Virus record (IMG/VR): IMGVR_UViG_3300042402_003577
Span: 32,001 to 96,000 of that record
Source: a virus
Strand: one strand, 5' to 3'
DNA length: 64,000 bases
Part shown: one piece after another, positions 1 through 64,000 of the stretch
How the letters are laid out: the number at the start of each line of letters is the position of its first letter
Position numbering within the stretch: the first letter of the stretch is position 1
Program-made: the position numbers and the translations under genes
The notes under the pieces: model-generated
The model's input: the letters and a program-made list of their open reading frames with translations, nothing else
What the model was told of the DNA's origin: nothing
The model's database searches: none

Positions 1-1138
1 CTATCATATAATTTTCATCCCTCATCCAAGATTTGTGATGAATAACATGCTCAGGGTTTTTATATCCTTTTGTTCTACTTAAATTTATTCTTCCTGTAAC
101 GTATTTTACAGATATATCATTAGCATAAGGCTGGTAATCAACATTTTTAATTCCTCTTACTCCTGCAATTAAAAGTTTGTTATTATAAATCAAACCATGT
201 TTTGCTGATACATAAAAAGCTCTTTTATTTAAAACTTCTGCCAAATCTACAGTTTCAGTAAAAGTAATATCTCCCCCGTAAGTAACTGTAATATTTTGTG
301 AGACAGGTTGCAGTCTTTTAAATATAAAAGAAGTAGATACACCATTAACTGTTTTTATGAACCCTACGTTCATATAAGGATATTTAGTATCTACATTTTC
401 AAATAATAGTACAATACTTTTATTTAAAATTTTAGAAGGATTACCATCAATATATTGAAATGTACCTGAAACACTATCTTCTATTAAAGGAATATTCTCA
501 TTAATAATATAATAGTTAGTAGTATTGCCATCAGTATCTTCATACTGAATAAAAGGTCTGTATACTCCTGCATCTACATTATATGCAGAGTTTTCAATAA
601 AGCTTACATCTGCTAAATTAATGCAAGTTTCAGCAGTTTTAAATAACTCTAATTCTTCTATATTTCCAGAACCAGGCCCCTCTTTAAGATACTTAGTTAC
701 ATTAATATTTCGCACTCTGTTTTTACCATCCCAAAAAATTAATACAATATCTTCACACTCTGTTTTTGTAAAAGAAACTGATTCTAAATAGATATTAAAA
801 TCTAACCCTGGGTCCGAATACAAGAGAGTGTAAGTATTTAAATTAGGATCATACAATCCTATTTCATTTGTATGTAAAAATACTACAACTTGATTGAGTT
901 GTTTAATTAGATTAGAATGTAAAACTTTCCCAGGCAACTTGAGTCTAAATGCGTTAGAATATTCTGTGGTGAGAAAATTTTCATCCCCTTCAGAAGATTC
1001 TTTCACCATATTCAAAGCTGCTCTATAGGTATCTGCAGGCTGTGCTTCTGGAGAGGCATCTACATTTATACCTTTAGTAAAGGTATAATTTTTTATATCT
1101 TGAAAACTTCTTGTTTTATTACTATTTTGCTCTGCCAT
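1..1138 (-). CDS. Tail stabilisation/muzzle protein (P22 gp10-like, crAss-type), 5' part; runs off window
   Basis: Not in ORF track. Hand translation from ATG 1138 gives MAEQNSNKTRSFQDIKNYTFTKGINVDASPEAQPADTYRAALNM, matching the F.KG.N.D....QP..TYR.ALN N-terminus of crAss stabilisation proteins. Directly follows a tail tubular gene. Confidence 0.7.
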   Translation of the reverse strand, partial: MAEQNSNKTRSFQDIKNYTFTKGINVDASPEAQPADTYRAALNMVKESSEGDENFLTTEYSNAFRLKLPGKVLHSNLIKQLNQVVVFLHTNEIGLYDPNLNTYTLLYSDPGLDFNIYLESVSFTKTECEDIVLIFWDGKNRVRNINVTKYLKEGPGSGNIEELELFKTAETCINLADVSFIENSAYNVDAGVYRPFIQYEDTDGNTTNYYIINENIPLIEDSVSGTFQYIDGNPSKILNKSIVLLFENVDTKYPYMNVGFIKTVNGVSTSFIFKRLQPVSQNITVTYGGDITFTETVDLAEVLNKRAFYVSAKHGLIYNNKLLIAGVRGIKNVDYQPYANDISVKYVTGRINLSRTKGYKNPEHVIHHKSWMRDENYMI

Positions 1139-1149
1139 AGCTTAACTTA

Positions 1150-2100
1150 TTAATATCTTGTAAAACCGTTATTTATTTTTTGTGATTTTCTCTGGTCTAA
1201 GCCATGATATTGATTAGGCACCAAAAATTGATTTGTAGCTTCACCCATAGCCCACATTTCTTCAAATGTTTGAGCATTCATGTCTTCTCTCGCTTTAATT
1301 TTCCATTTTGAATATTCTCTATCAGCTAGTTGGAAAAAGTTTAAATCAGCACCACTTCTGCTCTTTCTATATTGTATATAAGCAAACTTTCTTTCTAGTG
1401 CTGCAATTAAAGCATTTGTATAACTTCCCATATTTGGAACTAACGGAAGACCATCTTCTCCAATTGGTATTCCCAAATACCCAATTAATAAATCCGCTTC
1501 TTTAAAGTCTGTTATAATATATCCATTATCTATGGTAAAAAAATGTGAAGGGTGTAAATGAATCCCCAATTCTCTATAATTTAAAAGCGATACTTCATTT
1601 TTTTGAGGTTGTAATACTATCCATCTTCTTGGGTCCGTAGTGTACCATTGCGTAAAATCTTGTACTGTTGCAAACTTGAAACCTTTTGCTTGCTCTAGAT
1701 TATTGATAAATAAATATCCTGCAGTTTCTATATAGTTTTGTTCACAATTACAATGTTTATCTTCAGGGCATTTACAAACTCTTTTATACTCCCATGTACA
1801 GTTTTCATTACCTGGCTCTTGTCTAATGTACTCTGTCAAGAAAAAAGCTTCTTCTTGAGGTCGTATAGGTTGTGCCAATACATATAAAGACTGTCTAAAT
1901 CCGCAAGGAAGCTGTGCTTTGTAATTTCTTATTTTAAGCTTCTGTACTCGTTCTTTATATTGCTTATAAGTCCCAATATCGTTATAAGCATCTAAGATCC
2001 ACTCAGTGAGTAGATCTTCGTTAAAGTTTAATTCTGATACTGCAATTTGTTTCCAGTTTTCAATTACAGTGCTTATAGGTACTAATTCTATATTAATCAT
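1150..2100 (-). CDS. Tail tubular/ring protein (crAss-type)
   Basis: EWI.DA..IG and LP.GF N-terminal motifs, C-terminal I.YLGIP..EDG.PLVP; position between IHF-like and stabilisation genes. Confidence 0.6.
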   Translation of the reverse strand: MINIELVPISTVIENWKQIAVSELNFNEDLLTEWILDAYNDIGTYKQYKERVQKLKIRNYKAQLPCGFRQSLYVLAQPIRPQEEAFFLTEYIRQEPGNENCTWEYKRVCKCPEDKHCNCEQNYIETAGYLFINNLEQAKGFKFATVQDFTQWYTTDPRRWIVLQPQKNEVSLLNYRELGIHLHPSHFFTIDNGYIITDFKEADLLIGYLGIPIGEDGLPLVPNMGSYTNALIAALERKFAYIQYRKSRSGADLNFFQLADREYSKWKIKAREDMNAQTFEEMWAMGEATNQFLVPNQYHGLDQRKSQKINNGFTRY

Positions 2101-2476
2101 CGTTTATTATTTTTTTAGCTAATTCTCTATTTAAAAATCTATATGGTTTAAAGCTATAATACTTTGTTCTTATGCTTTTTCCCCAAGATATTTTATATCT
2201 AACTCTATTTGAATGAAAATTTGTATAGTAGATAGTTTTACCTAATTTTTTTGTCATTCCAAAATCTACTAATTTCTTATCAGATTTATAAGCAGTTAAA
2301 TAAAATATCCCCAATCCAGAAAGACTCACTCTGTTTCTATAGATGAGTCTTTGTCCAGCAACTTTAAATATTTCTTCTACAACTCTTTTATATGTTTGCT
2401 TATCCTCAAATTTGCTATCCTTTGCCGCTTGAGTTAGAGAATAAAAAGGTTTTGGTTTATTACTTACCCTTCGCAT
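2093..2476 (-). CDS. HU/IHF-like DNA-binding protein
   Basis: Basic 127 aa with VSLSGLGIFYL and FKPYR..NREL motifs; synteny with crAss IHF-like gene. Confidence 0.6.
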   Translation of the reverse strand: MRRVSNKPKPFYSLTQAAKDSKFEDKQTYKRVVEEIFKVAGQRLIYRNRVSLSGLGIFYLTAYKSDKKLVDFGMTKKLGKTIYYTNFHSNRVRYKISWGKSIRTKYYSFKPYRFLNRELAKKIINDD

Positions 2477-3131
2477 TATTTAAAGTATCGTCAGTTGTAC
2501 TATCATTTGTAACATCCTTCTTAAAGTAAGGATATACTTTCATTATCATTTCATTCATAATAGAATACATAGTTGTAACTAGTCTGCTATCTAAAGGAAA
2601 CTCTGTGTCTAATAAATCACAAACTGGGCCACATGTAGCTTTAATTACTTCGTCATCATAAAATAATCCTTCAATTTTTATCCATTTAGGACTATTTAAA
2701 TCTGGTACAAATAAATAGTTGTTTTTAATCAAATATTTAAAATCACTTTCTTCAATAAAAGAATATCTTTTAAATGAGTTAGAAGACTCCGATAGTATTC
2801 TATTGTAAGTATCTCCCCTATCATTATACACTTTGTTAATCATGTTATTGATAGTTTCAGGTATAGGGTTTTTTGATTTCAACCACTTGCATCCTGAAGG
2901 AAGCTTTTCACAACATTCGTTAGTATCTGCTAATTGAAGCTCAACACATTCTAAAGTTTGTAAAGCTAAATTATAATTAAACCTAGGGTCATTTAATCTA
3001 TCATATATTAATCTAGCTCTAGCTAATTTCATTAAATGATAGATATATTTTGTAGGAAAATCTGTGTCATCTGTAGGAAGACCATGATCTATAGGCACCC
3101 TATACCCACTTATAATTTCTCTTATTGTCAT
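2460..3131 (-). CDS. Virion structural (tail ring/connector) protein
   Basis: QTL.CVEL, YLF..., EFPLD..L motifs typical of crAss ring proteins; synteny. Confidence 0.55.
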   Translation of the reverse strand: MTIREIISGYRVPIDHGLPTDDTDFPTKYIYHLMKLARARLIYDRLNDPRFNYNLALQTLECVELQLADTNECCEKLPSGCKWLKSKNPIPETINNMINKVYNDRGDTYNRILSESSNSFKRYSFIEESDFKYLIKNNYLFVPDLNSPKWIKIEGLFYDDEVIKATCGPVCDLLDTEFPLDSRLVTTMYSIMNEMIMKVYPYFKKDVTNDSTTDDTLNNAKGK

Positions 3132-3143
3132 AATGTTTTATTT

Positions 3144-3338
3144 TTAATTATACTGTGCTTCTAGCCAATTTGTATAACTTGTTAAAAAAATTTGATAAGG
3201 CATATTTCTAAATTTGCATAAAGGGTGAGAAATAAAATACCTATAAATTTCTACTAAACTTATAGTGTTTTCTCCCATATCAACATTGACTTGGTTATTA
3301 TTTATATTTCCTCCTGTAGAATAAAAAAAAGTTCTCAT
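3144..3338 (-). CDS. Hypothetical protein
   Basis: Tightly packed in minus-strand operon. Confidence 0.5.
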   Translation of the reverse strand: MRTFFYSTGGNINNNQVNVDMGENTISLVEIYRYFISHPLCKFRNMPYQIFLTSYTNWLEAQYN

Positions 3339-3342
3339 ACTA

Positions 3343-4560
3343 CTATATAAATATGTGAGTTAACCTTGCCACTTGTCCAAACTCTTTATGGTGAATAAAT
3401 CCTTCTATCGCCTTTGGTACTCCTGTATACCCATTTCTATGATGCCAGCTATCTGAAGCACTAGGACTTCTTAAACTTTCAATTGTTACTCCTATATGGT
3501 CCTTAGAGGTCTTGTGGTGTACATGGTGAGTATAAATATATCTATGCTTGCATTCACTCCATTCTTTTGATTCGTGGGCCATTAACAAAGGCAAATCATT
3601 TTGTTTTGCTCCATCCCCATGAGTTGTACCTATTAGGTTATTATGATACTTATAATACTTTCTATGTGCAATAGAGCAATCAAAAGTAATATTATCACAG
3701 TTTCTAAACCAAGTCTTAATCACATCTGCTAAGAAAAAGCCGTTAGTATAGTCATGGTTCGATGGGTTGAATGTAAAATGAACATCTGCCACTGGTATTA
3801 GCATCATTAACACATCTACATATAGCTGCTTTGCTACCAAGAAATTAGAATACCACATACCATCAGTGTCTTGTGGAGTACCGCTTGTTGTAGTTCTCCT
3901 TGGATTATCAGTGTGCAAAATATCATTTCCTGCTACAAAAATAATTTGGTCAATATTAAACCCTGATGTTTTATCCAAAATACCTTGTACCCCTTTTAAA
4001 ACTCTTTCTACCGCAATATTTACATTATATTCATCCCCTGTTTCAAAAGCCATAGCTAATTTACCGATATGAATATCCGCAGGATCTATTATCAATAGAT
4101 GGCCCTCACTACTAGGGGTTCTTTTTATTACAGGAAAAGAAGGAGAAAAACTTTGTAAATCTTCTATTAGTTCATTATAGAATCCATCTTCTTCTTTTTT
4201 CTTGTATAAAGGATTAGTAAAGAACATTGAAGCATCTTGTGTTTTTAACCACCCATGCTTTACATCTTCTACAGGCAATCCTAGTTTTTTACTTTCTTGG
4301 TAGATAGCATTTAATTCTTTAACTGTATCCACCATCTCTGTAGGAACCCATACATTAGTCCCTTCATTTATTTTTTCTTTTACAAAGGAATTTTTTCCTG
4401 ATTGTTTCAGTAAGAAATTTAATTCTTCTGGACATAGGTTAAACCCTTCTCTGTTTAGTCTTTTAAGTAAAGTTTTTTTACTCGGTCTTCCAAATTGTAG
4501 ATAATTTTGATTGTTTTCTCTCCAATTTAAAAATTTATTTATTGTTTTTTGTGCTATCAT
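3343..4560 (-). CDS. Calcineurin-like metallophosphoesterase
   Basis: ADIHIG, GNDILH, SNHD, HGD, HHVHH metal-binding motifs; TACTTTTG promoter box at 4577-4584. Confidence 0.8.
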   Translation of the reverse strand: MIAQKTINKFLNWRENNQNYLQFGRPSKKTLLKRLNREGFNLCPEELNFLLKQSGKNSFVKEKINEGTNVWVPTEMVDTVKELNAIYQESKKLGLPVEDVKHGWLKTQDASMFFTNPLYKKKEEDGFYNELIEDLQSFSPSFPVIKRTPSSEGHLLIIDPADIHIGKLAMAFETGDEYNVNIAVERVLKGVQGILDKTSGFNIDQIIFVAGNDILHTDNPRRTTTSGTPQDTDGMWYSNFLVAKQLYVDVLMMLIPVADVHFTFNPSNHDYTNGFFLADVIKTWFRNCDNITFDCSIAHRKYYKYHNNLIGTTHGDGAKQNDLPLLMAHESKEWSECKHRYIYTHHVHHKTSKDHIGVTIESLRSPSASDSWHHRNGYTGVPKAIEGFIHHKEFGQVARLTHIFI

Positions 4561-4655
4561 TATTATAATTTTTATGCAAAAGTAATACTTTTTTTATTTA
4601 TCGCACATATTTTTTTACAAAAGTAAAAAAAAATTATGATTTTATTAGTTTTTAT

Positions 4656-4697
4656 AAAAAAAATACCCCTTGCTTAAAGGGAATCAGCAAGGGGTAT
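4656..4697 (-). terminator. Intrinsic terminator
   Basis: 12-bp stem ATACCCCTTGCT/AGCAAGGGGTAT followed by T-run on minus strand. Confidence 0.8.
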
Positions 4698-4732
4698 CCG
4701 ATAGAATTGCTCTATCTTTATATTTATCTCAC
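4656..4732 (-). ncRNA. Candidate ~75-nt small RNA
   Basis: TATCTTTG box at 4734-4741, hairpin GATAGAG-CAA-TTCTATC, then terminator; no ORF. Confidence 0.5.
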
Positions 4733-4854
4733 GCAAAGATACTACTTTTTTTTTAATTAGAAGAAAAAAAATGTATTTTTTGTGATTTTTTAACATAATT
4801 ATGGCATATTACTAGAACATAAGTTATAGTATATATATTTAGAAAATAAAAGGT

Positions 4855-5171
4855 TCTCCCGAGAAAAAATCTAGGCAATTTGAATACTTTGCAATAAACG
4901 CATCTATCTTGTTTCTATTGGTAAGTTCGTTCATAAAACTCCATATACATTTCTGTACTTAGGAATATTTACTATCGTGTATTTTATAGGAAATTGGGAA
5001 GCCCAATTCTTACGTCTTTTGATCCTATTTTTTCCTCTCCTTCCCTAAAGGTATCTAAATTGTTAATCCTCGGAGGTCCTTACTTATTTAAAACTATCTA
5101 GTGAAATCTTATGAACCAGGGTTTCCCCTCAAACGTCAGGCACCAGAAATTTGTCTCAGTGAGATAAATAT
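4855..5171 (-). ncRNA. Candidate ~310-nt structured ncRNA
   Basis: Own promoter (TATATTTG 5176-5183), paired ends, 15-bp internal helix 5102-5116/4929-4943, GAAA-capped hairpins; no ORF of 60 aa or more. Confidence 0.6.
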
Positions 5172-5210
5172 TCTGCAAATATACCTCTTTTATTTTATTT
5201 GTCAATAGTT

Positions 5211-5672
5211 TTATTTTATTTTTATTCCAAAAGCAATACCAACACCAGGCTGTATACCTTGTGGGGTAAAGGATAGAGTTGGACCAGCTATTAAAGAAAA
5301 TTTATTTCTTGCCTGCAAATATTGTATATGTTTCACTCTAACTGTATCCCTTACAAGCATTGTTTTGATTAAAGTATCTGATTTAACTATTACTTTATCA
5401 CAGTTTGTAAGGGATGTTTTTAGGGCTACTACTAAGCTGTCACAAACAGAATCTTTACCTGCAACATATCTTTCATCTATCTTATATACAATCTCTTTGG
5501 ATTTAATGTAATGATCTTTCACCACCTCTCTTTCCACTATCAATGTGTCAACTTTTCTAGACAAACTGTCTTCTAGTCTTTGTATAATAGCTTCATCTTT
5601 GGCAATAGTGTCTTTTGAAATCCACATATATACTCCTAGTAAAACAATAAGAATTATAAATAAATATTTCAT
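5211..5672 (-). CDS. Putative spanin-like lysis protein
   Basis: N-terminal TM helix, coiled coil, follows endolysin and holin. Confidence 0.5.
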   Translation of the reverse strand: MKYLFIILIVLLGVYMWISKDTIAKDEAIIQRLEDSLSRKVDTLIVEREVVKDHYIKSKEIVYKIDERYVAGKDSVCDSLVVALKTSLTNCDKVIVKSDTLIKTMLVRDTVRVKHIQYLQARNKFSLIAGPTLSFTPQGIQPGVGIAFGIKIK

Positions 5673-5932
5673 TATTCTGCTTCGTTTTCTTCGTTTTTAT
5701 TAGATTTTATAATGCTTGTAATTTTTTCTGTAGCGGCAATACCAAATGAACCTAACACTAGTACTTCAAAAGCATTGAATATAAATTCATTTACAACAAG
5801 CTCTTTTCCTAAATATCCTGTAACAATATCTACAATTGCGAATAAAGACATCATAATAAATGCCAGGAATCCAATAACAGATTTCTCATTAATTGAATTA
5901 TCATCGCTAAACATTTCTCTAAAAAATTTCAT
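5672..5932 (-). CDS. Putative holin (2 TM)
   Basis: Two hydrophobic helices, charged C-terminal tail, next to endolysin. Confidence 0.55.
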   Translation of the reverse strand: MKFFREMFSDDNSINEKSVIGFLAFIMMSLFAIVDIVTGYLGKELVVNEFIFNAFEVLVLGSFGIAATEKITSIIKSNKNEENEAE

Positions 5933-5964
5933 AGTTTTATTTTTTAAGTTTTTGTAGTTTTAAT

Positions 5965-6432
5965 TTATTTATAAGGAACATAACTTGTTTTACCGTTAAC
6001 TTTTACGGCTTTAAGTATTTGGTTTCTTTGTTTACCAGTTGATTCATAAGAAACATGAACCCAATCAGGATTTTTATCTGTACCAAATTCCCAAATCATT
6101 TGGTCAAAATTCAAGTTATCTTTAATGTAATGGAATACTTGAGCATTAGTAACTCCACTTGAGCTACCATCCATATCAATATCAATTGCTTCACCTTGAC
6201 AATGTTGTGAGGTTAAACTACCGCCAATAGCTTGGTTTAGAGCTTTGCTTCTATATCCACTAGATATAAAAATAGGAACATTAAAATGCTCTCTAATAGG
6301 CTCGAATATTTTTTCAGCCAATAATTTAAAGTTTTCAATATGCTCAGGAGTAGGCATGTTGCTAACTCCTTTTCTTTTTGCAGTTTCTGATCTTGTAACT
6401 TCCGCTAGATCTAAATGTTTTGATAATTTCAT
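5965..6432 (-). CDS. Endolysin, peptidase M15 family
   Basis: ISSGYRS, SQHCQGEAID, WVHVS zinc-peptidase motifs. Confidence 0.9.
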   Translation of the reverse strand: MKLSKHLDLAEVTRSETAKRKGVSNMPTPEHIENFKLLAEKIFEPIREHFNVPIFISSGYRSKALNQAIGGSLTSQHCQGEAIDIDMDGSSSGVTNAQVFHYIKDNLNFDQMIWEFGTDKNPDWVHVSYESTGKQRNQILKAVKVNGKTSYVPYK

Positions 6433-6452
6433 GGTTTTATATTTTAAGGGTT

Positions 6453-7361
6453 TTAATTTATTTGATTAATTGTTAATATTGCTGAATAAGAACTAGGTGT
6501 AGGGTTAACTGCTTCGTAAGATTTCATACTTATAGTTTCAGAATTTGTTGTGGCCCATACAAGTTGAAAATAATCATTTGCAATAGCTTCTACAAAATAG
6601 TTAAATGATACTGTATTACGACCATTTATCTCATCATATCTAATTGGTATTGTTATATAACGAGCAGTTCCTGCTATATCAGCAATAGAATCTTCTCCAT
6701 TTTTTCTTAACCAAATAGACACATCGTTAAATTGTGTACTTATATTTTCAAATTGACAACTAAACTGTATATTATATTTTCCAGAATTTAAAAACCTAAT
6801 AAGAGTTTTATTTCCTAATAAATCAAGTTCTATATTAATCCCCTGTTCTGAAATATCTGCCGTATTAAATTTAATTCCATATCCTTCAGTATTAGTAGCC
6901 GCAAATTGACTTTCTTCATTTTTCCAAGAACCATAAGACTTTGAAATTGCACCTGTAATATAATTATACACCGCACTTGTGCTTGGATAGCTTACATCAC
7001 TTATTTCTTCGGGAATTATTACAGTAACTTTATTTGCTACATTCTCTGGTGTATATCCTAGTGCGTAAGTAACATCCCCACTTTCTAGATATACATCTCC
7101 CTGTCTTTCATTAAAAGAATTTACTCCAACTTCTGGGACTTTATTAATCCAAGTTTGAGTAACACTGTCATAAGACATTACATCTCCTTCTTCTAAATTA
7201 TCAAAAGAAATTCCTTCTACATCATTTAAATTAGGAGTGGATAAATTATAAAATCTATTATTTTGAAAATCCCATCCATAAAATTTACCTTCTGGGTTTA
7301 GATAATAAATAGTATCATTAAACCCTTGATTAGGTAAAAAATTTAAATAAGTAATTGTCAT
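6453..7361 (-). CDS. Tail fibre-related protein
   Basis: VNSFNERQGDV...ALGYTP fibre motif; C-terminal beta domain (YNIQFS, IWLRKNG). Confidence 0.5.
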   Translation of the reverse strand: MTITYLNFLPNQGFNDTIYYLNPEGKFYGWDFQNNRFYNLSTPNLNDVEGISFDNLEEGDVMSYDSVTQTWINKVPEVGVNSFNERQGDVYLESGDVTYALGYTPENVANKVTVIIPEEISDVSYPSTSAVYNYITGAISKSYGSWKNEESQFAATNTEGYGIKFNTADISEQGINIELDLLGNKTLIRFLNSGKYNIQFSCQFENISTQFNDVSIWLRKNGEDSIADIAGTARYITIPIRYDEINGRNTVSFNYFVEAIANDYFQLVWATTNSETISMKSYEAVNPTPSSYSAILTINQIN

Positions 7362-7364
7362 TAA

Positions 7365-7796
7365 TTATTTATTTTTTGTAGTTTTCTTTATTTCTTGAGT
7401 TCTTATTAAAACTTCTTTTAAGTTTGTCCAAATGGAGAAACCAAAGATAGCTTTTATATTTTCATCAATACTTTTTGCCTCAACAAAGCACAAAGACAAT
7501 GTTATGAATTTAGTTAGTAAATAATCATTCTGATAGTGTGCCTTAGTGAACTCATTTATCAAATTGTAATCTATTGTAAAGAATGTTATTACTGTTAATT
7601 GATATAGTAAAAACTTGCTTATAATAACACTTGCTTTTCTAGACGTGACAGACTCCCATCCTTCTTGTTTAATTGCTTTTGTAATGCCCAATATAGTATC
7701 TAGAGCAATCATAGCTCCTACAGCTAATAATAAACCCGCTATCGGAGAAAAAAACGTAATTATGGACATTATGAATGCATTAAAATACTTTCCCAT
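7365..7796 (-). CDS. Holin (phage holin family 4-like)
   Basis: DTILGI.KA, ITS.K, E.KSI.EN motifs; three hydrophobic segments. Confidence 0.7.
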   Translation of the reverse strand: MGKYFNAFIMSIITFFSPIAGLLLAVGAMIALDTILGITKAIKQEGWESVTSRKASVIISKFLLYQLTVITFFTIDYNLINEFTKAHYQNDYLLTKFITLSLCFVEAKSIDENIKAIFGFSIWTNLKEVLIRTQEIKKTTKNK

Positions 7797-7909
7797 TATT
7801 TCTTAGTTATAAGATTAAATACTTTTAACGCTGCAGCATCATTATCCTTTAAATAAGCATACTTTGCTTTTAAGAACTCTAACAAACTTTCTTCTGTAAA
7901 TTTACTCAT
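7796..7909 (-). CDS. Small hypothetical protein (37 aa)
   Basis: MSKFTEESLLEFLKAKYAYLKDNDAAALKVFNLITKK; stop overlaps holin start (TAATG). Confidence 0.55.
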   Translation of the reverse strand: MSKFTEESLLEFLKAKYAYLKDNDAAALKVFNLITKK

Positions 7910-7911
7910 AA

Positions 7912-8364
7912 TTAATTATATTTTCTTATATCTAAAATTGTAGGTATAGTGCTCCCAATAACATCGTCTGAAGGAATTCCGTTCTTATATGAAGTAATTA
8001 GAATTGAATTAATAAAAATAGGGGCTACTTGGACTAAAAAAGTATCAGCTCCATTAGTAAAAGTGCCTCCTAATATTGTAGCATAATCTGAGGGGCTATT
8101 AAAAATAGGTTTGTCAAATACCACTGCATATTCTCCAGGATTTATATAACTATATGTTGCTGTTACTTGTAAACCATTACTAAACAAAACTTCTACTGTA
8201 GGTTCAATTGCTGCCCCAAATTGTTTTAATGAAACTGTGTAAGAAGTAAAATTGTCTAATCCACAACATTTATATATTAAGTTATACAGTCTTGTACCAG
8301 CAGTTCTCCCAAATAAAATAAAGAGGTCTTTTTTGCTTAATAATTTTTTTTCTAAAAATGCCAT
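7912..8364 (-). CDS. Hypothetical virion protein
   Basis: Shares N-terminal LFG..AG..LYNL.Y.C motif with 8384-9331. Confidence 0.5.
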   Translation of the reverse strand: MAFLEKKLLSKKDLFILFGRTAGTRLYNLIYKCCGLDNFTSYTVSLKQFGAAIEPTVEVLFSNGLQVTATYSYINPGEYAVVFDKPIFNSPSDYATILGGTFTNGADTFLVQVAPIFINSILITSYKNGIPSDDVIGSTIPTILDIRKYN

Positions 8365-8383
8365 TATCTATTTATTTATCAGT

Positions 8384-9331
8384 CTAATATGTTTTGTTTA
8401 GTATAAAAATATCACTATAAATATTATTACCTGCATTATTGGAACCCCATTGAACAGTTACATCTAATGTATTGTTTATTGTAGTGTTAAATGTAGTATT
8501 GTTAATTACATTAAATGCAAACCCTTGTGTAGTAGCATTATTTGTTTTAGTATAATGAAAACCACCTAACGAAACTATTGAAGCCACTCCTACACCTCCT
8601 ACTTGTCTAATTGTAAAATCTATGTTTAAACTCCAGACATCATTTATAATTGAATTTGTCAAAGCCTGTACACCACTATCTAATAGTATAGTTCCATTTG
8701 TCTTTACCTTTATTCTTATAGTTTGGTTATTAGCAGCATTCATAACTCCACCAAATACTGCTCTAAAACTATCGCCAACTTGAAATCCATTTGCAGGTAC
8801 ACTTAAAGTTCCAACGCCACCGTTAATTAAAGAACTTTCTACTGTTGTTCCTGAAATTATTGTACTATTACCAGTTTGTGCAAATAATCCTGGCATACCT
8901 ACAGGTCCTGGAACACCTTGTATTCCCTGAATACCTTGAGGTCCTTGAGGACCAACAAATGAATATGTATTCCAATAAACCCCTAAAGTAGAAGGAGGAA
9001 TTAATGCATCATTGTTAGCTATACAAATATAATAATTACCAAGATAGTTTACAATATCTCCTATTAAATATTGATTTGTACCTATTCTTGTTGGGTCCCA
9101 TTCAAATCCTGAAAGTCCTTGTGGGCCTTGTGGACCCTGTGGTCCTTGAGGACCTGAAGCTGGTACCCAGTCTCCTTGTTGATTTAAATATAGAGCTATG
9201 TTTCCTAAAGAACTTATACCTAAGCAATCTTTAATCATGCAACAAAAATTAGCACAACTACTATATAGTAAGTTATATAATTTTCTTCCTGCTTTATATC
9301 CAAAAAGTTTTATAATTGCTTCTCTTGTCAT
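8384..9331 (-). CDS. Collagen-repeat fibre protein with CBM5/12-like module
   Basis: (GPQ)n repeats flanking W......Y..GDIV.Y.G..Y.C. Confidence 0.7.
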   Translation of the reverse strand: MTREAIIKLFGYKAGRKLYNLLYSSCANFCCMIKDCLGISSLGNIALYLNQQGDWVPASGPQGPQGPQGPQGLSGFEWDPTRIGTNQYLIGDIVNYLGNYYICIANNDALIPPSTLGVYWNTYSFVGPQGPQGIQGIQGVPGPVGMPGLFAQTGNSTIISGTTVESSLINGGVGTLSVPANGFQVGDSFRAVFGGVMNAANNQTIRIKVKTNGTILLDSGVQALTNSIINDVWSLNIDFTIRQVGGVGVASIVSLGGFHYTKTNNATTQGFAFNVINNTTFNTTINNTLDVTVQWGSNNAGNNIYSDIFILNKTY

Positions 9332-9340
9332 TTTTATTTA

Positions 9341-9868
9341 TTATACTGATAATACAAATAAATCACTACTTGGAGTTGCTGCCCCTACATAAAATTCTGG
9401 CATTTCAATTTCTCCAAAAAATACACCTTGTAAAGTTGCTTCTGCATACATTTCTGCAAATGTTCTATTATTTGTAGTAATAGTTGAAGGAGTTCCTCCT
9501 CCAGGAATAACAATTGTATTACCTTCAAGATCTGTTATTGTAGTGTCTGGAAAAGTAATTCCAGGAAAAGCTGTAACATTTAACCATAAATTAGTATTTA
9601 CAGACTCTAGGACTCCAAATTTATATACTTCTTCTGTAAGAATCATATCGGTAGGATTACCACTCCAAGAAGCAGGAAAATTCCATTTAATTCTAGCTTT
9701 TTGTACCCAATCTAAAAATTTATATCTATTATTAGGTTTAACTTGAAAAGCATCTAAAATTACAGTTTGATCTTTATCAGTAATTAATAAAGTTTTATTT
9801 TCTTCTGATAGAAAATCTATAAAATAATCAGTGGCTAATTTTATATATTTTACTCTAAATTCATTCAT
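9341..9868 (-). CDS. Hypothetical protein
   Basis: ORF within structural operon. Confidence 0.55.
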   Translation of the reverse strand: MNEFRVKYIKLATDYFIDFLSEENKTLLITDKDQTVILDAFQVKPNNRYKFLDWVQKARIKWNFPASWSGNPTDMILTEEVYKFGVLESVNTNLWLNVTAFPGITFPDTTITDLEGNTIVIPGGGTPSTITTNNRTFAEMYAEATLQGVFFGEIEMPEFYVGAATPSSDLFVLSV

Positions 9869-9905
9869 TTCTTTATATTTTATTTTTTATTTACTTAATT
9901 ATTAA

Positions 9906-11687
9906 TTAAAAAGTATAACTACTAGCATCAACTACTTTTGGAATTGCAGTAACTAAAGGTGCATATATTACTGAATTAAAATTTGAATTAAGTGCTGGAC
10001 TTGCACCTGTATTTAAAAAAGTACCAGAATCTATCCAAAATTGTGTACCATTAACAGAAGTTCTAATGCCTGTTGATACATTATTTAAATCAAAAGTGCA
10101 ACCAGCAAAAGTAGAAGTATTGCCATTGTCTTCCCAGATATAAATTCTTTGTGAAGATGGATTTGCTAAAGCATAAGTTGTATTAAATATAAAAGTACAA
10201 TTTTCAAAATTACCAACTCCATTATTCCAACTCTCTATTACCCTATTAGCTTCTATACTTACTTGATATAATGTAACTTTACTTGATACATTATAAACGC
10301 CAAGTGAAGGAGTATTATAATTATAAGATGTAACTTTACCACCAGTCATTTTAAAATTACTTGCACCTGTAATACAAAAATATTTATTAATATATTCAGA
10401 GTTATTATTTTGATTTACAATATTAACATTAGAATTGGCTGTAAGATTAAAAGCTGTTTGAAAGCCTTCAATACAATTTGTACTGACATTATAAAGATTT
10501 TGTACATAAAGAGTACTTTGTTCAACTAAAAAAGCAGTACTTTGTGGTCCCCCAGAATTTCCATTTCTTATAGGAGTGTTAATTATGGTACCAGTACTAT
10601 TTCCTGTTAAAACAAACAAAGCTAAAGCACTAGGATTTGTAAAATCAACAGAACTTTCTGCTAAATATAAACTTGAATCTCTTCCTATAAAAAAATATCT
10701 ATTTACTGTATATGAGCCCCCTGATATAGTAATATTTCCTTGTCTTTCAGCATAAAATACAGGAGAGTTATTTACTGTATTTGAATCTACAAATATACAA
10801 TTATTTAATTGTAAACTAGCTCCTTGTGCTGCAACAAATAATGTTGATGAACTAGAATTGTTAGTTATTTTGACATTTGTTAAAGCAGCATGTGCTCCTG
10901 TAGCATATAATCCTATTATAGGAACATTATTTTCAGAAGCCAAAGTTAAATTACTAAAAGAAATAAATCCTGCTGAAAAACCATGTACTCCTTCTCCAGC
11001 GGACCCTTTAAGTATAACATTATCTTTAACCCCTGACAAAGACTCTACATATAATACATTTTTGTCAAGCAATAATGTATCAAATTCATATTGAGAATTT
11101 AAAATATATGTACCATTCTCTAATCTTAAAGTAATATTAGAATCATCAAAATGATATTTTGATAATTCAGCTAAAGCAGTGTTAATATTATTAAAAGGAG
11201 CAGTTTGACTTGCCCCGATAGTTATAGTAGCACTTCCTTGCCAAACAGGTTGTTTATCACTTATTAGTTCTTCTAAATCAGTATACCAGCATTTAATAGT
11301 ATTCCAAATATTATTTAGAGCGACAGTTAAAGAGGATCCTGTAGCAACAATGGTTGCAGTATTATCACAGTTTCTTATATTTGCCCCATCATATTCTACT
11401 GTAGTAGTAGTTGGAGTGGCAGCACATTTAACAGTATCCCAAAGTTGAGATAAGAAAGTGTTAAAGTTAGTTCCTCTAAATATATAATCATTGTCTGCAC
11501 AATCTTTTAGATTGTCTCCTGTATATATTAAACAGTTAGTAGATTGTAATCCACAAGGACATTCTTCTGTAAATTGTTCAGTAGCACAAGTGCAAGTAGT
11601 TGTACAATTGCAAGTAGGAGTTACTTGAGTACAACTTTGGCACTGGGAACAACTTGAGCAATTACAGTTTGGATAATTATTACACAT
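9906..11687 (-). CDS. Tail spike/fibre with beta-helix (pectin-lyase-like) domain
   Basis: Cys-rich N-terminus; PFNNINTAL...ITLRLENGTY cap followed by Asn/Ser/Thr-rich beta repeats. Confidence 0.6.
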   Translation of the reverse strand: MCNNYPNCNCSSCSQCQSCTQVTPTCNCTTTCTCATEQFTEECPCGLQSTNCLIYTGDNLKDCADNDYIFRGTNFNTFLSQLWDTVKCAATPTTTTVEYDGANIRNCDNTATIVATGSSLTVALNNIWNTIKCWYTDLEELISDKQPVWQGSATITIGASQTAPFNNINTALAELSKYHFDDSNITLRLENGTYILNSQYEFDTLLLDKNVLYVESLSGVKDNVILKGSAGEGVHGFSAGFISFSNLTLASENNVPIIGLYATGAHAALTNVKITNNSSSSTLFVAAQGASLQLNNCIFVDSNTVNNSPVFYAERQGNITISGGSYTVNRYFFIGRDSSLYLAESSVDFTNPSALALFVLTGNSTGTIINTPIRNGNSGGPQSTAFLVEQSTLYVQNLYNVSTNCIEGFQTAFNLTANSNVNIVNQNNNSEYINKYFCITGASNFKMTGGKVTSYNYNTPSLGVYNVSSKVTLYQVSIEANRVIESWNNGVGNFENCTFIFNTTYALANPSSQRIYIWEDNGNTSTFAGCTFDLNNVSTGIRTSVNGTQFWIDSGTFLNTGASPALNSNFNSVIYAPLVTAIPKVVDASSYTF

Positions 11688-11714
11688 ATTATTATTATTT
11701 TTTATTATTATTTA

Positions 11715-12746
11715 TTATGAACAACCTAGCCACTGGATAGGAATAGCTTGTATATGAACAGGTTGGGTGTTTATGGATTGAACACTAGAATTTATAGTAC
11801 TTCCTGTAAATGACCCAGTACCATTACCTGTAAATGTATGAGAGTGTAATCCTGAAGATCCTATTAATTTGGAGGAAGTATGACAAGCACCACTTGCTAA
11901 ACCCTCTTGATCTATACCCGCATTTCCACCACAAAAATCATCATTACCGAAAGGAATACCGTCAGTACAATTTCCACAAAAATTATCCTCATCTGCATCA
12001 TTAAAAATCATTCTATGCTTATGATTACCCGCCTCATTTGTAGTACCTGTTACGGTAAAATTAGCATTGGTGGTAAAAGATACAGGTGGAATATTTTGAG
12101 CACCTAAAGTTACTGAATTATTACCACTAGGAGTTGTAATTGCACTAGGGCCATATTTTATAAAATTATTTAAAGCATTTATAGTTGTATATGTAACTCC
12201 TCCTATAGTATGAGATTGTCCATTAGCTATAGCCCATCCTGCTACAGGACCATTAGACAATCCTAATCCAGTAGGCCCAAAATCGGTAGGTAAACCAAAA
12301 TAAGGTAATATTGTTTTTGGAGGAACAAGCCCATTTACTTTAAAAGTTTTTAAACTAGGTGTTTCAGTTAAAGTAACTCTACTTGGATCACAAGCGGTAA
12401 CTGTAACAGGTTTTGTTAATGCTAAATTATTTACTTGATTTTGTAAAGTAGTTAATTGAGTATTTAATATTTGTAATTGAGTACAATAAGCAGACTCAGT
12501 ATCTAATATACTTTGTAATACTGTTAATAAAGAAGTTTTAGTTAAATTAATACAAGGACTATTTTCTACTAAACTTGACATATCTAATTGACTTTGTAGT
12601 AATCCAATACAATTATCAAACTTAGCAATTACAGATGTAAGCAACTCTCCATTAGTAATAGTATTACCATTACAAATAATTAAATCTGGACCTGAATATT
12701 GAATTAATCCAGTGTTACTTTCTAAAGGGTTACAATCTACACACAT
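11715..12746 (-). CDS. Tail fibre with collar domain
   Basis: Coiled coil, then P..TILPYFG...GWAIANG collar motif and HxH tip motifs. Confidence 0.65.
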   Translation of the reverse strand: MCVDCNPLESNTGLIQYSGPDLIICNGNTITNGELLTSVIAKFDNCIGLLQSQLDMSSLVENSPCINLTKTSLLTVLQSILDTESAYCTQLQILNTQLTTLQNQVNNLALTKPVTVTACDPSRVTLTETPSLKTFKVNGLVPPKTILPYFGLPTDFGPTGLGLSNGPVAGWAIANGQSHTIGGVTYTTINALNNFIKYGPSAITTPSGNNSVTLGAQNIPPVSFTTNANFTVTGTTNEAGNHKHRMIFNDADEDNFCGNCTDGIPFGNDDFCGGNAGIDQEGLASGACHTSSKLIGSSGLHSHTFTGNGTGSFTGSTINSSVQSINTQPVHIQAIPIQWLGCS

Positions 12747-12790
12747 ATTGTTTTAATTAATTTACAAACTTATAAATAAATTTTATCTTT

Positions 12791-13423
12791 TTAACTATTG
12801 TTTTCTATTAAATGAGTAATTGGTTTTAAGTTTAGACATTGCAAAGTAGAAAAAACCTCAAAAGGAACATATTCATAAGCAAAGGTTTCAGTATACAAAT
12901 AAGATTCATTAGAAAAGATTTCATTATTAATAGCATCATACTGGAAATTAAAAAATCCTAAATAGTTTGCTTTTTCTAATATTTCTAATACTTTTGCTAC
13001 ATCTGCTACAGTATTTATTTGACAATTTATCCATAAAGAATAAATATAAAACCCTTCTGTATTAGGTATTGGAGGTAATTCAAATCTAAATTCTTTTGAA
13101 GTGTCAACAGTTTTAGTAATTGTTTTCACTATTAACTCAACTTTATTACCAACAATTTTATTGAATCTTTTTATAGTTTTAACGGTACCCTCTTCATTGC
13201 TAGTACAACTAAAAAATAACTTACTCATTTCTGGTAAGTTAAAGTTATTTTCTAATAATTGCTTTATGTAAATTAACTTTTGTAGTTTATCCTTACAAAC
13301 TTTATATCCGTAAGTTTCTGATCTACAGAAAGATTGCACTAATTTTGAAATTTGAGCATCTAAATTACACAATAAATCTTTATAAGTACTTAATGTCATC
13401 TTTTTATTTATTTGCAGCCACAA
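12791..13423 (-). CDS. Hypothetical virion protein (likely start ATG 13399)
   Basis: Operon position; annotated TTG start overlaps upstream gene. Confidence 0.5.
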   Translation of the reverse strand: MWLQINKKMTLSTYKDLLCNLDAQISKLVQSFCRSETYGYKVCKDKLQKLIYIKQLLENNFNLPEMSKLFFSCTSNEEGTVKTIKRFNKIVGNKVELIVKTITKTVDTSKEFRFELPPIPNTEGFYIYSLWINCQINTVADVAKVLEILEKANYLGFFNFQYDAINNEIFSNESYLYTETFAYEYVPFEVFSTLQCLNLKPITHLIENNS

Positions 13424-13974
13424 TCAATGTTTAGCACCTCTAATTTGTATTGAAGGCATTCATATATTTCCGTGGCAGTTTCTTTTTTACAAAGACTGGC
13501 AGAAGATTTTAATCCTTCTCTATATAGTTTCAAAGTCTCAATATCTCTTGTTTCTTGTCTTAATTTACCTGTACAATCATTTTCATTGCAACATTTATTT
13601 TGTAAAAGATCTAAGGTTCTTTTATCAATAGTGCAGTCTAATTGGCATGTATTAAAATAGCAAAAAGTTTCGCTATTAGTTACAATAGGGCTATTAGGCT
13701 CTAATTGCTGCTCAACCACTAATTCTAAAGTATAATAGCCTTCTGCTATATCTTGTAAATATTTACTAAGATTAGTTTGTTGGCCTAGATTTTTAGCATT
13801 TAAAATAAGCTGGCCTTCAAAAGGAATTAATAATTTTATAGTTTCAGTTTGACCTGGAACTAATATATTAACATAGGTAGATACAATATTGCCTAATGTC
13901 AAATCGTACTCAGAAGTATTATTTACATAAATATACTTGCAACTATGCTGACTAAATTCTAAATTTAAATTCAT
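13408..13974 (-). CDS. Putative tail hub/fibre-attachment protein
   Basis: L.DI.EGYY motif and Cys-rich C-terminus; synteny with crAss tail genes. Confidence 0.45.
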   Translation of the reverse strand: MNLNLEFSQHSCKYIYVNNTSEYDLTLGNIVSTYVNILVPGQTETIKLLIPFEGQLILNAKNLGQQTNLSKYLQDIAEGYYTLELVVEQQLEPNSPIVTNSETFCYFNTCQLDCTIDKRTLDLLQNKCCNENDCTGKLRQETRDIETLKLYREGLKSSASLCKKETATEIYECLQYKLEVLNIDCGCK

Positions 13975-13975
13975 T

Positions 13976-14644
13976 TTATTTATTTTTGAAACTTTCGTAT
14001 AAGTTTAATATTTCTTCTACAATTGGATCTCTATGGTTAGTTTTTAAAACAATTTTACTAAATTTTTTCAACCCTTGTTCTTGTAAAAATTCTAAAAATT
14101 TTATTCCTGATGTTACTCCTTTACTTAAATCTATTTGATTAACGTCTCCACATAACATCATCTTGCTTCCTTTACCCAATCTCTCCATCACCATTTTTAC
14201 TTGGCTTTCAGTAGTATTTTGCACTTCATCCACTATAATTACAGCTTCACAAAATGTACTTCCCCTCATATACGCAAAAGGTTTTATTTGTATAGACCCT
14301 TCCTTTATCATGTTATCTATCTTATCTTTTTTATACAAAGCATAAAAATTTTGATAAATAGCTTGCACATAAGGATCTAATTTATCTTCTAACCCTCCTG
14401 GCAAAAAACCTAGTTTTTCTCCTGCTTCTAAAGCGGGCCTTGTTATTATAATGTGCTTAACTTGTTTCTTAAAAAACAAATCTAAGGCTACTTGACAAGA
14501 TACTAAAGTCTTTCCACTTCCTGCTTTTCCTGCAATATATGTTATACTATTTTCTAGTATAACAGATTTTGCTTGTTTTTGTTCCTCATTTAAACTAACT
14601 TGGAACCTTATATTTTTTTCTCTTTCATTTGCAAAGTCTGGCAT
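13976..14644 (-). CDS. phoH: PhoH-family ATPase
   Basis: GKAGSGKT, ITRP, LGFLPG, YMRGSTF, DEVQN, GDVNQID, HR motifs. Confidence 0.92.
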   Translation of the reverse strand: MPDFANEREKNIRFQVSLNEEQKQAKSVILENSITYIAGKAGSGKTLVSCQVALDLFFKKQVKHIIITRPALEAGEKLGFLPGGLEDKLDPYVQAIYQNFYALYKKDKIDNMIKEGSIQIKPFAYMRGSTFCEAVIIVDEVQNTTESQVKMVMERLGKGSKMMLCGDVNQIDLSKGVTSGIKFLEFLQEQGLKKFSKIVLKTNHRDPIVEEILNLYESFKNK

Positions 14645-14692
14645 AAATATAATTTAGATGTATTGCAAATATGAGAATTAATTTTGAGTTTA

Positions 14693-14980
14693 CTAAATAA
14701 AAGTTTGAGTTAATTCTCCGTTTAAATTATATATAACGTGTAATTTATTTTTATTTTCTGGTATATAAGTTGCAGAGATTAATTCAAATGTATTTTTTTT
14801 ATTTAAAGTTTTTTCAAAACTAGCAAATGCACTAGAAGCTGCTTTTTTATCTGCTGCTGAAGGAGTGCTTTCTACTCTTTCAATAGTAGTTTTAACTAAT
14901 TTAGTTTCTTCATTCTTAGTTTGAATGGCATTTGGAGTTATTTCTACCCAATTGTTATTTTTTAATTCTAAATATTTCAT
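14693..14980 (-). CDS. Hypothetical protein
   Basis: ORF within operon. Confidence 0.5.
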   Translation of the reverse strand: MKYLELKNNNWVEITPNAIQTKNEETKLVKTTIERVESTPSAADKKAASSAFASFEKTLNKKNTFELISATYIPENKNKLHVIYNLNGELTQTFI

Positions 14981-14984
14981 GTTG

Positions 14985-16394
14985 TTATATATTATTTGTT
15001 GTTGAACCTAATCCATAATTAATAGGGTTGTTAGTTGCATCTGTACAATAAATAGCTGTACCTGGGCCTGCTGGATTCATACCTTTTGTATAAGCAGCAT
15101 ATCCACCCATTCCACTTTGTGAACCTCCTATCCATCCTCCAAGACCATTACATACACAATAGTAAAAAGTACCATTAGCAAAATTAGTACCAAAAGAGTT
15201 TTCATCAGCAACACAATTAAAATATTGTCCTCCTGCAATTAAACTAGGCCAACCTTGTAAACCTGCACCAAATGAATTTATTCCTGCTCTACAATTTTTA
15301 TAAGTACCATTTGCTTGGTCAGCACCAAAAGATTCTATACCTGCTGTACAATTTGTAAATACAACATCAGTTGCTACAATTCTAACTCCAAATGAAAAAT
15401 CTCCTGCTTTGCAATCCGTAAAAGTAGTACTATAAATTTCAGAAACTGTACCTATATCAGAAGTTTTTCCAAATGAATTTTCATTGGCTTTACAATTTCT
15501 AAACGTACAACCTTCAATATAAGTACCAAAAGAACCTTCTTCTGCAGTACAATTAATAAAATTACTGTTCATTAATGTAGAAATTCCATTTGTTCTTCCG
15601 AAAGAATAACTTGTAGCACTACAATTGGTTAATGTTGAAGAGTTAATACTATTATTAGTTCCAAAAGAATCTCCAGAGTTAGATTTACAATCGGTTAAAT
15701 TACAACCTAATAAATCATGATAACCAAAACTACTAAATCCTGCTGTACAATTTTTTAAGTCACAACTAGATAATGTATATCCAAATGACCAATCTTCTGC
15801 TGCACAATTTTCTAAAGTAGAAGCTGCTAAAATTTGTCCATTATCAGCATCTCCAAAAGAATATAATCCTCCTACACAATTTTTAAAATTACCTGCAACA
15901 TCTCCGCTTGTACTAGGATTAGAAAAGTTATAATCTCCACCAATTATATTTTCAAAATAATTATTACTATAAGCACTATTAATTGTAATAGCTTGACTAC
16001 CTAAGTTAAACCCTTTTATAATAATATCTGAAGAATCCACTATAATAGCAGTATTACTGCTAGAACAAGTTAAAAATACATCTGCATCTCCTGTTAGTGA
16101 AACTAAATCTATATAAGGAGTGTCCATTTCTAAAGAATCAAAAAAAGTATACTTTCCTGGAGCTACTAATACAGTCATTCTGTTAGTATCAGACAAAAGT
16201 TGCCCATTTGGAGTAACTGTTTTTGCAAAAGCTAATTTGTCTACTAATTCAGTACCATTACTAAGAGTATTCAAAAGATTACCATAAACTACTATATAAT
16301 TATTACCTTTTAGTTGATCTTTTGCTTCTAGTTTATCAATAACTGATACATATAAACTATTTCCTAAGTCTGAATTTGTTATTAATGTTGCCAT
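14985..16394 (-). CDS. Beta-solenoid repeat virion protein
   Basis: More than 10 repeats of F.NC.A...SFG after VLVAPGKY cap. Confidence 0.6.
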   Translation of the reverse strand: MATLITNSDLGNSLYVSVIDKLEAKDQLKGNNYIVVYGNLLNTLSNGTELVDKLAFAKTVTPNGQLLSDTNRMTVLVAPGKYTFFDSLEMDTPYIDLVSLTGDADVFLTCSSSNTAIIVDSSDIIIKGFNLGSQAITINSAYSNNYFENIIGGDYNFSNPSTSGDVAGNFKNCVGGLYSFGDADNGQILAASTLENCAAEDWSFGYTLSSCDLKNCTAGFSSFGYHDLLGCNLTDCKSNSGDSFGTNNSINSSTLTNCSATSYSFGRTNGISTLMNSNFINCTAEEGSFGTYIEGCTFRNCKANENSFGKTSDIGTVSEIYSTTFTDCKAGDFSFGVRIVATDVVFTNCTAGIESFGADQANGTYKNCRAGINSFGAGLQGWPSLIAGGQYFNCVADENSFGTNFANGTFYYCVCNGLGGWIGGSQSGMGGYAAYTKGMNPAGPGTAIYCTDATNNPINYGLGSTTNNI

Positions 16395-16419
16395 TTTTTA
16401 TATTTTTATTTTATTATTA

Positions 16420-17013
16420 TTAATATCCCCACCCTAAAGTATTTCCTGCTAAATCAAATAGTTCCACTGTAGTTCCATTTGTGTTAGTAGGAAGTATATA
16501 TCCTATTAAGTTACCCGCTAAATCATTTAGCACAACTGTTGCTTCAGGACAAATAGTATTATTAGGAAATATGTATGCAATATGATTGCCTGCTAAGTCT
16601 AATAAATCAACTGTAGCATTTGCTAAATTACATCCACCACAAGACACTAATCCACAACAGATTAGCAAATTAGTTACTATTTTGTCAAAGTTCAAAGTTT
16701 CAATAGTAGCTTTTGGTCTAATTTGACCTCCATCTATCCACCATTGAAAATCAGTTGAATCTACACAAAGTGTAGTACCTGCTTTACAGTTATATATATC
16801 CAATATAAGCTTCGTAAGAGAAATAAATTTATTATTAGGTCTTTTATTAGATTTAATTATATATGCTTTCTTTAAATAGGTATTTGAAGTAGCATCACAA
16901 GTTAGACTATAGCAATTAAATATATCACATAATATATTGCTGAAACTGGTATAGCCTGCTAATTTAGCAGCCTTACCTTGTCCCTTAAAAATTGCTTCTG
17001 ATATTATGTACAT
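16420..17013 (-). CDS. Cys-rich virion decoration protein, paralog 3
   Basis: Shared N-terminal module with next two ORFs; 3x L.DLAGN repeat tail. Confidence 0.5.
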   Translation of the reverse strand: MYIISEAIFKGQGKAAKLAGYTSFSNILCDIFNCYSLTCDATSNTYLKKAYIIKSNKRPNNKFISLTKLILDIYNCKAGTTLCVDSTDFQWWIDGGQIRPKATIETLNFDKIVTNLLICCGLVSCGGCNLANATVDLLDLAGNHIAYIFPNNTICPEATVVLNDLAGNLIGYILPTNTNGTTVELFDLAGNTLGWGY

Positions 17014-17025
17014 GCAGTCTATTTA

Positions 17026-17841
17026 TTAAAAAGTAACAGTGTTTACATCTGCAGTTAAATCTGCCTGAACACCAGCACTAGGTTGGTCAGAAGTTTGTTG
17101 ACTTGAACTATTCCAAGTACCTTTTGGTAGAGTACCTTGTAAGAATAATCCCCCTAAAATATCTAATCCATCAGTGTTAAACTCTTGACCAGAAATATCT
17201 ATATAAGAAGTTTCTATAGGTAGAGTAGTTATTGAAAATAATTGAGGATTAGCTAAGAATGTAAAGTCTAGTATTTCTGCACCAGAAATAGATGCTGCAA
17301 GGTAATCTCCTTGTTTTGCAAAATTACTTACAACTGGAGTTCCATTACCCATAGCAACTAATAATGCTAGGAAATCAGCTTCACTTGCAACTCCTGCTGT
17401 TGGCCAACCTTCTGCGTATGCTCTAAAATTTAAAGGAGTACATGTATTAATAATACCACAACAATTTAAAACTTTTTCTATAATTGGTGTAAAATTAATA
17501 GTTTCTATAGTTTTTGCGGGTCTAATTACATCTGTAGTAATCCACCATTGAGCACTTCTTGACCCTGGACATAATGTTGTACCTGTAAAACAGTTATAAA
17601 CATCTAACACTAATTTGTTTAGAGATTGCCAATTAGCTCCTGGTTTTTTTCTTCCGTAAAGTAAAGAGGATTTTCTTAGAAAATAATCTGATTTGCTGGC
17701 AAGTAGTCCATTGCAACAAGTTATACCAAAACAAGAGAATATGTCTCCCATTAAGTCGGACATATTAACAAAAGCTCCTTGATTTACAAGTTTATGTTTT
17801 CCTTTATAAATTGTCTCTGAAATAATATTAATTCTTTTCAC
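17026..17841 (-). CDS. Cys-rich virion decoration protein, paralog 2 (GTG start)
   Basis: N-terminal ~130 aa highly similar to 17885-18973. Confidence 0.55.
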   Translation of the reverse strand: MKRINIISETIYKGKHKLVNQGAFVNMSDLMGDIFSCFGITCCNGLLASKSDYFLRKSSLLYGRKKPGANWQSLNKLVLDVYNCFTGTTLCPGSRSAQWWITTDVIRPAKTIETINFTPIIEKVLNCCGIINTCTPLNFRAYAEGWPTAGVASEADFLALLVAMGNGTPVVSNFAKQGDYLAASISGAEILDFTFLANPQLFSITTLPIETSYIDISGQEFNTDGLDILGGLFLQGTLPKGTWNSSSQQTSDQPSAGVQADLTADVNTVTF

Positions 17842-17884
17842 GTTTTTATTTTTTTATTAAATTTTTTATTTTAATTATTTAATA

Positions 17885-18973
17885 TTAAGGAATTATTGTA
17901 CAGTTTTTAGTTAGCAATATAGCCTCTAAGTTTGTTCCTGTAACAGAATTCACATTTCCTGTTAAATTTACACTACAAGTTCCTGCAAAACTAGGTTGAG
18001 CATTTGCCCAAGGCTCACTAGCTGTATATCCTGCAGTAGTCATTTGGTTGCTGCTTAAAAATAAAAATTGCAACGAAACAGGCAACGCAATACTAGGATT
18101 AAAGTCTACTATTTGGTTAAAACTTAAATATAGTTCTATTAAACTACTAGGCAACGCAATGCTAGGGTTGAATGTTACTATTTGGTTGTTGGCTAAATAT
18201 AGTTCTTCCAACGAATTAGACAATGCAATACTAGGATTAAAAGTTGTTATTTGGTTAAAACTTAAATATAAACGTCTCAGCCCGTTTATAACTCCTATTT
18301 TCTCTACATTTACTATTGTGTTATAACTTAAATTAAACTTAGTAGCATCTGCTGTTAAATTACATTGGATTCTATCACCTGTTTTTACAAAATCTGTAAT
18401 AACAATGTTTGTGAAGTCATTTGCGCTAAAATTACCTAGACTATCATACCCGTTTGTTAACCATTGCTGAAAAGTAGCTTGATTTGTAACGGGATAAGGA
18501 TTAAGACTATTATCTAATAATATACTCCAATCCATAGTTAAATCAAAATTGTAAGGTGAACTTACAGGTGCACAACAATTTAATATCTCACAACAAGTGA
18601 GAACTTTAATTATTATATTTGTAAAATTAATTGTTTCAACAGTTTTTCTTGGTCTAATAACGTCTGTAGTTATCCACCACTGTTCTTTTTTACTAGGGCA
18701 TAATGTTGTTCCTGCACAACAATTATAGACATCTTTTACAATTTTCTCTAAAGAAGTCCAGTTAGCTCCTGGTTTTTTTCTACTATAAATCAATGCAGAC
18801 TTTCTTATAAAATAATCTGATTTTTGTAAATTATTGCCATTACACGCACAAGTTAGACCATTACAAGCGAATATATCATTTATAAGATCTGAAAAGTTAA
18901 TAAATGCCCCCTGATTGACAAGTTTTTGTTGTCCTTTATAGATAGTCTCTGAAATAATATTAATTCTTTTCAT
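17885..18973 (-). CDS. Cys-rich module plus leucine-rich repeat protein, paralog 1
   Basis: 24-aa LRRs L..LYLSFNQI..FNPSIALP (72-bp tandem repeats, ~18050-18270). Confidence 0.7.
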   Translation of the reverse strand: MKRINIISETIYKGQQKLVNQGAFINFSDLINDIFACNGLTCACNGNNLQKSDYFIRKSALIYSRKKPGANWTSLEKIVKDVYNCCAGTTLCPSKKEQWWITTDVIRPRKTVETINFTNIIIKVLTCCEILNCCAPVSSPYNFDLTMDWSILLDNSLNPYPVTNQATFQQWLTNGYDSLGNFSANDFTNIVITDFVKTGDRIQCNLTADATKFNLSYNTIVNVEKIGVINGLRRLYLSFNQITTFNPSIALSNSLEELYLANNQIVTFNPSIALPSSLIELYLSFNQIVDFNPSIALPVSLQFLFLSSNQMTTAGYTASEPWANAQPSFAGTCSVNLTGNVNSVTGTNLEAILLTKNCTIIP

Positions 18974-19042
18974 GTATATTTATATTTTATTTAACAAAAA
19001 TAAGTATTAATTTTTATATTATAAAAATTATGTTATGTGTAT

Positions 19043-19080
19043 AAAAAAAAATAGGCGGCAAAGTTTCCTCTGCCACCTAC
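19043..19080 (-). terminator. Intrinsic terminator
   Basis: TAGGTGGCAGAG-GAAA-CTTTGCCGCCTA plus T-run. Confidence 0.8.
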
Positions 19081-19127
19081 TCCACACACAAAACAATATA
19101 TTAATTAATTTTACTTAATAATATTTT

Positions 19128-20303
19128 TTATATACAATTTAGGCTAATTGTTTTACCACAAGGCCCTGTAGTAACAAAAGCATTCAAAGTAGCTTCTACT
19201 GCTGTTTGAGTAGTAGTATGTGCTTCTGGAACTAGAATAGTTGTGATAAAGTTTGGATGCCAGTTCATACTGTTTGCATTCTCATTTGGAGAAACTGTAT
19301 GGTATCCTAGTACATATTGGCAATATGATTGATTACAGTCAACTAGCAAGTTTTTAGTTCTTGATACGTTCAATTGAGCATAGTAAGGAGCTCCTGTAGT
19401 TTCAACTTCGCTGTTCAAACCATCAAAGCCTGTACCGCCTGGCATTTCAAGATACTCTTCCCACTGCAATTTAGCACCGTGACCTTCTGGTAATCTCATT
19501 CCTGTATTATCTACAGAAACACTTGTAGAATTTGGAGCCCATGCTGAACCTAAGATAACTTGGATAGCTCCAATAGTGTATCTATCAACAATAGCTTCTG
19601 CTGGAGGGAAACATCCACAATCTGCAGTGTTTACTTTGAAAGTAACTTCGATTGCACAAGAGAAACCTGCCGCTGGAGTAATTGGAGAAACTGGGTCTGC
19701 AGAAGTTCTTACTTCTTGAACATATTTAGACAACAACTCGTTTCCTTCAATTTCTGCTTTCAATTTCAAAGCAACTTCTTCACAGTCATGTGTATAATTA
19801 CAATCACCATCGCAAGAAGGACACTCTTCTGATTGAACAGAAATCAATTCTACATGGTATCTGTTTTCTGGGTAGAAAAAGTTCAATGTAGGATCGTTAA
19901 TTCTGATTCCAATAGAATAGTTTTGTGAACAATCTGTACAAGAGAAGTTAAACTTCGCTTTGTTAGACTGTCCAGTTTGAGGAGCTTTTACACTTGCATC
20001 ATCCATTGAACAAGATGTAATAGTCTCACCTGAAGCCAATCTTACATTGTCTGAACTTGTTTTAGAAAGATTTTTATCTACTCCAATTGCAATAAAAATA
20101 GATTTTACTCCTACAATAGTAGTAGCATCTACCGCTGTATTGGTTTCAGCGTTGTAAAAACCAATTTGACCTGGTCTTAGTAAGTATTGTTTAGTAGTAG
20201 CATTGTAAAATGCAGTACCCGTTGCAACAATACCGTATCCTGTCGCACTACCTGCTACTGCGGCAGTTGGAAGGAACATTTGTTTTTGAATTCTTGATCT
20301 CAT
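19128..20303 (-). CDS. Auxiliary capsid/structural protein (crAss-type)
   Basis: Conserved position downstream of MCP block; EG.G..LQ..E motif; highly expressed codon style. Confidence 0.55.
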   Translation of the reverse strand: MRSRIQKQMFLPTAAVAGSATGYGIVATGTAFYNATTKQYLLRPGQIGFYNAETNTAVDATTIVGVKSIFIAIGVDKNLSKTSSDNVRLASGETITSCSMDDASVKAPQTGQSNKAKFNFSCTDCSQNYSIGIRINDPTLNFFYPENRYHVELISVQSEECPSCDGDCNYTHDCEEVALKLKAEIEGNELLSKYVQEVRTSADPVSPITPAAGFSCAIEVTFKVNTADCGCFPPAEAIVDRYTIGAIQVILGSAWAPNSTSVSVDNTGMRLPEGHGAKLQWEEYLEMPGGTGFDGLNSEVETTGAPYYAQLNVSRTKNLLVDCNQSYCQYVLGYHTVSPNENANSMNWHPNFITTILVPEAHTTTQTAVEATLNAFVTTGPCGKTISLNCI

Positions 20304-20325
20304 TTTTAAATTTATTTAAGGTTTG

Positions 20326-21030
20326 TTAAATTTTTGATATGTTTAAAATTTTATTTAATTGTGACTCAAAGTCTATAGTATTGCCTACATCTCTCATTGC
20401 GATTAATACTGCAATATCAATAATTTTGTTTGCCTGGAAAGTTGAGTTTATTTCTATATCTCTTTGAACCGCAGGTGTACCATCAGGAAGGTTATATTGC
20501 CCTCCTCCATAGGTAAAATCTTGAGGATTTCCAGGTCTTAAAGGTTTTCTAATATAAGAAAGAAATATTTTTTCTATATCGAAGCCTTCATAGTATAAGT
20601 ATAACTTATTTCCAGACATGTCCATGTTTACTCTTTCAAAAACATAGGAAGAATTAAACATAGGATCATTTGTGTAAATATCATCCTTTTGTATGAAAAA
20701 ATTCTTAATAGTTTTTTTAGGACATTTAGCTGTAAAGCATACAGAATAGGACTCTAAATATCTATAATAATCTGGGGGTAAATCCGCAGTGTAATAGTCT
20801 TCGTTGATCTTATTGACTGGGAGTGGAAAATTTTTTATTTCCAGCTCCCTTATGTCATCTCTTCTTTTTTGGTTTATCTCTAATTGCTCACAAATGTTTT
20901 CAATATAAATTATGTAAGCTTCAAAAAGGTATTCGTCTATCTGAGGTATAAGAAAGTTAGCGTTTCTTAACCCATCTACCTTGTTTGCATGTTGTTTAAA
21001 TTTATAATGGGCTTCTTTTATTGAAAACAT
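20326..21030 (-). CDS. Head-tail connector/ring protein (crAss gene74-like)
   Basis: NKVD, .ID.YL.EA, LP.DY, YIRKP, IIDIAV motifs. Confidence 0.65.
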   Translation of the reverse strand: MFSIKEAHYKFKQHANKVDGLRNANFLIPQIDEYLFEAYIIYIENICEQLEINQKRRDDIRELEIKNFPLPVNKINEDYYTADLPPDYYRYLESYSVCFTAKCPKKTIKNFFIQKDDIYTNDPMFNSSYVFERVNMDMSGNKLYLYYEGFDIEKIFLSYIRKPLRPGNPQDFTYGGGQYNLPDGTPAVQRDIEINSTFQANKIIDIAVLIAMRDVGNTIDFESQLNKILNISKI

Positions 21031-21941
21031 TATTTCATTTTAGCTTTTAAAGCCTCTTCTAGGCTTAAATATAGTGATGAATTTTCTGGTTTTTGTAAGA
21101 AATCAATAATATTCATAGTATCTGTTTGAAGTTGCTCTCCATTGAAGAATACTTTTATATTTTCTTTTCTTAACACTGCGTATTGGTACATTTTCTCAAC
21201 ATTGATAGTAACTTCCAATTTTGCTTTATTTTTAGAATCTGACAACTCAATAAATAAATCTTGAATAGCTGCCAAAGTTTCTTTATTACTATTTTCGGTA
21301 ATTTTAGAATACAACAAGTCTTCTATAATTACTTCCTTCTCATCTCCTGTCAATTTAATACCTAGTGCGGTACACATGTCTCTTTTTTGAGATAGGGTGA
21401 GTTTATTGTATCTTTCGTGTAATTTACTTGTTTTTTCACGCTTAGATTCTCTCACAGTAGCGTCTGCTATTTCATCTTCAATGATCCACTCTGCAGCAGG
21501 ATGTTTAGAAAGAGAAGTCTCTCCTATTACTGTCATTGAATCTGCCGACATAATTGCATAAATCAATTCTTCTGTCGGTTTATTTAGGTCAAGAACTTGA
21601 ATATCTCTTCCTAATTTAGCCCTGCATTTACTATGAGTAAAGAAAGGGTCTTTTCTATTAGAAGGATCTGCTGAAGTTATTTTTTGGTTAGTATACTCGT
21701 CATTTAATGCAAGTTTTTTTACTAATTCATTTATTTGTTCATCAGTATACCTACTATTGGTAGGGCCTAGATGGTATCTGTAAGCATTCTCGTCAAATTG
21801 TGGTCTAAATGTGTTAGCATTAGCCAAAAACGCATAGCTTTCAGAAGCTTGTCTATAAGCAGGGTCAATATTTACTTGCCAATGCTTATTCTTTTTAATG
21901 TTTGGGTAAATTTTTACCTTCTTGTTTGTTAGTGTACTCAT
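21030..21941 (-). CDS. Conserved crAss protein downstream of MCP (gene75-like)
   Basis: LDLNKP.EELIY and FL..PEN motifs; synteny. Confidence 0.55.
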   Translation of the reverse strand: MSTLTNKKVKIYPNIKKNKHWQVNIDPAYRQASESYAFLANANTFRPQFDENAYRYHLGPTNSRYTDEQINELVKKLALNDEYTNQKITSADPSNRKDPFFTHSKCRAKLGRDIQVLDLNKPTEELIYAIMSADSMTVIGETSLSKHPAAEWIIEDEIADATVRESKREKTSKLHERYNKLTLSQKRDMCTALGIKLTGDEKEVIIEDLLYSKITENSNKETLAAIQDLFIELSDSKNKAKLEVTINVEKMYQYAVLRKENIKVFFNGEQLQTDTMNIIDFLQKPENSSLYLSLEEALKAKMK

Positions 21942-21970
21942 TGTTTTGTTGTTTGTGTGATTAATAAAAA

Positions 21971-22045
21971 TAGTAGCAACGACTCAGACTCGAACTGGTT
22001 AAACTGGCTTATGAGACCAGAGAGATCCATACCTCCCTCCTGCTA
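21971..22045 (-). tRNA. Degenerate tRNA-Met(CAT)/tRNA-like element
   Basis: Anticodon arm CTGGT-CTCATAA-GCCAG, D arm GAG..TGG..CTC, T loop TTCGAGT; T stem only 3 bp, acceptor stem bulged, ends ACTA. Confidence 0.6.
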
Positions 22046-22063
22046 TCCTCTATCCAATGATAG

Positions 22064-22095
22064 AAAAAAGGGTATGATTAGAGGGCTCATACCCT
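22064..22095 (-). terminator. Intrinsic terminator after MCP
   Basis: AGGGTATGA-loop-TCATACCCT plus T-run. Confidence 0.75.
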
Positions 22096-22111
22096 AAGGC
22101 CTATAAAGGTT

Positions 22112-23689
22112 TTATTTTCCTCTTAATACTGCTGGAATCAACTCACCGCATTTTGTAACATCTTTTACCATGATACCTGCGTATTCCATTCTATGTACTG
22201 TCCAGAAGTCACCTGCGTGAGACATCAATGAACCTTGGTTGTTACCGTAAGGATTTGACAATCCACCTTCGAAACCATAAGCTACATCTCTCTTAGATTT
22301 CAAGTAAGAAATGTTTTTACCAAAACCATCTCCCAATCCGTAGTTAACGAATGTAAATCTTGAAGACTCTGCTGGATAACCATTCTCATCTAGGATAGTG
22401 TTGAATGTTACGTCATCATAAGCTTTCATGTGCATAACTGTCAATGAACCACCAAATTTCAATTTGTATTGAGTATATGGAGTTTCAGTGTAAGACAATC
22501 CTGTTGGTCCACCTGGTACCAATGAAGCACCATCTGTTTTAATGAAATAATCTTTCATATCTTTGAAGAAACCTTGAGTTATTTGGTTGATAGCCTCATC
22601 AAACAATCTCAATCCAATCTCTCCAGTCCACATTACAACATTTCTTTGATCGTAAGCAACTCTTCCGAAGAATATATCTTGTAAGAAGTCTTTGATAAGA
22701 CCAATAGAGAAAGTGTTATAGAATTCTCTGTATCCATCTTCCAAAATCTCTTGAAGACCTGGTCCTTGGTTTACAAAGTATCCTGTAGACTCGTCAATAA
22801 CTGTAGAAGTACTTCTTTGATACATCAAGTGAAGTTCTTTTTCCATTTCAAATTCTTTGTTGAATTTAACCTCAGCAACTGAAGTGATATACATGTTACC
22901 TGTATTTTTCTTGCTCAATGCGTTAGCAATTCTTGTTTGGAAAGCTTGTTGGCTCTCACCTGCTTTTCTTCCTGCCAAGATCAACAAATCTGCCTCAGAC
23001 AAGTTACCGTTCAATCTTCTTTGAGCAGCATCTCCTGTCATTTGGTATTGCTTTCTAAATCTTGTCAATCCAGAACGGAATTTAATTTTACCGATAGCAT
23101 CAACACTCATTGAACCACCTTTTACAGATGCCTCAGAATAAGTAGAGTGCATTTTCATTACTCTTGTTCCTGGTGTAAACAAACTGTTGTCAACAAACAA
23201 GTTTGGACTATCAGTCATCAATTTTACTGTGTACACTGTGAAAGAACCTTCTTTAACTGGAGCTTTGCTTACACGCATGTTGAATTTTTTGCTGTCAGTG
23301 AATACCAATGTATCACCTTCTACAAATGTTCCAATGTCAAGTTTAATTCTAAACTCTCTTTGAGCAAGACCTTTTGTCAAGTTTCCTGGTTCAACGTCTT
23401 CAACGATAAGAGCTGGTCTGTATCCTGAAACCATGAATTCCCATTCTACTTTGTCACCTTCAATAGTGATAGTGTCAGAACCTTGTGCAAGTTCCAATAA
23501 TGGTGCAGTACCGTCAAATAATGTTTTCATTGACGCTAATTGACCCATACCGCCTAATGCATCTACGTCTGTTTTAATCAAACCAGCAGCATATAGATTG
23601 TTTAAGTTGGTATAGTTCATACCCCAGTTACGATCACCTGTGATCGTAGGAGCTTTTATAATACCGAATTTACTTTGTGATAATTTCAT
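22112..23689 (-). CDS. Major capsid protein (crAss-like)
   Basis: 525 aa, G.GL.E.LE motif and C-terminal G..V.D..KCGELIP; order TerL-portal-scaffold-MCP; strong codon bias. Confidence 0.85.
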   Translation of the reverse strand: MKLSQSKFGIIKAPTITGDRNWGMNYTNLNNLYAAGLIKTDVDALGGMGQLASMKTLFDGTAPLLELAQGSDTITIEGDKVEWEFMVSGYRPALIVEDVEPGNLTKGLAQREFRIKLDIGTFVEGDTLVFTDSKKFNMRVSKAPVKEGSFTVYTVKLMTDSPNLFVDNSLFTPGTRVMKMHSTYSEASVKGGSMSVDAIGKIKFRSGLTRFRKQYQMTGDAAQRRLNGNLSEADLLILAGRKAGESQQAFQTRIANALSKKNTGNMYITSVAEVKFNKEFEMEKELHLMYQRSTSTVIDESTGYFVNQGPGLQEILEDGYREFYNTFSIGLIKDFLQDIFFGRVAYDQRNVVMWTGEIGLRLFDEAINQITQGFFKDMKDYFIKTDGASLVPGGPTGLSYTETPYTQYKLKFGGSLTVMHMKAYDDVTFNTILDENGYPAESSRFTFVNYGLGDGFGKNISYLKSKRDVAYGFEGGLSNPYGNNQGSLMSHAGDFWTVHRMEYAGIMVKDVTKCGELIPAVLRGK

Positions 23690-23715
23690 GTTAATTTAAT
23701 TTTATTTTTGAATAT

Positions 23716-24855
23716 TTAATTTATGAATTCTAATTTAATTGTGTTGGGTTTTGTTTTTCCAGAAGCTCTTCTTAAACTTTCCGCCAACTTGCTTTTTTCT
23801 TTACTAGCTACTTCAATTTTATCTGACTTATCTGACAATCCTTCAAATATTTTGTAAGCTAATGCTACCATTTTTTCAGGATCAGAAAGATACTCATTTA
23901 ATTTTTGTTTAAATCCTGTAGCTCTTCCTACAACTTCTCCCTTATCGTTTCTTATCTCTTGTGGAGAAAAGATAAAATCTTCAAAATTACTTTTTTGGTT
24001 TTTAGCAATAACTACATTATCACTCTTACCACTTTGAATAGTTTGTCTGATTTTATTTACACTCTTAATATACTCTTCTCTTTGGATACGAGCATATTCT
24101 TGCTGAGATTTGATAAGATCATCTTCTTGTTTCTCTCTGAAAACTTTTAAATCAGCTTGAATCTTACTAGCTTGATTAAATAGCTTTCCTTTTTCTTTAT
24201 ACCCATCCAATAACGATTCTGCCTCTTCTTCTTCAAGATTCTTAACCGAAGTTAAATATGTCTTTACTAGAGCTGTAGCATTATCCTCATCTTCAATGTC
24301 TACATCCACCCAATTTGTTTCTGCGTGTAAATTGATATAATCATCAATATTTCCGCCATGCTTTAAAAAGTTAAGAACACCATCCACTCTAGGATCATCT
24401 ATTTTATATGAGCTTTTTACTAAATTTAGAGCTCTTTCATCTAAAGTAGCTTCATAAGCTTCAAACAAGGCATCTTCTGATCCATCCCAATCTTCTGGGA
24501 GATTTAAAAGGTTTTTCTCTTGTAATTCTGAAGCAAATATTTTTAAAGGATCTACTTCTGAATTTTCTTCGTCATCTTCGTCTGAAGACTCCTCATCTTC
24601 TTCTTTGGAAGAAGCAGCTTCTTTCTTCTTGTTTAAGATTGCTTGCTTCTCTTCTTCATTAAGATCAAGATCATCAATATTGTCTTCATCTATTAAATCA
24701 GGATTAACTAGGGAAGAGTCATGGTCTTCATCATCATCCTCTTTATTTGTTTCCTCTGTTTCGTTTATAGATTCTATTTTATCTGACAAATTGTTATCAT
24801 CTAAAAGATCGTCATTGAATTCTATAATGTCAAAATCTAAATTGCTCTCTTGCAT
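23716..24855 (-). CDS. Putative scaffolding protein (crAss gene77-like)
   Basis: Very acidic N-terminus, helical C-terminus, between portal and MCP. Confidence 0.65.
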   Translation of the reverse strand: MQESNLDFDIIEFNDDLLDDNNLSDKIESINETEETNKEDDDEDHDSSLVNPDLIDEDNIDDLDLNEEEKQAILNKKKEAASSKEEDEESSDEDDEENSEVDPLKIFASELQEKNLLNLPEDWDGSEDALFEAYEATLDERALNLVKSSYKIDDPRVDGVLNFLKHGGNIDDYINLHAETNWVDVDIEDEDNATALVKTYLTSVKNLEEEEAESLLDGYKEKGKLFNQASKIQADLKVFREKQEDDLIKSQQEYARIQREEYIKSVNKIRQTIQSGKSDNVVIAKNQKSNFEDFIFSPQEIRNDKGEVVGRATGFKQKLNEYLSDPEKMVALAYKIFEGLSDKSDKIEVASKEKSKLAESLRRASGKTKPNTIKLEFIN

Positions 24856-24984
24856 ATTTGTTTGTTTTATGTGTGTGTAAAATAATTGTTTTGTACTGCA
24901 AAATTGAAAAAAAATTATTTTTTTATAAATTATTTTTTTCTTATAATAAAAAAATTAATTGGTGAGCCCAGTGTTTATAAGGGA

Positions 24985-27495
24985 TTAATCTTTTTTCCCT
25001 TTTTGTTTCATCATCTGAATTTCTGTTTCAATTTTTTTATTCTGAAGTTGTATCTGTGCTATTTTAGCATCATTAAGCTCTACGCTTGACTCATTTTCGT
25101 TTTTTTCCATTTGTAATTGAATCAAATCGTTTGTTCCATCTTGGTCAATATCGTTAGCTCTTTGTAATCTCTGAGCATTCAATTCAGCAGACTTTAATGT
25201 TACAGCATTTCTATCATCAGCCATTTGTTTTTGAGTCTTCAATTCCTCTTGTTTAGCCTGAATCTGCATTTGTTGCATTTGCATTTGTTGCTCTTGTTGA
25301 GATTTTTGCATTTGCTCTTCTTTAGCTTCTTTTTGCTCTTGAATTCTAGCAATGATGTTTTTAACCTCTGTAGCATTCTCTGTAGTGAGAATTTCTGTAG
25401 CCACTCTTAAATCTCCTCCACTATTTTGGATAATAGGTTGAATTAAGTTTTTCAATTGACTAATAATCTCTGTATCTCTTAATGTATTAGTAATAAATAC
25501 TTTATAGTTATAATTTGCAAAATCTGCCACCTCTGTATTCAATGTAGCTATACTTAAATCTGAAAGAATATAAGAAGCCTTCAATGGATTTTCCTTATAG
25601 ATTACTTTACAAATTTCAATATAGTTCTCAACGGTTCTTTCTTTTACATAATTATGCATGTAGAACCATTTCTCAGTTTGATTAGAGGATTGTATAATAC
25701 TTTGTTGGTTATTACCTATAGACTCATACGGAGATTGCTGTCCTAGTCTACCAGGGTTATAACTCATAGACTGTGCCATTTTTTTCTCAATATACTCTAA
25801 TAATTGTATTTTTTGATTTATTTCTTGTGCATGAGATAGGTTGATAGATTTCCAATAGTTAGGATCTACACCCATATTTCTTAAATCGCCTTCTTTAGAA
25901 GCACTAATTAAAGCCACCTTGAATTTCTTAATATAAGTCATCCACTGTGTAGGAGTCATTTCTTTTGGAATCTGTTCTTGTAATCCTAGCAATACATTAC
26001 CTATATCGGTCTTCATCAATTCAATAATTTGATTGATAACTACATTATACAAGAACTGCCAAGGTTTTCCTAAGTCAGCAATTGCTATAGGAGCTGAGTT
26101 TCTTGCCGAATAAACAGAGCCTGTATAAGGGCCTCTAATTTGAAAAGGGTTGTCAACGTCTCTATATTGATTAGGAATAGGTTCAACTTTTATATAAATC
26201 TTTGGATTGGTGAATATTTTATATCCATGCCAGAATTCAGGTATCCATAAAATTTCTTGCTTAACATCTGTTTCTTTGTTAAAAACATAAGTTTCATCCG
26301 CAATAGTTTTTTCTAGGGTGCCATTTTCATTTAACCTAAAGATATATTTAATTTTTTTCAAAGACTTCCAAACAACATGCGTTACTCTTAGTCTTCTAAT
26401 TTTAAAATTATCCGTGTAATTATCTTCCCAAGGATCTACCCAGCTAGGAGTAGCTTCGGAATCTGTAGGATTCATAATAGCGTTAGGAATAATTTCCCAC
26501 ACCTTAGAATCTGAAGGAGAGTTTAATGTAGACTCATATTTGTCAAAAACTTCTCTCTCTTCTTCGGTAATTATATTACCAAATTTTTGATATATCTCGT
26601 AAATAGATAGATACTCGTCATAAGTACACCAGTCTGCTTCATCCAAGAAGTCAACATCTTTTGATTTAGCATAGTTGAAATACAAAGGATTACAAGCTCT
26701 GATAGTAGGTCTACCATTTAACTCTCCTGTCCAATATACTTCTTCTCCTGTAATAATTACATCTTTCCAGCCTTTATCAAAAACTAATTTAATTCTGTCT
26801 GTACGAATATGATATTGTAGTAACTCATCGGTAAGCTTTTCTTCAGGAAGTTTAAATCCTTTAGCCATGTAAGTTTCTACCTCCACTGGTGTCATTTTAT
26901 TAATGGTTTCCTCGAGCTGTGCATCTAGATTGGCAGTAATTTCTTGTAGCTTTTCTAAATACTGAGGGTCCATTGACGGGTCCATCTGGGCTTTTATTTC
27001 TTCCAATCTTTTTTGATTGGCTGCTTTTGCTTTTAAAAGTAATTCTTGTCTTACAATCTTTGAAGTATTCTCAATTAAAAGCTCTCTACGCTTTCTTTGT
27101 CTAACTGACTCACTTGTAGAGTTTGTACTAACCACTCTAATATTAAAAGGTCTTTTGATTTCCTCTCCTTCTAGATCGTGTAATACGTTTTGTAATATAG
27201 GGAAATGTATAAAATCACTTTGGTTAATCTCAATTTCTGGAATATCCATTCCTAATTCATTCTCAATTATATTCCCTGTATTTATATAACTAGTAAAATC
27301 CATTCTACCGTTATATAGTTCGTAGTTTATCTTGAATTTTTCTTTTCTCTCGTTATAATAGTTGTATTGATTGCATAGGTAATCCATTCTCTGCCTTGCC
27401 CAGGCATAGTTATCGGCTATTTTTTTCTTATAACTTAGCCTATCACTTCCAGGCATGTTTAAGAATTGTGCGGTTAAACTATCGTTTATTACCAT
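24985..27495 (-). CDS. Portal protein
   Basis: 836 aa; NYELYNG, L.GEE.KRP, Q-rich C-terminal coil; follows TerL. Confidence 0.85.
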   Translation of the reverse strand: MVINDSLTAQFLNMPGSDRLSYKKKIADNYAWARQRMDYLCNQYNYYNERKEKFKINYELYNGRMDFTSYINTGNIIENELGMDIPEIEINQSDFIHFPILQNVLHDLEGEEIKRPFNIRVVSTNSTSESVRQRKRRELLIENTSKIVRQELLLKAKAANQKRLEEIKAQMDPSMDPQYLEKLQEITANLDAQLEETINKMTPVEVETYMAKGFKLPEEKLTDELLQYHIRTDRIKLVFDKGWKDVIITGEEVYWTGELNGRPTIRACNPLYFNYAKSKDVDFLDEADWCTYDEYLSIYEIYQKFGNIITEEEREVFDKYESTLNSPSDSKVWEIIPNAIMNPTDSEATPSWVDPWEDNYTDNFKIRRLRVTHVVWKSLKKIKYIFRLNENGTLEKTIADETYVFNKETDVKQEILWIPEFWHGYKIFTNPKIYIKVEPIPNQYRDVDNPFQIRGPYTGSVYSARNSAPIAIADLGKPWQFLYNVVINQIIELMKTDIGNVLLGLQEQIPKEMTPTQWMTYIKKFKVALISASKEGDLRNMGVDPNYWKSINLSHAQEINQKIQLLEYIEKKMAQSMSYNPGRLGQQSPYESIGNNQQSIIQSSNQTEKWFYMHNYVKERTVENYIEICKVIYKENPLKASYILSDLSIATLNTEVADFANYNYKVFITNTLRDTEIISQLKNLIQPIIQNSGGDLRVATEILTTENATEVKNIIARIQEQKEAKEEQMQKSQQEQQMQMQQMQIQAKQEELKTQKQMADDRNAVTLKSAELNAQRLQRANDIDQDGTNDLIQLQMEKNENESSVELNDAKIAQIQLQNKKIETEIQMMKQKGKKD

Positions 27496-27554
27496 TTTTA
27501 GTTTATTTAAAAAAACAAAATTAATTAAAAATTATTTTTTTATAAAATTTATTT

Positions 27555-29858
27555 TTAATACTTTAATAAGTTGGTGTTTTTTAATTGATTATTATATAAG
27601 TCTTTATAAAAATCATTTGAAGTTTTTTTCACAATGTCCTCAGACTCTTTTATAACCATTTCTTTATCTTGCTCTAGCCAAAGCATTAATAAGAGGAAAG
27701 CAGACACACGGTCAAAGTTTCCCTTATCATTGTATTGTATAAGCTCTTCTAGTAGTAAATCATCCTTAATAGTATTTAAGTTTCTCACCACTATTTCTCT
27801 CTTGGTGCCATCTTCTAGCTCTTCTACATATTTTTTCTTCTCCTCCAACAACCATTGTTGTGCCAATCTTAGAGCGTATTGCTTTAGAGGATTTGTCATA
27901 GGGACTCCTACGTCATATTTTAGGGTGGGGTCCTTTATAGCTTTCTCAATTATTTGCTTTGGTGTAAGGGCCAGTATATGATAGTTTCCTGTACGCATAC
28001 AGTAATTCTTAAAGTCAATAATGTTGTTCTCAAACATTACCTCAGCGTTAAAGTATTTAGCCGCCAATACACAATTCAAATGTATTTCTTCAGGCATGTC
28101 ATATCTTCCTACCCACCAAGCTACAAGTTCATTGCCGTTATTATCTAAGGTATTATTAGACTTATAAACATAAATTGCTGCTAATGAGGTACCTCCGCCT
28201 TCATCTCTAATGGGGTCATATACAATCTTAAAAAGATTTCTAGGTATAATTCCTGCAGGAGGATGCTCATAAAATTCCCAAGCACTTTTTAAATCTGACT
28301 TAGTGTCATGCGGGAATCTATCTATAGGCCTTAAATCAAAGTTAGGTTTAAATTTGACTCCTGTAATAAAATCAGGGTCTTCCACAAGGCTTCCCACTGT
28401 TCTTAAATGTTTTTTAAATTGGTATCTATCATTAGAAGCTTGTTGCTCTCTAAGCATAACAATAGGGAATTTATTACCTGTTTTTGATAGAAACATTTCA
28501 GAAGGCTTAATTGGCCTAGACATGATGTACTCATCATAAGCAGAAGTATTATTAGCTTGCTTCTTTTCTTCACGCCTCTCCATCTCAAATTTAAGAGACG
28601 TATCTACATCAGTATTACCATTTTCATCTTTATATGCTAAATTGGTGTAAATAGCTGGAAGAAAGAAGCCTATAGTGCCTCTGCCTTCATAAACATCTTT
28701 AAATCCTAGAAAATCATAAGCTTCAGGGTCTCTGAATATAATCTCAGACTCAATAACTTTCTCCATATCTCCACCTGTACCTAAATACAAGGAAGATCCA
28801 AACTTACCTGCCCCCATATCCTGTGTAGACTCATTCGCTCCGTGTACAGTGAGGATTTTATCTTCCAAACCCACCTCTTCTACCACTAGCACATTGTAAC
28901 GACCCCCAACGGCTGCTTGCTTGTTATCTTTATACGTTTCATGTATCAATAAGGATCCTGTACCTTCTTTTACTAGAGAATTTCCTATCTTTTTCTCATA
29001 CTCAAACCTATAAGGATTTTTAGAGTTACCTACCTTCAATGTCCCTGAAAAAGTCCTACTAAAAGGAGAAGGAAAATAATCCCTGTCAAAATACTCCCCA
29101 GGAAGGTTCTTTAAAGAGTTTGAGAATTTATCTAAAAGCTGAGAAGATTTACCTGAGCTGGCCGATCCACAAAATATTTCCACTTTATTCTTACCTGACA
29201 GATAATCCTCAACGGTCTTTGCCCCGTCTGATAGCCATTCATGCTCCATTAACGCTGATGCCATAAAGCTTTTTCCTCCAGACCTAGATCCTAACACAAA
29301 GAGGTTCAATGAGTTATTTTCATATAAAGGATTTCCTAGTGGTTTTTCATGGGTACCATTAAGATATTCTAAAGGATCTATATAAGTCTTTAATGTTCCA
29401 TCCTGTTTATAACAATTGTCAGTGAGGTTATTTAAAAATTTGAGAGGTATATCAGGAAGACTATTATCTAACAATTTATCTTGCTTTAACTTTGCAGTCC
29501 AATTGCAAGTATACTCTTCATCATCCTCAAACCCACTAAAGCCTCTGCAAATAAACCAACAATTTAAAATTGTCCAGTTTATATCCAATAGGCTAGGCCT
29601 AGATTTGATACGCTGCTTACCATCTTGAATAGTGATGGTATGGTAGTTGGTAAAATAGTTTAATTGAGGGTTCATGTACCTCCAACGTAACCCTTCAGGA
29701 GTTTGCTCTTCTCTCCACAGGCCTAAAATAAATTCCTCAAGTTCTTTAGTCCAATATTCAGAATAAGCTGTACTATGAGGGTGTAAAACAGGGTGGTTTT
29801 TAATAAAGGGGGTATTGTCATATATTTTTGGAAAAATATAAGAAGTATCTATAATCAT
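27555..29858 (-). CDS. Terminase large subunit
   Basis: Walker A GSRSGGKS, Walker B VVEE, GTGGD, nuclease YDP, FENN, NFDRVSA. Confidence 0.9.
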   Translation of the reverse strand: MIIDTSYIFPKIYDNTPFIKNHPVLHPHSTAYSEYWTKELEEFILGLWREEQTPEGLRWRYMNPQLNYFTNYHTITIQDGKQRIKSRPSLLDINWTILNCWFICRGFSGFEDDEEYTCNWTAKLKQDKLLDNSLPDIPLKFLNNLTDNCYKQDGTLKTYIDPLEYLNGTHEKPLGNPLYENNSLNLFVLGSRSGGKSFMASALMEHEWLSDGAKTVEDYLSGKNKVEIFCGSASSGKSSQLLDKFSNSLKNLPGEYFDRDYFPSPFSRTFSGTLKVGNSKNPYRFEYEKKIGNSLVKEGTGSLLIHETYKDNKQAAVGGRYNVLVVEEVGLEDKILTVHGANESTQDMGAGKFGSSLYLGTGGDMEKVIESEIIFRDPEAYDFLGFKDVYEGRGTIGFFLPAIYTNLAYKDENGNTDVDTSLKFEMERREEKKQANNTSAYDEYIMSRPIKPSEMFLSKTGNKFPIVMLREQQASNDRYQFKKHLRTVGSLVEDPDFITGVKFKPNFDLRPIDRFPHDTKSDLKSAWEFYEHPPAGIIPRNLFKIVYDPIRDEGGGTSLAAIYVYKSNNTLDNNGNELVAWWVGRYDMPEEIHLNCVLAAKYFNAEVMFENNIIDFKNYCMRTGNYHILALTPKQIIEKAIKDPTLKYDVGVPMTNPLKQYALRLAQQWLLEEKKKYVEELEDGTKREIVVRNLNTIKDDLLLEELIQYNDKGNFDRVSAFLLLMLWLEQDKEMVIKESEDIVKKTSNDFYKDLYNNQLKNTNLLKY

Positions 29859-30112
29859 TGTCTTGGAGGTCCAGGTTTTATATCTAAAATATTTTTTTGA
29901 TTTCCAGATAAGTCAGTAAAGTTTTTTAAAAAATTATTCAGTATAAAATCTGTATTTATAGGAATAACTTTAACTTCAATAGTGGGAGTTATAACGTGCT
30001 CAAAATCATCAAAATTTTTTAGAGTTTCTCTAATAATTTTTTTTGTTTCTTTTGCGTTATTAATTCCATCTACTTCTATTATCTTATCTTCAAAATCAAT
30101 TAAGATTATCAT
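29855..30112 (-). CDS. Hypothetical protein
   Basis: Overlapping operon packing. Confidence 0.5.
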   Translation of the reverse strand: MIILIDFEDKIIEVDGINNAKETKKIIRETLKNFDDFEHVITPTIEVKVIPINTDFILNNFLKNFTDLSGNQKNILDIKPGPPRQ

Positions 30113-30290
30113 CTGTTTCTTGAGGTTCTTGCTTGGCTTTTTCTTCTATTTCTTTTTGCCAAGCAGCTTGTTGGGCTTTGTTATAAGTTTTCATAATACT
30201 TGAATACCAAAAATATCTTCCTTCTTTTAAAGAAAGTCTTTCTCCTGGCTTTGGTTGATTATAAATATTGGGTCTGTTTACTGGATACAT
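30096..30290 (-). CDS. Hypothetical protein
   Basis: Operon packing, CACACAC leader. Confidence 0.5.
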   Translation of the reverse strand: MYPVNRPNIYNQPKPGERLSLKEGRYFWYSSIMKTYNKAQQAAWQKEIEEKAKQEPQETDDNLN

Positions 30291-30330
30291 ATTTTTTAGT
30301 TTTATAATTTATTGTTTTTGTGTGTGTTAT

Positions 30331-30882
30331 TTATTTTTTATTTGCCTTGCTTACTAATTTCTCAGTGAAAGATTCTTCTCTTCCACCTCTAGCCCTAGTT
30401 TCAATGTTCTCATCTTGGTATTCCTTGTAAACCTTTCCAAAAGATTCCCAGATAAGCTTGGAGTCTTTCATCATCTTATCAAGGGCTTCAAAGGTATCTA
30501 GGCTATAAGAAAGAGTTTCTAGGAACTTATTCCTCTCCTCTATCTTATCCTGCCATACCTTCAACTCTCTTTGTATCTTTGTCATCACTACCTTTGGATA
30601 GGCATCTACCAAGTCTTCGTGATGGTCAAAATCAAAAGAATCTTCTTTTAAAAAGTATTTTTTAATGTCTTCTGCTCTCTCGTCTTTTCTAAGTCTAATC
30701 TTTGGAGACTTTATATCGCAAAAAAGATATATGGCCCACATTACTTCTGAAGTGTAGTCCTTGTTCTCTGAAGAATTATAAAAATTATCAAAAGGTTCTG
30801 TAAATTTAAATTCAGGATTCACTTCCCAAAATAAATTTCTATTAATCTCATAATCAAAATTCTGCATCAAATAATAGTCCAT
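30331..30882 (-). CDS. Conserved crAss-like protein upstream of TerL (possible small terminase)
   Basis: Helical, C-terminal RGG..ES motif; position. Confidence 0.4.
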   Translation of the reverse strand: MDYYLMQNFDYEINRNLFWEVNPEFKFTEPFDNFYNSSENKDYTSEVMWAIYLFCDIKSPKIRLRKDERAEDIKKYFLKEDSFDFDHHEDLVDAYPKVVMTKIQRELKVWQDKIEERNKFLETLSYSLDTFEALDKMMKDSKLIWESFGKVYKEYQDENIETRARGGREESFTEKLVSKANKK

Positions 30883-31267
30883 CGTCTGTGTTTTTATTAT
30901 TATATAAATAGAGATTCTTTGTGTTTACCTTTTCTCCTGTTTCCTTATCTGTAAACTCTTTTACAATAATTTCTTCAGTTTCGTAATAGTTTCTCTTTAT
31001 CTCTTCGCCTTCTCTTATTCTCCTAGTGGCTATTAAAGAATGCCCTTCCACTCTTACGTTGGGATCAAAGGAATGCTTGATGTATTTTACAATAGGATCT
31101 AATACATGGTAATTTACATCTAATTGTATTGTGTGTTGAGTAGGTGTTTTTGATTCTTCACAACATATAAATAGAACAGTCTCGCCAGTAAAGAATTCTT
31201 TTGTTGAATGTACTTGTTTTATTCTCTTATTTTTGATAATTTCAAAATGATTATTATGCTTATTCAT
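30854..31267 (-). CDS. SET-domain protein (putative lysine methyltransferase)
   Basis: YIKHSFDPN (cf. NHSCxPN) and IATRRIREGEEIKRNY (cf. A.RDI..GEEL..DY). Confidence 0.7.
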   Translation of the reverse strand: MNKHNNHFEIIKNKRIKQVHSTKEFFTGETVLFICCEESKTPTQHTIQLDVNYHVLDPIVKYIKHSFDPNVRVEGHSLIATRRIREGEEIKRNYYETEEIIVKEFTDKETGEKVNTKNLYLYNNKNTDDGLLFDAEF

Positions 31268-31781
31268 GTATTATTCTATCTTTAAAAATTTCTAATAAAT
31301 CATCATAGTATAGGATGACATCCTCTCCTTTCATTAATTTTTTCATTTGTTTAATAGGTAGGGGCAAGTTTTTTAAGCAATCTTTAAACCCTGTTTGTTT
31401 TTGGTTGTTTTCAAAATCTATTTTATTATAAATATGATTTTTATTTACATCTAATAGAGTTTCTATTCTAGGGAAATGAATTAAGCATCTAATGGTTTTA
31501 TCCATTAAGCAAATAGGTGCCGTTGTTTTCAACAAAAGAAAGAACCCTGCACTAGAGCATTCCTCTATTGGAAAGAGGGTTATATCTCCATACTCTTCTA
31601 TGGCTCTTGATAGAGGGTGTATGTAGCTTGTATATCCTCCAGGAGTATTTATAAATAAATTTACAGACTCAGAGTTGTTATTTAAGAATGAAATAGCTTC
31701 ATTAACAATTGGCAACTCAAAAGGTCCTTCAAATATATAATTAACTCTTCTTTCTATGTTTGGTTCTTCTATGATTTCCAT
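31260..31781 (-). CDS. ClpP/crotonase-like protease
   Basis: LFINTPGG, CSSAG nucleophile elbow, LIH. Confidence 0.65.
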   Translation of the reverse strand: MEIIEEPNIERRVNYIFEGPFELPIVNEAISFLNNNSESVNLFINTPGGYTSYIHPLSRAIEEYGDITLFPIEECSSAGFFLLLKTTAPICLMDKTIRCLIHFPRIETLLDVNKNHIYNKIDFENNQKQTGFKDCLKNLPLPIKQMKKLMKGEDVILYYDDLLEIFKDRIIHE

Positions 31782-31782
31782 A

Positions 31783-32112
31783 TTATGCTTCTATGTTTTT
31801 AGCTATCCTTAAAGATATTGCTGTAGCATTACCATGAACATAAATAAATTTATCTGAAGGAGTACTTAGTTGAATACTAAAATTTAACTCCTTGCTTTCT
31901 CCAGGTTCTATTATTGTACCTGTATTGATACCTGAAGGTGTTGTGCAACCACAACTTTTTGCTACACTTTGGCATACAAAGGTTTCATCCCCTGTATTTT
32001 TTACCATAACTGAGCCTGTAACTGTTTGATTTCTTTTACCAGTCACCACAATAACTTCTGGTTCAAATACCACTGTAGTGAGCTTTAAGTTTGGATTAAT
32101 ATTATCAGTCAT
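31783..32112 (-). CDS. DUF1573-like Ig-fold protein
   Basis: KNTG.......V..SCGCT....I.PGES motif. Confidence 0.7.
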   Translation of the reverse strand: MTDNINPNLKLTTVVFEPEVIVVTGKRNQTVTGSVMVKNTGDETFVCQSVAKSCGCTTPSGINTGTIIEPGESKELNFSIQLSTPSDKFIYVHGNATAISLRIAKNIEA

Positions 32113-32116
32113 TTTA

Positions 32117-32422
32117 TTAAAATTTTATATTATTTTCTAATTTAAATCTCTCCCACTCTCCTTCTTCCATCATATCAGGGAAGCAAGGATTTTCCTTTCT
32201 CTTACATCCATCTGTACCATAATACAGATCAGGGGTTTCACATCCACATTCTAGGCAACTGCCATTTAATGTGCAAGGTTTAGCCACTTCTGCTCTCCAG
32301 AGCACTTGTTCTTTTTCATATTCAGGCAAAAAACCTGCCTCTCTGACTTGAGCAGAGAGGAAGTTTTTTACATTTTTAAAATTAATCTTTGCAGGATTAG
32401 CTGCATTTGGATCGGCAAACAT
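32117..32422 (-). CDS. Cys-rich (Zn-binding) hypothetical protein
   Basis: C...G.C..CGC...C....C. Confidence 0.55.
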   Translation of the reverse strand: MFADPNAANPAKINFKNVKNFLSAQVREAGFLPEYEKEQVLWRAEVAKPCTLNGSCLECGCETPDLYYGTDGCKRKENPCFPDMMEEGEWERFKLENNIKF

Positions 32423-32434
32423 GTTAAAAATTAT

Positions 32435-32761
32435 TTATAGACTTAGAATGTCCCAATTTTCTTTAAATTCTCCACCTTCCATTTTGTCATCACTTTCCAT
32501 TTCTGTTTCATTCTCATCTTCTGATTCCATTTCTAGAGGATTTTTTTCAAAATACTTTTTAATACAAGAATATTCTCCTTCTCCATTGAAAGGATACTTA
32601 TCCACTGTTAAAAGCCATCCATTGCTGATTTTTTCCAAAGTTTTTGTAACTTCTTCTTTATCAGTTCTTTTTTTCAAGATAAAAGTCTCATCTCCTTGGT
32701 TCATTTCTTTGGTCATAGAAACAATTTTCTTTTTAACGACCATCATTGGTAATGTTTTCAT
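32435..32761 (-). CDS. Hypothetical protein
   Basis: Operon packing. Confidence 0.5.
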   Translation of the reverse strand: MKTLPMMVVKKKIVSMTKEMNQGDETFILKKRTDKEEVTKTLEKISNGWLLTVDKYPFNGEGEYSCIKKYFEKNPLEMESEDENETEMESDDKMEGGEFKENWDILSL

Positions 32762-32766
32762 TTTTT

Positions 32767-33021
32767 TTATTTATAGGTTAATAATAGCTTAATATAATTT
32801 GTAAATCTTTGTATCAAAGATAACTTAGAAGGTTTCTTTTTAAGAAATGATGCAGAAGGAGCAGTACAATGAGTAGTGTCATAAACGATTGGAGTTTCAT
32901 TTACAATGCTATTCTCAATCTTATTGCTTTCTAACAAAATTTTTTCTTCTTTTCTAGTTATTCCAGGTGACTTCTTTCTAGGAGAAGCTGGTGTTTTTTT
33001 CTTATTGATATTTTTTTCCAT
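32767..33021 (-). CDS. Hypothetical basic protein
   Basis: Operon packing. Confidence 0.5.
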   Translation of the reverse strand: MEKNINKKKTPASPRKKSPGITRKEEKILLESNKIENSIVNETPIVYDTTHCTAPSASFLKKKPSKLSLIQRFTNYIKLLLTYK

Positions 33022-33022
33022 G

Positions 33023-33451
33023 TTATATGATATGTTTTACAGTTACAAGATCTTCTGGGATTAAAAATGTAAGCTCTAGAGCTTCTTCTGTTTCTTCTAG
33101 CTTGTGGCAGAAGAATGCAAAAGGCATTAATCCTTGTAAATAAGAGCCAAACACAGGTCTAGCTTCTCCATTAGGATCTCCTCCTACAGGTGGCTTATAA
33201 CTTACAATAGGTTTATCCACCATACTATCTCCAATAGAAATAATATCTCCTTCTTGAAAGTTTTTGGAACCGTTAGCCATTAATACTTTAAAGGCATTTT
33301 TAATTTCAGTGGTTTTATGCTGATCCATACCCACTAACTGAGAAGCCAATGCACTTTTTTTAGCATAACATTGTACTAAAATGTGATTTTCTCTTTTGAT
33401 TTCAAATCCAAAATTTGGAATTGGTTGATCTTTGAATTCTTTGATTGTCAT
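33023..33451 (-). CDS. GroES-like co-chaperonin (tentative)
   Basis: NHILVQ...KVL...EGDII...LIPEDLV pattern. Confidence 0.35.
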   Translation of the reverse strand: MTIKEFKDQPIPNFGFEIKRENHILVQCYAKKSALASQLVGMDQHKTTEIKNAFKVLMANGSKNFQEGDIISIGDSMVDKPIVSYKPPVGGDPNGEARPVFGSYLQGLMPFAFFCHKLEETEEALELTFLIPEDLVTVKHII

Positions 33452-33505
33452 AATGTGTTTTTTTTGTGTGTTATAAAATAAAATACAAATATACGAAAAT
33501 AATTT

Positions 33506-33781
33506 TTATTTTCTTATATTATTTTTTAATGATCTAATTGTGTTTATCATTTTTTGTGTCTTCTCTACATGCCTTAATTTAAAGAATAATCTAAGTCTTT
33601 TCTTTATCTTCATAATGCTTGGAGCTATTTTACCAAACTTAGGTAAATACATTTCTCTATCAGGAGACTTTGACATCTCCTTTGAAAGCGTTTTTACATA
33701 ATCTTTATAAATTATTTCCACCATTTCTGGGGAAACATCTCCAAGATTATTAGAAACTTCTTCAAATATACTATTGGACAT
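33506..33781 (-). CDS. HU/IHF-like protein
   Basis: Two helices, then YLPKFGK; basic tail. Confidence 0.45.
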   Translation of the reverse strand: MSNSIFEEVSNNLGDVSPEMVEIIYKDYVKTLSKEMSKSPDREMYLPKFGKIAPSIMKIKKRLRLFFKLRHVEKTQKMINTIRSLKNNIRK

Positions 33782-33959
33782 CTGAAAATAATATGATTAC
33801 AATAAAGGAAAACAAAGCCACTATGATTAAAAAGTCTCTACATATTCTTTTAATAGTAAAATCTAAAGGAGTGTCTTCTTTTAGCTTAAAAAATATATTC
33901 AAAGCTCCCATAGTGAGCAAAAATGTTATTGTTAAAATTAATTTTGCAGCTAATATCAT
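33771..33959 (-). CDS. Small membrane protein
   Basis: Two TM helices. Confidence 0.5.
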   Translation of the reverse strand: MILAAKLILTITFLLTMGALNIFFKLKEDTPLDFTIKRICRDFLIIVALFSFIVIILFSDVQ

Positions 33960-34150
33960 TATACTAATAGTAATTTTAAGCTATCGTCTAAGCTTATAGC
34001 TATGGTGAGGTTTTTATACTTCACTAACTCCTCATAGTATTCCATACCTAGCTCTCTTTTAAGTACCTCATAGGTGGAATTATCCATTATCATAAGCTTC
34101 CTGTAAGGGGAGTTCATTTCTTTTATTATTTGTATTATGCTCTTATTCAT
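33959..34150 (-). CDS. Hypothetical protein
   Basis: Overlapping stop/start. Confidence 0.5.
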   Translation of the reverse strand: MNKSIIQIIKEMNSPYRKLMIMDNSTYEVLKRELGMEYYEELVKYKNLTIAISLDDSLKLLLV

Positions 34151-34559
34151 AAATAAAGTTTATATCAAGTTTAAATTCTTTGTCTTTATACATTTTTTCA
34201 AGCCATTGTGGTATTTCATAATCCAATACTCTAGGTTTTGAAAATCTATCTGTAGGTTGTGAGATGGTTTTCTTTAGAATCTTATAAGGAATTATCCTAT
34301 CATTTATATAGGCCCCAATATAAGAAGAAAACACTTGCATGTGCTTTGCAATCACTACATGCATTTGGTTCATATTCTTAAATTTATTTACATTATTTTC
34401 ATGTAATTTAGGAAAATCTAATTTGTAATACAATACCCAGTATAAAACTTCAAGGGTTTTGTCGGAAAGTAAGATACCTCTGGTGGCCAGTAATACTCTG
34501 GCCCTTTCCATGAAGCATTCTTTCTTGTCTTTTTTTATATTTTGTTTATATACTCCCAT
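34143..34559 (-). CDS. Hypothetical protein (possible wHTH)
   Basis: Operon packing, CACACAC leader. Confidence 0.5.
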   Translation of the reverse strand: MGVYKQNIKKDKKECFMERARVLLATRGILLSDKTLEVLYWVLYYKLDFPKLHENNVNKFKNMNQMHVVIAKHMQVFSSYIGAYINDRIIPYKILKKTISQPTDRFSKPRVLDYEIPQWLEKMYKDKEFKLDINFIYE

Positions 34560-34605
34560 TTTGTGTGTGTTTTATCTGTAACAATTATTTTAAAAATAAA
34601 GTTCC

Positions 34606-34860
34606 TTAAAATTTATATTTCTTTATAATATCCTTCACTTCATTCATAATTCTTATATTGACATCTAAGCCTAAATGACCTGGAGAAAGTTCTTTCATAA
34701 GCTGAATAGAATTTGTAATATCCTCTAGAGCGCACTCTCTTGCGTAGTGATGTATAAAATTTCTGCTCACACCCTGCTTTAGAGTGGATATATATTTATC
34801 TATTAGTTCTTTTGCATATTCCTCAGACGTGAGGAGAGTAATATTAGGTAGCTTATTCAT
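34606..34860 (-). CDS. Hypothetical protein (AKEL..KY...CAL family)
   Basis: Resembles 37831-38040. Confidence 0.5.
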   Translation of the reverse strand: MNKLPNITLLTSEEYAKELIDKYISTLKQGVSRNFIHHYARECALEDITNSIQLMKELSPGHLGLDVNIRIMNEVKDIIKKYKF

Positions 34861-35176
34861 TCTCTATTGTTTCAAATTCTTCTTGTTCAATTAATTCCTT
34901 TATCTCAATATCATTTAACTCTGTGCAATCTTTGACAAGTTGCATAAATTCTTCTAAATCATCCTGGTGTATGGCAAATCTTTTAGCGTCAAATACCCCA
35001 TAAGGATTACAGGATTCGTCAAGATCTATTTCTTCCAGGGTGTATGCCATTGTTTTAGAAGGAATGGAATAGAATACCATCAGAATATGATAGAGTTCTT
35101 GTTCTTTCACCCATTTACTTGCAGGGATTATGCTTGGTTTATTCTTTTCGTCAATGCAGATAACTCTTACACTCAT
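34853..35176 (-). CDS. Hypothetical protein
   Basis: TATATTTG promoter box at 35198-35205. Confidence 0.55.
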   Translation of the reverse strand: MSVRVICIDEKNKPSIIPASKWVKEQELYHILMVFYSIPSKTMAYTLEEIDLDESCNPYGVFDAKRFAIHQDDLEEFMQLVKDCTELNDIEIKELIEQEEFETIENE

Positions 35177-35234
35177 TATTATATTATTTTAAAATCGCAA
35201 ATATACAAAAATTTTTTTAAATGCAAATATTTTT

Positions 35235-35756
35235 TTATAAAATAGAGGATAATGCGGCATAATGTGTATTATCAAACAAACTTTGTACGTCTTTTTTGAT
35301 TATTTTTCCATTAAAAGACAAATAAGGGTTGAATACCCAGTAGTTATGATGATTTTCAAACCTATCATACACTTGAAACTTACCTATCACCCCTAATTTA
35401 AATAATTTCTCAATTATGTTCTGTATTTTTCTCCTATCAACATTAAAAAACTCAGATAATTCCTTCATTGTACTCTCTGGTCTTAATGGTTCTAAACTGT
35501 TTGTATAGGCATGGGCCATCATAGACATCTTATAAGCCACTTTAAACTCTGTATCAGTGGTTTGAGTCTCTAATAATTGCCAAGCCTTTGTAAAAAACCT
35601 AGAATAACTCTCCTTACTTATGAAAAAATTCATAGAAGGGTCCTTGGGTTGCTTTTTTTCCTTATCCTTAGCGGAAACTTCCCTTACTTCACCAGTCTCT
35701 AAGTCTATCTTAGCAGCTCTTTCGTGGTGTTTTAACTTAATTACCTTTTCATACAT
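35235..35756 (-). CDS. RepL-like wHTH replication/DNA-binding protein
   Basis: IDLETGEV N-terminal motif, HTH (TMKELSEFFNVDRRKIQNIIEKL), VFNPYLSFNG. Confidence 0.7.
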   Translation of the reverse strand: MYEKVIKLKHHERAAKIDLETGEVREVSAKDKEKKQPKDPSMNFFISKESYSRFFTKAWQLLETQTTDTEFKVAYKMSMMAHAYTNSLEPLRPESTMKELSEFFNVDRRKIQNIIEKLFKLGVIGKFQVYDRFENHHNYWVFNPYLSFNGKIIKKDVQSLFDNTHYAALSSIL

Positions 35757-35771
35757 AATCTTTGTTAATAT

Positions 35772-36191
35772 TTATCTACTAACAGATACGATAGCTTGAG
35801 GAAATTCTTTACAAGCAGACAAATACTCCTCTATAAAAGGAACAAAGTGGACATAAGTTCCCCATCCATTAGGAGAATCAAAAGTTTTATAATGTTCAGG
35901 CCTTGCTTTCATATCTTCCAATCCTTTTTCTATAATAGGGATTATTTCATAAGCTCTCACCTCTACACTATCCTCATATTTTAATTCTTCATGGTAGTCT
36001 TCTATAGGAACATAACTCTCTTTCAACATATAAGGTCTCCATAACGCTTCATAAATCCCTGCTTCCTTAGCCATATCTCCTAGATTATGTGTAATGTTAG
36101 CCCCAAAAACCTCTTCTTCTTTTTCTTCTAATGTTTTACCCCCATCATAACTAATGTGGTATTTTCTGTATAATCCTACATCTAAACTCAT
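35772..36191 (-). CDS. Conserved phage hypothetical protein
   Basis: NITHNL..MA..AG and NGWGTY motifs. Confidence 0.6.
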   Translation of the reverse strand: MSLDVGLYRKYHISYDGGKTLEEKEEEVFGANITHNLGDMAKEAGIYEALWRPYMLKESYVPIEDYHEELKYEDSVEVRAYEIIPIIEKGLEDMKARPEHYKTFDSPNGWGTYVHFVPFIEEYLSACKEFPQAIVSVSR

Positions 36192-36453
36192 ATATTTATA
36201 TTTTTTAAATTTTAAAAATACTCCAACCTATCTACTCGTCAGTAGCATCAGTTGGAGGTTCCTCCGCTTATTTTCTTCGTCAGAGTTCTAAGACCTATTA
36301 GCAGTGGGCATGTTGCACAGAGGCCGAACAGGTTCATTATTTTAACCAATAAGAATAATGTCTACTACAATTTCTACAACACTATTATAATCTTTTAATT
36401 TCATTTTTAATGTTTAATTTGTTTTAAGTTACAAATATATAACATTTTTATTT

Positions 36454-36501
36454 AAAAAGCAAGAGATAAAGAGAATATTTCTATTCTCCCTATCTACTTA
36501 C
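36454..36501 (-). terminator. Intrinsic terminator after tRNA-like element
   Basis: AGATAGGGAGAATA-GAAA-TATTCTCTTTATCT plus T-run. Confidence 0.75.
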
Positions 36502-36504
36502 TCC

Positions 36505-36627
36505 GTCAGGACAAGGATTCGAACCTGTATGATAACTTATGAGCGGTCTTAACGGGTCTTTCGAGGTTACTCACGTTATCCTTACTATTAACCTTTATTC
36601 ATGCGTCTACCAATTCCGCCACCTGAC
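36505..36627 (-). ncRNA. tRNA-like element (Leu-type D arm, no canonical anticodon arm)
   Basis: GTCAGG/CCTGAC acceptor, TGGCGGAATTGGTAGACGC D arm, ACAGGTTCGAATCC T arm, ~70-nt central segment. Confidence 0.7.
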
Positions 36628-36636
36628 TATATTATT

Positions 36637-36764
36637 CACCAAGCTTCATTCCGCGCGTCCGCGGAAGATTGGCTTAGCTATCTACCTTAACTTATGCCTT
36701 GGGCTATTCGTTTGCGTAGAAACAAGACCACAGCAAGTGAGCTGTTCTTATGGGAAGCCTCGTG
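36637..36764 (-). ncRNA. Candidate structured RNA (~128 nt)
   Basis: GC-rich; paired ends; hairpins ACAGC/GCTGT and TTCCGCG/CGCGGAA. Confidence 0.5.
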
Positions 36765-36772
36765 GTACTATC

Positions 36773-36789
36773 GTAGTCAGGACAGGATT
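36773..36789 (-). pseudogene. 3' remnant of a second tRNA-like copy
   Basis: AATCCTGTCCTGACTAC, near-identical to the 3' end of 36505-36627. Confidence 0.55.
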
Positions 36790-37201
36790 ATTTATTTTTT
36801 AACCCCTCTCTCCATTTTCTAATTATTGCATTGTGAATATCTTTACATTCTTGACATCTACAACCTCTTTTGTATGCTCCATTACTAGGATGTTTTTTAA
36901 GTTTTTCAATATCAATACCTCCTAATAATTTTATCCTTCCTTTATCAAACCCATCTTGCCAATTATCTTTAGGTGTTCCCAAAAACAAATGCTCTGGATT
37001 AACGCATTTTCTATTATCACAAGAATGACAAACATACATCCCTTCAGGTATATCTCCATTATATAACTTATAAGAGACTCTATGGGCATCTACAACTTTC
37101 CCATCTATCTTAAAAGCTCCATAACCTGATTTGCCTCTTAGAGATGCTTTCCATATCCAACAAGTTTCAGTTTTATTAATTTTATTTAAAAATCTTTCCA
37201 T
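36788..37201 (-). CDS. HNH homing endonuclease
   Basis: [30 protein letters not shown]; C-terminal GCRC..C. Confidence 0.9.
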
Positions 37202-37331
37202 ATTATTTATCCTCCTAGAATATCATCTACTACTACATCTATCATAATGAATTGTTTTTTATTATTATCCGCCTAATACATCTATCTCCACTATATCATC
37301 CTTTATAATTAATTGTTTTTTCATATTGTTT

Positions 37332-37655
37332 TTATTTTAGTAAAGTGAATAGTTCGTATGTAGAATTTTTAGTTTTAAATTTAATGTAATCGTCTTTTTG
37401 TTCAATTATCTCTGTTACAGAAGTCGTCATCCAAGTAAAGGTTGGGCCAAAAGGAGACATTAATAAACTTCTACCAACTTTAATATCTTCAAAATTATCT
37501 TGACAGTGTCCATCCTCATTCCAACCTAACCATTTCACATCTAAAGATGTTTTTGTTAACTGATCTGATTCTCGAATTAGTTTGTATTTATGATCTGATT
37601 CCTTTCCATAGATTTCTTCAACTACATTATCTAAATATAAAGTTTCTCTTTTCAT
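37332..37655 (-). CDS. Hypothetical protein
   Basis: W.TT.VTEI...FKTKNSTY motif common in phages. Confidence 0.55.
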   Translation of the reverse strand: MKRETLYLDNVVEEIYGKESDHKYKLIRESDQLTKTSLDVKWLGWNEDGHCQDNFEDIKVGRSLLMSPFGPTFTWMTTSVTEIIEQKDDYIKFKTKNSTYELFTLLK

Positions 37656-37834
37656 ATTTTATTTTGTTTTAAATGGTTGTTATAATAATTTTTAATCAAA
37701 CATTCTCTAAGAAACTTATTTATAGAATTAAATCTATCTTCTTTCTCCATCTCCTTAGCCTTTTCTAAATCAAAAGCATCTAACTCTCTTTCTTTAGATA
37801 ATTCAAATAACCAATCAATTGCTGTCTGTTTCAT
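37652..37834 (-). CDS. Hypothetical protein (KQTA..WL family)
   Basis: ATGA overlap. Confidence 0.55.
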   Translation of the reverse strand: MKQTAIDWLFELSKERELDAFDLEKAKEMEKEDRFNSINKFLRECLIKNYYNNHLKQNKI

Positions 37835-38040
37835 AACTTCTCTATCTCTTGTTTAACTTCTTCCCAATAATTAATTCTTTTTTCAAAATGTTCTTCTTCC
37901 ATTCCGTACATATCGTCATCAAGAATTTCATCAACTGCTATTAATGCACAATCTTTGGCCATATCATCTGGGTAAGAACTATCTGCACATTTTTGGTAAT
38001 ACTTATCTACTAACTCTTTTGCTTTTTCTTCTGGTGTCAT
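37831..38040 (-). CDS. Hypothetical protein (MTP.EKA.EL family)
   Basis: Paralog of 49549-49731; promoter box 38056-38063. Confidence 0.6.
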   Translation of the reverse strand: MTPEEKAKELVDKYYQKCADSSYPDDMAKDCALIAVDEILDDDMYGMEEEHFEKRINYWEEVKQEIEKL

Positions 38041-38092
38041 ATTTTAATATTTATGCAAAGATACAACCTTTATTTTAATTCATTATTATTTT

Positions 38093-38365
38093 TTAATTGT
38101 TATCTGCAGCTAAAGCACCTGCTTTAAATCCTCTATTATACCCATCTCTATAGCTATCTTGTCCTAATCTAGGAATTGGACAAAGAGGGGTTATAGGACA
38201 AATGGCAAATTGTCCTTTGACATCTTTCCACCCTTCGCAATACCCATCTTTCCACCCGCTACAATACTCATAATTTACACACTCTTTTCCAACCTCCTTA
38301 CTGATATAAGAAGATATTAATAATCCCCCACTCATAATCCATAATAATAATACTATTTTTTTCAT
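38093..38365 (-). CDS. Secreted/membrane-anchored Cys-rich protein
   Basis: Signal/TM, YC.GW.DG repeats; promoter box 38383-38390. Confidence 0.55.
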   Translation of the reverse strand: MKKIVLLLWIMSGGLLISSYISKEVGKECVNYEYCSGWKDGYCEGWKDVKGQFAICPITPLCPIPRLGQDSYRDGYNRGFKAGALAADNN

Positions 38366-38408
38366 TTCTTTATAATTTTATGCAAAGATAATACATTTAT
38401 ATTCAATG

Positions 38409-38594
38409 TCAAGAATTTTTTTTATAATCTAAATAAAATCCTATAGCCACAATTATATTCATCCCACAAGAAGCAGCTATCTCATGGACATCCTCATATA
38501 CATTCAAACTCAAATGAATATGGCCTATAGTCCAAAAAGGAATGGATAGGTTCTGTGACACCCAAATAATAAAATATTTTATAAACTCCTTCAT
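38409..38594 (-). CDS. Small membrane protein
   Basis: Hydrophobic segments. Confidence 0.5.
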   Translation of the reverse strand: MKEFIKYFIIWVSQNLSIPFWTIGHIHLSLNVYEDVHEIAASCGMNIIVAIGFYLDYKKNS

Positions 38595-38636
38595 ATTTTT
38601 AATTCCTATATAAAATAATCTTTTACAAAAAAAACT

Positions 38637-38993
38637 TTATTTTTGCTTATTAACTATTTCTATTAATTTTTTAAGACAAGCAAGTTCTGCCTCCTCATAA
38701 GAATTAAACCTCAAGTCTTCATCTTCTGAATGATATACATAATCATTTAAAATGATGTCATCAACTCTAATATACCAATGCGCAGGAGTACAAACATGTA
38801 AATCTATACAGCCAAACAAATTATACTTCTCTCTAAACCATCTAAATGCTTGTTGGTAAAGTGGTGCAATAGTATCTGTCTTATCCCAATCATTAAGTAT
38901 TCCTGTTGGCCCATACCAACCAAAACACGGTTCACTAAAACCAAGTTTTTCAAGAGCTAATGCTTGTTCGTGAGGTATAAATTCTTTTTCCAT
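38637..38993 (-). CDS. Hypothetical protein
   Basis: APLYQQAFRWFREK and YEEAELACL motifs; promoter box 39009-39016. Confidence 0.6.
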   Translation of the reverse strand: MEKEFIPHEQALALEKLGFSEPCFGWYGPTGILNDWDKTDTIAPLYQQAFRWFREKYNLFGCIDLHVCTPAHWYIRVDDIILNDYVYHSEDEDLRFNSYEEAELACLKKLIEIVNKQK

Positions 38994-39016
38994 ATAAATA
39001 ATTTTTTACAAAGATA

Positions 39017-40075
39017 CAAACTTTTATACAAATAGCAATAATTATTTTTCTATTAGAAAGAATTTATTTTTACACATTTATCACGCTTATTTTCAAAAAC
39101 CCCTCAACGAAGAAATGCGGGTTTCAGCGGGTCAAAAGTACAAAAATGTACACGAAAAGTACAAAAATGTACTTTCACCCTCTCGGAACCCTTGATTTTC
39201 CTAGGCACTTTTTTTAACGCTTCTTTAATTATTTATGTGCATGTTTTATCATCAACCAAACTCCCAAAAATCACCCCAATATTTTTTATTTTTTTCCACC
39301 CCTACCCCCCTAAAATTTTTTAGCCCCTACCCAAAAATCATCCCCCCCTAGTAGGCCAGAAAAATAACCCCCCCCTGTCTGAGGCGGAAAAATTGTATGA
39401 GGCTGAGAAATCGTGTGAAACTGAAAAGTGGGGTGTACTACATACTTAGCCCACCCACATAACCCAATTTTGAAATTCCCCCTCCTAAAAAACCAAAACT
39501 AGATTTGCCCATTAGCTAATATGAATTCTAGGGGAACTATCTCTAGGCTCGGGGCTATGGGCTAGGGGAACTAGTCTGTGGCTAGGTCTGTGGTCTGCTG
39601 GTCTGTGTGCTAGTCTCTCGGGCTAGGTCTCTAGGGTTGTCTGTCTGTCTTCTCTATCTATATATAAGTACTGCAATACATATAAGGGGGCTATCGGGTA
39701 GGGTAGGGGGTAGGGTCTGTACTTATAATGAATACATATATAAGGGCAAATAGGTAGGGGGCGGGTAGGTCGGCACACATACATAGATAAACATAGGGCG
39801 GATCGGGTAGCCAATAGCGGGAGGGGCTGGACAAAGTAGGCAAGCGGGTAACTATCGGGCGGAAAGTGCGGGTAAAATATCTAAGGGCGGAAAGTTTGAC
39901 CTCCATATTTGCCCCCTAAGCGATTATTTTCTGGTGGGTAAGGGTAAGTGTTGGATAGTAGGGGCTTCCTCGCCTATCCACCCATTTAAGCCTCCATACA
40001 TATCCGCACTCTGATACCTTATTTATAGCAAAATATACTTCGGGGAAACATTAGAAGCCTCCAAAAATAAATTCA
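39017..40075. other. Non-coding divergence region (origin or genome-end junction)
   Basis: Coding strand switches; C-runs change to G-runs near 39.5 kb; short direct repeats. Confidence 0.6.
39134..39172 (+). repeat. 18-bp direct repeat x2 (period 21)
   Basis: AAAAGTACAAAAATGTAC at 39134 and 39155. Confidence 0.9.
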
Positions 40076-40077
40076 TT

Positions 40078-40145
40078 TTGCAACAAAATTTAATTTCTTT
40101 GCAACAAAATTTATAACACATGGGTAGGGGGGTGCCGTATCTTTG
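40078..40145 (+). promoter_or_regulatory. Early promoter with tandem GCAACAAAA boxes
   Basis: Boxes at 40080 and 40101; TATCTTTG at 40138. Confidence 0.75.
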
Positions 40146-40213
40146 TTGTATAATTAGTAGCGAAGCTATTAAATATAATACACTAAAAATTAACAACTAT
40201 TAACAATTAAAAA

Positions 40214-40540
40214 ATGACAAAGACACAAAAATTTCAAATGCTAAAAAGCGGACAAATTCAAGCTACAAACTCTCATTTGCAGACTGTATACAATTTACTA
40301 CTTCAAGATTCTGAAACGCTAAGGGACCTAAAAGCGGAACTAAGCGAGGCAAAGTATAAGAACCTTTGCTATCAAGAACAAATTGATAGAGGTAGTAGAG
40401 ACCTATGGTATTTAGGGACAAGGGTACAAAATAGCCCTAAAGCCGTATATTACACTTCATTGTGGCTGGAGGCTTGCGATACTATAGCCAACGAACTAGG
40501 TTACACTTTTGACAGACACTTTTTAATTTCATCAAACTAA
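40214..40540 (+). CDS. Hypothetical early protein
   Basis: First ORF after promoter. Confidence 0.6.
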   Translation: MTKTQKFQMLKSGQIQATNSHLQTVYNLLLQDSETLRDLKAELSEAKYKNLCYQEQIDRGSRDLWYLGTRVQNSPKAVYYTSLWLEACDTIANELGYTFDRHFLISSN

Positions 40541-40553
40541 AAACATAAAAAAA

Positions 40554-40745
40554 ATGATAAAACATATAAAAACATACGCACCAATATATATAATCATTCT
40601 AGTAAGTCTATTTGTAGGCGCGTTTATAGAACAAGAAATAGTTAGATATAGACTAGATAAGTATATCAAAGAAAACAATATCAAGCTAGACAAAGACTTG
40701 ATAATGCACGGCAAAACATTTCACTACAGCGATTATTCACACTAA
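40554..40745 (+). CDS. Small membrane protein
   Basis: One TM; A-rich leader. Confidence 0.55.
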   Translation: MIKHIKTYAPIYIIILVSLFVGAFIEQEIVRYRLDKYIKENNIKLDKDLIMHGKTFHYSDYSH

Positions 40746-40778
40746 AAAAAATTAACTAACAAATAAAAATTTAAAAAA

Positions 40779-40994
40779 ATGAGCAAATATTACGAAATAG
40801 AAGGCTATTGGAAAGATGACAAAGTAGAATTTTCGGGAATAGTCAAGGAATACGATGACTACCTTGAAGAGGAGGATGACGATATTTTCTACTATGGTAT
40901 GGGAGAATCAGACCTAAAAGACGCTATAAATTCGGGAGACGATACTTGTCTAGACTTTGTAGTCACAAACTATAAAGAAACTATCTATCCATAA
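40779..40994 (+). CDS. Small acidic hypothetical protein
   Basis: A-rich leader repeat. Confidence 0.6.
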   Translation: MSKYYEIEGYWKDDKVEFSGIVKEYDDYLEEEDDDIFYYGMGESDLKDAINSGDDTCLDFVVTNYKETIYP

Positions 40995-41027
40995 AAAAAA
41001 TTAACTAACCAATTAAAATCATAAAAA

Positions 41028-41195
41028 ATGAACGCACAAAGAAACACACAAAAAACGCACGTTGCAAAATTACCTCAAAATGTAGGCTATTCAATCAAAG
41101 AGGGCTACACTATGGAGAAGTCAGAATACCACAAACTTCTAGAGGCACAAGGTAAAAAGATTGAATATACGCCTTTCGGTATTATCATTCACTAG
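41028..41195 (+). CDS. Hypothetical 55-aa protein, paralog of the N-terminus of 46727-47305
   Basis: MNAQRNTQKTHVAKLPQNVGYSIKEGYTMEKSEYHKLLEAQGKKIEYTPFGIIIH; AATCATAAAAAATG leader. Confidence 0.7.
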   Translation: MNAQRNTQKTHVAKLPQNVGYSIKEGYTMEKSEYHKLLEAQGKKIEYTPFGIIIH

Positions 41196-41196
41196 A

Positions 41197-41248
41197 GGTT
41201 AACTGAAGAGACTTAAATAGTCGAAACGTACTTCGGTACGTCTTAACC
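41197..41248 (+). ncRNA. Hammerhead ribozyme (type I)
   Basis: GGTTAA-CTGAAGA-GACT(TAAAT)AGTC-GAAA-CGTAC(TTCG)GTACG-TC-TTAACC: complete core and three stems. Confidence 0.92.
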
Positions 41249-41266
41249 AAAAAAAATTCATAAAAA

Positions 41267-41554
41267 ATGAGACAAGTAACAAAAGAAAGTATCAACGCAT
41301 TCAATAACAATTCACAAGGATCATTCGGGGGTAACACTAGAATAGTGGTAGACAATGAGGCTACAAAATTATACCTATTTGATAATCTAATTGCGGTAAA
41401 AGAAAATAACGTACTAAGAATATCAAACGCGGGGTGGGAAAGCAATACCACAAAGGAAAGGCTTAACGCACTATCGGGGGTAAACATTGTACAAAAAAAA
41501 GGAACGTGGTATTTGAACGGCAATGAGTGGAGCGGTGATTGGATAGCAATTTAA
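41267..41554 (+). CDS. Hypothetical early protein
   Basis: GW.S.TTKERLNAL motif of a widespread phage family. Confidence 0.65.
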   Translation: MRQVTKESINAFNNNSQGSFGGNTRIVVDNEATKLYLFDNLIAVKENNVLRISNAGWESNTTKERLNALSGVNIVQKKGTWYLNGNEWSGDWIAI

Positions 41555-41603
41555 GAAAAAAACTAAATATTTAAAAAAATAACAATTAAAAAAATCATAA
41601 AAA

Positions 41604-41936
41604 ATGAAAAAAATTAACTTTGCAGAAATTACATTAAGACTAGAACTTTCGTCAAGAGGCGGAGGAGTAGAAATTGACCTCACTACCTTAGGTTTCAAGG
41701 GCGAAAAAATGTCCGCCTATCAAAACTATCTAGGCGGGGGTATGCTGGGGGCTATAAGCGAGAATAACACAATAAACGCCTATGGAAAGGAGATTACCTC
41801 AAAAAAGCAATTAAAACTAGAAAAAATTGCAGAAGAATTGAAACGCTATTTTCACAACTTAACGAACCCCGAAGAGGAGGAGTGGGAAAGTGTTTCATAC
41901 GAACAAAACCAAAACTTACCAACAAGCGCATACTAA
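41604..41936 (+). CDS. Hypothetical early protein
   Basis: Leader repeat. Confidence 0.6.
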   Translation: MKKINFAEITLRLELSSRGGGVEIDLTTLGFKGEKMSAYQNYLGGGMLGAISENNTINAYGKEITSKKQLKLEKIAEELKRYFHNLTNPEEEEWESVSYEQNQNLPTSAY

Positions 41937-41955
41937 CCAATTAAAATTTAAAAAA

Positions 41956-42231
41956 ATGAGTAAATCATCATTATACACTATCAAAGTAGTAGAAGAAACC
42001 ATAAACAACTACCATAAAAGGGGTGGAGAAGTTATAGAAGTAGTAGAAGGTTCCTTAGGCTATGGAACTACAATATGTTTCGGAGAGGGGCTAAAAACCA
42101 CTATCATCCAGGAAGTTTATTTGAATTCCTGGAGTAGTGGGCACACTATTGTAAGCTACAATAAGTGCCCAAAAAAATACGAACTTATGCTAAAAAATTG
42201 GGAAGCTAGACAAGAGTTAGAAGAAAATTAA
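41956..42231 (+). CDS. Hypothetical early protein
   Basis: Start reassigned to ATG after A-rich leader; EGSLGYG and E.YLN.WSS motifs. Confidence 0.6.
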   Translation: MSKSSLYTIKVVEETINNYHKRGGEVIEVVEGSLGYGTTICFGEGLKTTIIQEVYLNSWSSGHTIVSYNKCPKKYELMLKNWEARQELEEN

Positions 42232-42254
42232 ATAACCACTAAAAACATAAAAAA

Positions 42255-42482
42255 ATGAGTAAAGTATCAAGTATCGACAAACTAAGAAATATGGTAGCGT
42301 GGGCAAACTACCAGCACGAGGGCTTCAATCAATTATTCAAAAGTATAAGCCAACTAGAAAAAGCCTATGACTTCTGCCAAAAGAACGGCTATGAATTCCT
42401 TGACTTTGAATACATGGAGGGTATGGAGGCAGAGGATGAAGAAAAATGTATTGACTTTCTGAAAGCAATAAAAATAATTTAA
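42255..42482 (+). CDS. Hypothetical early protein
   Basis: Leader repeat. Confidence 0.55.
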   Translation: MSKVSSIDKLRNMVAWANYQHEGFNQLFKSISQLEKAYDFCQKNGYEFLDFEYMEGMEAEDEEKCIDFLKAIKII

Positions 42483-42552
42483 TTAACCAACAATTAAGAA
42501 AAAAAACTATATCTTTGTATAAAATTTAATTAACCAATAAAATTCATAAAAA

Positions 42553-42816
42553 ATGACAAAAGAACAATTAAAAGCGGGAGACAAAGTAAAGGCAATAAAC
42601 CCATGCCTTATGAGAACTACTAAGGTAGAAACCCTAACTATCGGAAAGGAATATGAGATATTAGCTATTGAACTAGATGAGGACAAGGACTACATATCAA
42701 GAATACTTAATGAAGAATATGAGGAAGAATATAGTATCTTGATAATAGATGACCAAGGAGAAGAGCACCTCTTCCCGATTGAAGACTTAGAAACCTATTT
42801 TGACGTAGAAATTTAA
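42553..42816 (+). CDS. Hypothetical SH3-like small protein
   Basis: LTIGKEYE...IIDDQG; promoter TATCTTTG at 42510. Confidence 0.55.
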   Translation: MTKEQLKAGDKVKAINPCLMRTTKVETLTIGKEYEILAIELDEDKDYISRILNEEYEEEYSILIIDDQGEEHLFPIEDLETYFDVEI

Positions 42817-42843
42817 CTTATAAACCAATAAAATTCATAAAAA

Positions 42844-43029
42844 ATGAAAAACGTAAAAGAATTAAACAAAAACGAACTAGATCAATTAAAGTGGAACTAT
42901 TTTTATGACGAGGAAGTAGTCCAAAACAAGTATGACTATCCGCATGAAATATCTGATGAGGTTATCTTTGCTCATTACGAGCATGTAAGTTTTGTAGAGG
43001 AGGACTTTTTTTGCAATGTTAACCAATAA
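42844..43029 (+). CDS. Hypothetical early protein
   Basis: Leader identical to that of 42553. Confidence 0.6.
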   Translation: MKNVKELNKNELDQLKWNYFYDEEVVQNKYDYPHEISDEVIFAHYEHVSFVEEDFFCNVNQ

Positions 43030-43041
43030 AAATTTAAACAA

Positions 43042-43194
43042 ATGAGAATTCAAGCAATAAGAAAAAAACTAAAAAAGCACGGATATTTTGTCACGTTCTG
43101 TTTAAGCGGGAAATATATAGCAAGCAAGAACCAGCGAACCTATATATCCAAGACTTTGAATGGTATTTATAACCAAGTTTTTCGCAAACTTTAA
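43042..43194 (+). CDS. Small basic protein (50 aa)
   Basis: Hand translation MRIQAIRKKLKKHGYF...VFRKL. Confidence 0.5.
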   Translation: MRIQAIRKKLKKHGYFVTFCLSGKYIASKNQRTYISKTLNGIYNQVFRKL

Positions 43195-43227
43195 AAGCTA
43201 TTAAATTCACAAATTAAAACTAAAAAA

Positions 43228-43506
43228 ATGAGAATGACAAAGGACTATATACAAGGTTATTGCGATTCTATTATTCAAATGAATGAGGGTCTAGACTACT
43301 GCTTGAAAGTAAAAGCAAACGTACATATAACTTTCTTTGATACTATGGATATTACTATAAATTGGGTAGAAAGCTATGACCCAGTAACAAATGAGGAAAT
43401 TGGAGGGTATATGGTATTTTCAGATAGAAAAGATATTCAATCTTTGGGCTTTGACCTATCCAGCTTCCTTAATGACCAACTTTCAAAAATAAAACTAACG
43501 AAATGA
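43228..43506 (+). CDS. Hypothetical early protein
   Basis: A-rich leader. Confidence 0.55.
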   Translation: MRMTKDYIQGYCDSIIQMNEGLDYCLKVKANVHITFFDTMDITINWVESYDPVTNEEIGGYMVFSDRKDIQSLGFDLSSFLNDQLSKIKLTK

Positions 43507-43823
43507 TATACGAAAAAATTTTAAACATAAAAGATATAATAGCTACAAATTTCCTTACATTTGACGAGCAAATGGTTCCAGCATTAACCTTTGTCAATCC
43601 AAGCAAATACGATGAGAATATCCAAGAGTTTGACAACGTCTGTAAAAAAATAAACGATTCATTGAAATACGAAATTATTTGTGTGGATTCAGATAGTTTT
43701 GGAATGAAGTATAAATACGAAATAAAGCCCAATTACTACTACCTTAATGATAAAATTGCTTTTGTATCTAAGGAGTGGTCAATAGAGGAAATGGTAGGTA
43801 TTATAGAGGAAATAAATAAGTAA
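43503..43823 (+). CDS. Hypothetical early protein
   Basis: ATGA overlap. Confidence 0.55.
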   Translation: MIYEKILNIKDIIATNFLTFDEQMVPALTFVNPSKYDENIQEFDNVCKKINDSLKYEIICVDSDSFGMKYKYEIKPNYYYLNDKIAFVSKEWSIEEMVGIIEEINK

Positions 43824-43841
43824 CAATTAAACCATAAAAAA

Positions 43842-43982
43842 ATGATAGAAGCACTAAAAGAAACATTCGGGGAAGCACTACCCTTTGTATCAATTATATT
43901 ATTGGTATTTATATGGGTGGCAGGGTGCCTACTAATTGAAGACAAAATTTCAAACCTTTTTAAAAATTGCAACAAAACTTAA
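43842..43982 (+). CDS. Small membrane protein (46 aa)
   Basis: Hand translation; one TM; CATAAAAAAATG leader. Confidence 0.45.
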   Translation: MIEALKETFGEALPFVSIILLVFIWVAGCLLIEDKISNLFKNCNKT

Positions 43983-44033
43983 TAAAATTGCAACAAAATT
44001 GATAACTTTGGGGTACAACCTACCCTATCTTTG
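43967..44033 (+). promoter_or_regulatory. Early promoter with tandem GCAACAAAA boxes
   Basis: Boxes at 43969 and 43990; TATCTTTG at 44026. Confidence 0.75.
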
Positions 44034-44066
44034 CAGAACAATTTATAACAATTAAAATCATAAAAA

Positions 44067-44324
44067 ATGACAAACATTACAACAAAACAAGAAGAACAAG
44101 TAGAACAAGCAAAACAAATACTTAAAGACGCTGGATATTTTACAGACAATCTTTGGCATGTGGAAGACGTTAAGTCTAAATTTAATTGCACTGACGAAGA
44201 AGCTCAGAGTGTGCTATATAGTGCATTGACCAATGAAGCTACAATGGAGCAAATATGGTTCAGTATTAGAGAGTTTGGAGAAATGGAAGGATTAGAGGAA
44301 AATCTTGATGAATTAAACAATTAA
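44067..44324 (+). CDS. Hypothetical early protein
   Basis: W.VEDV......TDEEA..VL motif. Confidence 0.6.
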   Translation: MTNITTKQEEQVEQAKQILKDAGYFTDNLWHVEDVKSKFNCTDEEAQSVLYSALTNEATMEQIWFSIREFGEMEGLEENLDELNN

Positions 44325-44334
44325 AATCAAACCA

Positions 44335-44652
44335 ATGACAACAACAGAAAATAACAAATTATTAGCAGAGTTTATGGGGGTGCGTCATACCGATGATAGC
44401 AAATACCTAGAAACCTTAAAAGAAATGAAGTCAAATGGATTATACTTCGAGCAAGGGTATATGACTAGTGAACTACACTACTACACCGATTGGAATTGGC
44501 TTATGGAAGTAGTAGAAAAGATATTAGATATTTCTTTAAACTTAGATACTATGGAAATGTATTATAATATAACAGATAGTATTCCAAGAATAGATCATAC
44601 ATATAATGCTTGTGTAGAATTTGTACAATGGTATAACGAACAAAATAAATAA
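44335..44652 (+). CDS. ENNKL-family protein, copy 1
   Basis: ENNKL.AEF.G...DWNWL.EVV.K...Y...VEFV..YN. Confidence 0.65.
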   Translation: MTTTENNKLLAEFMGVRHTDDSKYLETLKEMKSNGLYFEQGYMTSELHYYTDWNWLMEVVEKILDISLNLDTMEMYYNITDSIPRIDHTYNACVEFVQWYNEQNK

Positions 44653-44674
44653 TTAACATTAAAAATCATAAAAA

Positions 44675-45034
44675 ATGAACACAACAGAAAATAACAAATT
44701 GATAGCTGAATTTATGGGGTTTAAATTACAACAAGACCCCAATGAAAGGTGGTTTGGGCAATACTTTACTACTCCAAATGATGTATGGGCAAATAGAATT
44801 GAACTTCTGCATTTTGACACAGATTGGAATTGGCTTATGGAAGTAGTGGAAAAGATTGAGGATATTGAAACCATAGATGTAGATATTCTTACAAATGGTA
44901 CGAGAATATATGAATGGAGAAGTGGGGGCAGAGTTATTGCAGATAATTGTGCAAATATTTCTTTTGATAAAAAGATAGAACATACATACGATTCTGTGGT
45001 AGAATTTGTACAATGGTATAATAAAAATAAATAA
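44675..45034 (+). CDS. ENNKL-family protein, copy 2
   Basis: Same three motifs. Confidence 0.65.
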   Translation: MNTTENNKLIAEFMGFKLQQDPNERWFGQYFTTPNDVWANRIELLHFDTDWNWLMEVVEKIEDIETIDVDILTNGTRIYEWRSGGRVIADNCANISFDKKIEHTYDSVVEFVQWYNKNK

Positions 45035-45056
45035 TTAACACTAAAAATCATAAAAA

Positions 45057-45476
45057 ATGACAAAAATAGAATTAAACGTAGGATTAAAAATAGGTACTTT
45101 AGGTATTCTAGACTTTAACAAAACAAAGGCAAGGATTCTTGAATTATATAGTAGCCTACAGGCTGATGATTCAGAGATTTATTTTCAGTATCAAGAGGGA
45201 AAGTATCTAAGCGATGGAATAACACAGACAGAACCTACTATGGTGGTGGAGTTATTTGTAGCTTATAGGGAAGATATTGCAGAAGCATTATTAAACACAA
45301 CAAAGATACTTTGCAAGGAGACTTTTCAAGAGTGCATAGCGTTATTTATAACCTTTCTACATTCAGACCCTAAAGGAGTGCTGGTATACAATGAAAATTA
45401 TAGAGGTACTTTCCAAGACTTTGATATGCAGTATTTTTTACCATACAAAAGCCATGTTATCCAATATAACTATTAA
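45057..45476 (+). CDS. Hypothetical early protein
   Basis: EPT.V...Q.CIA motif; leader repeat. Confidence 0.6.
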   Translation: MTKIELNVGLKIGTLGILDFNKTKARILELYSSLQADDSEIYFQYQEGKYLSDGITQTEPTMVVELFVAYREDIAEALLNTTKILCKETFQECIALFITFLHSDPKGVLVYNENYRGTFQDFDMQYFLPYKSHVIQYNY

Positions 45477-45513
45477 CCAAAAGAACTTAATATAGCAAAA
45501 ATTTAAACAATAT

Positions 45514-45846
45514 ATGAAAAAAGAAGAATTTAAAATAGCAGTTCAAAATTCAACCTCTATGGTTTGGATGAATATGGTAGACGAACAACTATATAGAATT
45601 GTAGGAGTAAATAAAAGCACTTTTGACGATGAAAATTGGAGTGATAAACCTATCCATATTCTTTATGTAGTAGAAGAAGAGTCTGGCTTATCCGTCACCA
45701 TAAAAGATGAGAATGTTTTTCTTTGTGAAATATCACTAGCTAAAAAATCTTCCCATAAGACTAGAAGGAGATCTGTGTTGAATAAAGAAACAGCCAAAAC
45801 AGATGAAAGTATTGCTCCTAGTTCAAATAAAATTTCTAACAATTAA
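45514..45846 (+). CDS. Hypothetical early protein
   Basis: Operon packing. Confidence 0.5.
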   Translation: MKKEEFKIAVQNSTSMVWMNMVDEQLYRIVGVNKSTFDDENWSDKPIHILYVVEEESGLSVTIKDENVFLCEISLAKKSSHKTRRRSVLNKETAKTDESIAPSSNKISNN

Positions 45847-45857
45847 AATCATAAAAA

Positions 45858-46037
45858 ATGGAAAAAAGAAATTTAGTTTTAAAAGCAGTTATGGAATATT
45901 GCAATGGTTTAGTTCCATTAAGAGTGGCTATGCAAGAAGACATGGATACCCTTTTAGTTAACCTTGAAGATATATTATCCGAGCATAACATTACAGAGGA
46001 AGAAATAGAAGATATAATTATAGACTTAGTTAAATAA
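45858..46037 (+). CDS. Small acidic protein (59 aa)
   Basis: Hand translation MEKRNLVLKAVMEYC...; leader repeat. Confidence 0.55.
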   Translation: MEKRNLVLKAVMEYCNGLVPLRVAMQEDMDTLLVNLEDILSEHNITEEEIEDIIIDLVK

Positions 46038-46043
46038 AAAAAT

Positions 46044-46394
46044 ATGAAAAACATTAAAGAAAAATTTGAAGCATTAAAAAACAAAATGGAATTATATGAC
46101 TTGTTTCAGCACGATGATGAAGTAGGTCAAGCACTTATTGAACTCGAAAGAGAAATCCTAAGCCCCGAGTATGTATATAATATTGCCTTTGGGAGTTCAT
46201 TGTGTAAGTCTATTGATGAATACGATTACGCAGAATGTGCTAGACTGATTGAAGCAAATAATGGAGATATTATAGGCTATAATAGATTAGAGGATGACGT
46301 TGAAGAATTATTACAACATTCAGTTAGTGCAGGGGAGTATTTTATTGTAGACAATGAAGAATTGAAAAAAATTAACTTATTATTAAACAATTAA
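46044..46394 (+). CDS. Hypothetical acidic protein
   Basis: Operon packing. Confidence 0.55.
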   Translation: MKNIKEKFEALKNKMELYDLFQHDDEVGQALIELEREILSPEYVYNIAFGSSLCKSIDEYDYAECARLIEANNGDIIGYNRLEDDVEELLQHSVSAGEYFIVDNEELKKINLLLNN

Positions 46395-46406
46395 AAATCA
46401 TAAAAA

Positions 46407-46700
46407 ATGACAAGAACAGAAAATAACAAATTATTGGCCGAATTTTTAGGCTACACACAACCACATCCCGATTATCCTCACACAACGTATTGGTACAAAG
46501 AAGGAGAGGCACCTTTAACTATGCTATCCTTTGACACCGATTGGAATTGGTTAGTGGAAGTAGTAAAAAAATGCTACCTATTAGACACATCTACAGGAGC
46601 ACATTACGAAGCTATTTATTACTCCTTTGCTGACTTAGATATTAAAAAGACTTACAACGCTTGTGTAGAGTTTGTAAAACATTATAACGAAAAAAAATAA
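46407..46700 (+). CDS. ENNKL-family protein, copy 3
   Basis: Same three motifs. Confidence 0.65.
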   Translation: MTRTENNKLLAEFLGYTQPHPDYPHTTYWYKEGEAPLTMLSFDTDWNWLVEVVKKCYLLDTSTGAHYEAIYYSFADLDIKKTYNACVEFVKHYNEKK

Positions 46701-46726
46701 ATAATTAACATTAAAAATCATAAAAA

Positions 46727-47305
46727 ATGCACAAATTAGTAAAAAACGCAGATTATACCTTACAAGAAACAAATGTAGGGGAATTACCAAAAAATATGGG
46801 TTACTCCAATAATGGGGGTTATACCATGGATAGGTCAGAGTATCATTATCTATTGGAAATGCAAAATAAGTTTGCCCAGCAGACCGAAAATGGTATTATT
46901 ATCCACGATATAGCAGAGCCTATGGCTACCAATATCAAAGAATATTCTTATTTAATTAAGAAGACCGAAAAAACTATTGAATTATTAGAAAAAATAATTG
47001 ATGGCATAGAAAAATACCCTTCTTTGGAAAGATGTAATACCATAGTGTATTATAAAGAGACTGGTATTTCTGTAGGAGTGGACAAAGAAAAAAAACCCTT
47101 TTTGCAAATTGTATCAGAGCCTACCCAATTTACAAGTGAGAAAGCAGAAGAAATTTGTACAAAAGTTACAAACGGACACGGAGATCATCCTATAATGGGT
47201 AGCAAACTACAATATAGTGAGGATTTTTTGGCACTATGTAAAAAAGATTTATCAAATTTTCATCTAATTAAAAAAGCAATTATAAATAATGTGGTATGTT
47301 ATTAG
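46727..47305 (+). CDS. Hypothetical protein (N-terminus paralogous to 41028-41195)
   Basis: LP.N.GYS...GYTM..SEYH.LLE.Q......GIIIH. Confidence 0.6.
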   Translation: MHKLVKNADYTLQETNVGELPKNMGYSNNGGYTMDRSEYHYLLEMQNKFAQQTENGIIIHDIAEPMATNIKEYSYLIKKTEKTIELLEKIIDGIEKYPSLERCNTIVYYKETGISVGVDKEKKPFLQIVSEPTQFTSEKAEEICTKVTNGHGDHPIMGSKLQYSEDFLALCKKDLSNFHLIKKAIINNVVCY

Positions 47306-47464
47306 GCTTATGTATGATATTCATTATATTCTTGATAGCTTGTATATTCTCCAAGCTATCAAAATAGTGAGAAAAAATTTAAACAAATTAAAGAAAAAAT
47401 GATGGTATTTTCCATAAACCCTTTTTGGATTTACATATCATAATTATTAACCAAAAAAAACAAT

Positions 47465-47764
47465 ATGAAAAAACAATTTATAGATTACAATAGCAATATT
47501 GAAAAGATTAGAACCAGTATTTTGAAAGAATGCTCTGAAATTATGAAGGAGGATAGTAGAATCCTTGTAAGTGAAGAGGATGAAGTATCCATAATAGTAA
47601 TAGGAGACTGCTATTCCCCCGAAGTAGTAGTGGAGATAGAGAAGCGGGGAGAGGCCATTATTATTTTAACCGAGGATGAGGTAGAGTCAAACCTAGCCGA
47701 TCTAGAAACCGATGATATGGTGGCAATTTACGAATATATTTATTCCATATTTATAACTAAATAA
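47465..47764 (+). CDS. Hypothetical acidic protein
   Basis: ORF track. Confidence 0.55.
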   Translation: MKKQFIDYNSNIEKIRTSILKECSEIMKEDSRILVSEEDEVSIIVIGDCYSPEVVVEIEKRGEAIIILTEDEVESNLADLETDDMVAIYEYIYSIFITK

Positions 47765-47776
47765 TAAATTAAAATT

Positions 47777-47989
47777 ATGAATCAAGAATTAGCAAGAGTA
47801 GTTGGCTACATAATGTACAACCAATTATTAGAAGAAAAAATAAATGGTAGCTTTTTTCAACAAATAGATCTGGCTATCACGATTGCAGAAAAATTTATTT
47901 TCATATATCCCGAAGACCATAAATGGGAAGACGAGGATTTAGATTGGGATGAATCTATTGAGAAATTTGTAACAACATATATTAACTAA
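47777..47989 (+). CDS. Hypothetical protein
   Basis: ORF track. Confidence 0.55.
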   Translation: MNQELARVVGYIMYNQLLEEKINGSFFQQIDLAITIAEKFIFIYPEDHKWEDEDLDWDESIEKFVTTYIN

Positions 47990-48006
47990 AAATAAAATAA
48001 ATAAAA

Positions 48007-48237
48007 ATGACAACTAAAATATTAACAGACGGAAACACAAATGTAATTCAATTAGGTAACTATGTATTCATCCAGCATAAAAAAAGAGTGGTGCATTGTG
48101 AACCCAAAGCATCTTTCAACTTTAATGGATTTGTAGAGGTTAATGGCCTTGACACCGAGCATTTTTCAAATAAATGCCAAGCATACCTATTAAAATTCCA
48201 AGAGGAAGATATTTATAACGCTATTTTCAACAAATAA
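48007..48237 (+). CDS. Hypothetical protein
   Basis: ORF track. Confidence 0.55.
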   Translation: MTTKILTDGNTNVIQLGNYVFIQHKKRVVHCEPKASFNFNGFVEVNGLDTEHFSNKCQAYLLKFQEEDIYNAIFNK

Positions 48238-48245
48238 TAAACTCT

Positions 48246-48440
48246 ATGCTTAAATTTATATTAAAAAAGTTTGGATTCAGACTAATAGAAGAAAAAACAT
48301 ATAAGGCAGTTAAACGATCTCTTACATATTGCTATGCAAGTATAAACTTTGAATATAAAGGCCTAAGTACCTTTGAAAAAAAGATTCTGAGCAGGTCTGA
48401 CTTTAAAGAATTGACAAAAATTGCAAAAGACGTAGAATAA
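48246..48440 (+). CDS. Hypothetical protein
   Basis: ORF track. Confidence 0.5.
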   Translation: MLKFILKKFGFRLIEEKTYKAVKRSLTYCYASINFEYKGLSTFEKKILSRSDFKELTKIAKDVE

Positions 48441-48441
48441 A

Positions 48442-48509
48442 TTTCAACAAAAATTAAAGTAATTGCAACAAAATTGATACCTGATACCTTTAAACTAGTA
48501 CTATCTTTG
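48442..48509 (+). promoter_or_regulatory. Early promoter with tandem (G/T)CAACAAAA boxes
   Basis: Boxes at 48444 and 48465; TATCTTTG at 48502. Confidence 0.75.
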
Positions 48510-48534
48510 CACTATAATTATTAAACTAAAAAAA

Positions 48535-48861
48535 ATGAATAAAGTAACAATAAACATTCCATTAGATACTACAAAATTAGATGCCACTTCTGTTTCTGAA
48601 AAACTAATAGCTAATTCTAACTTTGATGTAAAAAGATTCACAATTAAAAATAATGTATATAGAAAAACTTTCTCTTCTATGTTTGTTGCAGAACTTTTAG
48701 TAATAGATCCTAAATTTGATACCATACTAGAAGATGTGCAGGCCGATTATATTCTGGTGGCAGAAAGTGAAGATGGATCTTATACTTTGTCTTTAAATAA
48801 AGAAAAAGGTATCAAGGCATCAGATTGTGATATAAATAAATTTTATTATTTATTAGATTAA
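48535..48861 (+). CDS. Hypothetical protein
   Basis: First ORF after promoter. Confidence 0.55.
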   Translation: MNKVTINIPLDTTKLDATSVSEKLIANSNFDVKRFTIKNNVYRKTFSSMFVAELLVIDPKFDTILEDVQADYILVAESEDGSYTLSLNKEKGIKASDCDINKFYYLLD

Positions 48862-48898
48862 AAATTATTTAATATACCCCTAAAAAAATACAAGAATT

Positions 48899-49105
48899 AT
48901 GTTATTAACAGAAGAAAAAATAGATCGCTCTAAAATTACTGATATTTCTATCAATGGAATAGATTATTCAGATTATCCCGATTTTTGTGATGCTTATATT
49001 GAAGAGGCTACCTATAATGGTATTCCGCTAAATGAGGATCAATTAGATGAATTGAACGAAGATAGGGATTTTGTGTATGATAAAGTAATGAATTTTTTAT
49101 TTTAA
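48899..49105 (+). CDS. Conserved phage hypothetical protein
   Basis: GID..DYPDFCDAYI..A...G..L...QLDELN motif. Confidence 0.65.
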   Translation: MLLTEEKIDRSKITDISINGIDYSDYPDFCDAYIEEATYNGIPLNEDQLDELNEDRDFVYDKVMNFLF

Positions 49106-49130
49106 TAATCTTATAAATTAAATAAAAGTT

Positions 49131-49526
49131 ATGAAAAAAATAACAACATTAATATTGATGATGATAGCCATATCATCATATTCACAAATGGTTAAGACAA
49201 AACATGGCTGGGATTATTACTCCAAAACATATTTATTTCAAGAATATGGGGAAAAGGCTTTATATTTTAATAGGCCTTCAAAATTATCATTCAACGAAAA
49301 TGACAATGGGTTAATGATAATATACACAAATGGACAAACAGAGACCTTCCATTTGACACAGGTTCACCCAATATTTACATCAGAAACGGATGGAGGCCAT
49401 AAATACGATGTGCATGAAATGTTAAACTATGCAACATATACTGGGCTGTATCTTCAAATTATATTTTCAGAAAAAGTGGTAATAAGATTCTTTTTCCAAA
49501 ATGGATTTAGAGAATATTCATATTAA
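49131..49526 (+). CDS. Secreted protein
   Basis: Bacteroidota-style signal peptide MKK...SYSQ. Confidence 0.6.
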   Translation: MKKITTLILMMIAISSYSQMVKTKHGWDYYSKTYLFQEYGEKALYFNRPSKLSFNENDNGLMIIYTNGQTETFHLTQVHPIFTSETDGGHKYDVHEMLNYATYTGLYLQIIFSEKVVIRFFFQNGFREYSY

Positions 49527-49548
49527 CTTAATAAAAAAATTAATTGAA

Positions 49549-49731
49549 ATGACCCCAAGAGAAAAAGCAGAAGAGTTATATAGTAGTTTTTGGATAAATA
49601 GGCATCTAGAAGAATCTAATGAAATAGCTAAAAAATTTTCATTAATAGCCGTTGAAGAAATATTAAATAGTTGCAAAACCTACTTATCCCCTTATTATTT
49701 AGAAGTTAAAAAAGAAATAAATAAAATATGA
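49549..49731 (+). CDS. Hypothetical protein (MTP.EKA.EL family)
   Basis: Paralog of 37831-38040; start reassigned. Confidence 0.6.
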   Translation: MTPREKAEELYSSFWINRHLEESNEIAKKFSLIAVEEILNSCKTYLSPYYLEVKKEINKI

Positions 49732-50066
49732 CACCTAAACAAGAATATGAAGAAATTGCTGAAATAGATTTAACAAAACTTTGCTATTACGATAAAAGAA
49801 ATCCTGATTTTCAAATAAAAGAAGAATATGGTTATGACAAAGAAGAGGTTGAATCTACAGGAAATTTTTCTAAAAAAGATTGTGCTTGTGATAATTGTTT
49901 TTATGGTAGGAGCAAGTTAACAGAACAACTTATTTGGCAACAAGACAAGAATAAGTATAGTGAGGAAGATATGCAAGAGTATGCAGAGTTTTGTATTAGA
50001 TGTTATCAAAAAGAATTGCCTTGTATAATAGCTAAAGATTGGTTTGAACAATTTAAAAAGAAATAA
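49728..50066 (+). CDS. Hypothetical protein
   Basis: CACDNCFYG; YSEEDM...WFEQFKKK tail. Confidence 0.55.
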   Translation: MTPKQEYEEIAEIDLTKLCYYDKRNPDFQIKEEYGYDKEEVESTGNFSKKDCACDNCFYGRSKLTEQLIWQQDKNKYSEEDMQEYAEFCIRCYQKELPCIIAKDWFEQFKKK

Positions 50067-50067
50067 T

Positions 50068-50319
50068 ATGAAAAGCACAAAAGAAAAAAATTTTTTATAT
50101 CTTTCTGAAATTTTAAGTTCTAGACTTTATAATAGATTAAGCACTTGTTTATTATGTAAAATAAAAGATATAGAACATAAGTATCATGAATGGACATTAG
50201 AAGATTTATTATTAATTGATGAAACCGAATTAAAAGGATTAAGAAATGTGGGAATAGTATCCTTTAATGAATTTATTTATTGGAAACACGAAGCAAAACA
50301 ACTAAAAAATAATATATGA
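50068..50319 (+). CDS. Stand-alone RNA polymerase alpha-CTD-like protein
   Basis: LSSRLYNRL...TLEDLL.....EL..LRNVG..S..E matches the alpha-CTD HhH consensus. Confidence 0.65.
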   Translation: MKSTKEKNFLYLSEILSSRLYNRLSTCLLCKIKDIEHKYHEWTLEDLLLIDETELKGLRNVGIVSFNEFIYWKHEAKQLKNNI

Positions 50320-50519
50320 AAAATAAACAAATGACTGCAATAGAATGGTTAGAAGAAAAATTAAGTATAAAAGTATTATTGTCGGCCACATTGATAGTTT
50401 TACTTATGTATTTACCCCCAATATTTTTTGAATATACCAAAGCAAAGAATAAGACGGAAGTAATTGATACTCATAACGAGGGAGATCAGATAAAAAAAGT
50501 ATACTCTCTAAAAAAATAA
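50316..50519 (+). CDS. Small membrane protein
   Basis: TAIEWL motif plus TM. Confidence 0.5.
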   Translation: MKNKQMTAIEWLEEKLSIKVLLSATLIVLLMYLPPIFFEYTKAKNKTEVIDTHNEGDQIKKVYSLKK

Positions 50520-50559
50520 CCAGTATAATTAAATATTAACAATTTAAAAAATTAAAAAG

Positions 50560-50766
50560 ATGAAAGAACCAAATTTAACAAATCCAATTGATCTAAAATT
50601 AGCGGAATTGGTGGCTAGAAAAAAAGCTAAAAGTATTAATAACGATAGTGTTGACTTAAATAAATTATGGCCTAGTACATTATCTTCCAATACTAGGGGG
50701 GGATTTACCGCTACAGGGGGTAATTATGCTTCTATAGTAAAAGTAGATAGAAACTATAACGGCTAA
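50560..50766 (+). CDS. Hypothetical protein
   Basis: ORF track. Confidence 0.5.
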   Translation: MKEPNLTNPIDLKLAELVARKKAKSINNDSVDLNKLWPSTLSSNTRGGFTATGGNYASIVKVDRNYNG

Positions 50767-50852
50767 TTATAATCTTTAAAATAATTTTTATTGAAAATAA
50801 AATCAATTCGTTTAAAAAATAATTATTAATTTTGCACTTAAATTTAAAAGAT

Positions 50853-51032
50853 ATGTTACAAAGAATAATAAAAAAAGTATTTCCAAAAACTCACACCAGA
50901 ATTTTTGATGAAGGGTATCTAAAGGCAGAGAAAGATGCAAAGACCCGCAAACTAACTAAGGATCAACAAAATTGGTACTATTGGGAACAAGAAAGACAAA
51001 GAGAAATAGCCATGAGAGATGGCGAAGAGTAA
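50853..51032 (+). CDS. Hypothetical protein
   Basis: Start moved to ATG downstream of TAATTTTG box (50827). Confidence 0.5.
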   Translation: MLQRIIKKVFPKTHTRIFDEGYLKAEKDAKTRKLTKDQQNWYYWEQERQREIAMRDGEE

Positions 51033-51059
51033 AATATTTAAACTAAAAAATTATAAATT

Positions 51060-51209
51060 ATGATACATATAGTATTTAAAATAAATAAACAAGATGTTTT
51101 CAGTAAAGGTAAAACATACGAAGGCAATGTTTGCGATGCTTACCGCCAATGGGAAATAGAATTTCCAGATGCAACATTTATAGGCTTATACCCTCATAAT
51201 AAAAACTAA
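51060..51209 (+). CDS. Small hypothetical protein (49 aa)
   Basis: Hand translation MIHIVFKINKQDVFSKGK...; fills gap. Confidence 0.45.
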   Translation: MIHIVFKINKQDVFSKGKTYEGNVCDAYRQWEIEFPDATFIGLYPHNKN

Positions 51210-51212
51210 TTT

Positions 51213-51851
51213 ATGAAATTATCTTTAAATAAAACCAGATTGTACTATTATGATAGTGAATCACTTACTTTCAAAAAAGGTAAGTGGGTTAATGGGCTAT
51301 ATGTATCTTTTTTATTAAATATACTAATAATAGCTGGCTTACTTTCTAACAATGTTTCGGTAAATATGAAATATGCCAATATGTTAAATATTTTGAAGCA
51401 AAAAGAAAAAACTATTAAGCACTTAGAAGTGAAAAGCCAAGATAGTGCTACCGAATATGCTGATTTCAGGAGAAGTTTGCCTCTTAAATTAACATTAAGC
51501 GAAGAAAAAAGATTGAATCATTTGTACTTTACCTACAAAAGTTTGATAAATAAACATCATTGTCCTCATAATTTATTATGGTATATTGCATTTAAAGAAT
51601 CAAGATTAAACTTAAATGCTAAAAATTCTAGTTCTTCTGCTCAGGGCATGTTTCAATTTATAAACGGAACTTGGAACGCTATGTGTAAGAGAGGTGGAAT
51701 GGATGTTTTAAATAGATATTCTGAAGAAAAACAAGTAAAAATTATGTGCATTTATCTTGACTATCTTTTTGATAAGTATAAAAACTGGCAACTAGTACAT
51801 AAAGAATATACTGGGGGAGTTATCTTATATAAATTACCCTACTACAAATAA
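51213..51851 (+). CDS. Membrane-anchored lytic transglycosylase (SLT)
   Basis: TM plus ESRLN..AKN..SSAQGMFQFI..TW. Confidence 0.8.
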   Translation: MKLSLNKTRLYYYDSESLTFKKGKWVNGLYVSFLLNILIIAGLLSNNVSVNMKYANMLNILKQKEKTIKHLEVKSQDSATEYADFRRSLPLKLTLSEEKRLNHLYFTYKSLINKHHCPHNLLWYIAFKESRLNLNAKNSSSSAQGMFQFINGTWNAMCKRGGMDVLNRYSEEKQVKIMCIYLDYLFDKYKNWQLVHKEYTGGVILYKLPYYK

Positions 51852-51871
51852 TAAATACAAACAAACCTATT

Positions 51872-52921
51872 ATGAGCACCCAATCAACACAAACCAAAGA
51901 TAGTATGCAAGATGTAGAATTTGATTTAGAAAGACTTTCTGCTGAAATAGATCAAGAGTTTCAAAAAACTCATACTAAATACACAGATAGTGCTGGATCA
52001 ATCTACAATTCATATTCCGAACTATTATTGGAGAATAAAAACTTAATGGCAGATTCCTTTTTAAAGGAATGCAAAGCAGTACTATCCAATGCAAAGAAGG
52101 ACTTAATTGAAGAGATTAGTAAGGGGAGGTCTGTAATACAAATAACTCAAAACAACCGCACAATTGAGATCAATGTAGATCACATGGCTCATCCACTTTA
52201 TGAGACTGCATTAAAAAGTCTTTTGCTATCTAAAAAACTTATGTTAGTAGGGCCTGCTGGTACAGGCAAAACTTATATGGTGCAGGAATTTGCCAAATCA
52301 CTAAATTTACCTTTTTACAAATATTCTTGTTCAAGAGATAGTTCAGTTCACGACTTAATAGGATATAAACAACCTGCGTCAGAAACATATTTACAAACTA
52401 CCTTTTTAAATTGTTACGAGAATGGAGGAATATTCTTAGTGGATGAATATGACGCTATGAGTGGGGATATGTCTCTATTCTTTAATGGAGTGGCAGATAA
52501 TTCAAAGTCTATTTCTGTGCCTCATAGAGACAACAATCCTAATGCCTTGAAGCACCCTGATTTTTATATTGTAATGTGTGGTAATACTTGGGGTAATGGA
52601 TCACAAGATTTCTCAGGAAGAGATTTTCAGGATATGGCTTTAATGGATAGATTTAGATTATCTAAATTATTTGTAAACTACCATCAACCCTTAGAAACTT
52701 TCTTGTGTGAATCAACCATGGTTTCTTATAAAGAGGTATTACTTTTAAGAGAATGTTTAGAACAGATAGGTTCCTATCTTTCAACTCGTAATATAGAAGA
52801 TATTTGTATTATGGTAAAATCAGGGTTAAGCTATAATGCTTGTGTACTAACTTTACTTTCAAGTATGGAAGAGTCTGATAGGCAAAATTTACTTTCTAAA
52901 TTAAATATTGATGCTCAATAG
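51872..52921 (+). CDS. MoxR/CobS-like AAA+ ATPase
   Basis: GPAGTGKT, LVDEYD, HPDF, GNT.G.G, D.A..DRF. Confidence 0.85.
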   Translation: MSTQSTQTKDSMQDVEFDLERLSAEIDQEFQKTHTKYTDSAGSIYNSYSELLLENKNLMADSFLKECKAVLSNAKKDLIEEISKGRSVIQITQNNRTIEINVDHMAHPLYETALKSLLLSKKLMLVGPAGTGKTYMVQEFAKSLNLPFYKYSCSRDSSVHDLIGYKQPASETYLQTTFLNCYENGGIFLVDEYDAMSGDMSLFFNGVADNSKSISVPHRDNNPNALKHPDFYIVMCGNTWGNGSQDFSGRDFQDMALMDRFRLSKLFVNYHQPLETFLCESTMVSYKEVLLLRECLEQIGSYLSTRNIEDICIMVKSGLSYNACVLTLLSSMEESDRQNLLSKLNIDAQ

Positions 52922-53786
52922 CCCATTGTTAAAGCTTGCAGAAAAATTTATACACTGCAAGTACCCTTCAAATTATAGACCTAAAGTACATTTAGAGCAA
53001 TTGCCTTCTGGTAAACATCTTATGCGTTTTGATAACTTATATGATCTATATTTTTATGACGATCCGAGAAATGTTGAAGACATTTGGAGTTCAGGATATG
53101 AAGGTAGTTATTATGTAGACCAAGACTATTTTACAGATAGAGGTATTATAAGTGAAGGAAAAAAAGATATTTTAAGAGATGCAGAAAAACAATTAAATGC
53201 CGATAGAGACTTTTTAAGTTTGATCCACTTAGGAAAAACTGACAAAAGAAAAATGGAATTAAATAAGTTTTCAGGAAACCTATCCGTAGTAGATTATGCA
53301 AAACAATCAGATAAAATATTTAAAAAAAGAGTGGAGGGTAAAAAATCAAAGACTTTAAATATAGCTTTTCAGGTAGGAACATTTTCTGATGAGAACTATG
53401 AAAAATCATTTGTTAAGATTTTAAAACTTGTTTTGTCTTGCCAAGCATTAAAAATATCGTTAAATATAGATGTATTTGATTCTGATACAACAGCCTTTGG
53501 GGATGATAGAGAGTCTGGATATACTATAGTTAATGTCGCAAAAGCAAGCAATAAAATAAACTTAGTAAATTTATTTGCTTTTTCGCATGAAGACTTTTTT
53601 AGGTATACATTATTTAACTCATACTTGGCTTATGGCCAATCCTCTGAAATTGGAACATTCCTTCAGGAAGAAACCATTATAAGCGACCTAAAAGACAGGT
53701 ATGATATTATTGGGGGAAATATGGTAAATAAAGAATTGTCTGAGGATAGCACAATTAGTAGAGTATTAAAAATAGCTAATATATGA
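52908..53786 (+). CDS. Probable MoxR partner (CobT/VWA-like)
   Basis: Overlaps AAA gene; alpha/beta pattern; no clear MIDAS motif. Confidence 0.45.
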   Translation: MMLNSPLLKLAEKFIHCKYPSNYRPKVHLEQLPSGKHLMRFDNLYDLYFYDDPRNVEDIWSSGYEGSYYVDQDYFTDRGIISEGKKDILRDAEKQLNADRDFLSLIHLGKTDKRKMELNKFSGNLSVVDYAKQSDKIFKKRVEGKKSKTLNIAFQVGTFSDENYEKSFVKILKLVLSCQALKISLNIDVFDSDTTAFGDDRESGYTIVNVAKASNKINLVNLFAFSHEDFFRYTLFNSYLAYGQSSEIGTFLQEETIISDLKDRYDIIGGNMVNKELSEDSTISRVLKIANI

Positions 53787-54019
53787 ATATTGCACACGAA
53801 GAAAAAATTATTATAGATAAAAGTTATTTTAAAAGAAAAGATAACCAAAAGAAAAACTCTGAATCAAGGATAGATCCTAGTACATTAGAAGAAATTTTAG
53901 ATTCAATATACCAACAAGAGTACTTAGATAGCTTAGATCTAATGCCAGAACCTAAAACACAAAAAGAATTAAATAGTAGTACTTCTACTTTCAAAGCAAA
54001 GAAAAAATATTTTAATTAA
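53783..54019 (+). CDS. Hypothetical protein
   Basis: ATGA overlap. Confidence 0.5.
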   Translation: MNIAHEEKIIIDKSYFKRKDNQKKNSESRIDPSTLEEILDSIYQQEYLDSLDLMPEPKTQKELNSSTSTFKAKKKYFN

Positions 54020-54034
54020 CAATAAAAAAAAATT

Positions 54035-54274
54035 ATGACAAAGAAAATAGATAATTGCCCAGAGGGCGGAGACGGCATAGTAATTATACCAAAGCCAGAC
54101 TGCTTGCTTCCAAAAGACTATTCAAGATGTATTTCTGTAGATTGTCCTGCTAACGATTGCGCTAGGCTACAAAGCTATCTTTATGATGCACAGAGTGAGG
54201 ATCCTATATTAATTTCTGATTTTGGACAGGACAAAAAAATAGAGTCAAAAGAAGATTGTGACTATTACCTATGA
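54035..54274 (+). CDS. Small Cys-rich protein
   Basis: C....CP....C.R...C..Y. Confidence 0.55.
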   Translation: MTKKIDNCPEGGDGIVIIPKPDCLLPKDYSRCISVDCPANDCARLQSYLYDAQSEDPILISDFGQDKKIESKEDCDYYL

Positions 54275-55332
54275 AAGCAGAAGTTCAGGAAAAAGCAGTG
54301 AACGCTTTTCTATCCTCTAAAGATAGGCGATCCACTATTGCTCTAGCGGTAGGAATGGGGAAAACAAAGTGTGCTATTGACATTATCACTCACTACAGAA
54401 GCATCAATCCTAATTGTAAAATTTTGTTTAGTGGTGCCAGACAAATTTATATTAAAAACTTTAAAGATGAATTAAATAAATGGAATTGTTTAGAAAATAA
54501 CATTACTTTTATTTGCAATAAGTCTTTAAAAAATTACAAAGAAAAATATGATTTGATTATTGTAGATGAAATGCACAAGGAGCAAGATCTTATATTGGAA
54601 AATTGTTTGAGACTCATAAGAATAAACCCTGCGGTATCTATATTAGGACTTACGGGTACTCCTAGTAATACTCACGAAATTCACAAGTACTTTCCTATTT
54701 GTTATTCCTACCTTATCAATAATGCTATTGATAATAATTTATTGAACAATTTTCAAATGGTAGTGGTTAAGTATAAAATGACTCCTGAAGAAAAAAGTGT
54801 TTATGATTATCATCACAAAAATTATCTGGCCGCTACCTACCATGAATCCTATCCTCCTGAATTAGGCAAACTAAAGCAGTTCTTAAATACGTTGCCTAGC
54901 AAAGTAGCTCTAACTAATAGACTAATTAATGAGAAATTTTCGGATAAAAAGTTACTAATCTATGCTGGCAGTATTGAACAAGGTGCTAGTTTCGGGTTTT
55001 CTCAATTTAATTCTTCCATGGATAATAAAACTAAGAAGAAAAACTATGATGAGTTCTATCACTCCAAATCAGGTAGACTAGTAAATGTAGGAATCCTAAA
55101 AGAATCCGTTAGTATACCAAATTTAAAGTATGGATTTGTGCTAGGAATAGATAGTTCTCCTTCATCAAAAGAACAACTTATCGGAAGATTTTGCAGGATA
55201 GCAGTACATGAGAAAAGTTTTATTTATTTCTTAGTAGCTGAAGGAACTTTAGAGGAAAAGTGGGTGTTGAATGGTATGGATAAATTTAAAGATAAGATTA
55301 CAACGGTTAATGTAAATAAAAATAAAAATTAA
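54271..55332 (+). CDS. SF2 (DExH) helicase
   Basis: GMGKT, DEMH, GLTGT, QLIGRFCR. Confidence 0.85.
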   Translation: MKAEVQEKAVNAFLSSKDRRSTIALAVGMGKTKCAIDIITHYRSINPNCKILFSGARQIYIKNFKDELNKWNCLENNITFICNKSLKNYKEKYDLIIVDEMHKEQDLILENCLRLIRINPAVSILGLTGTPSNTHEIHKYFPICYSYLINNAIDNNLLNNFQMVVVKYKMTPEEKSVYDYHHKNYLAATYHESYPPELGKLKQFLNTLPSKVALTNRLINEKFSDKKLLIYAGSIEQGASFGFSQFNSSMDNKTKKKNYDEFYHSKSGRLVNVGILKESVSIPNLKYGFVLGIDSSPSSKEQLIGRFCRIAVHEKSFIYFLVAEGTLEEKWVLNGMDKFKDKITTVNVNKNKN

Positions 55333-55335
55333 AAT

Positions 55336-56211
55336 ATGTTTAACAAAGAAACAGATAGATTGAGTTATAGTTCTCTCACTAGGCTTATAAAAGAAGGGGT
55401 TCACGGTTTTTTAAACCCTGTATACAAAAGGAATAATGCTTTAGAGAAAGGATCTATTATAGACAAGATAGTTTTTGATGAGCCTATCACTGAAACTATT
55501 ATAGATATTCCTATTCCAAAGCCTCAAATTAAGGCTATTATTGAAAATATTTTTACAGAGGAGTATAACTATGATCTTTCTATGGAAAACTTAGAAAAGG
55601 TTTGTGGTATATTAGATGTAAAATCCAAGAATTTTGAAAAAATTAAAGAATCCGTTCTGGAGTTTCCAGAATATATTGAATATGCAAAAAATCCAAAAGG
55701 TAAATTCCTAAAACCTAATTTTGAATTAGGAACCGCTATTGCCAATAATGTGCTAAAAGATAGGGAGGCCACCTATCTGTTTAGTCATGGTAAGGCCCAG
55801 TTTGAATGGACTTTTAATTATAGAGGGTTTACTATGTATATTAAAACAGATTATTTAAAAGTAGATCATAGTAGAAGAGAAATTATTATCACTGATTTAA
55901 AATCAAGTAGCTACCCTCCGAAATTTCCTGATAGTGTGCAAAAATATTTATACCATTTACAAGGGGCTTTGTATACAAAAGGAGTGGAAGACTGGATGGA
56001 GAAAAATGATTTGAACCATTATGTACTAAAAACTTTTCATTGGGTTGTGTGCAATTCTACCAAAGTGGATAGTGTTCTGGTATACCCACTCTCTTATAAA
56101 GACGAGACGGAAGGAAATAGAATTTTAGAAGAAACTCTCGATAAGATTGACAAGTACATTGAAAATGATTGGCAAGAAATTCCTGAAGAAGATACCTTAA
56201 CTTTTTTCTAA
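55336..56211 (+). CDS. PD-(D/E)XK exonuclease
   Basis: LSYSSL, K.D, DLKSS, YHLQGALY. Confidence 0.75.
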   Translation: MFNKETDRLSYSSLTRLIKEGVHGFLNPVYKRNNALEKGSIIDKIVFDEPITETIIDIPIPKPQIKAIIENIFTEEYNYDLSMENLEKVCGILDVKSKNFEKIKESVLEFPEYIEYAKNPKGKFLKPNFELGTAIANNVLKDREATYLFSHGKAQFEWTFNYRGFTMYIKTDYLKVDHSRREIIITDLKSSSYPPKFPDSVQKYLYHLQGALYTKGVEDWMEKNDLNHYVLKTFHWVVCNSTKVDSVLVYPLSYKDETEGNRILEETLDKIDKYIENDWQEIPEEDTLTFF

Positions 56212-58242
56212 ATGGCAAACTACATAATCACAAAAAATAAACTTTTCTTTGAGAAAATAGGGGAGTACAATTACTGTAATCTTGAAGATATGCAACTCAC
56301 TGAGATAATAGCTGTAGATACAGAGACCACTTCTCTATCTGCATTTGAAGGGGAAATATTTGCAATACAAATTGGGACAGGATCAAATAATTATCTAATT
56401 GATCTTCAGAATCACAAAAAAAATAAAATATTCTTAGAAGAAGTTGTTCCTTATATTTTAGAAAAGGTTATGGTATTCCATAATAGTGCATTCGATTTGA
56501 GTTTCTTCTTTATAAAGAATTACTTTCCAAAAAGAGTGGGAGACACAATGTTGGCATCTATGATTTTACACAATGGAGAATTTGGAGTTTCACATTCTTT
56601 TAAAAATTGTATGGAAAGAGAGCTTGGTATTATATACGACAAAACAGAGCAAGCTAATATATCTAAGGTTCAGCTATCCCAGCCTTCAACAATTGAATAT
56701 TGCTTTAATGATGTTGATAGACTGTTGGATTTACATAATAATTTAGTACTTAAACTCAAGGAGTATGAAGCCATAGATTCTTATAAATTACATTGTAGAC
56801 ATATCAGGGCCCTTACATACATGGAGCTATGTGGCCTTCCAATATCAAAGGATAGATGGAAATTAAAAATGGATAGAGATTACTCTCAATACAAAAAATG
56901 TGAAAGAGAAATTATTGATTATATTTTTGACAATATGCCCCAATATAGAGATTTACAATTAGATATGTTTAGCGATGAAAAGAAAATAAATTGTCTACTA
57001 AGTTCTCCTAAACAAATGATAAATGTATTTAAAGACTTAGGTATAAAGGTAACTTATAAAGAAAAAGGAGAGATAAAAGAAAGCTTAGAAAAAGGAGTTA
57101 TATCTAAGTCCGACCATGAGTTTGTAAAAATTTGGCTTAAATATAAGGAAGTTGAGCACAATGTAACCACTTTTGGGGAGGGTATTTATTCTAAAATAAG
57201 AGATGGAAGAGTCTATACACATTTCAAGCCTATTATAGATACGGCAAGAATTGCTTCTAGAAAAGGAGAGATCAATTTTTTAAACTTTCCCGCCAACAAA
57301 GAAACAAGAGAATGCTTTGAAGCAAATGAAGGATTTGACATTATCGTAGCTGACTATGCAGGACAAGAAACAGTTGTTGGTGCCGACATTACAGGAGATA
57401 AAGCCATGATTGCTTCCATAGTGGAAGGGAAAGACCTACACTGTGCTTTTGCCAGAGTACTCTACCCAGAATTGGCGGACCTTTCTGATGAAGAAATTAT
57501 AAAAGATCATAAAGCTAAACGTAATGCCTCTAAGGCCCCGCGATTTTGTTTTCAGTTTGGAGGTACAGGATTTACTTTAGCAGAGAATGAAGGGCTTTCC
57601 TTGGAAGAAGGAGAACGTATTGAAAAATTATTTAAAGAACTTCATTATGGGGTTTATTACTACGGGGAGACTAAACTTCAGGAAGCCTTAGAACTAGGGT
57701 ATATTCAATATGCAATGGGCTTTAAATTAAAGCTACCAATGTTTGATATTTTCAAAGAAAAAGATGATAAGATTTCAAATTTAGATAGAAATTTTTGGAA
57801 TAAATATCGTATGGGAAAGCAAGAACATTTAAGATGCGAGAAAGCTAAGGAAAGAGGCAAGGTATATGCTATAGCAGATATGGAGGCATATAATTGCTTT
57901 AATGCCAATAAACTTATGATGAAAGACTATTTCAGCTTAAAGTCTCAGTATATGAGATTATGCTTAAATGCACCTACACAAGGAACTGCGGCCCATCAAA
58001 CTAAAATGGCTACAGTATTGTTATTTAATGAAATTGAAAAAAACAATGACTATTGGAAAGCAAGGATAGCAAATGTAATACATGATGAGATAGTTCTGGA
58101 GACTGAAACACCCCTGTCAGAAAAATATGCTAGAATACTAGAAAAAAGTATGATAGAGGGAGGTAATATATTTCTAAATAATCCTGTATTATTTATGAGT
58201 GCGGAAGCCAATATTGGAAAATCATGGTATGAATCCAAATAA
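56212..58242 (+). CDS. polA: DNA polymerase, family A, with 3'-5' exonuclease
   Basis: DTETT, HNSAFD, DYAGQE, R...K...F...FG, HDE. Confidence 0.93.
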   Translation: MANYIITKNKLFFEKIGEYNYCNLEDMQLTEIIAVDTETTSLSAFEGEIFAIQIGTGSNNYLIDLQNHKKNKIFLEEVVPYILEKVMVFHNSAFDLSFFFIKNYFPKRVGDTMLASMILHNGEFGVSHSFKNCMERELGIIYDKTEQANISKVQLSQPSTIEYCFNDVDRLLDLHNNLVLKLKEYEAIDSYKLHCRHIRALTYMELCGLPISKDRWKLKMDRDYSQYKKCEREIIDYIFDNMPQYRDLQLDMFSDEKKINCLLSSPKQMINVFKDLGIKVTYKEKGEIKESLEKGVISKSDHEFVKIWLKYKEVEHNVTTFGEGIYSKIRDGRVYTHFKPIIDTARIASRKGEINFLNFPANKETRECFEANEGFDIIVADYAGQETVVGADITGDKAMIASIVEGKDLHCAFARVLYPELADLSDEEIIKDHKAKRNASKAPRFCFQFGGTGFTLAENEGLSLEEGERIEKLFKELHYGVYYYGETKLQEALELGYIQYAMGFKLKLPMFDIFKEKDDKISNLDRNFWNKYRMGKQEHLRCEKAKERGKVYAIADMEAYNCFNANKLMMKDYFSLKSQYMRLCLNAPTQGTAAHQTKMATVLLFNEIEKNNDYWKARIANVIHDEIVLETETPLSEKYARILEKSMIEGGNIFLNNPVLFMSAEANIGKSWYESK

Positions 58243-58257
58243 ATTAAACTTAAAGTT

Positions 58258-58680
58258 ATGAGAAGAAAAACAGTAAAAAAATCAGACACTCCTACTCCTA
58301 GGAAGAAGAAAAAAGTAGTAAACCCCAGAGTAGTAAGAGAATATTGCGGAGGCACAATGACTAAAGCGGCCTTCTTTGGGGCCATAAGAGCTTTTTTAAG
58401 ACAAAGATGGTTATATTCTTGTCCTTTTAGAAAAGAGATACTTAAAAGAGCTTATTCTGCCTTATTAAAAAAATGGCAATGCAATGATTGTAAAAAAATG
58501 TTCTTAAAGAAAGAGGTGGAAGTTAACCACATTGAACCCTGTGGTAGCTTGAGAGATTACCACGAAATAAAAGCATTTCACGACAGGTTATTTGTAGAGG
58601 ATATAAGTAAGCTAGAGGTGCTTTGTAAAGATTGTCACAAAAAATTTACAGAAAAAAATAAAATAACTATTGACATTTAA
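58258..58680 (+). CDS. HNH-type/Zn-finger endonuclease
   Basis: C..C, EVNHI.PCG, LEVLCKDCH. Confidence 0.7.
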   Translation: MRRKTVKKSDTPTPRKKKKVVNPRVVREYCGGTMTKAAFFGAIRAFLRQRWLYSCPFRKEILKRAYSALLKKWQCNDCKKMFLKKEVEVNHIEPCGSLRDYHEIKAFHDRLFVEDISKLEVLCKDCHKKFTEKNKITIDI

Positions 58681-58726
58681 TAAAAATGTATTAATTTTGC
58701 ATCAGATTAAAAAACAAAGGGAAAAT

Positions 58727-59221
58727 ATGAATTACGAAGAAATGGGAAAATTAGTTATTAATCTTCCCCAACTAAAAATTATCCAATCTTTAATAAAGAA
58801 AGGGTTTATTAGAAGTTTACATACTGAAAAATTAGATAATACTGATCCTTCAAATTTTGAAATAACAGAGTTTGGTAAAGCTATTCTTAATGGAGAAAAA
58901 TATCAAACTCTTGTTTCTGAAGAATTCTTAGAGGAATATATGAGATTGTTTAGTAAACAAAATTTACAAGGAATAAATAAAAAAGCCTTTAGTCCTAAAA
59001 ATAAAGTTTTATCTAAGTTAGAATCTTTTATGAGAAAATATAAAGTTTCTAGTAGTGAAATACTTCAAGCGGTTGATTACTATCATCAAAATGCAGACGA
59101 TATTCGTTATACATTAGATGCCCAGTATTTTATTGAAAAAGACGGAGGAAGTTTATTGATAGATACTATTAATGAAATGAAAGAAGGAATATTTAGTAAC
59201 CAAGATAAACTCGTATTTTAA
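58727..59221 (+). CDS. Hypothetical replication-associated protein
   Basis: Coupled to DnaB; promoter TTGACA 58670 and TAATTTTG 58692 suggest ATG 58727. Confidence 0.45.
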   Translation: MNYEEMGKLVINLPQLKIIQSLIKKGFIRSLHTEKLDNTDPSNFEITEFGKAILNGEKYQTLVSEEFLEEYMRLFSKQNLQGINKKAFSPKNKVLSKLESFMRKYKVSSSEILQAVDYYHQNADDIRYTLDAQYFIEKDGGSLLIDTINEMKEGIFSNQDKLVF

Positions 59222-60345
59222 TGGATATTGTAAAAGTAATAGAAGAAAGCAGGGATTCATTAATACAAGGACATATTAATTCTATTCCTATGCCATTCAA
59301 CGGCACAAGAAAAGCATTTAGTGGTATATTTCCAGGTGCTATGGTTTGTATTACCGCTGAAACATCTGTGGGTAAAACGTCTTTGGCAAAGTATATATAT
59401 TTATTTAGTGTTGCGGATTATATTTTAGACGATCCTTCTTTTAAGTATTTTAACTATAAATGTCTATGGTTTGGTTTAGAAGAATCCGAGGAAGAATTTC
59501 ATATCAGTATCCTTCAATATGCAATTGCTAAATACTACCATAAAAATTGCACACAGGATGAACTATTGAGCAGAATAGATCCTATTTCAGAAGAAATAAT
59601 TTCTATGATAAAATCAGATCCTGTTCAAAAATACTTCAACACTGTAAAGGATTTTACTAAATTTGACGATCATACTGGACATGCTACAGGTATTTATAAA
59701 ACTTGCCAAGAATATTCAAAAGAAATAGGAGAGCACCATTATAAAGAAAAAGAAATTAGTGGAGGAAAAAAAATTAATGTTTATAGCCATTACACGCAAA
59801 ATGATCCTAATGCAATAGTGACAATAGTTATAGATAACGTAAACATTTTGGAATTAGAAAAAAATGAGCTAGGAATGTCTCTTGACCTTTCAGGATGTAT
59901 AGATAGACTTGTAAATACCTACATGAGAAAACAAGTTTCAAAGCATTGGAAATGGCATGTATGCTGTGTACAACAACAGCAAATGGCCGCAGGAGATTTG
60001 AATCACTTTAAAGCAGGCAAGCTTGAACCAGAACCACAGAAGCTAGGAGATAATATCAAAGTGGCAAGATCTTACCAAGTTATAATAGGTTTGTTTTCTC
60101 CATATAAACATAAGATGACAAATTACTATAAGTATCAGATTTTAAACTCTGACAGAACTGACGGATTTGAAGAATGCTTTAGAACTATTCACATTTGTAA
60201 AAACAGATTTGGTAGAACAGGAGTTGCAGAACCTCTATTCTTCAACCCCAAAGGCTTTAGTTTTTTTAGTATGCCAAAACATGATGACACCCAAAATTTA
60301 AACCAATTATTAACCTATAAAAAAACAATTTTAAAAGATGAGTAA
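59221..60345 (+). CDS. DnaB-like replicative helicase
   Basis: AETSVGKT, LEE, VIDN, QQ, KNRFG. Confidence 0.8.
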   Translation: MDIVKVIEESRDSLIQGHINSIPMPFNGTRKAFSGIFPGAMVCITAETSVGKTSLAKYIYLFSVADYILDDPSFKYFNYKCLWFGLEESEEEFHISILQYAIAKYYHKNCTQDELLSRIDPISEEIISMIKSDPVQKYFNTVKDFTKFDDHTGHATGIYKTCQEYSKEIGEHHYKEKEISGGKKINVYSHYTQNDPNAIVTIVIDNVNILELEKNELGMSLDLSGCIDRLVNTYMRKQVSKHWKWHVCCVQQQQMAAGDLNHFKAGKLEPEPQKLGDNIKVARSYQVIIGLFSPYKHKMTNYYKYQILNSDRTDGFEECFRTIHICKNRFGRTGVAEPLFFNPKGFSFFSMPKHDDTQNLNQLLTYKKTILKDE

Positions 60346-61069
60346 TTTAACATTGCCAACACAAAAGATTCCAGCATCAGTTGTGAATCCAAGAACAATG
60401 GTTATTTTTAGCCAGAAAAAGACAGGGAAAACCCATGCACTCAGTGAGTTGGAGGGTAATCTCATTATTAACTTCGAGCATGGTGCCGATTTCTATGAAT
60501 CCATGAGGATTAACATAGACTCATTGCAACAGTTTGATGAATTAGCCCAGCTTTTCCACAAAGAAAAGCCTCATTACAAGTTTATTACACTTGATACGGT
60601 TACTTCTTTGAAAGAGAAACTATTGAATCAATTAGCAGTGAGAACCTATAACAAAGATACAGGCAAAAGTGAGGCCGCTGACTTTGATATTGATAGATTG
60701 GAGTATGGAAAGGGCCAAGTATATAAAAGAGAAGCCTTGTTTAAAATCATGGAGTTCTTTACAAGATTTTGCGATACGCTTATTATTGTAGGACACGTTG
60801 CAGATAAGTCAATATCTACTTCAGGACAAACAATTAAAGAATTGAACCTTGAAGGTAAGTTGAAAGATTTACTTGCTCTAAGAGTAGATGCAATTGGTTA
60901 CATGTATAGAAATACAGAAAAACCTAATATAAATATGCTTTCATTTATCCACTCTGAAGAAATTGTAGGAGGAACAAGATGTAAGCATCTTAGAAATAAG
61001 GAATTTGAAATCTCAGAACTTATCAACGATGATAAACTAGAGACACATTGGGAAAAGATTTTTATTTAA
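60338..61069 (+). CDS. AAA_24/Sak4-like ATPase
   Basis: KKTGKT, LDTVT, IVGH, DAIGY. Confidence 0.75.
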   Translation: MSNLTLPTQKIPASVVNPRTMVIFSQKKTGKTHALSELEGNLIINFEHGADFYESMRINIDSLQQFDELAQLFHKEKPHYKFITLDTVTSLKEKLLNQLAVRTYNKDTGKSEAADFDIDRLEYGKGQVYKREALFKIMEFFTRFCDTLIIVGHVADKSISTSGQTIKELNLEGKLKDLLALRVDAIGYMYRNTEKPNINMLSFIHSEEIVGGTRCKHLRNKEFEISELINDDKLETHWEKIFI

Positions 61070-61113
61070 TAACACACACAAACAATATTTTTTAATTTTT
61101 AAAACAATTTAAC

Positions 61114-61962
61114 ATGAACAGTAATGTCAAAATTTCAACTGGCGGAGGTGCCAAAAAATTATTCTACGGAGTATCTACCTTTATTCCTAGTATGATTAAC
61201 CCAAACAAATCTACCCTATCTGAATTCTTAGGTAGAGATTTGGAAAAAGAACCTGAATATCTAACTACAAAAGATTTAGATGGAAAACAAGTGAGAGTAT
61301 TAAAGCTTGATATTTGGGGAACTCTTCCACAAGCCGAAAACACAAAAACAAAGATTACATTTTGGTTAGAAGCTAGACACGATATTTCAAGAAGTGGAAA
61401 GCAAAAATACATTAATGGCCAAGGTCTTACTTCCTACAATGAAGATCCTTCCGTTATGAATAAAAACAAAATGTGGTACTACGGGGAAAACCAAAGAAAA
61501 GCTATGGTTGGGGAAGACACTGTAGTGGATTTTTTCATCAACTTGAAAAACTGGGAAACTGATTTGTCAAAATACACTATGAGAGATGGAGATGTTCCAA
61601 GTATTTTCCTCCCATTAGAGAAATTGTTTAAGCAAGATTATTCTGACATCAATCCTTTATTTGAAGAGGGAAGAGGAATAAGAGTTTATGTAGGTATTCG
61701 TTCAAGTGAAAGCAACGGAAAAACATATTATGATATGGATATTTACACAAAGGCTTTCATAAAAGATTACCCAGGAGCTAAAAACTTTGATAAAATTATC
61801 AATGCTCTAAAAGGAGAGTATTCTTCTTTCAAAAAGAATATCGCCCCTATTACAGCTAATTTCTTAGAGTTTGACCCAAATGAATTAATGTCAGAAGAGG
61901 CAGATATGACAATGACTTCTGCTTCAAATGACATGGGATTTTCAGATGACCTTCCATTTTAA
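61114..61962 (+). CDS. Single-stranded DNA-binding protein (putative)
   Basis: Acidic C-terminal tail ending DDLPF; position. Confidence 0.6.
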   Translation: MNSNVKISTGGGAKKLFYGVSTFIPSMINPNKSTLSEFLGRDLEKEPEYLTTKDLDGKQVRVLKLDIWGTLPQAENTKTKITFWLEARHDISRSGKQKYINGQGLTSYNEDPSVMNKNKMWYYGENQRKAMVGEDTVVDFFINLKNWETDLSKYTMRDGDVPSIFLPLEKLFKQDYSDINPLFEEGRGIRVYVGIRSSESNGKTYYDMDIYTKAFIKDYPGAKNFDKIINALKGEYSSFKKNIAPITANFLEFDPNELMSEEADMTMTSASNDMGFSDDLPF

Positions 61963-61971
61963 TCAATAATT

Positions 61972-62976
61972 ATGTTCACTTTAGATCAACAGAGCGATAT
62001 ATGGAGAAACTATTTTGGAAGTTGGGAAGCCAAGGGCACCTATAGTAATCCTTTAAGATCAGACAAATCACCAAAATGCTATTTTAAGGTTATTAATGAT
62101 AAGATTTTATTCATAGATTGGGCCAATCATCCTACACATTCTGACTGCATTTCTTTTGTATCGCAAAAGTATAACTTAACTAATAAAGAAGCTATTACAA
62201 AAATAAATTATGATTTAAAGTACACTAATAGAGTGAAAGGAGGGTTTTCAGGAGAAAACAAAGGGGTGGCAGTAACACCCCTTTCTTCTTCTCCCGCTAT
62301 CAATACATACACTCAACAAGTAGAAGAGAAGATAAATTATTCTGTAATAAAGAAACCCTTCTTTGCAAAGGAAGATATTAACTACTGGAAAAAATTTGGT
62401 ATAACAGAGGCTATATTAAAAAAATATGATGTATGTCCTGTAAAATTCGTTTTAAGAAATGGAATATTAAACTATTCTAGTAGCGAGTATAATCCTATAT
62501 TTGGTTACTACCAACACAATCAACTTTTTAAAGTGTATAATCCCATAGGGCTTCCTATGCAAAAGTGGAGAACAATTAAAGCAGTGCTAGAGGGGTTCCC
62601 TCAACTTGAATATAAAACAAATGTATGCTTTATCACTTCTTCTTTAAAGGACACTATGTGCTTAGATTCTTTAGGATATGATGCGTTTAATCTGCCTTCA
62701 GAAAACAGTTACAAAATATTGCTACCTATAATTGACGAATTATTTAGTAAGTTTGATCAGGTTTATGTATATTTGAACAATGATGAAGCTGGCAAGAAAT
62801 TCTCGAGACTATTGACTTTAGAAATTGATAACAGATTAAAGTATATTAACAATCCTTCCGATTGGAGGCAAACAGATCCTTCTGATGTTATAAAAGAGTT
62901 AGGAGTTGAGCCTTTAAGAGAAGTTATAAAAGAAAAATTTTCAAGAGACAATGTTATTTTAATAAATAAAAATTAA
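61972..62976 (+). CDS. DNA primase (crAss-type DnaG/TOPRIM)
   Basis: NPLR.D..P.C, TSSLKD, SE, NNDEAG, DPSD. Confidence 0.8.
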   Translation: MFTLDQQSDIWRNYFGSWEAKGTYSNPLRSDKSPKCYFKVINDKILFIDWANHPTHSDCISFVSQKYNLTNKEAITKINYDLKYTNRVKGGFSGENKGVAVTPLSSSPAINTYTQQVEEKINYSVIKKPFFAKEDINYWKKFGITEAILKKYDVCPVKFVLRNGILNYSSSEYNPIFGYYQHNQLFKVYNPIGLPMQKWRTIKAVLEGFPQLEYKTNVCFITSSLKDTMCLDSLGYDAFNLPSENSYKILLPIIDELFSKFDQVYVYLNNDEAGKKFSRLLTLEIDNRLKYINNPSDWRQTDPSDVIKELGVEPLREVIKEKFSRDNVILINKN

Positions 62977-62981
62977 TAAAA

Positions 62982-63431
62982 ATGATAGTAAAAATAAAAA
63001 AATTAAATGAACTTGCAGTAATACCTTCTTACGGAAAACCAGGTGATGCTGGAATGGACCTGACTTGCACGGAAGCTCTTTTAGATGCTTCAGGGTGCTA
63101 TGTTTACAAAACAGGATTAGCTGTAGAAATACCTGAAGGATTTTTTGGTCTACTGGTGCCAAGATCTTCTGTAGCAAAAAAATCTCTAATACTCACCAAT
63201 CACGCAGGAATCTTAGATTCAGGGTATAGAGGAGAAATTATGTTTAAATACAAACCTAATTACCAATACTTCTTACAAAGCGAAGAAATAAAAAATGAAC
63301 AAATTTATTTAAAGGGCGAGAGAGTGGGACAATTAATAATTATGCCTTACCCTGAAGTGGAGTGGGAAGTTGTTGATGAACTTTCTGATTCTGATAGAGG
63401 AGCTGGTGGCTATGGCAGTACGGGTATTTAA
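62982..63431 (+). CDS. dut: dUTPase (trimeric)
   Basis: AGMDL, PRSS, GILDSGYRGE, RGAGGYGSTG. Confidence 0.95.
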   Translation: MIVKIKKLNELAVIPSYGKPGDAGMDLTCTEALLDASGCYVYKTGLAVEIPEGFFGLLVPRSSVAKKSLILTNHAGILDSGYRGEIMFKYKPNYQYFLQSEEIKNEQIYLKGERVGQLIIMPYPEVEWEVVDELSDSDRGAGGYGSTGI

Positions 63432-63449
63432 TAAACTAAAAAATAAATT

Positions 63450-63860
63450 ATGAGCACTATAAGTATAACAAATAGAAATAATTCTTACAAAGAAATTATA
63501 AAGGATCTAGGACTAAAACAACAGCAAGTTTTTAATTGCTTAAAAGAATCTGGAAATCTGTCTAGTGAAGATATAAAAGAAATCTTAAAACTAAGAGACA
63601 AATGCTCTGTAACAGGGAGACTAAAAGAACTGGAAGAAAGATGTCTTATTACCGCAGTAGGTAGTAGAGAAGGAAAGACAATGTACTCAATAAATAATGA
63701 GGCTACGGCCCTTATTACTAGAAGTAGTAACAAAAAAAATTATGAAAATACATTGGTTGAATTGGAAAAAGACATTCAAAAAGATTTATCTCCTGTAGCT
63801 TTGGAGATTATAGGGACTAGAATATCAAAGCTAAAAAAATTAATTACAATTGTTTCTTAA
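63450..63860 (+). CDS. wHTH DNA-binding protein
   Basis: QQQVF..L....LS..DI...L...SVTGRL.ELE. Confidence 0.6.
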   Translation: MSTISITNRNNSYKEIIKDLGLKQQQVFNCLKESGNLSSEDIKEILKLRDKCSVTGRLKELEERCLITAVGSREGKTMYSINNEATALITRSSNKKNYENTLVELEKDIQKDLSPVALEIIGTRISKLKKLITIVS

Positions 63861-63898
63861 AAAATCACTATCTTTACACAAAATTAAAATTATTTATT

Positions 63899-64000
63899 AT
63901 GACACTATTTGAATGCACGCTATTATTAACTAACACATTAGCGTTAGCCACAATTTATTATCTCCTTAGAGCTAATAAAAAAATTAATAAACAATACAGA
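63899..64000 (+). CDS. Partial membrane protein (runs off window)
   Basis: MTLFECTLLLTNTLALATIYYLLRANKK... Confidence 0.4.
   Translation, partial: MTLFECTLLLTNTLALATIYYLLRANKKINKQYR

Follow-up and report, generated by a model that had tools for sequence, protein, structure and literature searches.

Introduction

GOLLD (RF01998) and ROOL (RF03087) are free-standing phage genes for RNAs of complex fold, roughly 600–800 nt in length, which show a patchy distribution and conserved junctions set amid variable helices. Phage-borne ornate RNAs form cages that consist of RNA only (PMC12286853). The pRNA of phage phi29 (RF00044) is encoded by the phage, transcribed separately and structured, with 5' and 3' ends that pair. 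A different kind of architecture is represented by the clamps of group I introns (P4–P6 of Tetrahymena; L2–P8 of Azoarcus), where an exact CCUAAG...UAUGG receptor sits in a short capped hairpin and an invariant GAAA loop on another arm; this 11-nt receptor is known chiefly from group I and II introns and from RNase P. At the level of gene organization, the protein-coding morons of lambdoid phages have a promoter and a terminator of their own, lie between two conserved genes, are absent from close relatives and share their slot with other cargo. To our knowledge, very few RNA classes of complex fold have been described in phages, and crAss-like phages, which are the most abundant phage group of Bacteroidota, have so far yielded none.

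Here we describe a locus which combines several of these traits. It lies in a 105.8-kb viral record of which bases 32001–96000, a stretch of 64,000 nt, were analysed as "the window". Pfam matches to crAss tail ring proteins 1 and 2 (window 1150–3131) identify the phage as crAss-like, and its ring protein 1 is 25–28% identical to that of cultured gut crAss-like phages. The original prediction for this DNA, a large phage non-coding RNA of a possibly undescribed class, is borne out by 20 covarying base pairs, by the lack of coding capacity under three genetic codes, by a conserved promoter of the host type and by the absence of any match in Rfam 15.

Results

Genomic context and limits of the cassette

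Every gene surrounding the RNA locus is carried on the minus strand (Table 1). The 650-bp gap predicted to be free of ORFs does contain no gene-sized ORF (window 4560–5211), nor does one appear when TAG is read as Q or TGA as W; the two largest ORFs in it span 40–41 aa and both fall within its least conserved part. No tRNA or tmRNA gene was found in the window by ARAGORN. A reverse transcriptase (RVT_1) had no match across the 105.8-kb genome, which argues against an RNA of the retron, DGR or group II type.

Table 1. Features of the RNA locus and its surroundings; position n of the RNA corresponds to window coordinate 5173−n on the minus strand.
Feature	Window coordinates	RNA positions	Strand	Remarks
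Holin	7365–7796		−	Lysis cassette
M15 endolysin	5965–6432		−	Lysis cassette
153-aa gene	stop at 5211		−	Upstream border of the gap
RNA promoter	5176..5205		−	TTGACA (−33 region, 5205–5200) and TATATTTG (−7 box, 5183–5176)
RNA core	4902..5169	4–271	−	Closed by P1; compensatory changes
P1		4–11/264–271	−	3 compensatory, 3 one-sided, 0 broken
Arm P2	5097..5147	26–76	−	P2a, P2a', 8x8 internal loop and P2b
P2a		26–32/70–76	−	30:72 changes from G-C to A-U
P2a'		34–35/64–65	−	Invariant
P2b	loop 5125–5122	44–47/52–55	−	45:54, 46:53 and 47:52 swapped in lineage F (3/4 pairs); GAAA loop 48–51 constant
P3 5' strand, P4 5' strand, hairpin domain P5	5043..5094	79–83, 90–94, 97–130	−
P3		79–83/258–262	−	Invariant
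P4		90–94/248–252	−	2 compensatory (91:251, 92:250)
P5		97–130	−	1 compensatory (102:125 in P5a, G.U to C-G)
J5/6, purine-rich junction strand	5029..5042	131–144	−	Includes AAGGAGAGG; in all lineages; single-base indels at edges
Arm P6	4986..5028	145–150/182–187 and 165–171/175–181	−	2 compensatory (146:186, 167:179)
Arm P7	4928..4977	196–245	−	8 compensatory; 11-nt receptor; GNRA-capped tip
Variable linker 3' of P1	4876..4901	272–297	−	58% differences from L183, with indels
Conserved 3' island	4852..4875	P8: 298–303/309–314	−	Small hairpin P8, then GAGAACC
AT-rich spacer	4742..4851		−	Poorly conserved, 43% differences from L183
Second TAnnTTTG box	4741–4734		−	3' of spacer, followed by a variable stretch of 40–60 nt
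Intrinsic terminator	4697–4655		−	Stem 4697–4663, U-run 4662–4655; probable end of cassette
Two tandem TAnnTTTG boxes	4577–4625		−	Re-drive the 405-aa gene
405-aa exonuclease-like gene	3343–4560 (start at 4560)		−	Downstream border of the gap

A promoter of the Bacteroidota type had been claimed upstream of the RNA. Both of its parts were recovered: TTGACA-16-TATATT at 5205..5178 scores 11/12, and the Bacteroidota box TAnnTTTG lies at 5183–5176. This −7 box is invariant across all lineages that carry the RNA (see below). TAnnTTTG is enriched genome-wide (215 sites vs 156±12 in shuffles), and four copies are found on the minus strand within the gap. Two of them, near-identical TTACTTTTG motifs 41 nt apart, stand in tandem ahead of the exonuclease-like gene, and look duplicated in comparison with relatives whose slot is empty and which have one such promoter. 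The terminator stem shows a compensatory change in two related contigs (L183/L184). Because lineage F has one promoter and one terminator, 5205–4655 is read as a single cassette. A 13-nt inverted repeat (5171–5159/4732–4720), which in the window joins the start of the large RNA to the region past the second promoter box, is broken in L089, L183 and L184, and lineage F is devoid of the second unit; it was rejected as a conserved feature.

In a freshwater metatranscriptome (X1) the locus is represented by seven tiny, low-depth contigs that are scattered and consist of single reads, one of which covers 5072–5222 across the promoter; they are no evidence of a transcript either way.

Homologues and conservation

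Copies of the RNA were recovered from about 18 viral contigs, all from metagenomes of the freshwater type, which fall into six lineages. IMG/VR and the JGI metagenomes were searched with Blast, nhmmer and pattern matching. Identity to the window is 99–100% in lineage A/A2, 97% in lineage B (L089/L178) and 94% in lineage C (L003, L095 and others), and amounts to about 79% across the whole gap in lineages D and E (L183, L184, L196). A search of whole records of sister phages brought in the last of the six, lineage F, a 72%-identical copy at 67.7 kb of a complete genome of 97.7 kb (G001) whose ring protein 2 is 65% identical; a further contig (L231) carries a copy 99.6% identical to the latter. 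In G001 the RNA occupies a divergent intergenic region amid small unannotated ORFs. It has there a promoter of its own (TTTG...TAGCTTTG) and no second promoter box, and a terminator lies about 415 nt from the start. The position beside the lysis cassette, as predicted, holds for the window; it is incidental, given that the RNA of lineage F lies elsewhere in the genome. In L089, homology with the window begins just upstream of the RNA promoter, and the gene that precedes the cassette is the endolysin. In the 140-kb phage of lineage D (L183, ~4200–5900) the 405-aa gene aligns partly: the identity is 73% as far as about window 4194, and the alignment resumes at 3250; the gene downstream of the RNA therefore appears to be partly replaced.

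In these metagenome searches the RNA was restricted to a narrow clade. A scan of 185,579 prokaryote species genomes with the RNA signature gave chance matches only, an 18-mer scan returned, besides the known copies, only chance matches in coding DNA, and the phage GenBank collection contained no DNA match.

The RNA is better conserved than its surroundings. Relative to L003 and L089 the RNA block has 3–5 times fewer differences than the flanking coding DNA, and the spacer at 4750–4850 is the most diverged stretch. When compared with L183, the core (4901–5170) differs at 12% of sites, the linker (4865–4900) at 58% and the spacer at 43%, and the flanking genes are 72–82% identical; positions 19–125 of the RNA show only three changes in lineages D and E. 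Further 3', the small island ending in GAGAACC is kept in L183/L184 and recognisable in lineage F (UUCGGGGUAACC), with both flanks diverged. Lineages D and E change G302 to A and C310 to U within this island, which, if the two bases are paired as they appear to be by eye, would be a compensatory exchange.

A fold supported by covariation

The final model comprises 71 base pairs, of which two are ever broken and 20 have compensatory changes among nine sequences from six lineages, most of these events falling on two branches (D/E and F). Lineage F was added to the alignment as hand-anchored segments which were checked to reproduce its sequence. For the close lineages, RNAalifold proposed 68 pairs, six of them compensatory. 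In the MAFFT alignment of the same lineages, 98.3% of the cells pair in the refined model, and its six compensatory pairs were matched by none of 500 shuffles and by no slid control. This refined close-lineage model, with P1 not yet revised, has a folding energy of −45 to −57 kcal/mol in the five lineages tested. The RNA thus passes the test of covariation in homologues, which is a stronger one than folding energy.

The core is organized around a three-way junction (P1/P2/P3) and a four-way junction (P4/P5/P6/P7). All helices supported by covariation are nested, and the junction strands never change. P1 agrees with the predicted start site, which is located 2–4 nt upstream of it in both promoter contexts. 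The largest share of the covariation is contributed by P7, with compensatory pairs 196:245, 202:239, 204:237, 207:235, 208:234, 209:233, 218:225 and 219:224. P3 and P5 rest on prediction since these helices do not vary, except for 102:125 in P5, and the variable sites 116 and 126 of the P5 domain fall in loops. Judged by eye, lineage F has an unrelated hairpin in place of P6 which follows the same plan of outer helix, 5' internal loop and inner hairpin, and it gains one C and one G that may form an extra pair beside 34:65.

Several elements of the original prediction recur in this model. In the GGG-GAAA-CCC hairpin (P2b), three of four pairs are exchanged compensatorily in lineage F around an unchanged GAAA loop; in GUACA-GAAA-UGUAU, the tip of P7, compensatory changes affect two pairs in L183/L184 and every loop is of the GNRA type; and in P6, where AUAGGA/UCCUAU encloses AAUUGGG-CUU-CCCAAUU, pair 146:186 changes from U-A to C-G and 167:179 occurs as U-A, U.G and C-G. 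Folding is specific for the minus strand (z = −2.41, vs +0.23 for the plus strand) and includes several G.U pairs. The conserved core, at about 270 nt (5169–4902), is shorter than the multi-helix RNA of about 310 nt that had been proposed.

Two long-range pairings did not survive. The nested 15-bp helix (57–71 with 230–244) is perfect in the window and dominates its minimum-energy fold, yet compensatory changes are absent from it, 6 of the 15 pairs are broken in some lineage, and its 3' strand covaries with 196–209 instead. The proposed pairing of the ends (9–19 with 309–318; 26–30 with 299–303) shows several breaks and no more than a single, ambiguous covariation; P1 is the closing helix that is supported. 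In the window the fold that includes both pairings has an energy of −48 kcal/mol, which weakens to −19 in lineage E. In the comparison with shuffled sequences the full-length RNA stands out (z = −2.41) but the core (z = −1.14) and the L183 copy (z = +0.31) do not: the former value depends on the unsupported 15-bp helix, and the expectation that energy would set the RNA apart from shuffles is therefore borne out only by half.

A GAAA tetraloop and its receptor

The middle of P7 contains an exact canonical 11-nt GAAA receptor, CCUAAG (4963–4958)/UAUGG (4945–4941), which flanks the GUACA-GAAA-UGUAU cap and had not been recognised originally. It conforms to the module's definition, an internal loop bordered by C-G pairs and closed by G.U. 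The exact motif thus occurs together with a partner GAAA tetraloop elsewhere in the same RNA. We take the receptor hairpin to resemble P8 of the Azoarcus type. The receptor is invariant in all nine sequences; by contrast, changes occur in all three of the pairs below it and in the cap stem above. Likewise, the loop of P2b is GAAA in every lineage, whereas that at the tip of P7 drifts (GAAA, GAGA, GUGA, GCAA). Stems that are swapped around a constant GAAA loop and a constant receptor are what docking of the P2b loop into the receptor would lead one to expect. A second candidate contact, between the loops GACGU and ACGUC (37–41 with 157–161), was discarded: both loops differ in lineage F, where a weak A-U alternative is left.

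A near-identical receptor hairpin (UCCUAAG-UAUA-GAAA-UAUA-UAUGGA) was encountered in an unrelated small viral contig whose last 800 nt or more are free of ORFs and rich in GAAA-capped hairpins (L091:2070–2867). This stretch has no Rfam match at E<=0.1; a further large RNA missing from the catalogues is one possible reading, an intron truncated by the contig end another.

Other contents of the slot

In phages whose ring protein 2 is 59–67% identical, the same slot has one of three contents: a gene for a 371-aa PAS-domain protein; no insert, the gap being about 130 nt long and containing one promoter; or one of three unrelated ORF-free inserts of 600 nt. The 371-aa protein (L006:2426–3541; also L098, L215–L219 and L221) has two N-terminal PAS domains and represents an unusual, sensor-type moron for a crAss-like phage that looks lytic.

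The three unrelated versions of the ORF-free insert, each about 600 nt long (L226:3030–3640, L225:3045–3645, L228:2650–3295), all open with a TTG..TAnnTTTG promoter and a small predicted RNA of about 110 nt. The latter carries a 5' purine run complementary to the pyrimidine loop in its own terminator hairpin; run and loop covary from version to version in a manner reminiscent of an antiterminator or a pseudoknot. Each insert then continues with a unique non-coding middle part of 340–385 nt. Fold z scores are −2.37 (L228) and −1.88 (L226), and none of the three has an Rfam match at E<=1.

Comparison with known RNA families

Rfam 15 returned no match for the whole window at the gathering threshold and none within 4855–5183 at E<=10; with the most divergent copy (L229) only noise was obtained. 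The families covered include GOLLD, ROOL, RNase P, 6S, SRP, tmRNA, pRNA, riboswitches and ribozymes. Together with the missing tmRNA and reverse transcriptase genes, this agrees with the earlier remark that the RNA was not recognisable as a tmRNA, RNase P, 6S or SRP RNA or a group I/II intron. Two apparent resemblances, of GGUUCAUAAG to part of the RNase P RNA from E. coli and of positions 57–79 and 262–273 to the R and S elements of group I introns, were dropped, as they lack the required complementarity and any support from models. No published description of the RNA was found in the literature searched; an IMG/VR catalogue of candidate structured RNAs lists motifs of 29–151 nt (PMC10690425) and may overlap with it.

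Discussion

In the view we favour, a compactly folded non-coding RNA is encoded here by a free-standing gene, an optional moron of a small group of freshwater crAss-like phages, and acts in trans by virtue of its shape; we put the probability of this reading at roughly 0.55. In its sequence context the RNA behaves as a moron that extends from promoter to terminator within a variable slot: it brings a promoter and a terminator of its own, lies between conserved genes and is present in some relatives only. The alternative contents of the slot and the second location in G001 argue that the RNA is accessory rather than a component of the virion or replication machinery. Since the cassette is optional and occurs at two genome positions, the RNA probably serves as a weapon or tool rather than in housekeeping. 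The narrow distribution would also fit a selfish or neutral passenger.

How such an RNA might operate can be outlined from its fold. Docking of the P2 GAAA loop into the P7 receptor would clamp the two halves together, and in the clamped fold the invariant junction strands would be exposed as a surface for binding or catalysis. Transcription would continue via the variable linker and the small conserved hairpin to the terminator at 4697–4655. The RNA is envisaged to work in trans by shape and not by pairing with mRNA; no significant complementarity to the rest of the 105.8-kb genome was detected, which counts against antisense action. Our best guess is that a host protein is bound and diverted, the RNA serving as a decoy in takeover or anti-defence or as the core of an RNA-protein particle. 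The RNA is probably dispensable for building the virion. Swappable peripheral helices combined with invariant junctions and a tertiary clamp are, we infer, the signature of RNAs that work by shape, such as ribozymes, aptamers and the cores of ribonucleoproteins.

The main rivals of the preferred trans-acting RNA that binds a host factor are a ribozyme and an assembly made of RNA only. In the former case, the invariant junction strands would form an active site that processes the RNA itself, for example by trimming its 3' tail past P1, or that cleaves or ligates a second RNA. The pattern of conservation is the one seen in known ribozymes and aptamers, the receptor is of a type at home chiefly in group I and II introns and RNase P, and the conserved core stops exactly at P1, to be followed by the variable tail. 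Nevertheless, no ribozyme model of Rfam matches at E<=10, and neither a recognisable catalytic motif nor evidence for a processing site was found, so that we regard catalysis as unlikely. An RNA-only homo-oligomer like those of ROOL, GOLLD or OLE, in which GAAA loops and receptors would engage between molecules, seems less likely again. It could draw on the precedent of cage-forming ornate phage RNAs (PMC12286853), on the second GNRA loop at the tip of P7, and on our own rough count of helix lengths (P2 vs P3–P4–P7), which does not clearly bring the loop level with the receptor. On the other hand, at about 270 nt the RNA is far smaller than ROOL, GOLLD and OLE, it matches none of their models, and it has no tRNA neighbourhood.

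Two further proposals ascribe a regulatory or conformational role to the locus. The fold predicted originally (57–71/230–244 plus 9–19/309–318) might be a genuine alternative conformer of a two-state switch, given that its 15-bp helix is perfect and dominant in the minimum-energy fold of the window, that three one-sided changes are compatible with it (62:239, 67:234, 69:232), and that the 3' island, its would-be partner, is conserved. Such a switch is nonetheless improbable: the helix lacks compensatory changes and loses 6 of 15 pairs, the energy of the fold decays from −48 to −19 kcal/mol across lineages, and the same 3' strand covaries with 196–209. Slightly less credible still is a cis-acting leader or riboswitch that would decide between stopping at the terminator at 4697–4655 and read-through into the 405-aa gene and the structural operon. 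The cassette does lie upstream of, and codirectional with, the next gene in both genome contexts, with the terminator in between. However, some 140–240 nt of unconserved spacer separate the core from the terminator, where an aptamer coupled directly to an expression platform would be expected, and no conserved alternative pairing with the terminator was found. Moreover, the next gene has its own tandem promoters past the terminator and is expressed without the RNA in relatives, and the downstream genes are unrelated between the two contexts. The unconserved spacer and the independent downstream promoters make a role in cis unlikely.

That the locus is no functional RNA at all but an element acting at the DNA level (a hot spot of recombination or insertion, or a protein-binding site) or a trace of recent exchange between phages is very improbable, since, although the slot clearly is a recombination hot spot and the metatranscriptome gave no evidence of expression, 20 pairs are compensatory, G.U and U.G pairs are valid on one strand only, the tip is always GNRA, the receptor is exact, and a 72% copy at another locus keeps the fold.

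Beyond the trans-acting RNA that we prefer, it is possible, if on balance doubtful, that the RNA is the founding member of a new catalytic or protein-capturing class of phage RNAs, a mobile and self-promoted cassette that is swapped among the cargo slots of crAss-like phages to manipulate or evade Bacteroidota hosts. If so, the slot of sister phages would act as a reservoir from which further RNA classes could come, given the other, unrelated non-coding inserts in it. The presence of other non-coding cargo in the same slot suggests that more such RNAs remain undiscovered.

Comparison with the systems described at the outset places the RNA between several of them. With phi29 pRNA it shares phage origin, separate transcription, structure and paired ends, here by prediction; unlike pRNA, it matches no pRNA model, and a part in the packaging motor is unlikely because sister phages sharing the virion genes lack the RNA, which also occurs at different loci. 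The group I intron clamps have the same receptor in the same kind of capped hairpin and the same invariant GAAA on another arm. In contrast to these introns, our RNA is fully nested without the P3/P7 pseudoknot and has no match to RF00028. Its location between genes and after its own promoter leaves no exons or splice sites: it follows the stop of the 153-aa gene, and relatives free of the RNA keep the same flanking genes intact, on which grounds a group I intron was rejected. In its genetic organization the locus corresponds to the morons of lambdoid phages, except that the cargo here is a structured RNA and theirs is protein. Finally, GOLLD and ROOL are matched in being free-standing, complex-folded and patchily distributed phage RNA genes with conserved junctions amid variable helices. 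They differ in their covariance models, neither of which matches at E<=10, and in their size, which compares with a core of about 270 nt here; furthermore, the present RNA has no adjacent tRNA genes and a host of Bacteroidota-like type. Its size suits probing, crystallography and cryo-EM, and the tertiary clamp offers an immediate handle for mutation, which makes it a tractable entry to the purpose of large orphan phage RNAs such as GOLLD and ROOL.

Follow-up and report, generated by a model that had tools for sequence, protein, structure and literature searches.

Bacteriophage T5 encodes, in its tRNA region, an RNA (RNA1; NC_005859, 30501-30644) that GenBank lists as a misc_RNA, 'tRNA-like stable RNA with unknown functions'; HNH genes are found nearby. 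Class II tRNA-Leu carries an anticodon stem-loop and a variable arm. In the engineered 'tRNA scaffold', the anticodon arm is swapped for an RNA of interest, for recombinant RNA expression. The LeuRS of E. coli ignores both the anticodon and the variable arm, and charges a tRNA-Leu from which the two arms are absent (PMC9976931). Phage tRNA regions are also known to harbour homing endonucleases, such as SegB of T4 (PMC2330249).

The element described here is an anticodon-less, tRNA-Leu-framed RNA gene found in the virus record IMGVR_UViG_3300042402_003577 (105.8 kb; CheckV, 100%). The window is the whole stretch of this record that was analysed (64,000 nt, positions 32,001 to 96,000), and all coordinates given below refer to it. 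Its genes include those for a major head protein, a portal, a terminase and a DNA polymerase. The terminase is closest to that of Cellulophaga phage phi14:2 (34% at the amino acid level), then to those of Flavobacterium and Bacteroides crAss-like phages. The phage, a crAss-like virus of lake water, is present in twenty lake or freshwater DNA runs, and it probably infects a freshwater bacterium of the phylum Bacteroidota. The features of the element and of its surroundings are collected in Table 1. As read from its letters and from those of its relatives, the element is a discrete tRNA-shaped RNA gene, non-decoding, and a member of a family of Leu-framed RNAs.

Table 1. Coordinates of the element, of its parts and of the neighbouring features, in positions of the window
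Feature	Position	Strand	Details
Anticodon-less tRNA-Leu-framed RNA gene (the element)	36504..36628 (36628-36504)	minus	125 nt as encoded; delimited by sequence, RF00005, R1 and homology
5′ frame	36603..36628	minus	A1, acceptor 5′ strand G2-G7, U8, G9, Leu-type D arm
Acceptor 5′ strand GTCAGG	36627-36622	minus	preceded by A36628; followed by U8 at 36621
Leu-type D arm GGCGGAATTGGTAGACGC	36620-36603	minus	3-bp stem GCG/CGC; loop with A14, A15, G18 and G19
Insert	36530..36602	minus	73 nt; middle replacing the anticodon and variable arms
S1 AGGTTA/TAACCT	36594-36589 with 36569-36564	minus	candidate pseudoknot pairing
S2 GATAAC/GTTATC hairpin	36580-36575 with 36536-36531	minus	candidate
GAG/CTC inside the S2 hairpin	36572-36570 with 36543-36541	minus	candidate
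3′ frame	36505..36529	minus	U48 equivalent (36529), T arm, acceptor 3′ strand CCTGAC
T arm ACAGG-TTCGAAT-CCTTGT	36528-36511	minus	one extra or bulged T at 36514 or 36515
Acceptor 3′ strand CCTGAC	36510-36505	minus	GGAG next; CCA not encoded
Intrinsic-terminator-like hairpin and T run	36454..36495	minus	terminator scan: 14-pair stem 36495-36464 plus CTTGCTTTTT
TATATTTG motif, presumed Bacteroidota type (TAnnTTTG)	36439-36432	minus	3′ of the terminator
Conserved structured RNA motif, core ACGAATAGCCCAAGGCATAAGTTA	36639..36768	minus	about 130 nt; between the orphan frame end and the element
Orphan 3′ end of a frame, AATCCTGTCCTGACTAC	36773..36789	minus	perfect T-stem 3′ strand, acceptor 3′ strand, A73
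HNH_3 homing-endonuclease gene	36788..37201	minus	137 aa; upstream of the element; PHROG 1872, E 1.2e-30; Pfam HNH_3, E 4.6e-13

The acceptor strands, the Leu-type D arm, the T arm with its extra T, the long hairpin with its inner GAG/CTC, the lack of an encoded CCA and the terminator on the 3′ side, which an initial annotation made from the letters alone had reported, are all present on the minus strand. Where this annotation had seen no anticodon arm, none is found: its place is taken by the insert. The failure of tRNA finders that it had expected was observed, since ARAGORN called 0 genes in the window (neither tRNA nor tmRNA) and Rfam gave no match at the gathering score. Below that score (29 bits), the tRNA model RF00005 aligns to the element with 15.3 bits (E 4), over a span that is exactly 36505-36627 and in which 65 nt are skipped. 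The family model R1, a covariance model of the frame, gives 76.9 bits (E 1.6e-18, model positions 1-121), the element being one of the rows on which R1 was trained.

On the minus strand, U8 is followed by G9 and then by the D arm GCGGAATTGGTAGACGC, whose last base is 36603. The 5′ frame agrees with the family consensus at 26/26 positions, and its Leu-type D arm is the sole such copy in the whole 105.8-kb genome. The element starts at A36628, and its acceptor has 6 of the 7 pairs in tRNA numbering; A1 faces a G or a gap, position 72 is missing or mismatched, and a G (36504) is found where A73 is expected. The TATATTTG motif is taken here to be a TAnnTTTG promoter, by comparison with known Bacteroidota promoters.

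The borders of the element are given by homology. It was aligned with four unrelated viral contigs (L012, L022, L024 and L043) at 90-98% identity (E 1e-42 to 7e-54), and these alignments end at 36629-36631 on one side and at 36505-36508 on the other, i.e. at the borders of the element. By minimum free energy (MFE), the whole element is no more stable than shuffled sequences (z +0.74), and the MFE fold lacks even the cloverleaf arms; that the element is non-random is thus known from homology, not from folding energy.

The family was collected with a search pattern consisting of the D arm, 60-90 nt and the T loop. Matches were found in at least 115 viral contigs and in 21 species genomes, mostly Bacteroidota. 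Nearly all of them share one plan: a 7-bp acceptor, a Leu D arm, an unrelated middle of 57-87 nt, U48, a T arm and an acceptor 3′ strand, mostly with A73 and with no CCA. The homologues, like the element, are devoid of an anticodon arm, in agreement with the non-decoding tRNA-shaped RNA that had been proposed. All 7 acceptor pairs are formed in 85 of the 106 distinct pattern matches.

Eighty distinct members were aligned. Each row retained had an acceptor without mismatch, and the constancy of the D arm and T loop follows from the pattern; compensatory changes were found in 7/7 acceptor pairs and 3/5 T-stem pairs. The alignment contains 221 double-change cells versus 49 in shuffles (0/500 shuffles as high), and 99.7% of its cells are paired, a value that falls to 30-40% once the partners are slid. 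U48 is found in at least 90% of these members and A73 in 63 of the 80; neither is part of the search pattern.

None of 117 family elements was called by ARAGORN. Intact copies carrying the insert class of the element reach 35.9-39.8 bits with RF00005, above the gathering score. True tRNA genes lie within 1 kb of 37 of the 117 elements, and the true tRNAs of the same phages end likewise (A73, then CAAA, no CCA). A blastn search of the element against 50,697 GenBank phage records gave no match, sensitivity being probably limiting for frame pieces of 26 nt, and no description of a Leu-framed RNA family was found in the literature searched. The family is large, widespread, phage-borne and essentially undescribed.

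Frame members also occur in three cultured Sphingobacterium strains. S. griseoflavum (L135) and S. paludis (L137) have an insert class in common with the viral contig L007, whose frame differs. The S. griseoflavum gene has a KilA-N gene on one side and an ERF recombinase gene on the other, with a CI-like repressor nearby; by this gene content, the locus is a prophage early region.

The insert class of the element was searched with a pattern taken from its own insert. It was found in 44 viral contigs, some of about 270 kb, and corresponds to 27 distinct sequences, including that of the window. The insert is always framed, and at least five kinds of frame carry it (AGTCAGG, AGTGAGG, AGTAGAG, L139 type, L165 type). 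The homology of these loci with the window ends at most 3 nt from the ends of the element, and the flanks are unrelated in all relatives. When ORFs were clustered, the window and the 44 insert-sharing loci had no protein family in common, besides a spurious ORF (36539..36802, plus strand, 87 aa) that is antisense to the RNA itself and was discarded as an artefact.

Two statements of the initial annotation can be set against this comparison. Its carrier of a cargo RNA fits the data, one insert being found in at least five frames and one frame being found with dozens of unrelated inserts. The outcome that it had named as contrary to its reading, a one-off decayed pseudogene whose homologues are ordinary tRNAs, is not what was found: the homologues carry the same insert instead.

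Within the insert class, the helices of the frame covary and blocks of the insert are invariant (AATAAAGGTTAA.AGTAA.GATAA, GAGTAACCT and GCTCATAAGTTAT); all these blocks are intact in the window copy. A hypervariable stretch (36563-36544) measures 12-20 nt across the class. The sequence of the insert is more strictly conserved than that of its frame, an indication that the working part is the insert.

A candidate pseudoknot combining S1, S2 and the GAG/CTC pairing is compatible with 27/27 sequences. Because S1 and GAG/CTC never vary and the changes in S2 are all G-U-compatible, this fold is not proven by covariation. A closing stem of the insert (ATGA/TCAT) was dropped, since it competes with S2 for the same TC. 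A mini-ORF (SD-like TAAGGA, then GTG at 36574) was also rejected, its GTG being replaced in relatives. No antisense target was apparent in the genome of the phage itself, in which the longest perfect complement to the insert is 11 nt (mode of the shuffles, 12). Rfam searches of 20 relatives' loci at E values up to 0.5 gave tRNA hits only and no family for any insert.

The 3′ end of the element differs from that of its relatives by three defects: the extra T in the T stem, the absence of a 1:72 pair and a G in place of A73. These defects account for its drop with RF00005 (15.3 versus 35.9-39.8 bits). The genome contains exactly one framed element and one orphan 17-nt frame end. This orphan, AATCCTGTCCTGACTAC, is the only other frame piece of the genome; it is identical to the family consensus and starts inside the stop codon of the HNH gene.

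The HNH protein of the window is 67% identical (amino acids) to that of L007, and the same junction between gene and frame end follows both genes. In L007, an HNH cassette interrupts the 3′ end of a frame, together with a terminator and a TACATTTG promoter, and the TCCTGTCC of the frame is duplicated, one copy standing on each side. By eye, the stretch that follows the element in the window looks like the terminator/promoter piece lying ahead of the HNH gene in L007; a local alignment whose span includes the element gives 70% over 192 nt. The order is permuted with respect to L007, the terminator/promoter look-alike being 3′ of the element and the HNH gene with the displaced end being 5′ of it; this order is not derivable by one simple event. 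Among 136 other loci, only 1 has this HNH gene. On these comparisons of sequence, the odd 3′ end of the element is copy-specific damage at the place where pieces of an HNH_3 cassette abut. By the rules established for E. coli, G73 should block leucylation, so the element may act via its insert alone or be disappearing.

The extra T and the missing 1:72 pair had not been recognized in the initial annotation as damage specific to this copy, next to an HNH cassette.

The motif of about 130 nt that separates the orphan frame end from the element has an invariant core, ACGAATAGCCCAAGGCATAAGTTA, which recurs in 23 other viral contigs and there mostly lies immediately 5′ of a frame. Its alignment contains 38 predicted pairs, 16 of which show compensatory double changes, and no match to it was found in Rfam. 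It lies beside only 2 of 115 family loci, so it is a separate RNA, here probably co-transcribed.

Four other lake runs (deposited 2016-2024) yielded contigs that match the flanks and parts of the element, mostly exactly; in three of the four, the HNH gene is mostly covered too. An HNH-free allele was looked for in the DNA contigs of the four runs and none was seen. In four lake metagenome runs, the depth over the bin with the 5′ end of the frame is 21-272, versus about 2-15 for the flanks. The contigs of lake runs break at the frame ends, and other inserts were found joining 36532 to 36603.

The reading preferred here, to which a probability of about 0.55 is given, is that the element belongs to a family of Leu-framed phage RNAs that are stable carriers processed as tRNAs, with the insert as the working part. 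Transcription would take in the upstream HNH gene, the 130-nt motif and the element, and end at the terminator (36495-36464). Its tRNA shape would recruit RNase P (5′ end), 3′ trimming and the CCA-adding enzyme; this maturation is suggested because elements of the family are often found among true tRNAs and end like them. The product would be a stable small RNA whose insert uses its invariant blocks to bind a partner of host or phage origin, probably with a role in host takeover or counter-defence. The element itself can probably fold and be cut by RNase P, as far as its sequence tells; its charging with leucine is unlikely. Intact members may be leucylated, since the E. coli LeuRS elements considered here are kept in the family (A73, A14, A15-U48, G18G19 and the T loop; A20a is outside this set). 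Several points weigh against the preferred reading: the fold of the insert is a candidate only, and the whole element is no more stable than its shuffles; the insert has no antisense match in the genome of the phage; the constancy of the D arm and T loop was set by the search pattern; A73 and U48 could be a legacy of an ancestral tRNA-Leu and not the result of selection for charging; and the frame of the element is damaged, so that it may be a relic.

This last point leads to a first alternative, in which the family is functional elsewhere and the element is a relic, its frame having been broken by the invasion of a homing endonuclease and its RNA being no longer made or used. The three 3′ defects and the resulting score (15.3 versus 36-40 bits) are what a relic would show; the neighbouring frame is already reduced to a 17-nt stump, and the phage is devoid of any tRNA gene. 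A decaying copy is harder to reconcile with a 5′ frame that matches the consensus at 26/26 positions, with the integrity of all the invariant insert blocks, with six acceptor pairs, a T loop and a terminator that are still there, and with mostly exact matches to the flanks and to parts of the element in the four other lake runs (2016-2024). The relic is considered unlikely, although it deserves to be kept in mind.

In a second alternative, judged quite improbable, the frame is the active part and the insert only blocks decoding. The RNA would then titrate host proteins that bind tRNA, as a sponge or a decoy: LeuRS, RNase P, modification enzymes, or those defence nucleases for which the elbow or acceptor of a tRNA is the recognition site. 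Phages answer tRNA-cleaving defences with their own tRNAs (PMC13056530). The set of LeuRS identity elements is kept, and the frame is nearly invariant across unrelated phages. Conserved insert classes would be needless in such a decoy, yet the insert is more conserved than the frame; moreover, no insert mimics the anticodon stem-loop, which is the usual cut site, and the element lacks A73. Decoys of two kinds had been proposed in the initial annotation. The one aimed at anticodon nucleases finds no support, the inserts of the element and of its relatives containing no mimic of an anticodon arm and being mutually unrelated. The one aimed at synthetases is possible for intact members (A73, A15-U48, G18G19) and unlikely for the element, which has a G at the discriminator position. 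A link between a bacterial Schlafen and class II tRNAs was also considered and abandoned: the enzyme of the paper concerned cuts the anticodon arms of Lys, Met and Ala tRNAs.

The frame could also be regarded as selfish DNA, its constant ends being mere targets of recombination or homing by which cassettes spread, and the RNA being functionless. Units with discrete borders in unrelated contexts, an HNH cassette in frame ends both here and in L007, and metagenome assemblies that break at frames would all be explained in this way. Against it, the compensatory changes that keep the acceptor and T helices paired indicate a selection at the RNA level, the HNH gene of the window is found in only 1 of 136 other loci, and T5 RNA1 is, by its annotation, a stable RNA. 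The probability of this explanation is regarded as low.

A leucyl-RNA with a job of its own, either as a tmRNA-like actor on the ribosome or as a leucine donor for a transferase, appears very improbable. Intact members have A73, A15-U48 and G18G19, and LeuRS charges a tRNA-Leu deprived of anticodon and variable arms (PMC9976931). A candidate pseudoknot after a tRNA-like domain recalls tmRNA. The resemblance stops at the features that define tmRNA: there is no G3-U70 (pair 3-70 is U-A in the element), the D stem is a true one, no tag reading frame is conserved (the only in-frame GTG, at 36574, is lost in relatives), and ARAGORN detects no tmRNA; in addition, the element has G73. Finally, although group I introns occur in tRNA genes of bacteria and phages, those for tRNA-Leu among them, a true tRNA gene whose intron is spliced out to give a decoding tRNA can be dismissed almost entirely. 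Removal of the 73 nt still leaves no anticodon arm, and no anticodon stem flanks the insert. Group I introns are much longer than this insert, Rfam matched no intron here even at E 10, and inserts of different family members bear no relation to one another.

The reading of the element as a stable carrier, processed as a tRNA, of a working insert can be extended, tentatively, to the whole family. The body of tRNA-Leu might be a universal phage chassis for exchangeable RNA effectors, each insert class having its own target in the host or its defences and the element being an effector class on a clipped chassis; this extension is possible rather than probable. LeuRS, RNase P and the CCA-adding enzyme would ignore the anticodon arm, so any RNA module could be mounted there. 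A mounted module would be matured, possibly leucylated, and stabilized like a tRNA. The hypervariable loop would be the determinant of specificity, and the modules would pass from one phage to another, unrelated one, with homing endonucleases in pursuit.

If the RNAs are made and active, phages would deliver many small RNAs in a modular manner through the tRNA maturation pathway of the host. This would account for stable phage RNAs that have been left without assignment for decades (T5 RNA1 and, more loosely, T5 RNA2 and T4 species 1), would add a new class of phage RNA effectors to be sought in host takeover and counter-defence, and would provide a natural precedent, with a stock of frames and inserts, for the expression of RNAs in tRNA scaffolds. 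The Sphingobacterium members offer a laboratory system beside T5. In practice, ARAGORN misses the genes of the family (0/117), the Rfam tRNA model passes intact copies without flagging the absent anticodon arm, and the constant ends of the family break metagenome assemblies.

Among known systems, T5 RNA1 is aligned end to end by R1 (45.8 bits, E 3.8e-10). Among the true tRNAs of T5 and T4 in the loci searched, the best full-length score is that of T4 tRNA-Leu (26.7 bits), and T5 tRNA-Leu obtains no score. As in the family, a long middle takes the place of the anticodon arm in RNA1, alongside an acceptor-like helix, a T arm and a GGAATTGGTAGAC D loop; RNA1 differs from the element by an unrelated insert and by mismatches in the acceptor. 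The T arm CAGGTTCGAATCCTG and a 7-bp acceptor are also present in T5 RNA2, and a T arm with an imperfect acceptor in T4 species 1 RNA (rnaC; 20.4 bits); both RNAs lack the Leu D arm and have unrelated inserts. T4 rnaD was rejected as a relative, as it has no tRNA-like frame. In a T4-like phage under adaptation to a semi-permissive host, a convergent SNP is reported in rnaD, which is suggestive only (PMC12685909). The hosts of the T5 and T4 RNAs are Enterobacteria, whereas that of the element is probably a member of the Bacteroidota. The comparison with RNA1, RNA2 and rnaC gives membership, not mechanism. T5 also has homing endonucleases in its tRNA region (hegA, hegC, hegD), just as HNH_3 adjoins a gene of tRNA type here.

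The element shares with class II tRNA-Leu the bases U8, A14, A15 and G18G19, the 3-bp D stem and the UUCGAAU T loop, and intact family members also share A73; the anticodon stem-loop and the variable arm distinguish tRNA-Leu from the element. Like tmRNA (SsrA), the element combines a tRNA-like acceptor/T-arm domain with a pseudoknotted (here candidate) non-tRNA domain and has no anticodon; unlike it, tmRNA has no D stem, a G3-U70 pair for alanine and a tag reading frame. The engineered tRNA scaffold has the same architecture as the element and the same presumed logic, the body ensuring processing and stability and the insert being the payload. The scaffold is man-made and the likeness is one of working principle only; by this analogy, the family may be viewed as its natural counterpart.

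The anticodon-less tRNA-Leu-framed RNA gene is preceded on its 5′ side by another conserved RNA, ~130 nt long, whose structure has four helices. Compensatory changes are found in 16 of the 38 predicted pairs. This RNA is present in 23 other viral contigs, where a tRNA-Leu frame usually lies directly 3′ of it; in some loci (L179, L188), it is closed by its own terminator. An Rfam search with the ~130-nt RNA gave no match, and no family was found at gathering score over the whole window, positions 41197-41248 included.

The HNH_3 homing-endonuclease gene is associated with the 3′ end of a frame in the window and in the viral contig L007. In L007, the frame is interrupted by a cassette made of a terminator, a TACATTTG promoter and the HNH_3 gene, with TCCTGTCC flanking both sides. 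In the window, the pieces of the cassette are split to both sides of the element and their order is permuted.

Features of the window and of related loci
Feature	Position	Strand	Remarks
Conserved structured RNA, ~130 nt	window 36639-36768	-	invariant core ACGAATAGCCCAAGGCATAAGTTA
HNH_3 endonuclease gene and tRNA-frame 3′ end	window 36773-37201	-	gene end abuts or overlaps frame 3′ end
HNH_3 endonuclease gene and tRNA-frame 3′ end	L007:5219-5735		gene end abuts or overlaps frame 3′ end
Direct repeat, 41 nt, 76% identity	window 37226-37327	-	upstream of HNH_3 gene
Possible further repeat copy	window 36342-36404	-	after the element; with the upstream repeat, would flank the whole block of HNH_3 gene, ~130-nt RNA and element
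Insert class GTTATAAGTTGAAACGC...GTATCCGAATA...	L135:5271-5382	-	Sphingobacterium griseoflavum
Insert class GTTATAAGTTGAAACGC...GTATCCGAATA...	L137:6453-6577		Sphingobacterium paludis
Insert class GTTATAAGTTGAAACGC...GTATCCGAATA...	L007:5113-5230		viral contig

Throughout the metagenome, the constant frame behaves like a repeated sequence and breaks up assemblies. In four lake DNA runs (X2, X4, X7, X20), the summed contig depth is 21-272 in bin 36531-36651, which covers the 5′ end of the frame and part of the insert, versus about 2-15 in the adjoining bins. Many contig ends from these runs cluster at 36514, 36603-36613 and 36629-36633.

Family members with short inserts can be mis-annotated as class II tRNAs, since ARAGORN calls 'tRNA-Ser(gga)' at L040:7688-7779, where the Leu frame is AGTCAGG and the middle is 39 nt long.

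One insert class is common to the viral contig L007, where it is carried by an AGTCAGG frame, and to two cultured Sphingobacterium genomes, where the frames are GGAGAGA and GGAAAGA. Among these copies, the insert shows compensatory differences. The S. griseoflavum copy is located in a prophage early region that also encodes KilA-N, ERF, PDDEXK and a CI-like repressor.

Follow-up and report, generated by a model that had tools for sequence, protein, structure and literature searches.

The window analyzed here (64,000 nucleotides, bases 32001-96000 of a 105,849-bp IMG/VR virus record that is rated 100% complete) carries a type I hammerhead ribozyme in the gap between two small genes that are encoded on the same strand. 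Comparison with related sequences confirms the element as genuine and evolutionarily conserved, and self-cleavage is predicted. We consider it likely that this ribozyme is functional and that, being located in the first rightward operon of a crAss-like phage of ~106 kb, it cuts its own message in the middle, which would uncouple the two halves of the operon. This reading builds on the anatomy of the element, on the covariation within its family, on its placement, and on the operon context; cleavage in vivo would set the RNA ends and might affect stability or translation. Taken alone, the motif makes a case for a hammerhead that is suggestive but not conclusive. Its identity is settled because comparative evidence exists, both from orthologous copies and from covariation in the family.

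Anatomy and predicted fold of the ribozyme

The features of the ribozyme and its surroundings are listed in Table 1. From position 41197 onwards, the DNA reads GGTTAA, CTGAAGA, GACT-TAAAT-AGTC, GAAA (41223-41226), CGTAC-TTCG-GTACG (41227-41240), T41241, C41242, and TTAACC (41243-41248). The core matches the hammerhead consensus without deviation (C3 U4 G5 A6 N7 G8 A9, then G12 A13 A14, with C at H17). Both junction-closing pairs are present, G10.1-C11.1 as G41210-C41222 and A15.1-U16.1 as A41226-U41241. A preliminary description of this DNA, which had been made from the sequence alone, reported the stems, the core, the cUUCGg loop, and a GTC triplet as a full hammerhead consensus; sequence and fold bear out this anatomy in every detail. 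The cleavage position that it predicted, after C41242, follows from the application of the hammerhead numbering to the sequence. The distances given there hold as well: the motif begins 1 nt after the stop codon of the 55-aa ORF (TAG at 41193-41195) and, in agreement with the ORF list, the predicted cut is 24 nt ahead of the ATG at 41267.

When a 67-nt RNA is folded in isolation, the hammerhead junction is both the MFE and the centroid structure (-13.8 kcal/mol, 43% of the ensemble). Stems I, II, and III have 6, 4, and 6 bp in this fold and meet as a three-way junction. The fold z-score of the isolated RNA is modest (-1.9). The topology is that of type I: stem I is open and both RNA ends exit there, while UAAAU and UUCG cap stems II and III, respectively. 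To cleave fast at physiological Mg2+, natural hammerheads need stem I and loop II to make a tertiary contact. Stem I of the window copy is devoid of an internal loop, and no pseudoknot was found. The copy has A(-1), A(+1), and A(+2) as well as a loop II of the type U-N-A-N-U; as conserved flanking residues and a conserved loop signature, these are candidates, but only candidates, for the elements that might make such a contact.

The cUUCGg hairpin was also considered as an intrinsic terminator. This was rejected, as the hairpin is followed by an A-run, not by a U-run, and as a terminator scan reports none at this place.

Table 1. Features of the ribozyme-bearing region (window positions)
Feature	Position	Strand	Basis or remark
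Promoter-like region: two GCAACAAAA boxes, 21 bp apart, and a -7 box TATCTTTG	40080-40145	+	Consensus match
Upstream 55-aa ORF, function unassigned	41028-41195	+	Last gene of the predicted 5' cleavage product
Predicted competitor segment (coding region)	41134-41142	+	Pairs with 41192-41200 (stop codon and 5' strand of stem I) in a 9-bp helix that would compete with stem I (241-nt fold)
Extended hammerhead: ribozyme plus family-conserved A(-1) and AA(+1/+2)	41196-41250	+	Family profile
Type I hammerhead ribozyme, 52 nt	41197-41248	+	Sequence read directly
Stem I, 5' strand GGUUAA	41197-41202	+	Pairs with 41243-41248
Catalytic core strand C3-A9, CUGAAGA	41203-41209	+	Sequence
Stem II GACU/AGUC including G10.1-C11.1, loop II UAAAU	41210-41222	+	Fold and covariation
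G12 A13 A14 and stem III (A15.1-U16.1 plus CGUAC/GUACG), cUUCGg tetraloop	41223-41241	+	Sequence, fold
C17, predicted scissile bond C41242/U41243	41242	+	Hammerhead numbering applied to the sequence
Stem I, 3' strand UUAACC, and A-rich leader without Shine-Dalgarno motif	41243-41266	+	Predicted 24-nt 5' end of the downstream product
Downstream 95-aa ORF, Pfam PF23790 Kyano_Gp96 / phrog_554, function unassigned	41267-41554	+	First gene of the predicted 3' product

Orthologous copies and covariation

Three related loci (L082, L083, and L084) share the upstream 55-aa gene or its neighborhood, and each has a hammerhead at the corresponding place. The homologues of the 55-aa ORF in L082 and L083 show 87-89% sequence identity, and each is followed by a hammerhead. 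In these orthologous copies the core is unchanged, stem III is fully compensated (CGUAC/GUACG, CGCC/GGCG, and CGCU/AGCG), and the loops differ. Stem II also differs in the copy from L084, again with compensation.

A covariance model (R1), built from six copies in relatives, finds 125 copies in 92 sources (E up to 1e-4). In the resulting alignment, which is fitted to the model and in which the search pattern had fixed stem I and parts of the core in most rows, 99.9% of the cells pair, 10 of the 13 pairs show changes on both sides, and double-sided changes number 236, compared to 43+-6 in shuffles. Pairing goes down to 20-40% of the cells in controls with slid partners. Stem II has 36-50 double-sided changes per pair. 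The junction-closing pairs are kept nearly throughout (G10.1-C11.1 in 112 of 114 rows, A15.1-U16.1 in 114 of 114). The family also has 18 distinct copies which fall outside the search pattern. In these, C3, G5, A6, G8, and A9 are invariant and U4 is replaced by C in two, and stem I covaries (GUUGCU/AGCAAC, GGCACA/UGUGUC, GGUCUA/UAGAUC, GAUUAA/UUAAUC, and others).

Near homologues of phrog_554, the model gives 15 confident matches (E up to 0.004), all of them on the gene strand. The ribozyme might be linked specifically to the Kyano_Gp96/phrog_554 gene, but this was rejected, since adjacency is seen only in loci which were found via that gene and never in loci ascertained by the pattern, and since the flanking proteins belong to 173 clusters.

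A subclass with GGUUAA/UUAACC as stem I

IMG/VR was scanned with the pattern GGTTAACTGANGA..CGAAA..TTAACC. Among the matches listed, at least 120 IMG/VR stretches carry a type I subclass with stem I GGUUAA/UUAACC. A strict descriptor identified 175 copies in the loci examined, which are reduced to 171 when overlapping matches are merged; 158 copies are non-redundant. Stem I has exactly 6 bp in 150 of these 158 copies, and they are flanked by A at -1 (94%), +1 (99%), and +2 (82%). Loop II reads U-N-A-N-U in the 117 copies having a 5-nt loop. Stem III varies from 3 to 14 pairs and is often capped by a stable tetraloop (UUCG, GUGA, or GCAA). At position H17, 125 copies have C, 48 have A, and 2 have U.

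The placement relative to genes is also regular. For 143 non-redundant copies there is a nearby upstream ORF, which in 126 cases has its stop codon inside the ribozyme or no more than 6 nt ahead of it. These are equally divided between stop codons inside the ribozyme (63; UAA of GGUUAA, UGA of CUGA, or UAA of loop II) and stop codons 0-6 nt upstream (63). The next ATG is 10-19 nt past the ribozyme in 102 of the 153 copies having a downstream ORF. The window copy fits every rule of the family, with a stop distance of +1 nt, an ATG at 18 nt, A(-1), AA(+1/+2), and the loop UAAAU. The host loci are mostly without Shine-Dalgarno motifs (median 0% of ORFs), a scarcity which would fit Bacteroidota-type hosts. 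The same stem I is found in phages of 31-61% GC and beside 173 clusters of flanking proteins.

Several side observations were made on this family. Natural core variants occur (L067:799-849, L084:3526-3577; L119:7281-7330, L096:647-696); an extra U is located between A9 and G10.1 in up to 23 of the 175 copies, and U4 is changed to C in two. A protein family (199-318 aa, no Pfam match) is encoded directly upstream of the hammerhead in 17 loci, frequently ending with a stop codon that falls within GGUUAA. Its members include L093:2717-3622, L113:386-1228, and L152:10085-11041 (- strand), with 14 more, and it is the only strongly recurrent flanking family among the 173 clusters. Locus L152 (- strand) has a second conserved block of ~35 nt (AAAAGACAGGTGCAGTCTATAACAGGCAC...) between ribozyme and ATG, at six or more genes, which may be an additional structured element.

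A description of the subclass was not found in the text of the literature, which is weak evidence, as sequence alignments in PDF files are unsearchable. A string search of the literature with the sequence of stem I and core led only to siRNA papers, which are unrelated.

Scoring by Rfam and search for further ribozymes

The preliminary description had suggested that the element be searched with the Rfam hammerhead models. Such a search gave a match to RF00163 but with a score of 28.5 bits, whereas the gathering score is 34; the E-value is 2.8e-6 when the 105.8-kb genome is searched. No other Rfam family matches the ribozyme better, and the RF00163 match is full-length over positions 1-45 (E 0.0016 when 14.5 kb are compared to all families). 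The gathering threshold is a cut-off for annotation and not a biochemical criterion. The shortfall arises because the longer stem III gets aligned as an insertion. When the window is scanned at the gathering threshold, no Rfam match is returned, and the ribozyme is found in E-value mode only. A gathering-threshold scan of the loci from seven relatives, with about a dozen clear hammerheads, matched none of them. These dozen hammerheads of the subclass (from L082, L083, L084, L042, L146, L151, and L104) score 47-74 bits with the model built from the relatives. With a score under the cut-off, the subclass is therefore missed by routine annotation. As it is widespread (at least 120 IMG/VR stretches among the matches listed), phage hammerheads are under-annotated.

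The 105.8-kb genome has no second hammerhead of any type (RF00163, model R1, and types II and III were searched). Searches of the whole genome with hammerhead types II and III and model R1 revealed no further ribozyme. When region 38500-53000 was compared to all Rfam families (E up to 1), no other ribozyme was detected. The window shows no enrichment of a loose core pattern (6 matches compared to 13.9 expected).

Phage genome and operon context

The portal, terminase, and major head proteins match PHROG families with the corresponding annotations (portal, large terminase, and major head protein). By its terminase, the closest named phage is Cellulophaga phage phi14:2 (crAss-like, order Crassvirales), with 34% sequence identity; this phage has no RF00163 match. 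A blastn search of region 40000-43000 against GenBank phages returned no match. The source is a crAss-like phage of an uncultured host that probably belongs to the Bacteroidota.

GC content is ~30%. The coding strand flips near 40000, and a run of small ORFs on the + strand starts at 40214. The 55-aa ORF upstream of the ribozyme has no Pfam or PHROG match. Three promoter-like regions were detected on the + strand (40080-40145, 43969-44033, and 48444-48509), compared to 0.01 matches expected. Each comprises two GCAACAAAA boxes spaced by 21 bp (boxes at 40080, 43969, and 48444) and, about 30 bp later, a -7 box TATCTTTG (at 40138, 44026, and 48502, respectively). A fourth TATCTTTG at 42510 is devoid of GCAACAAAA boxes. 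The -7 box consensus is of the Bacteroidota type, and all promoter assignments are consensus matches.

Region 40080-40145 is, on this basis, the probable start of the ribozyme-bearing transcript. From 40145 up to the ribozyme, a terminator scan of the + strand detected no terminator-like site. Because there is a promoter-like site upstream and no terminator-like site in between, the ribozyme would be located ~1 kb into the first rightward transcription unit. It occupies a mid-operon position, with four small ORFs preceding it and four more until the next -7 box is reached. We infer that the flanking genes are early genes.

A shared leader and exchange of gene cassettes

The 3' strand of stem I together with its 3' flank (TTAACCAAAAAAAATTCATAAAAAATG) represents one copy of a leader that precedes ~20 neighboring genes which have no ribozyme. 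This leader, T(T/A)AAC(C/A)A(A/T)T(A/T)AAA(A/T)TCATAAAAAATG, is found at a fixed position (-23/-24) ahead of ~20 small ORFs on the + strand between 40190 and 47470. An exact CATAAAAAATG occurs 11 times from 41020 to 46729, always on the + strand. When one mismatch is permitted, the observed count of matches is reached by none of 100 shuffles. An example of a ribozyme-less leader is TTAACCAATAAAATTCATAAAAAATG ahead of 42553. As the leader starts at the 3' strand of stem I, the predicted cut would yield an RNA that starts with the first base of the leader block. The same leader is used by ~20 neighbor genes without a ribozyme, and expression from it thus does not need cleavage.

On other contigs with ribozymes, 87 of 467 TTAACC occurrences outside of ribozymes are located 8-26 nt ahead of the start of an ORF, compared to 9 of 251 for the reverse complement; the former count includes some ribozymes that were missed by the strict descriptor. 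The proposition that UUAACC is always part of a generic leader was rejected. It holds in this phage and in L088, L091, and L099 but fails in L095, L109, and L042. The absence of the generic leader from the latter three indicates that the pattern is lineage-specific.

Homology to L082 and L083 extends over the 55-aa gene, the ribozyme, the leader, and the ATG. It breaks at 41279 and resumes at the leader of the next gene (41588 compared to L082, 41533 compared to L083). The gene after the ribozyme is swapped: the window has the Kyano_Gp96 gene, L082 has a 79-aa gene followed by a second hammerhead, and L083 has an 80-aa gene. The swapped segment covers 41280-41587 in the window, L082:3250-3464, and L083:1886-2093, with breakpoints that fall at the leaders. 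The ribozyme itself combines the left flank of copy a from L082 with the body of copy b from L082 (97% identity over 78 nt). Breakpoints and hybrid copy would fit a cassette exchange at the repeats provided by ribozymes and leaders.

A broader proposal can be made from these observations, which we put forward tentatively and consider rather unlikely as a whole. Hammerhead and A-rich leader might form an exchangeable "stop-cut-start" module in phages whose hosts do not rely on Shine-Dalgarno motifs. The 5' end of this module would supply or abut the stop codon of the upstream gene, and the cut would define a leader of ~16-26 nt. The ribozyme-less UUAACC leader would then have spread to ~20 early genes, stem I would owe its fixation to the function of the leader in translation no less than to catalysis, and the ribozyme would be a natural insulator that makes shuffled cassettes independent of their context. 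If the insulator reading were true, it would explain why hammerheads cluster in the fast-shuffling accessory regions of phage genomes.

Proposed self-processing and alternative explanations

Self-processing of a polycistronic message, as put forward in the preliminary description, is the natural reading and is supported, because a covarying hammerhead lies on the coding strand within a run of genes on the same strand, with a promoter-like site upstream and no terminator-like site in between. Cleavage in vivo is predicted, and it may shift stability or translation. The ribozyme would be transcribed as part of the polycistronic RNA and, upon closure of stem I, cut this RNA between C41242 and U41243. 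The 5' product would cover the four small upstream genes and, with the ribozyme still folded, terminate in a 2',3'-cyclic phosphate. Stem I, being weak, AU-rich, and of 6 bp, would then melt and release the 3' product. This product should begin with the 24-nt A-rich leader UUAACCAAAAAAAAUUCAUAAAAA, bearing a 5'-OH, and continue into the AUG of the Kyano_Gp96-family gene and the later genes. As a net effect, the two halves of the operon would be uncoupled in decay and folding, and the downstream gene would gain a standard leader that is independent of its context (an insulator-like role).

The predicted gain in accessibility of the start site upon cleavage is small (from 0.61 to 0.72 for the window copy, from 0.61 to 0.68 as the family mean). 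Across the family it is significant (p about 1e-8, in a comparison without a specific control), and we treat this modeled gain as weak evidence. In Bacillus, the 5'-OH product of the glmS ribozyme is destabilized by RNase J1. Conversely, a 5'-OH shields RNA from RNase E where this enzyme depends on the 5' end. The direction in which the stability of the 5'-OH RNA would change thus depends on the RNases of the host.

It is very unlikely that the element is an inactive relic or a chance look-alike, such as a pair of hairpins without a catalytic role. One might argue for this from the Rfam score below the gathering score, the unenriched loose core pattern in the window, and the sole copy in the genome. 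Such an explanation is at odds with a core without deviation, with compensation in the orthologues, with covariation throughout the family, and with the shared signatures of flanks and loop II. More is to be said for the view that the ribozyme mainly serves as a junction between mobile gene cassettes or travels with them as a passenger, its repeats providing homology for gene swaps and any cleavage being incidental, since homology breaks just after the ATG (41279), each relative has a different gene there, the window copy combines parts of two L082 copies, and the same stem I spans phages across the GC range and the 173 flanking-protein clusters given above. Nevertheless, we consider this view unlikely. 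Recombination would work without an intact core. The core, G10.1-C11.1, and A15.1-U16.1 are nonetheless conserved amid freely varying stems, a pattern which means that selection acts on catalysis. Furthermore, the borders of other cassettes are marked equally well by leaders without a ribozyme. A role in cassette exchange and a catalytic role are not exclusive.

Cleavage might instead be conditional. An upstream helix would block stem I unless it is melted by ribosomes on the 55-aa ORF, so that cleavage would report translation. The competitor helix (Table 1) replaces stem I in both the MFE and the centroid structure of a 241-nt fold, and the probability of stem I is 0.05 in its -100/+30 context compared to 0.90 in isolation. 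As the stop codon is located family-wide within the 5' end of the ribozyme or directly at it, terminating ribosomes must also contact the ribozyme. However, a low probability of stem I in context is general in the family (median 0.18) and probably reflects a weak AU-rich stem and a folding model that ignores tertiary contacts. The competitor lies in a coding sequence to which the only relatives are ~89% identical, which makes its conservation uninformative, and the alternative helix is without covariation support. On this balance, conditional cleavage is quite improbable. We give practically no weight to an action in trans, in which the ribozyme, though a single copy, would cleave the UUAACC-type leaders that precede ~20 other early genes. 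It is true that the generic leaders begin with (U)UAACC and thus match the stem I arm of the ribozyme. Stem III, however, is a hairpin closed by cUUCGg on its own strand, and no target could bind there without displacing it. There is no enrichment of sites resembling GUACGU-H-UWAACC (69 compared to 65 expected with up to 3 mismatches), and the sole exact site of this type is that of the ribozyme itself. Trans-cleavage of the generic leaders was thus rejected, given the closed stem III and the lack of an excess of matching sites. Self-processing in cis remains the reading that we prefer.

Comparison with known systems

Hammerheads that flank genes in phages and prophages have been reported, and processing of polycistronic RNA has been proposed for them (Perreault et al., 2011; PMC3088659). 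In the HF2 virus, a hammerhead is located 13 nt before the start codon of an early gene, and the mapped 5' end of the transcript lies within 3 nt of the cleavage site (PMC3088659). According to a review from 2019 (PMC6765202), the role of phage hammerheads is still unproven. Self-cleaving ribozymes are abundant in phages but without proven function, and the window copy is a convenient test case, with its canonical core and its single copy in a complete genome. The operon has a promoter-like site and is split into two halves of four genes each, and the ribozyme-less leaders provide a built-in control. Relatives with one or two copies and with swapped cassettes widen the comparison.

The window copy shares the core, the three-way junction, and the open stem I with the type I hammerheads of bacteria, prophages, and phages (PMC3088659; RF00163, clan CL00010). 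As in phage type I hammerheads, it is intergenic and on the coding strand, and it is likewise proposed to process a polycistronic RNA. Helix III is longer than in the type I forms of eukaryotic retroelements. Compared to the members of RF00163, the subclass of the window copy falls under the gathering cut-off and is distinguished by a nearly fixed GGUUAA/UUAACC, by flanking A residues, and by the U-N-A-N-U loop II.

Prophage hammerheads may be clustered and flank single genes (Perreault et al., 2011, Figure 3). A similar arrangement is found in the relative L082, where two copies bracket the 79-aa gene. Clusters also occur elsewhere in the subclass, with 3-5 pattern matches within 1-2 kb in L088, L099, L151, and L159; L152 has 3 pattern matches and 7 copies by the strict descriptor. 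In contrast to this clustered, gene-flanking type, this genome has a single copy that brackets no gene; it would split the operon in two and not excise a single gene.

The HHphage element of haloviruses HF1 and HF2 resembles the window copy in that it is located a few nucleotides before a start codon in the early region. HHphage differs by having core insertions, by its need for high salt, and by being positioned at the head of a transcript in an archaeal virus, whereas the window copy has a canonical core and a mid-operon position. The RAGATH-1 variant (RF03152) aligns weakly over the core and the stems (20.5 bits compared to a cut-off of 56.3; E 0.29), and its upstream hairpin is not credibly present; the window copy is not a member of that family.

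RiboJ, said to go back to Lou and colleagues in 2012, is reportedly an engineered insulator that derives from a type III hammerhead of a satellite RNA and is placed before a ribosome-binding site. It is also said to carry an added hairpin that exposes the Shine-Dalgarno site. In both RiboJ and the window, a hammerhead acting in cis would trim variable upstream RNA and leave the same short leader; for the window copy, an insulating role is putative.

The regularities of the subclass and the blind spot of Rfam are useful but incremental results. Intergenic type I hammerheads of phages have been known since 2011; compared to these, the window copy adds a clean new example but does not represent a new kind of element.
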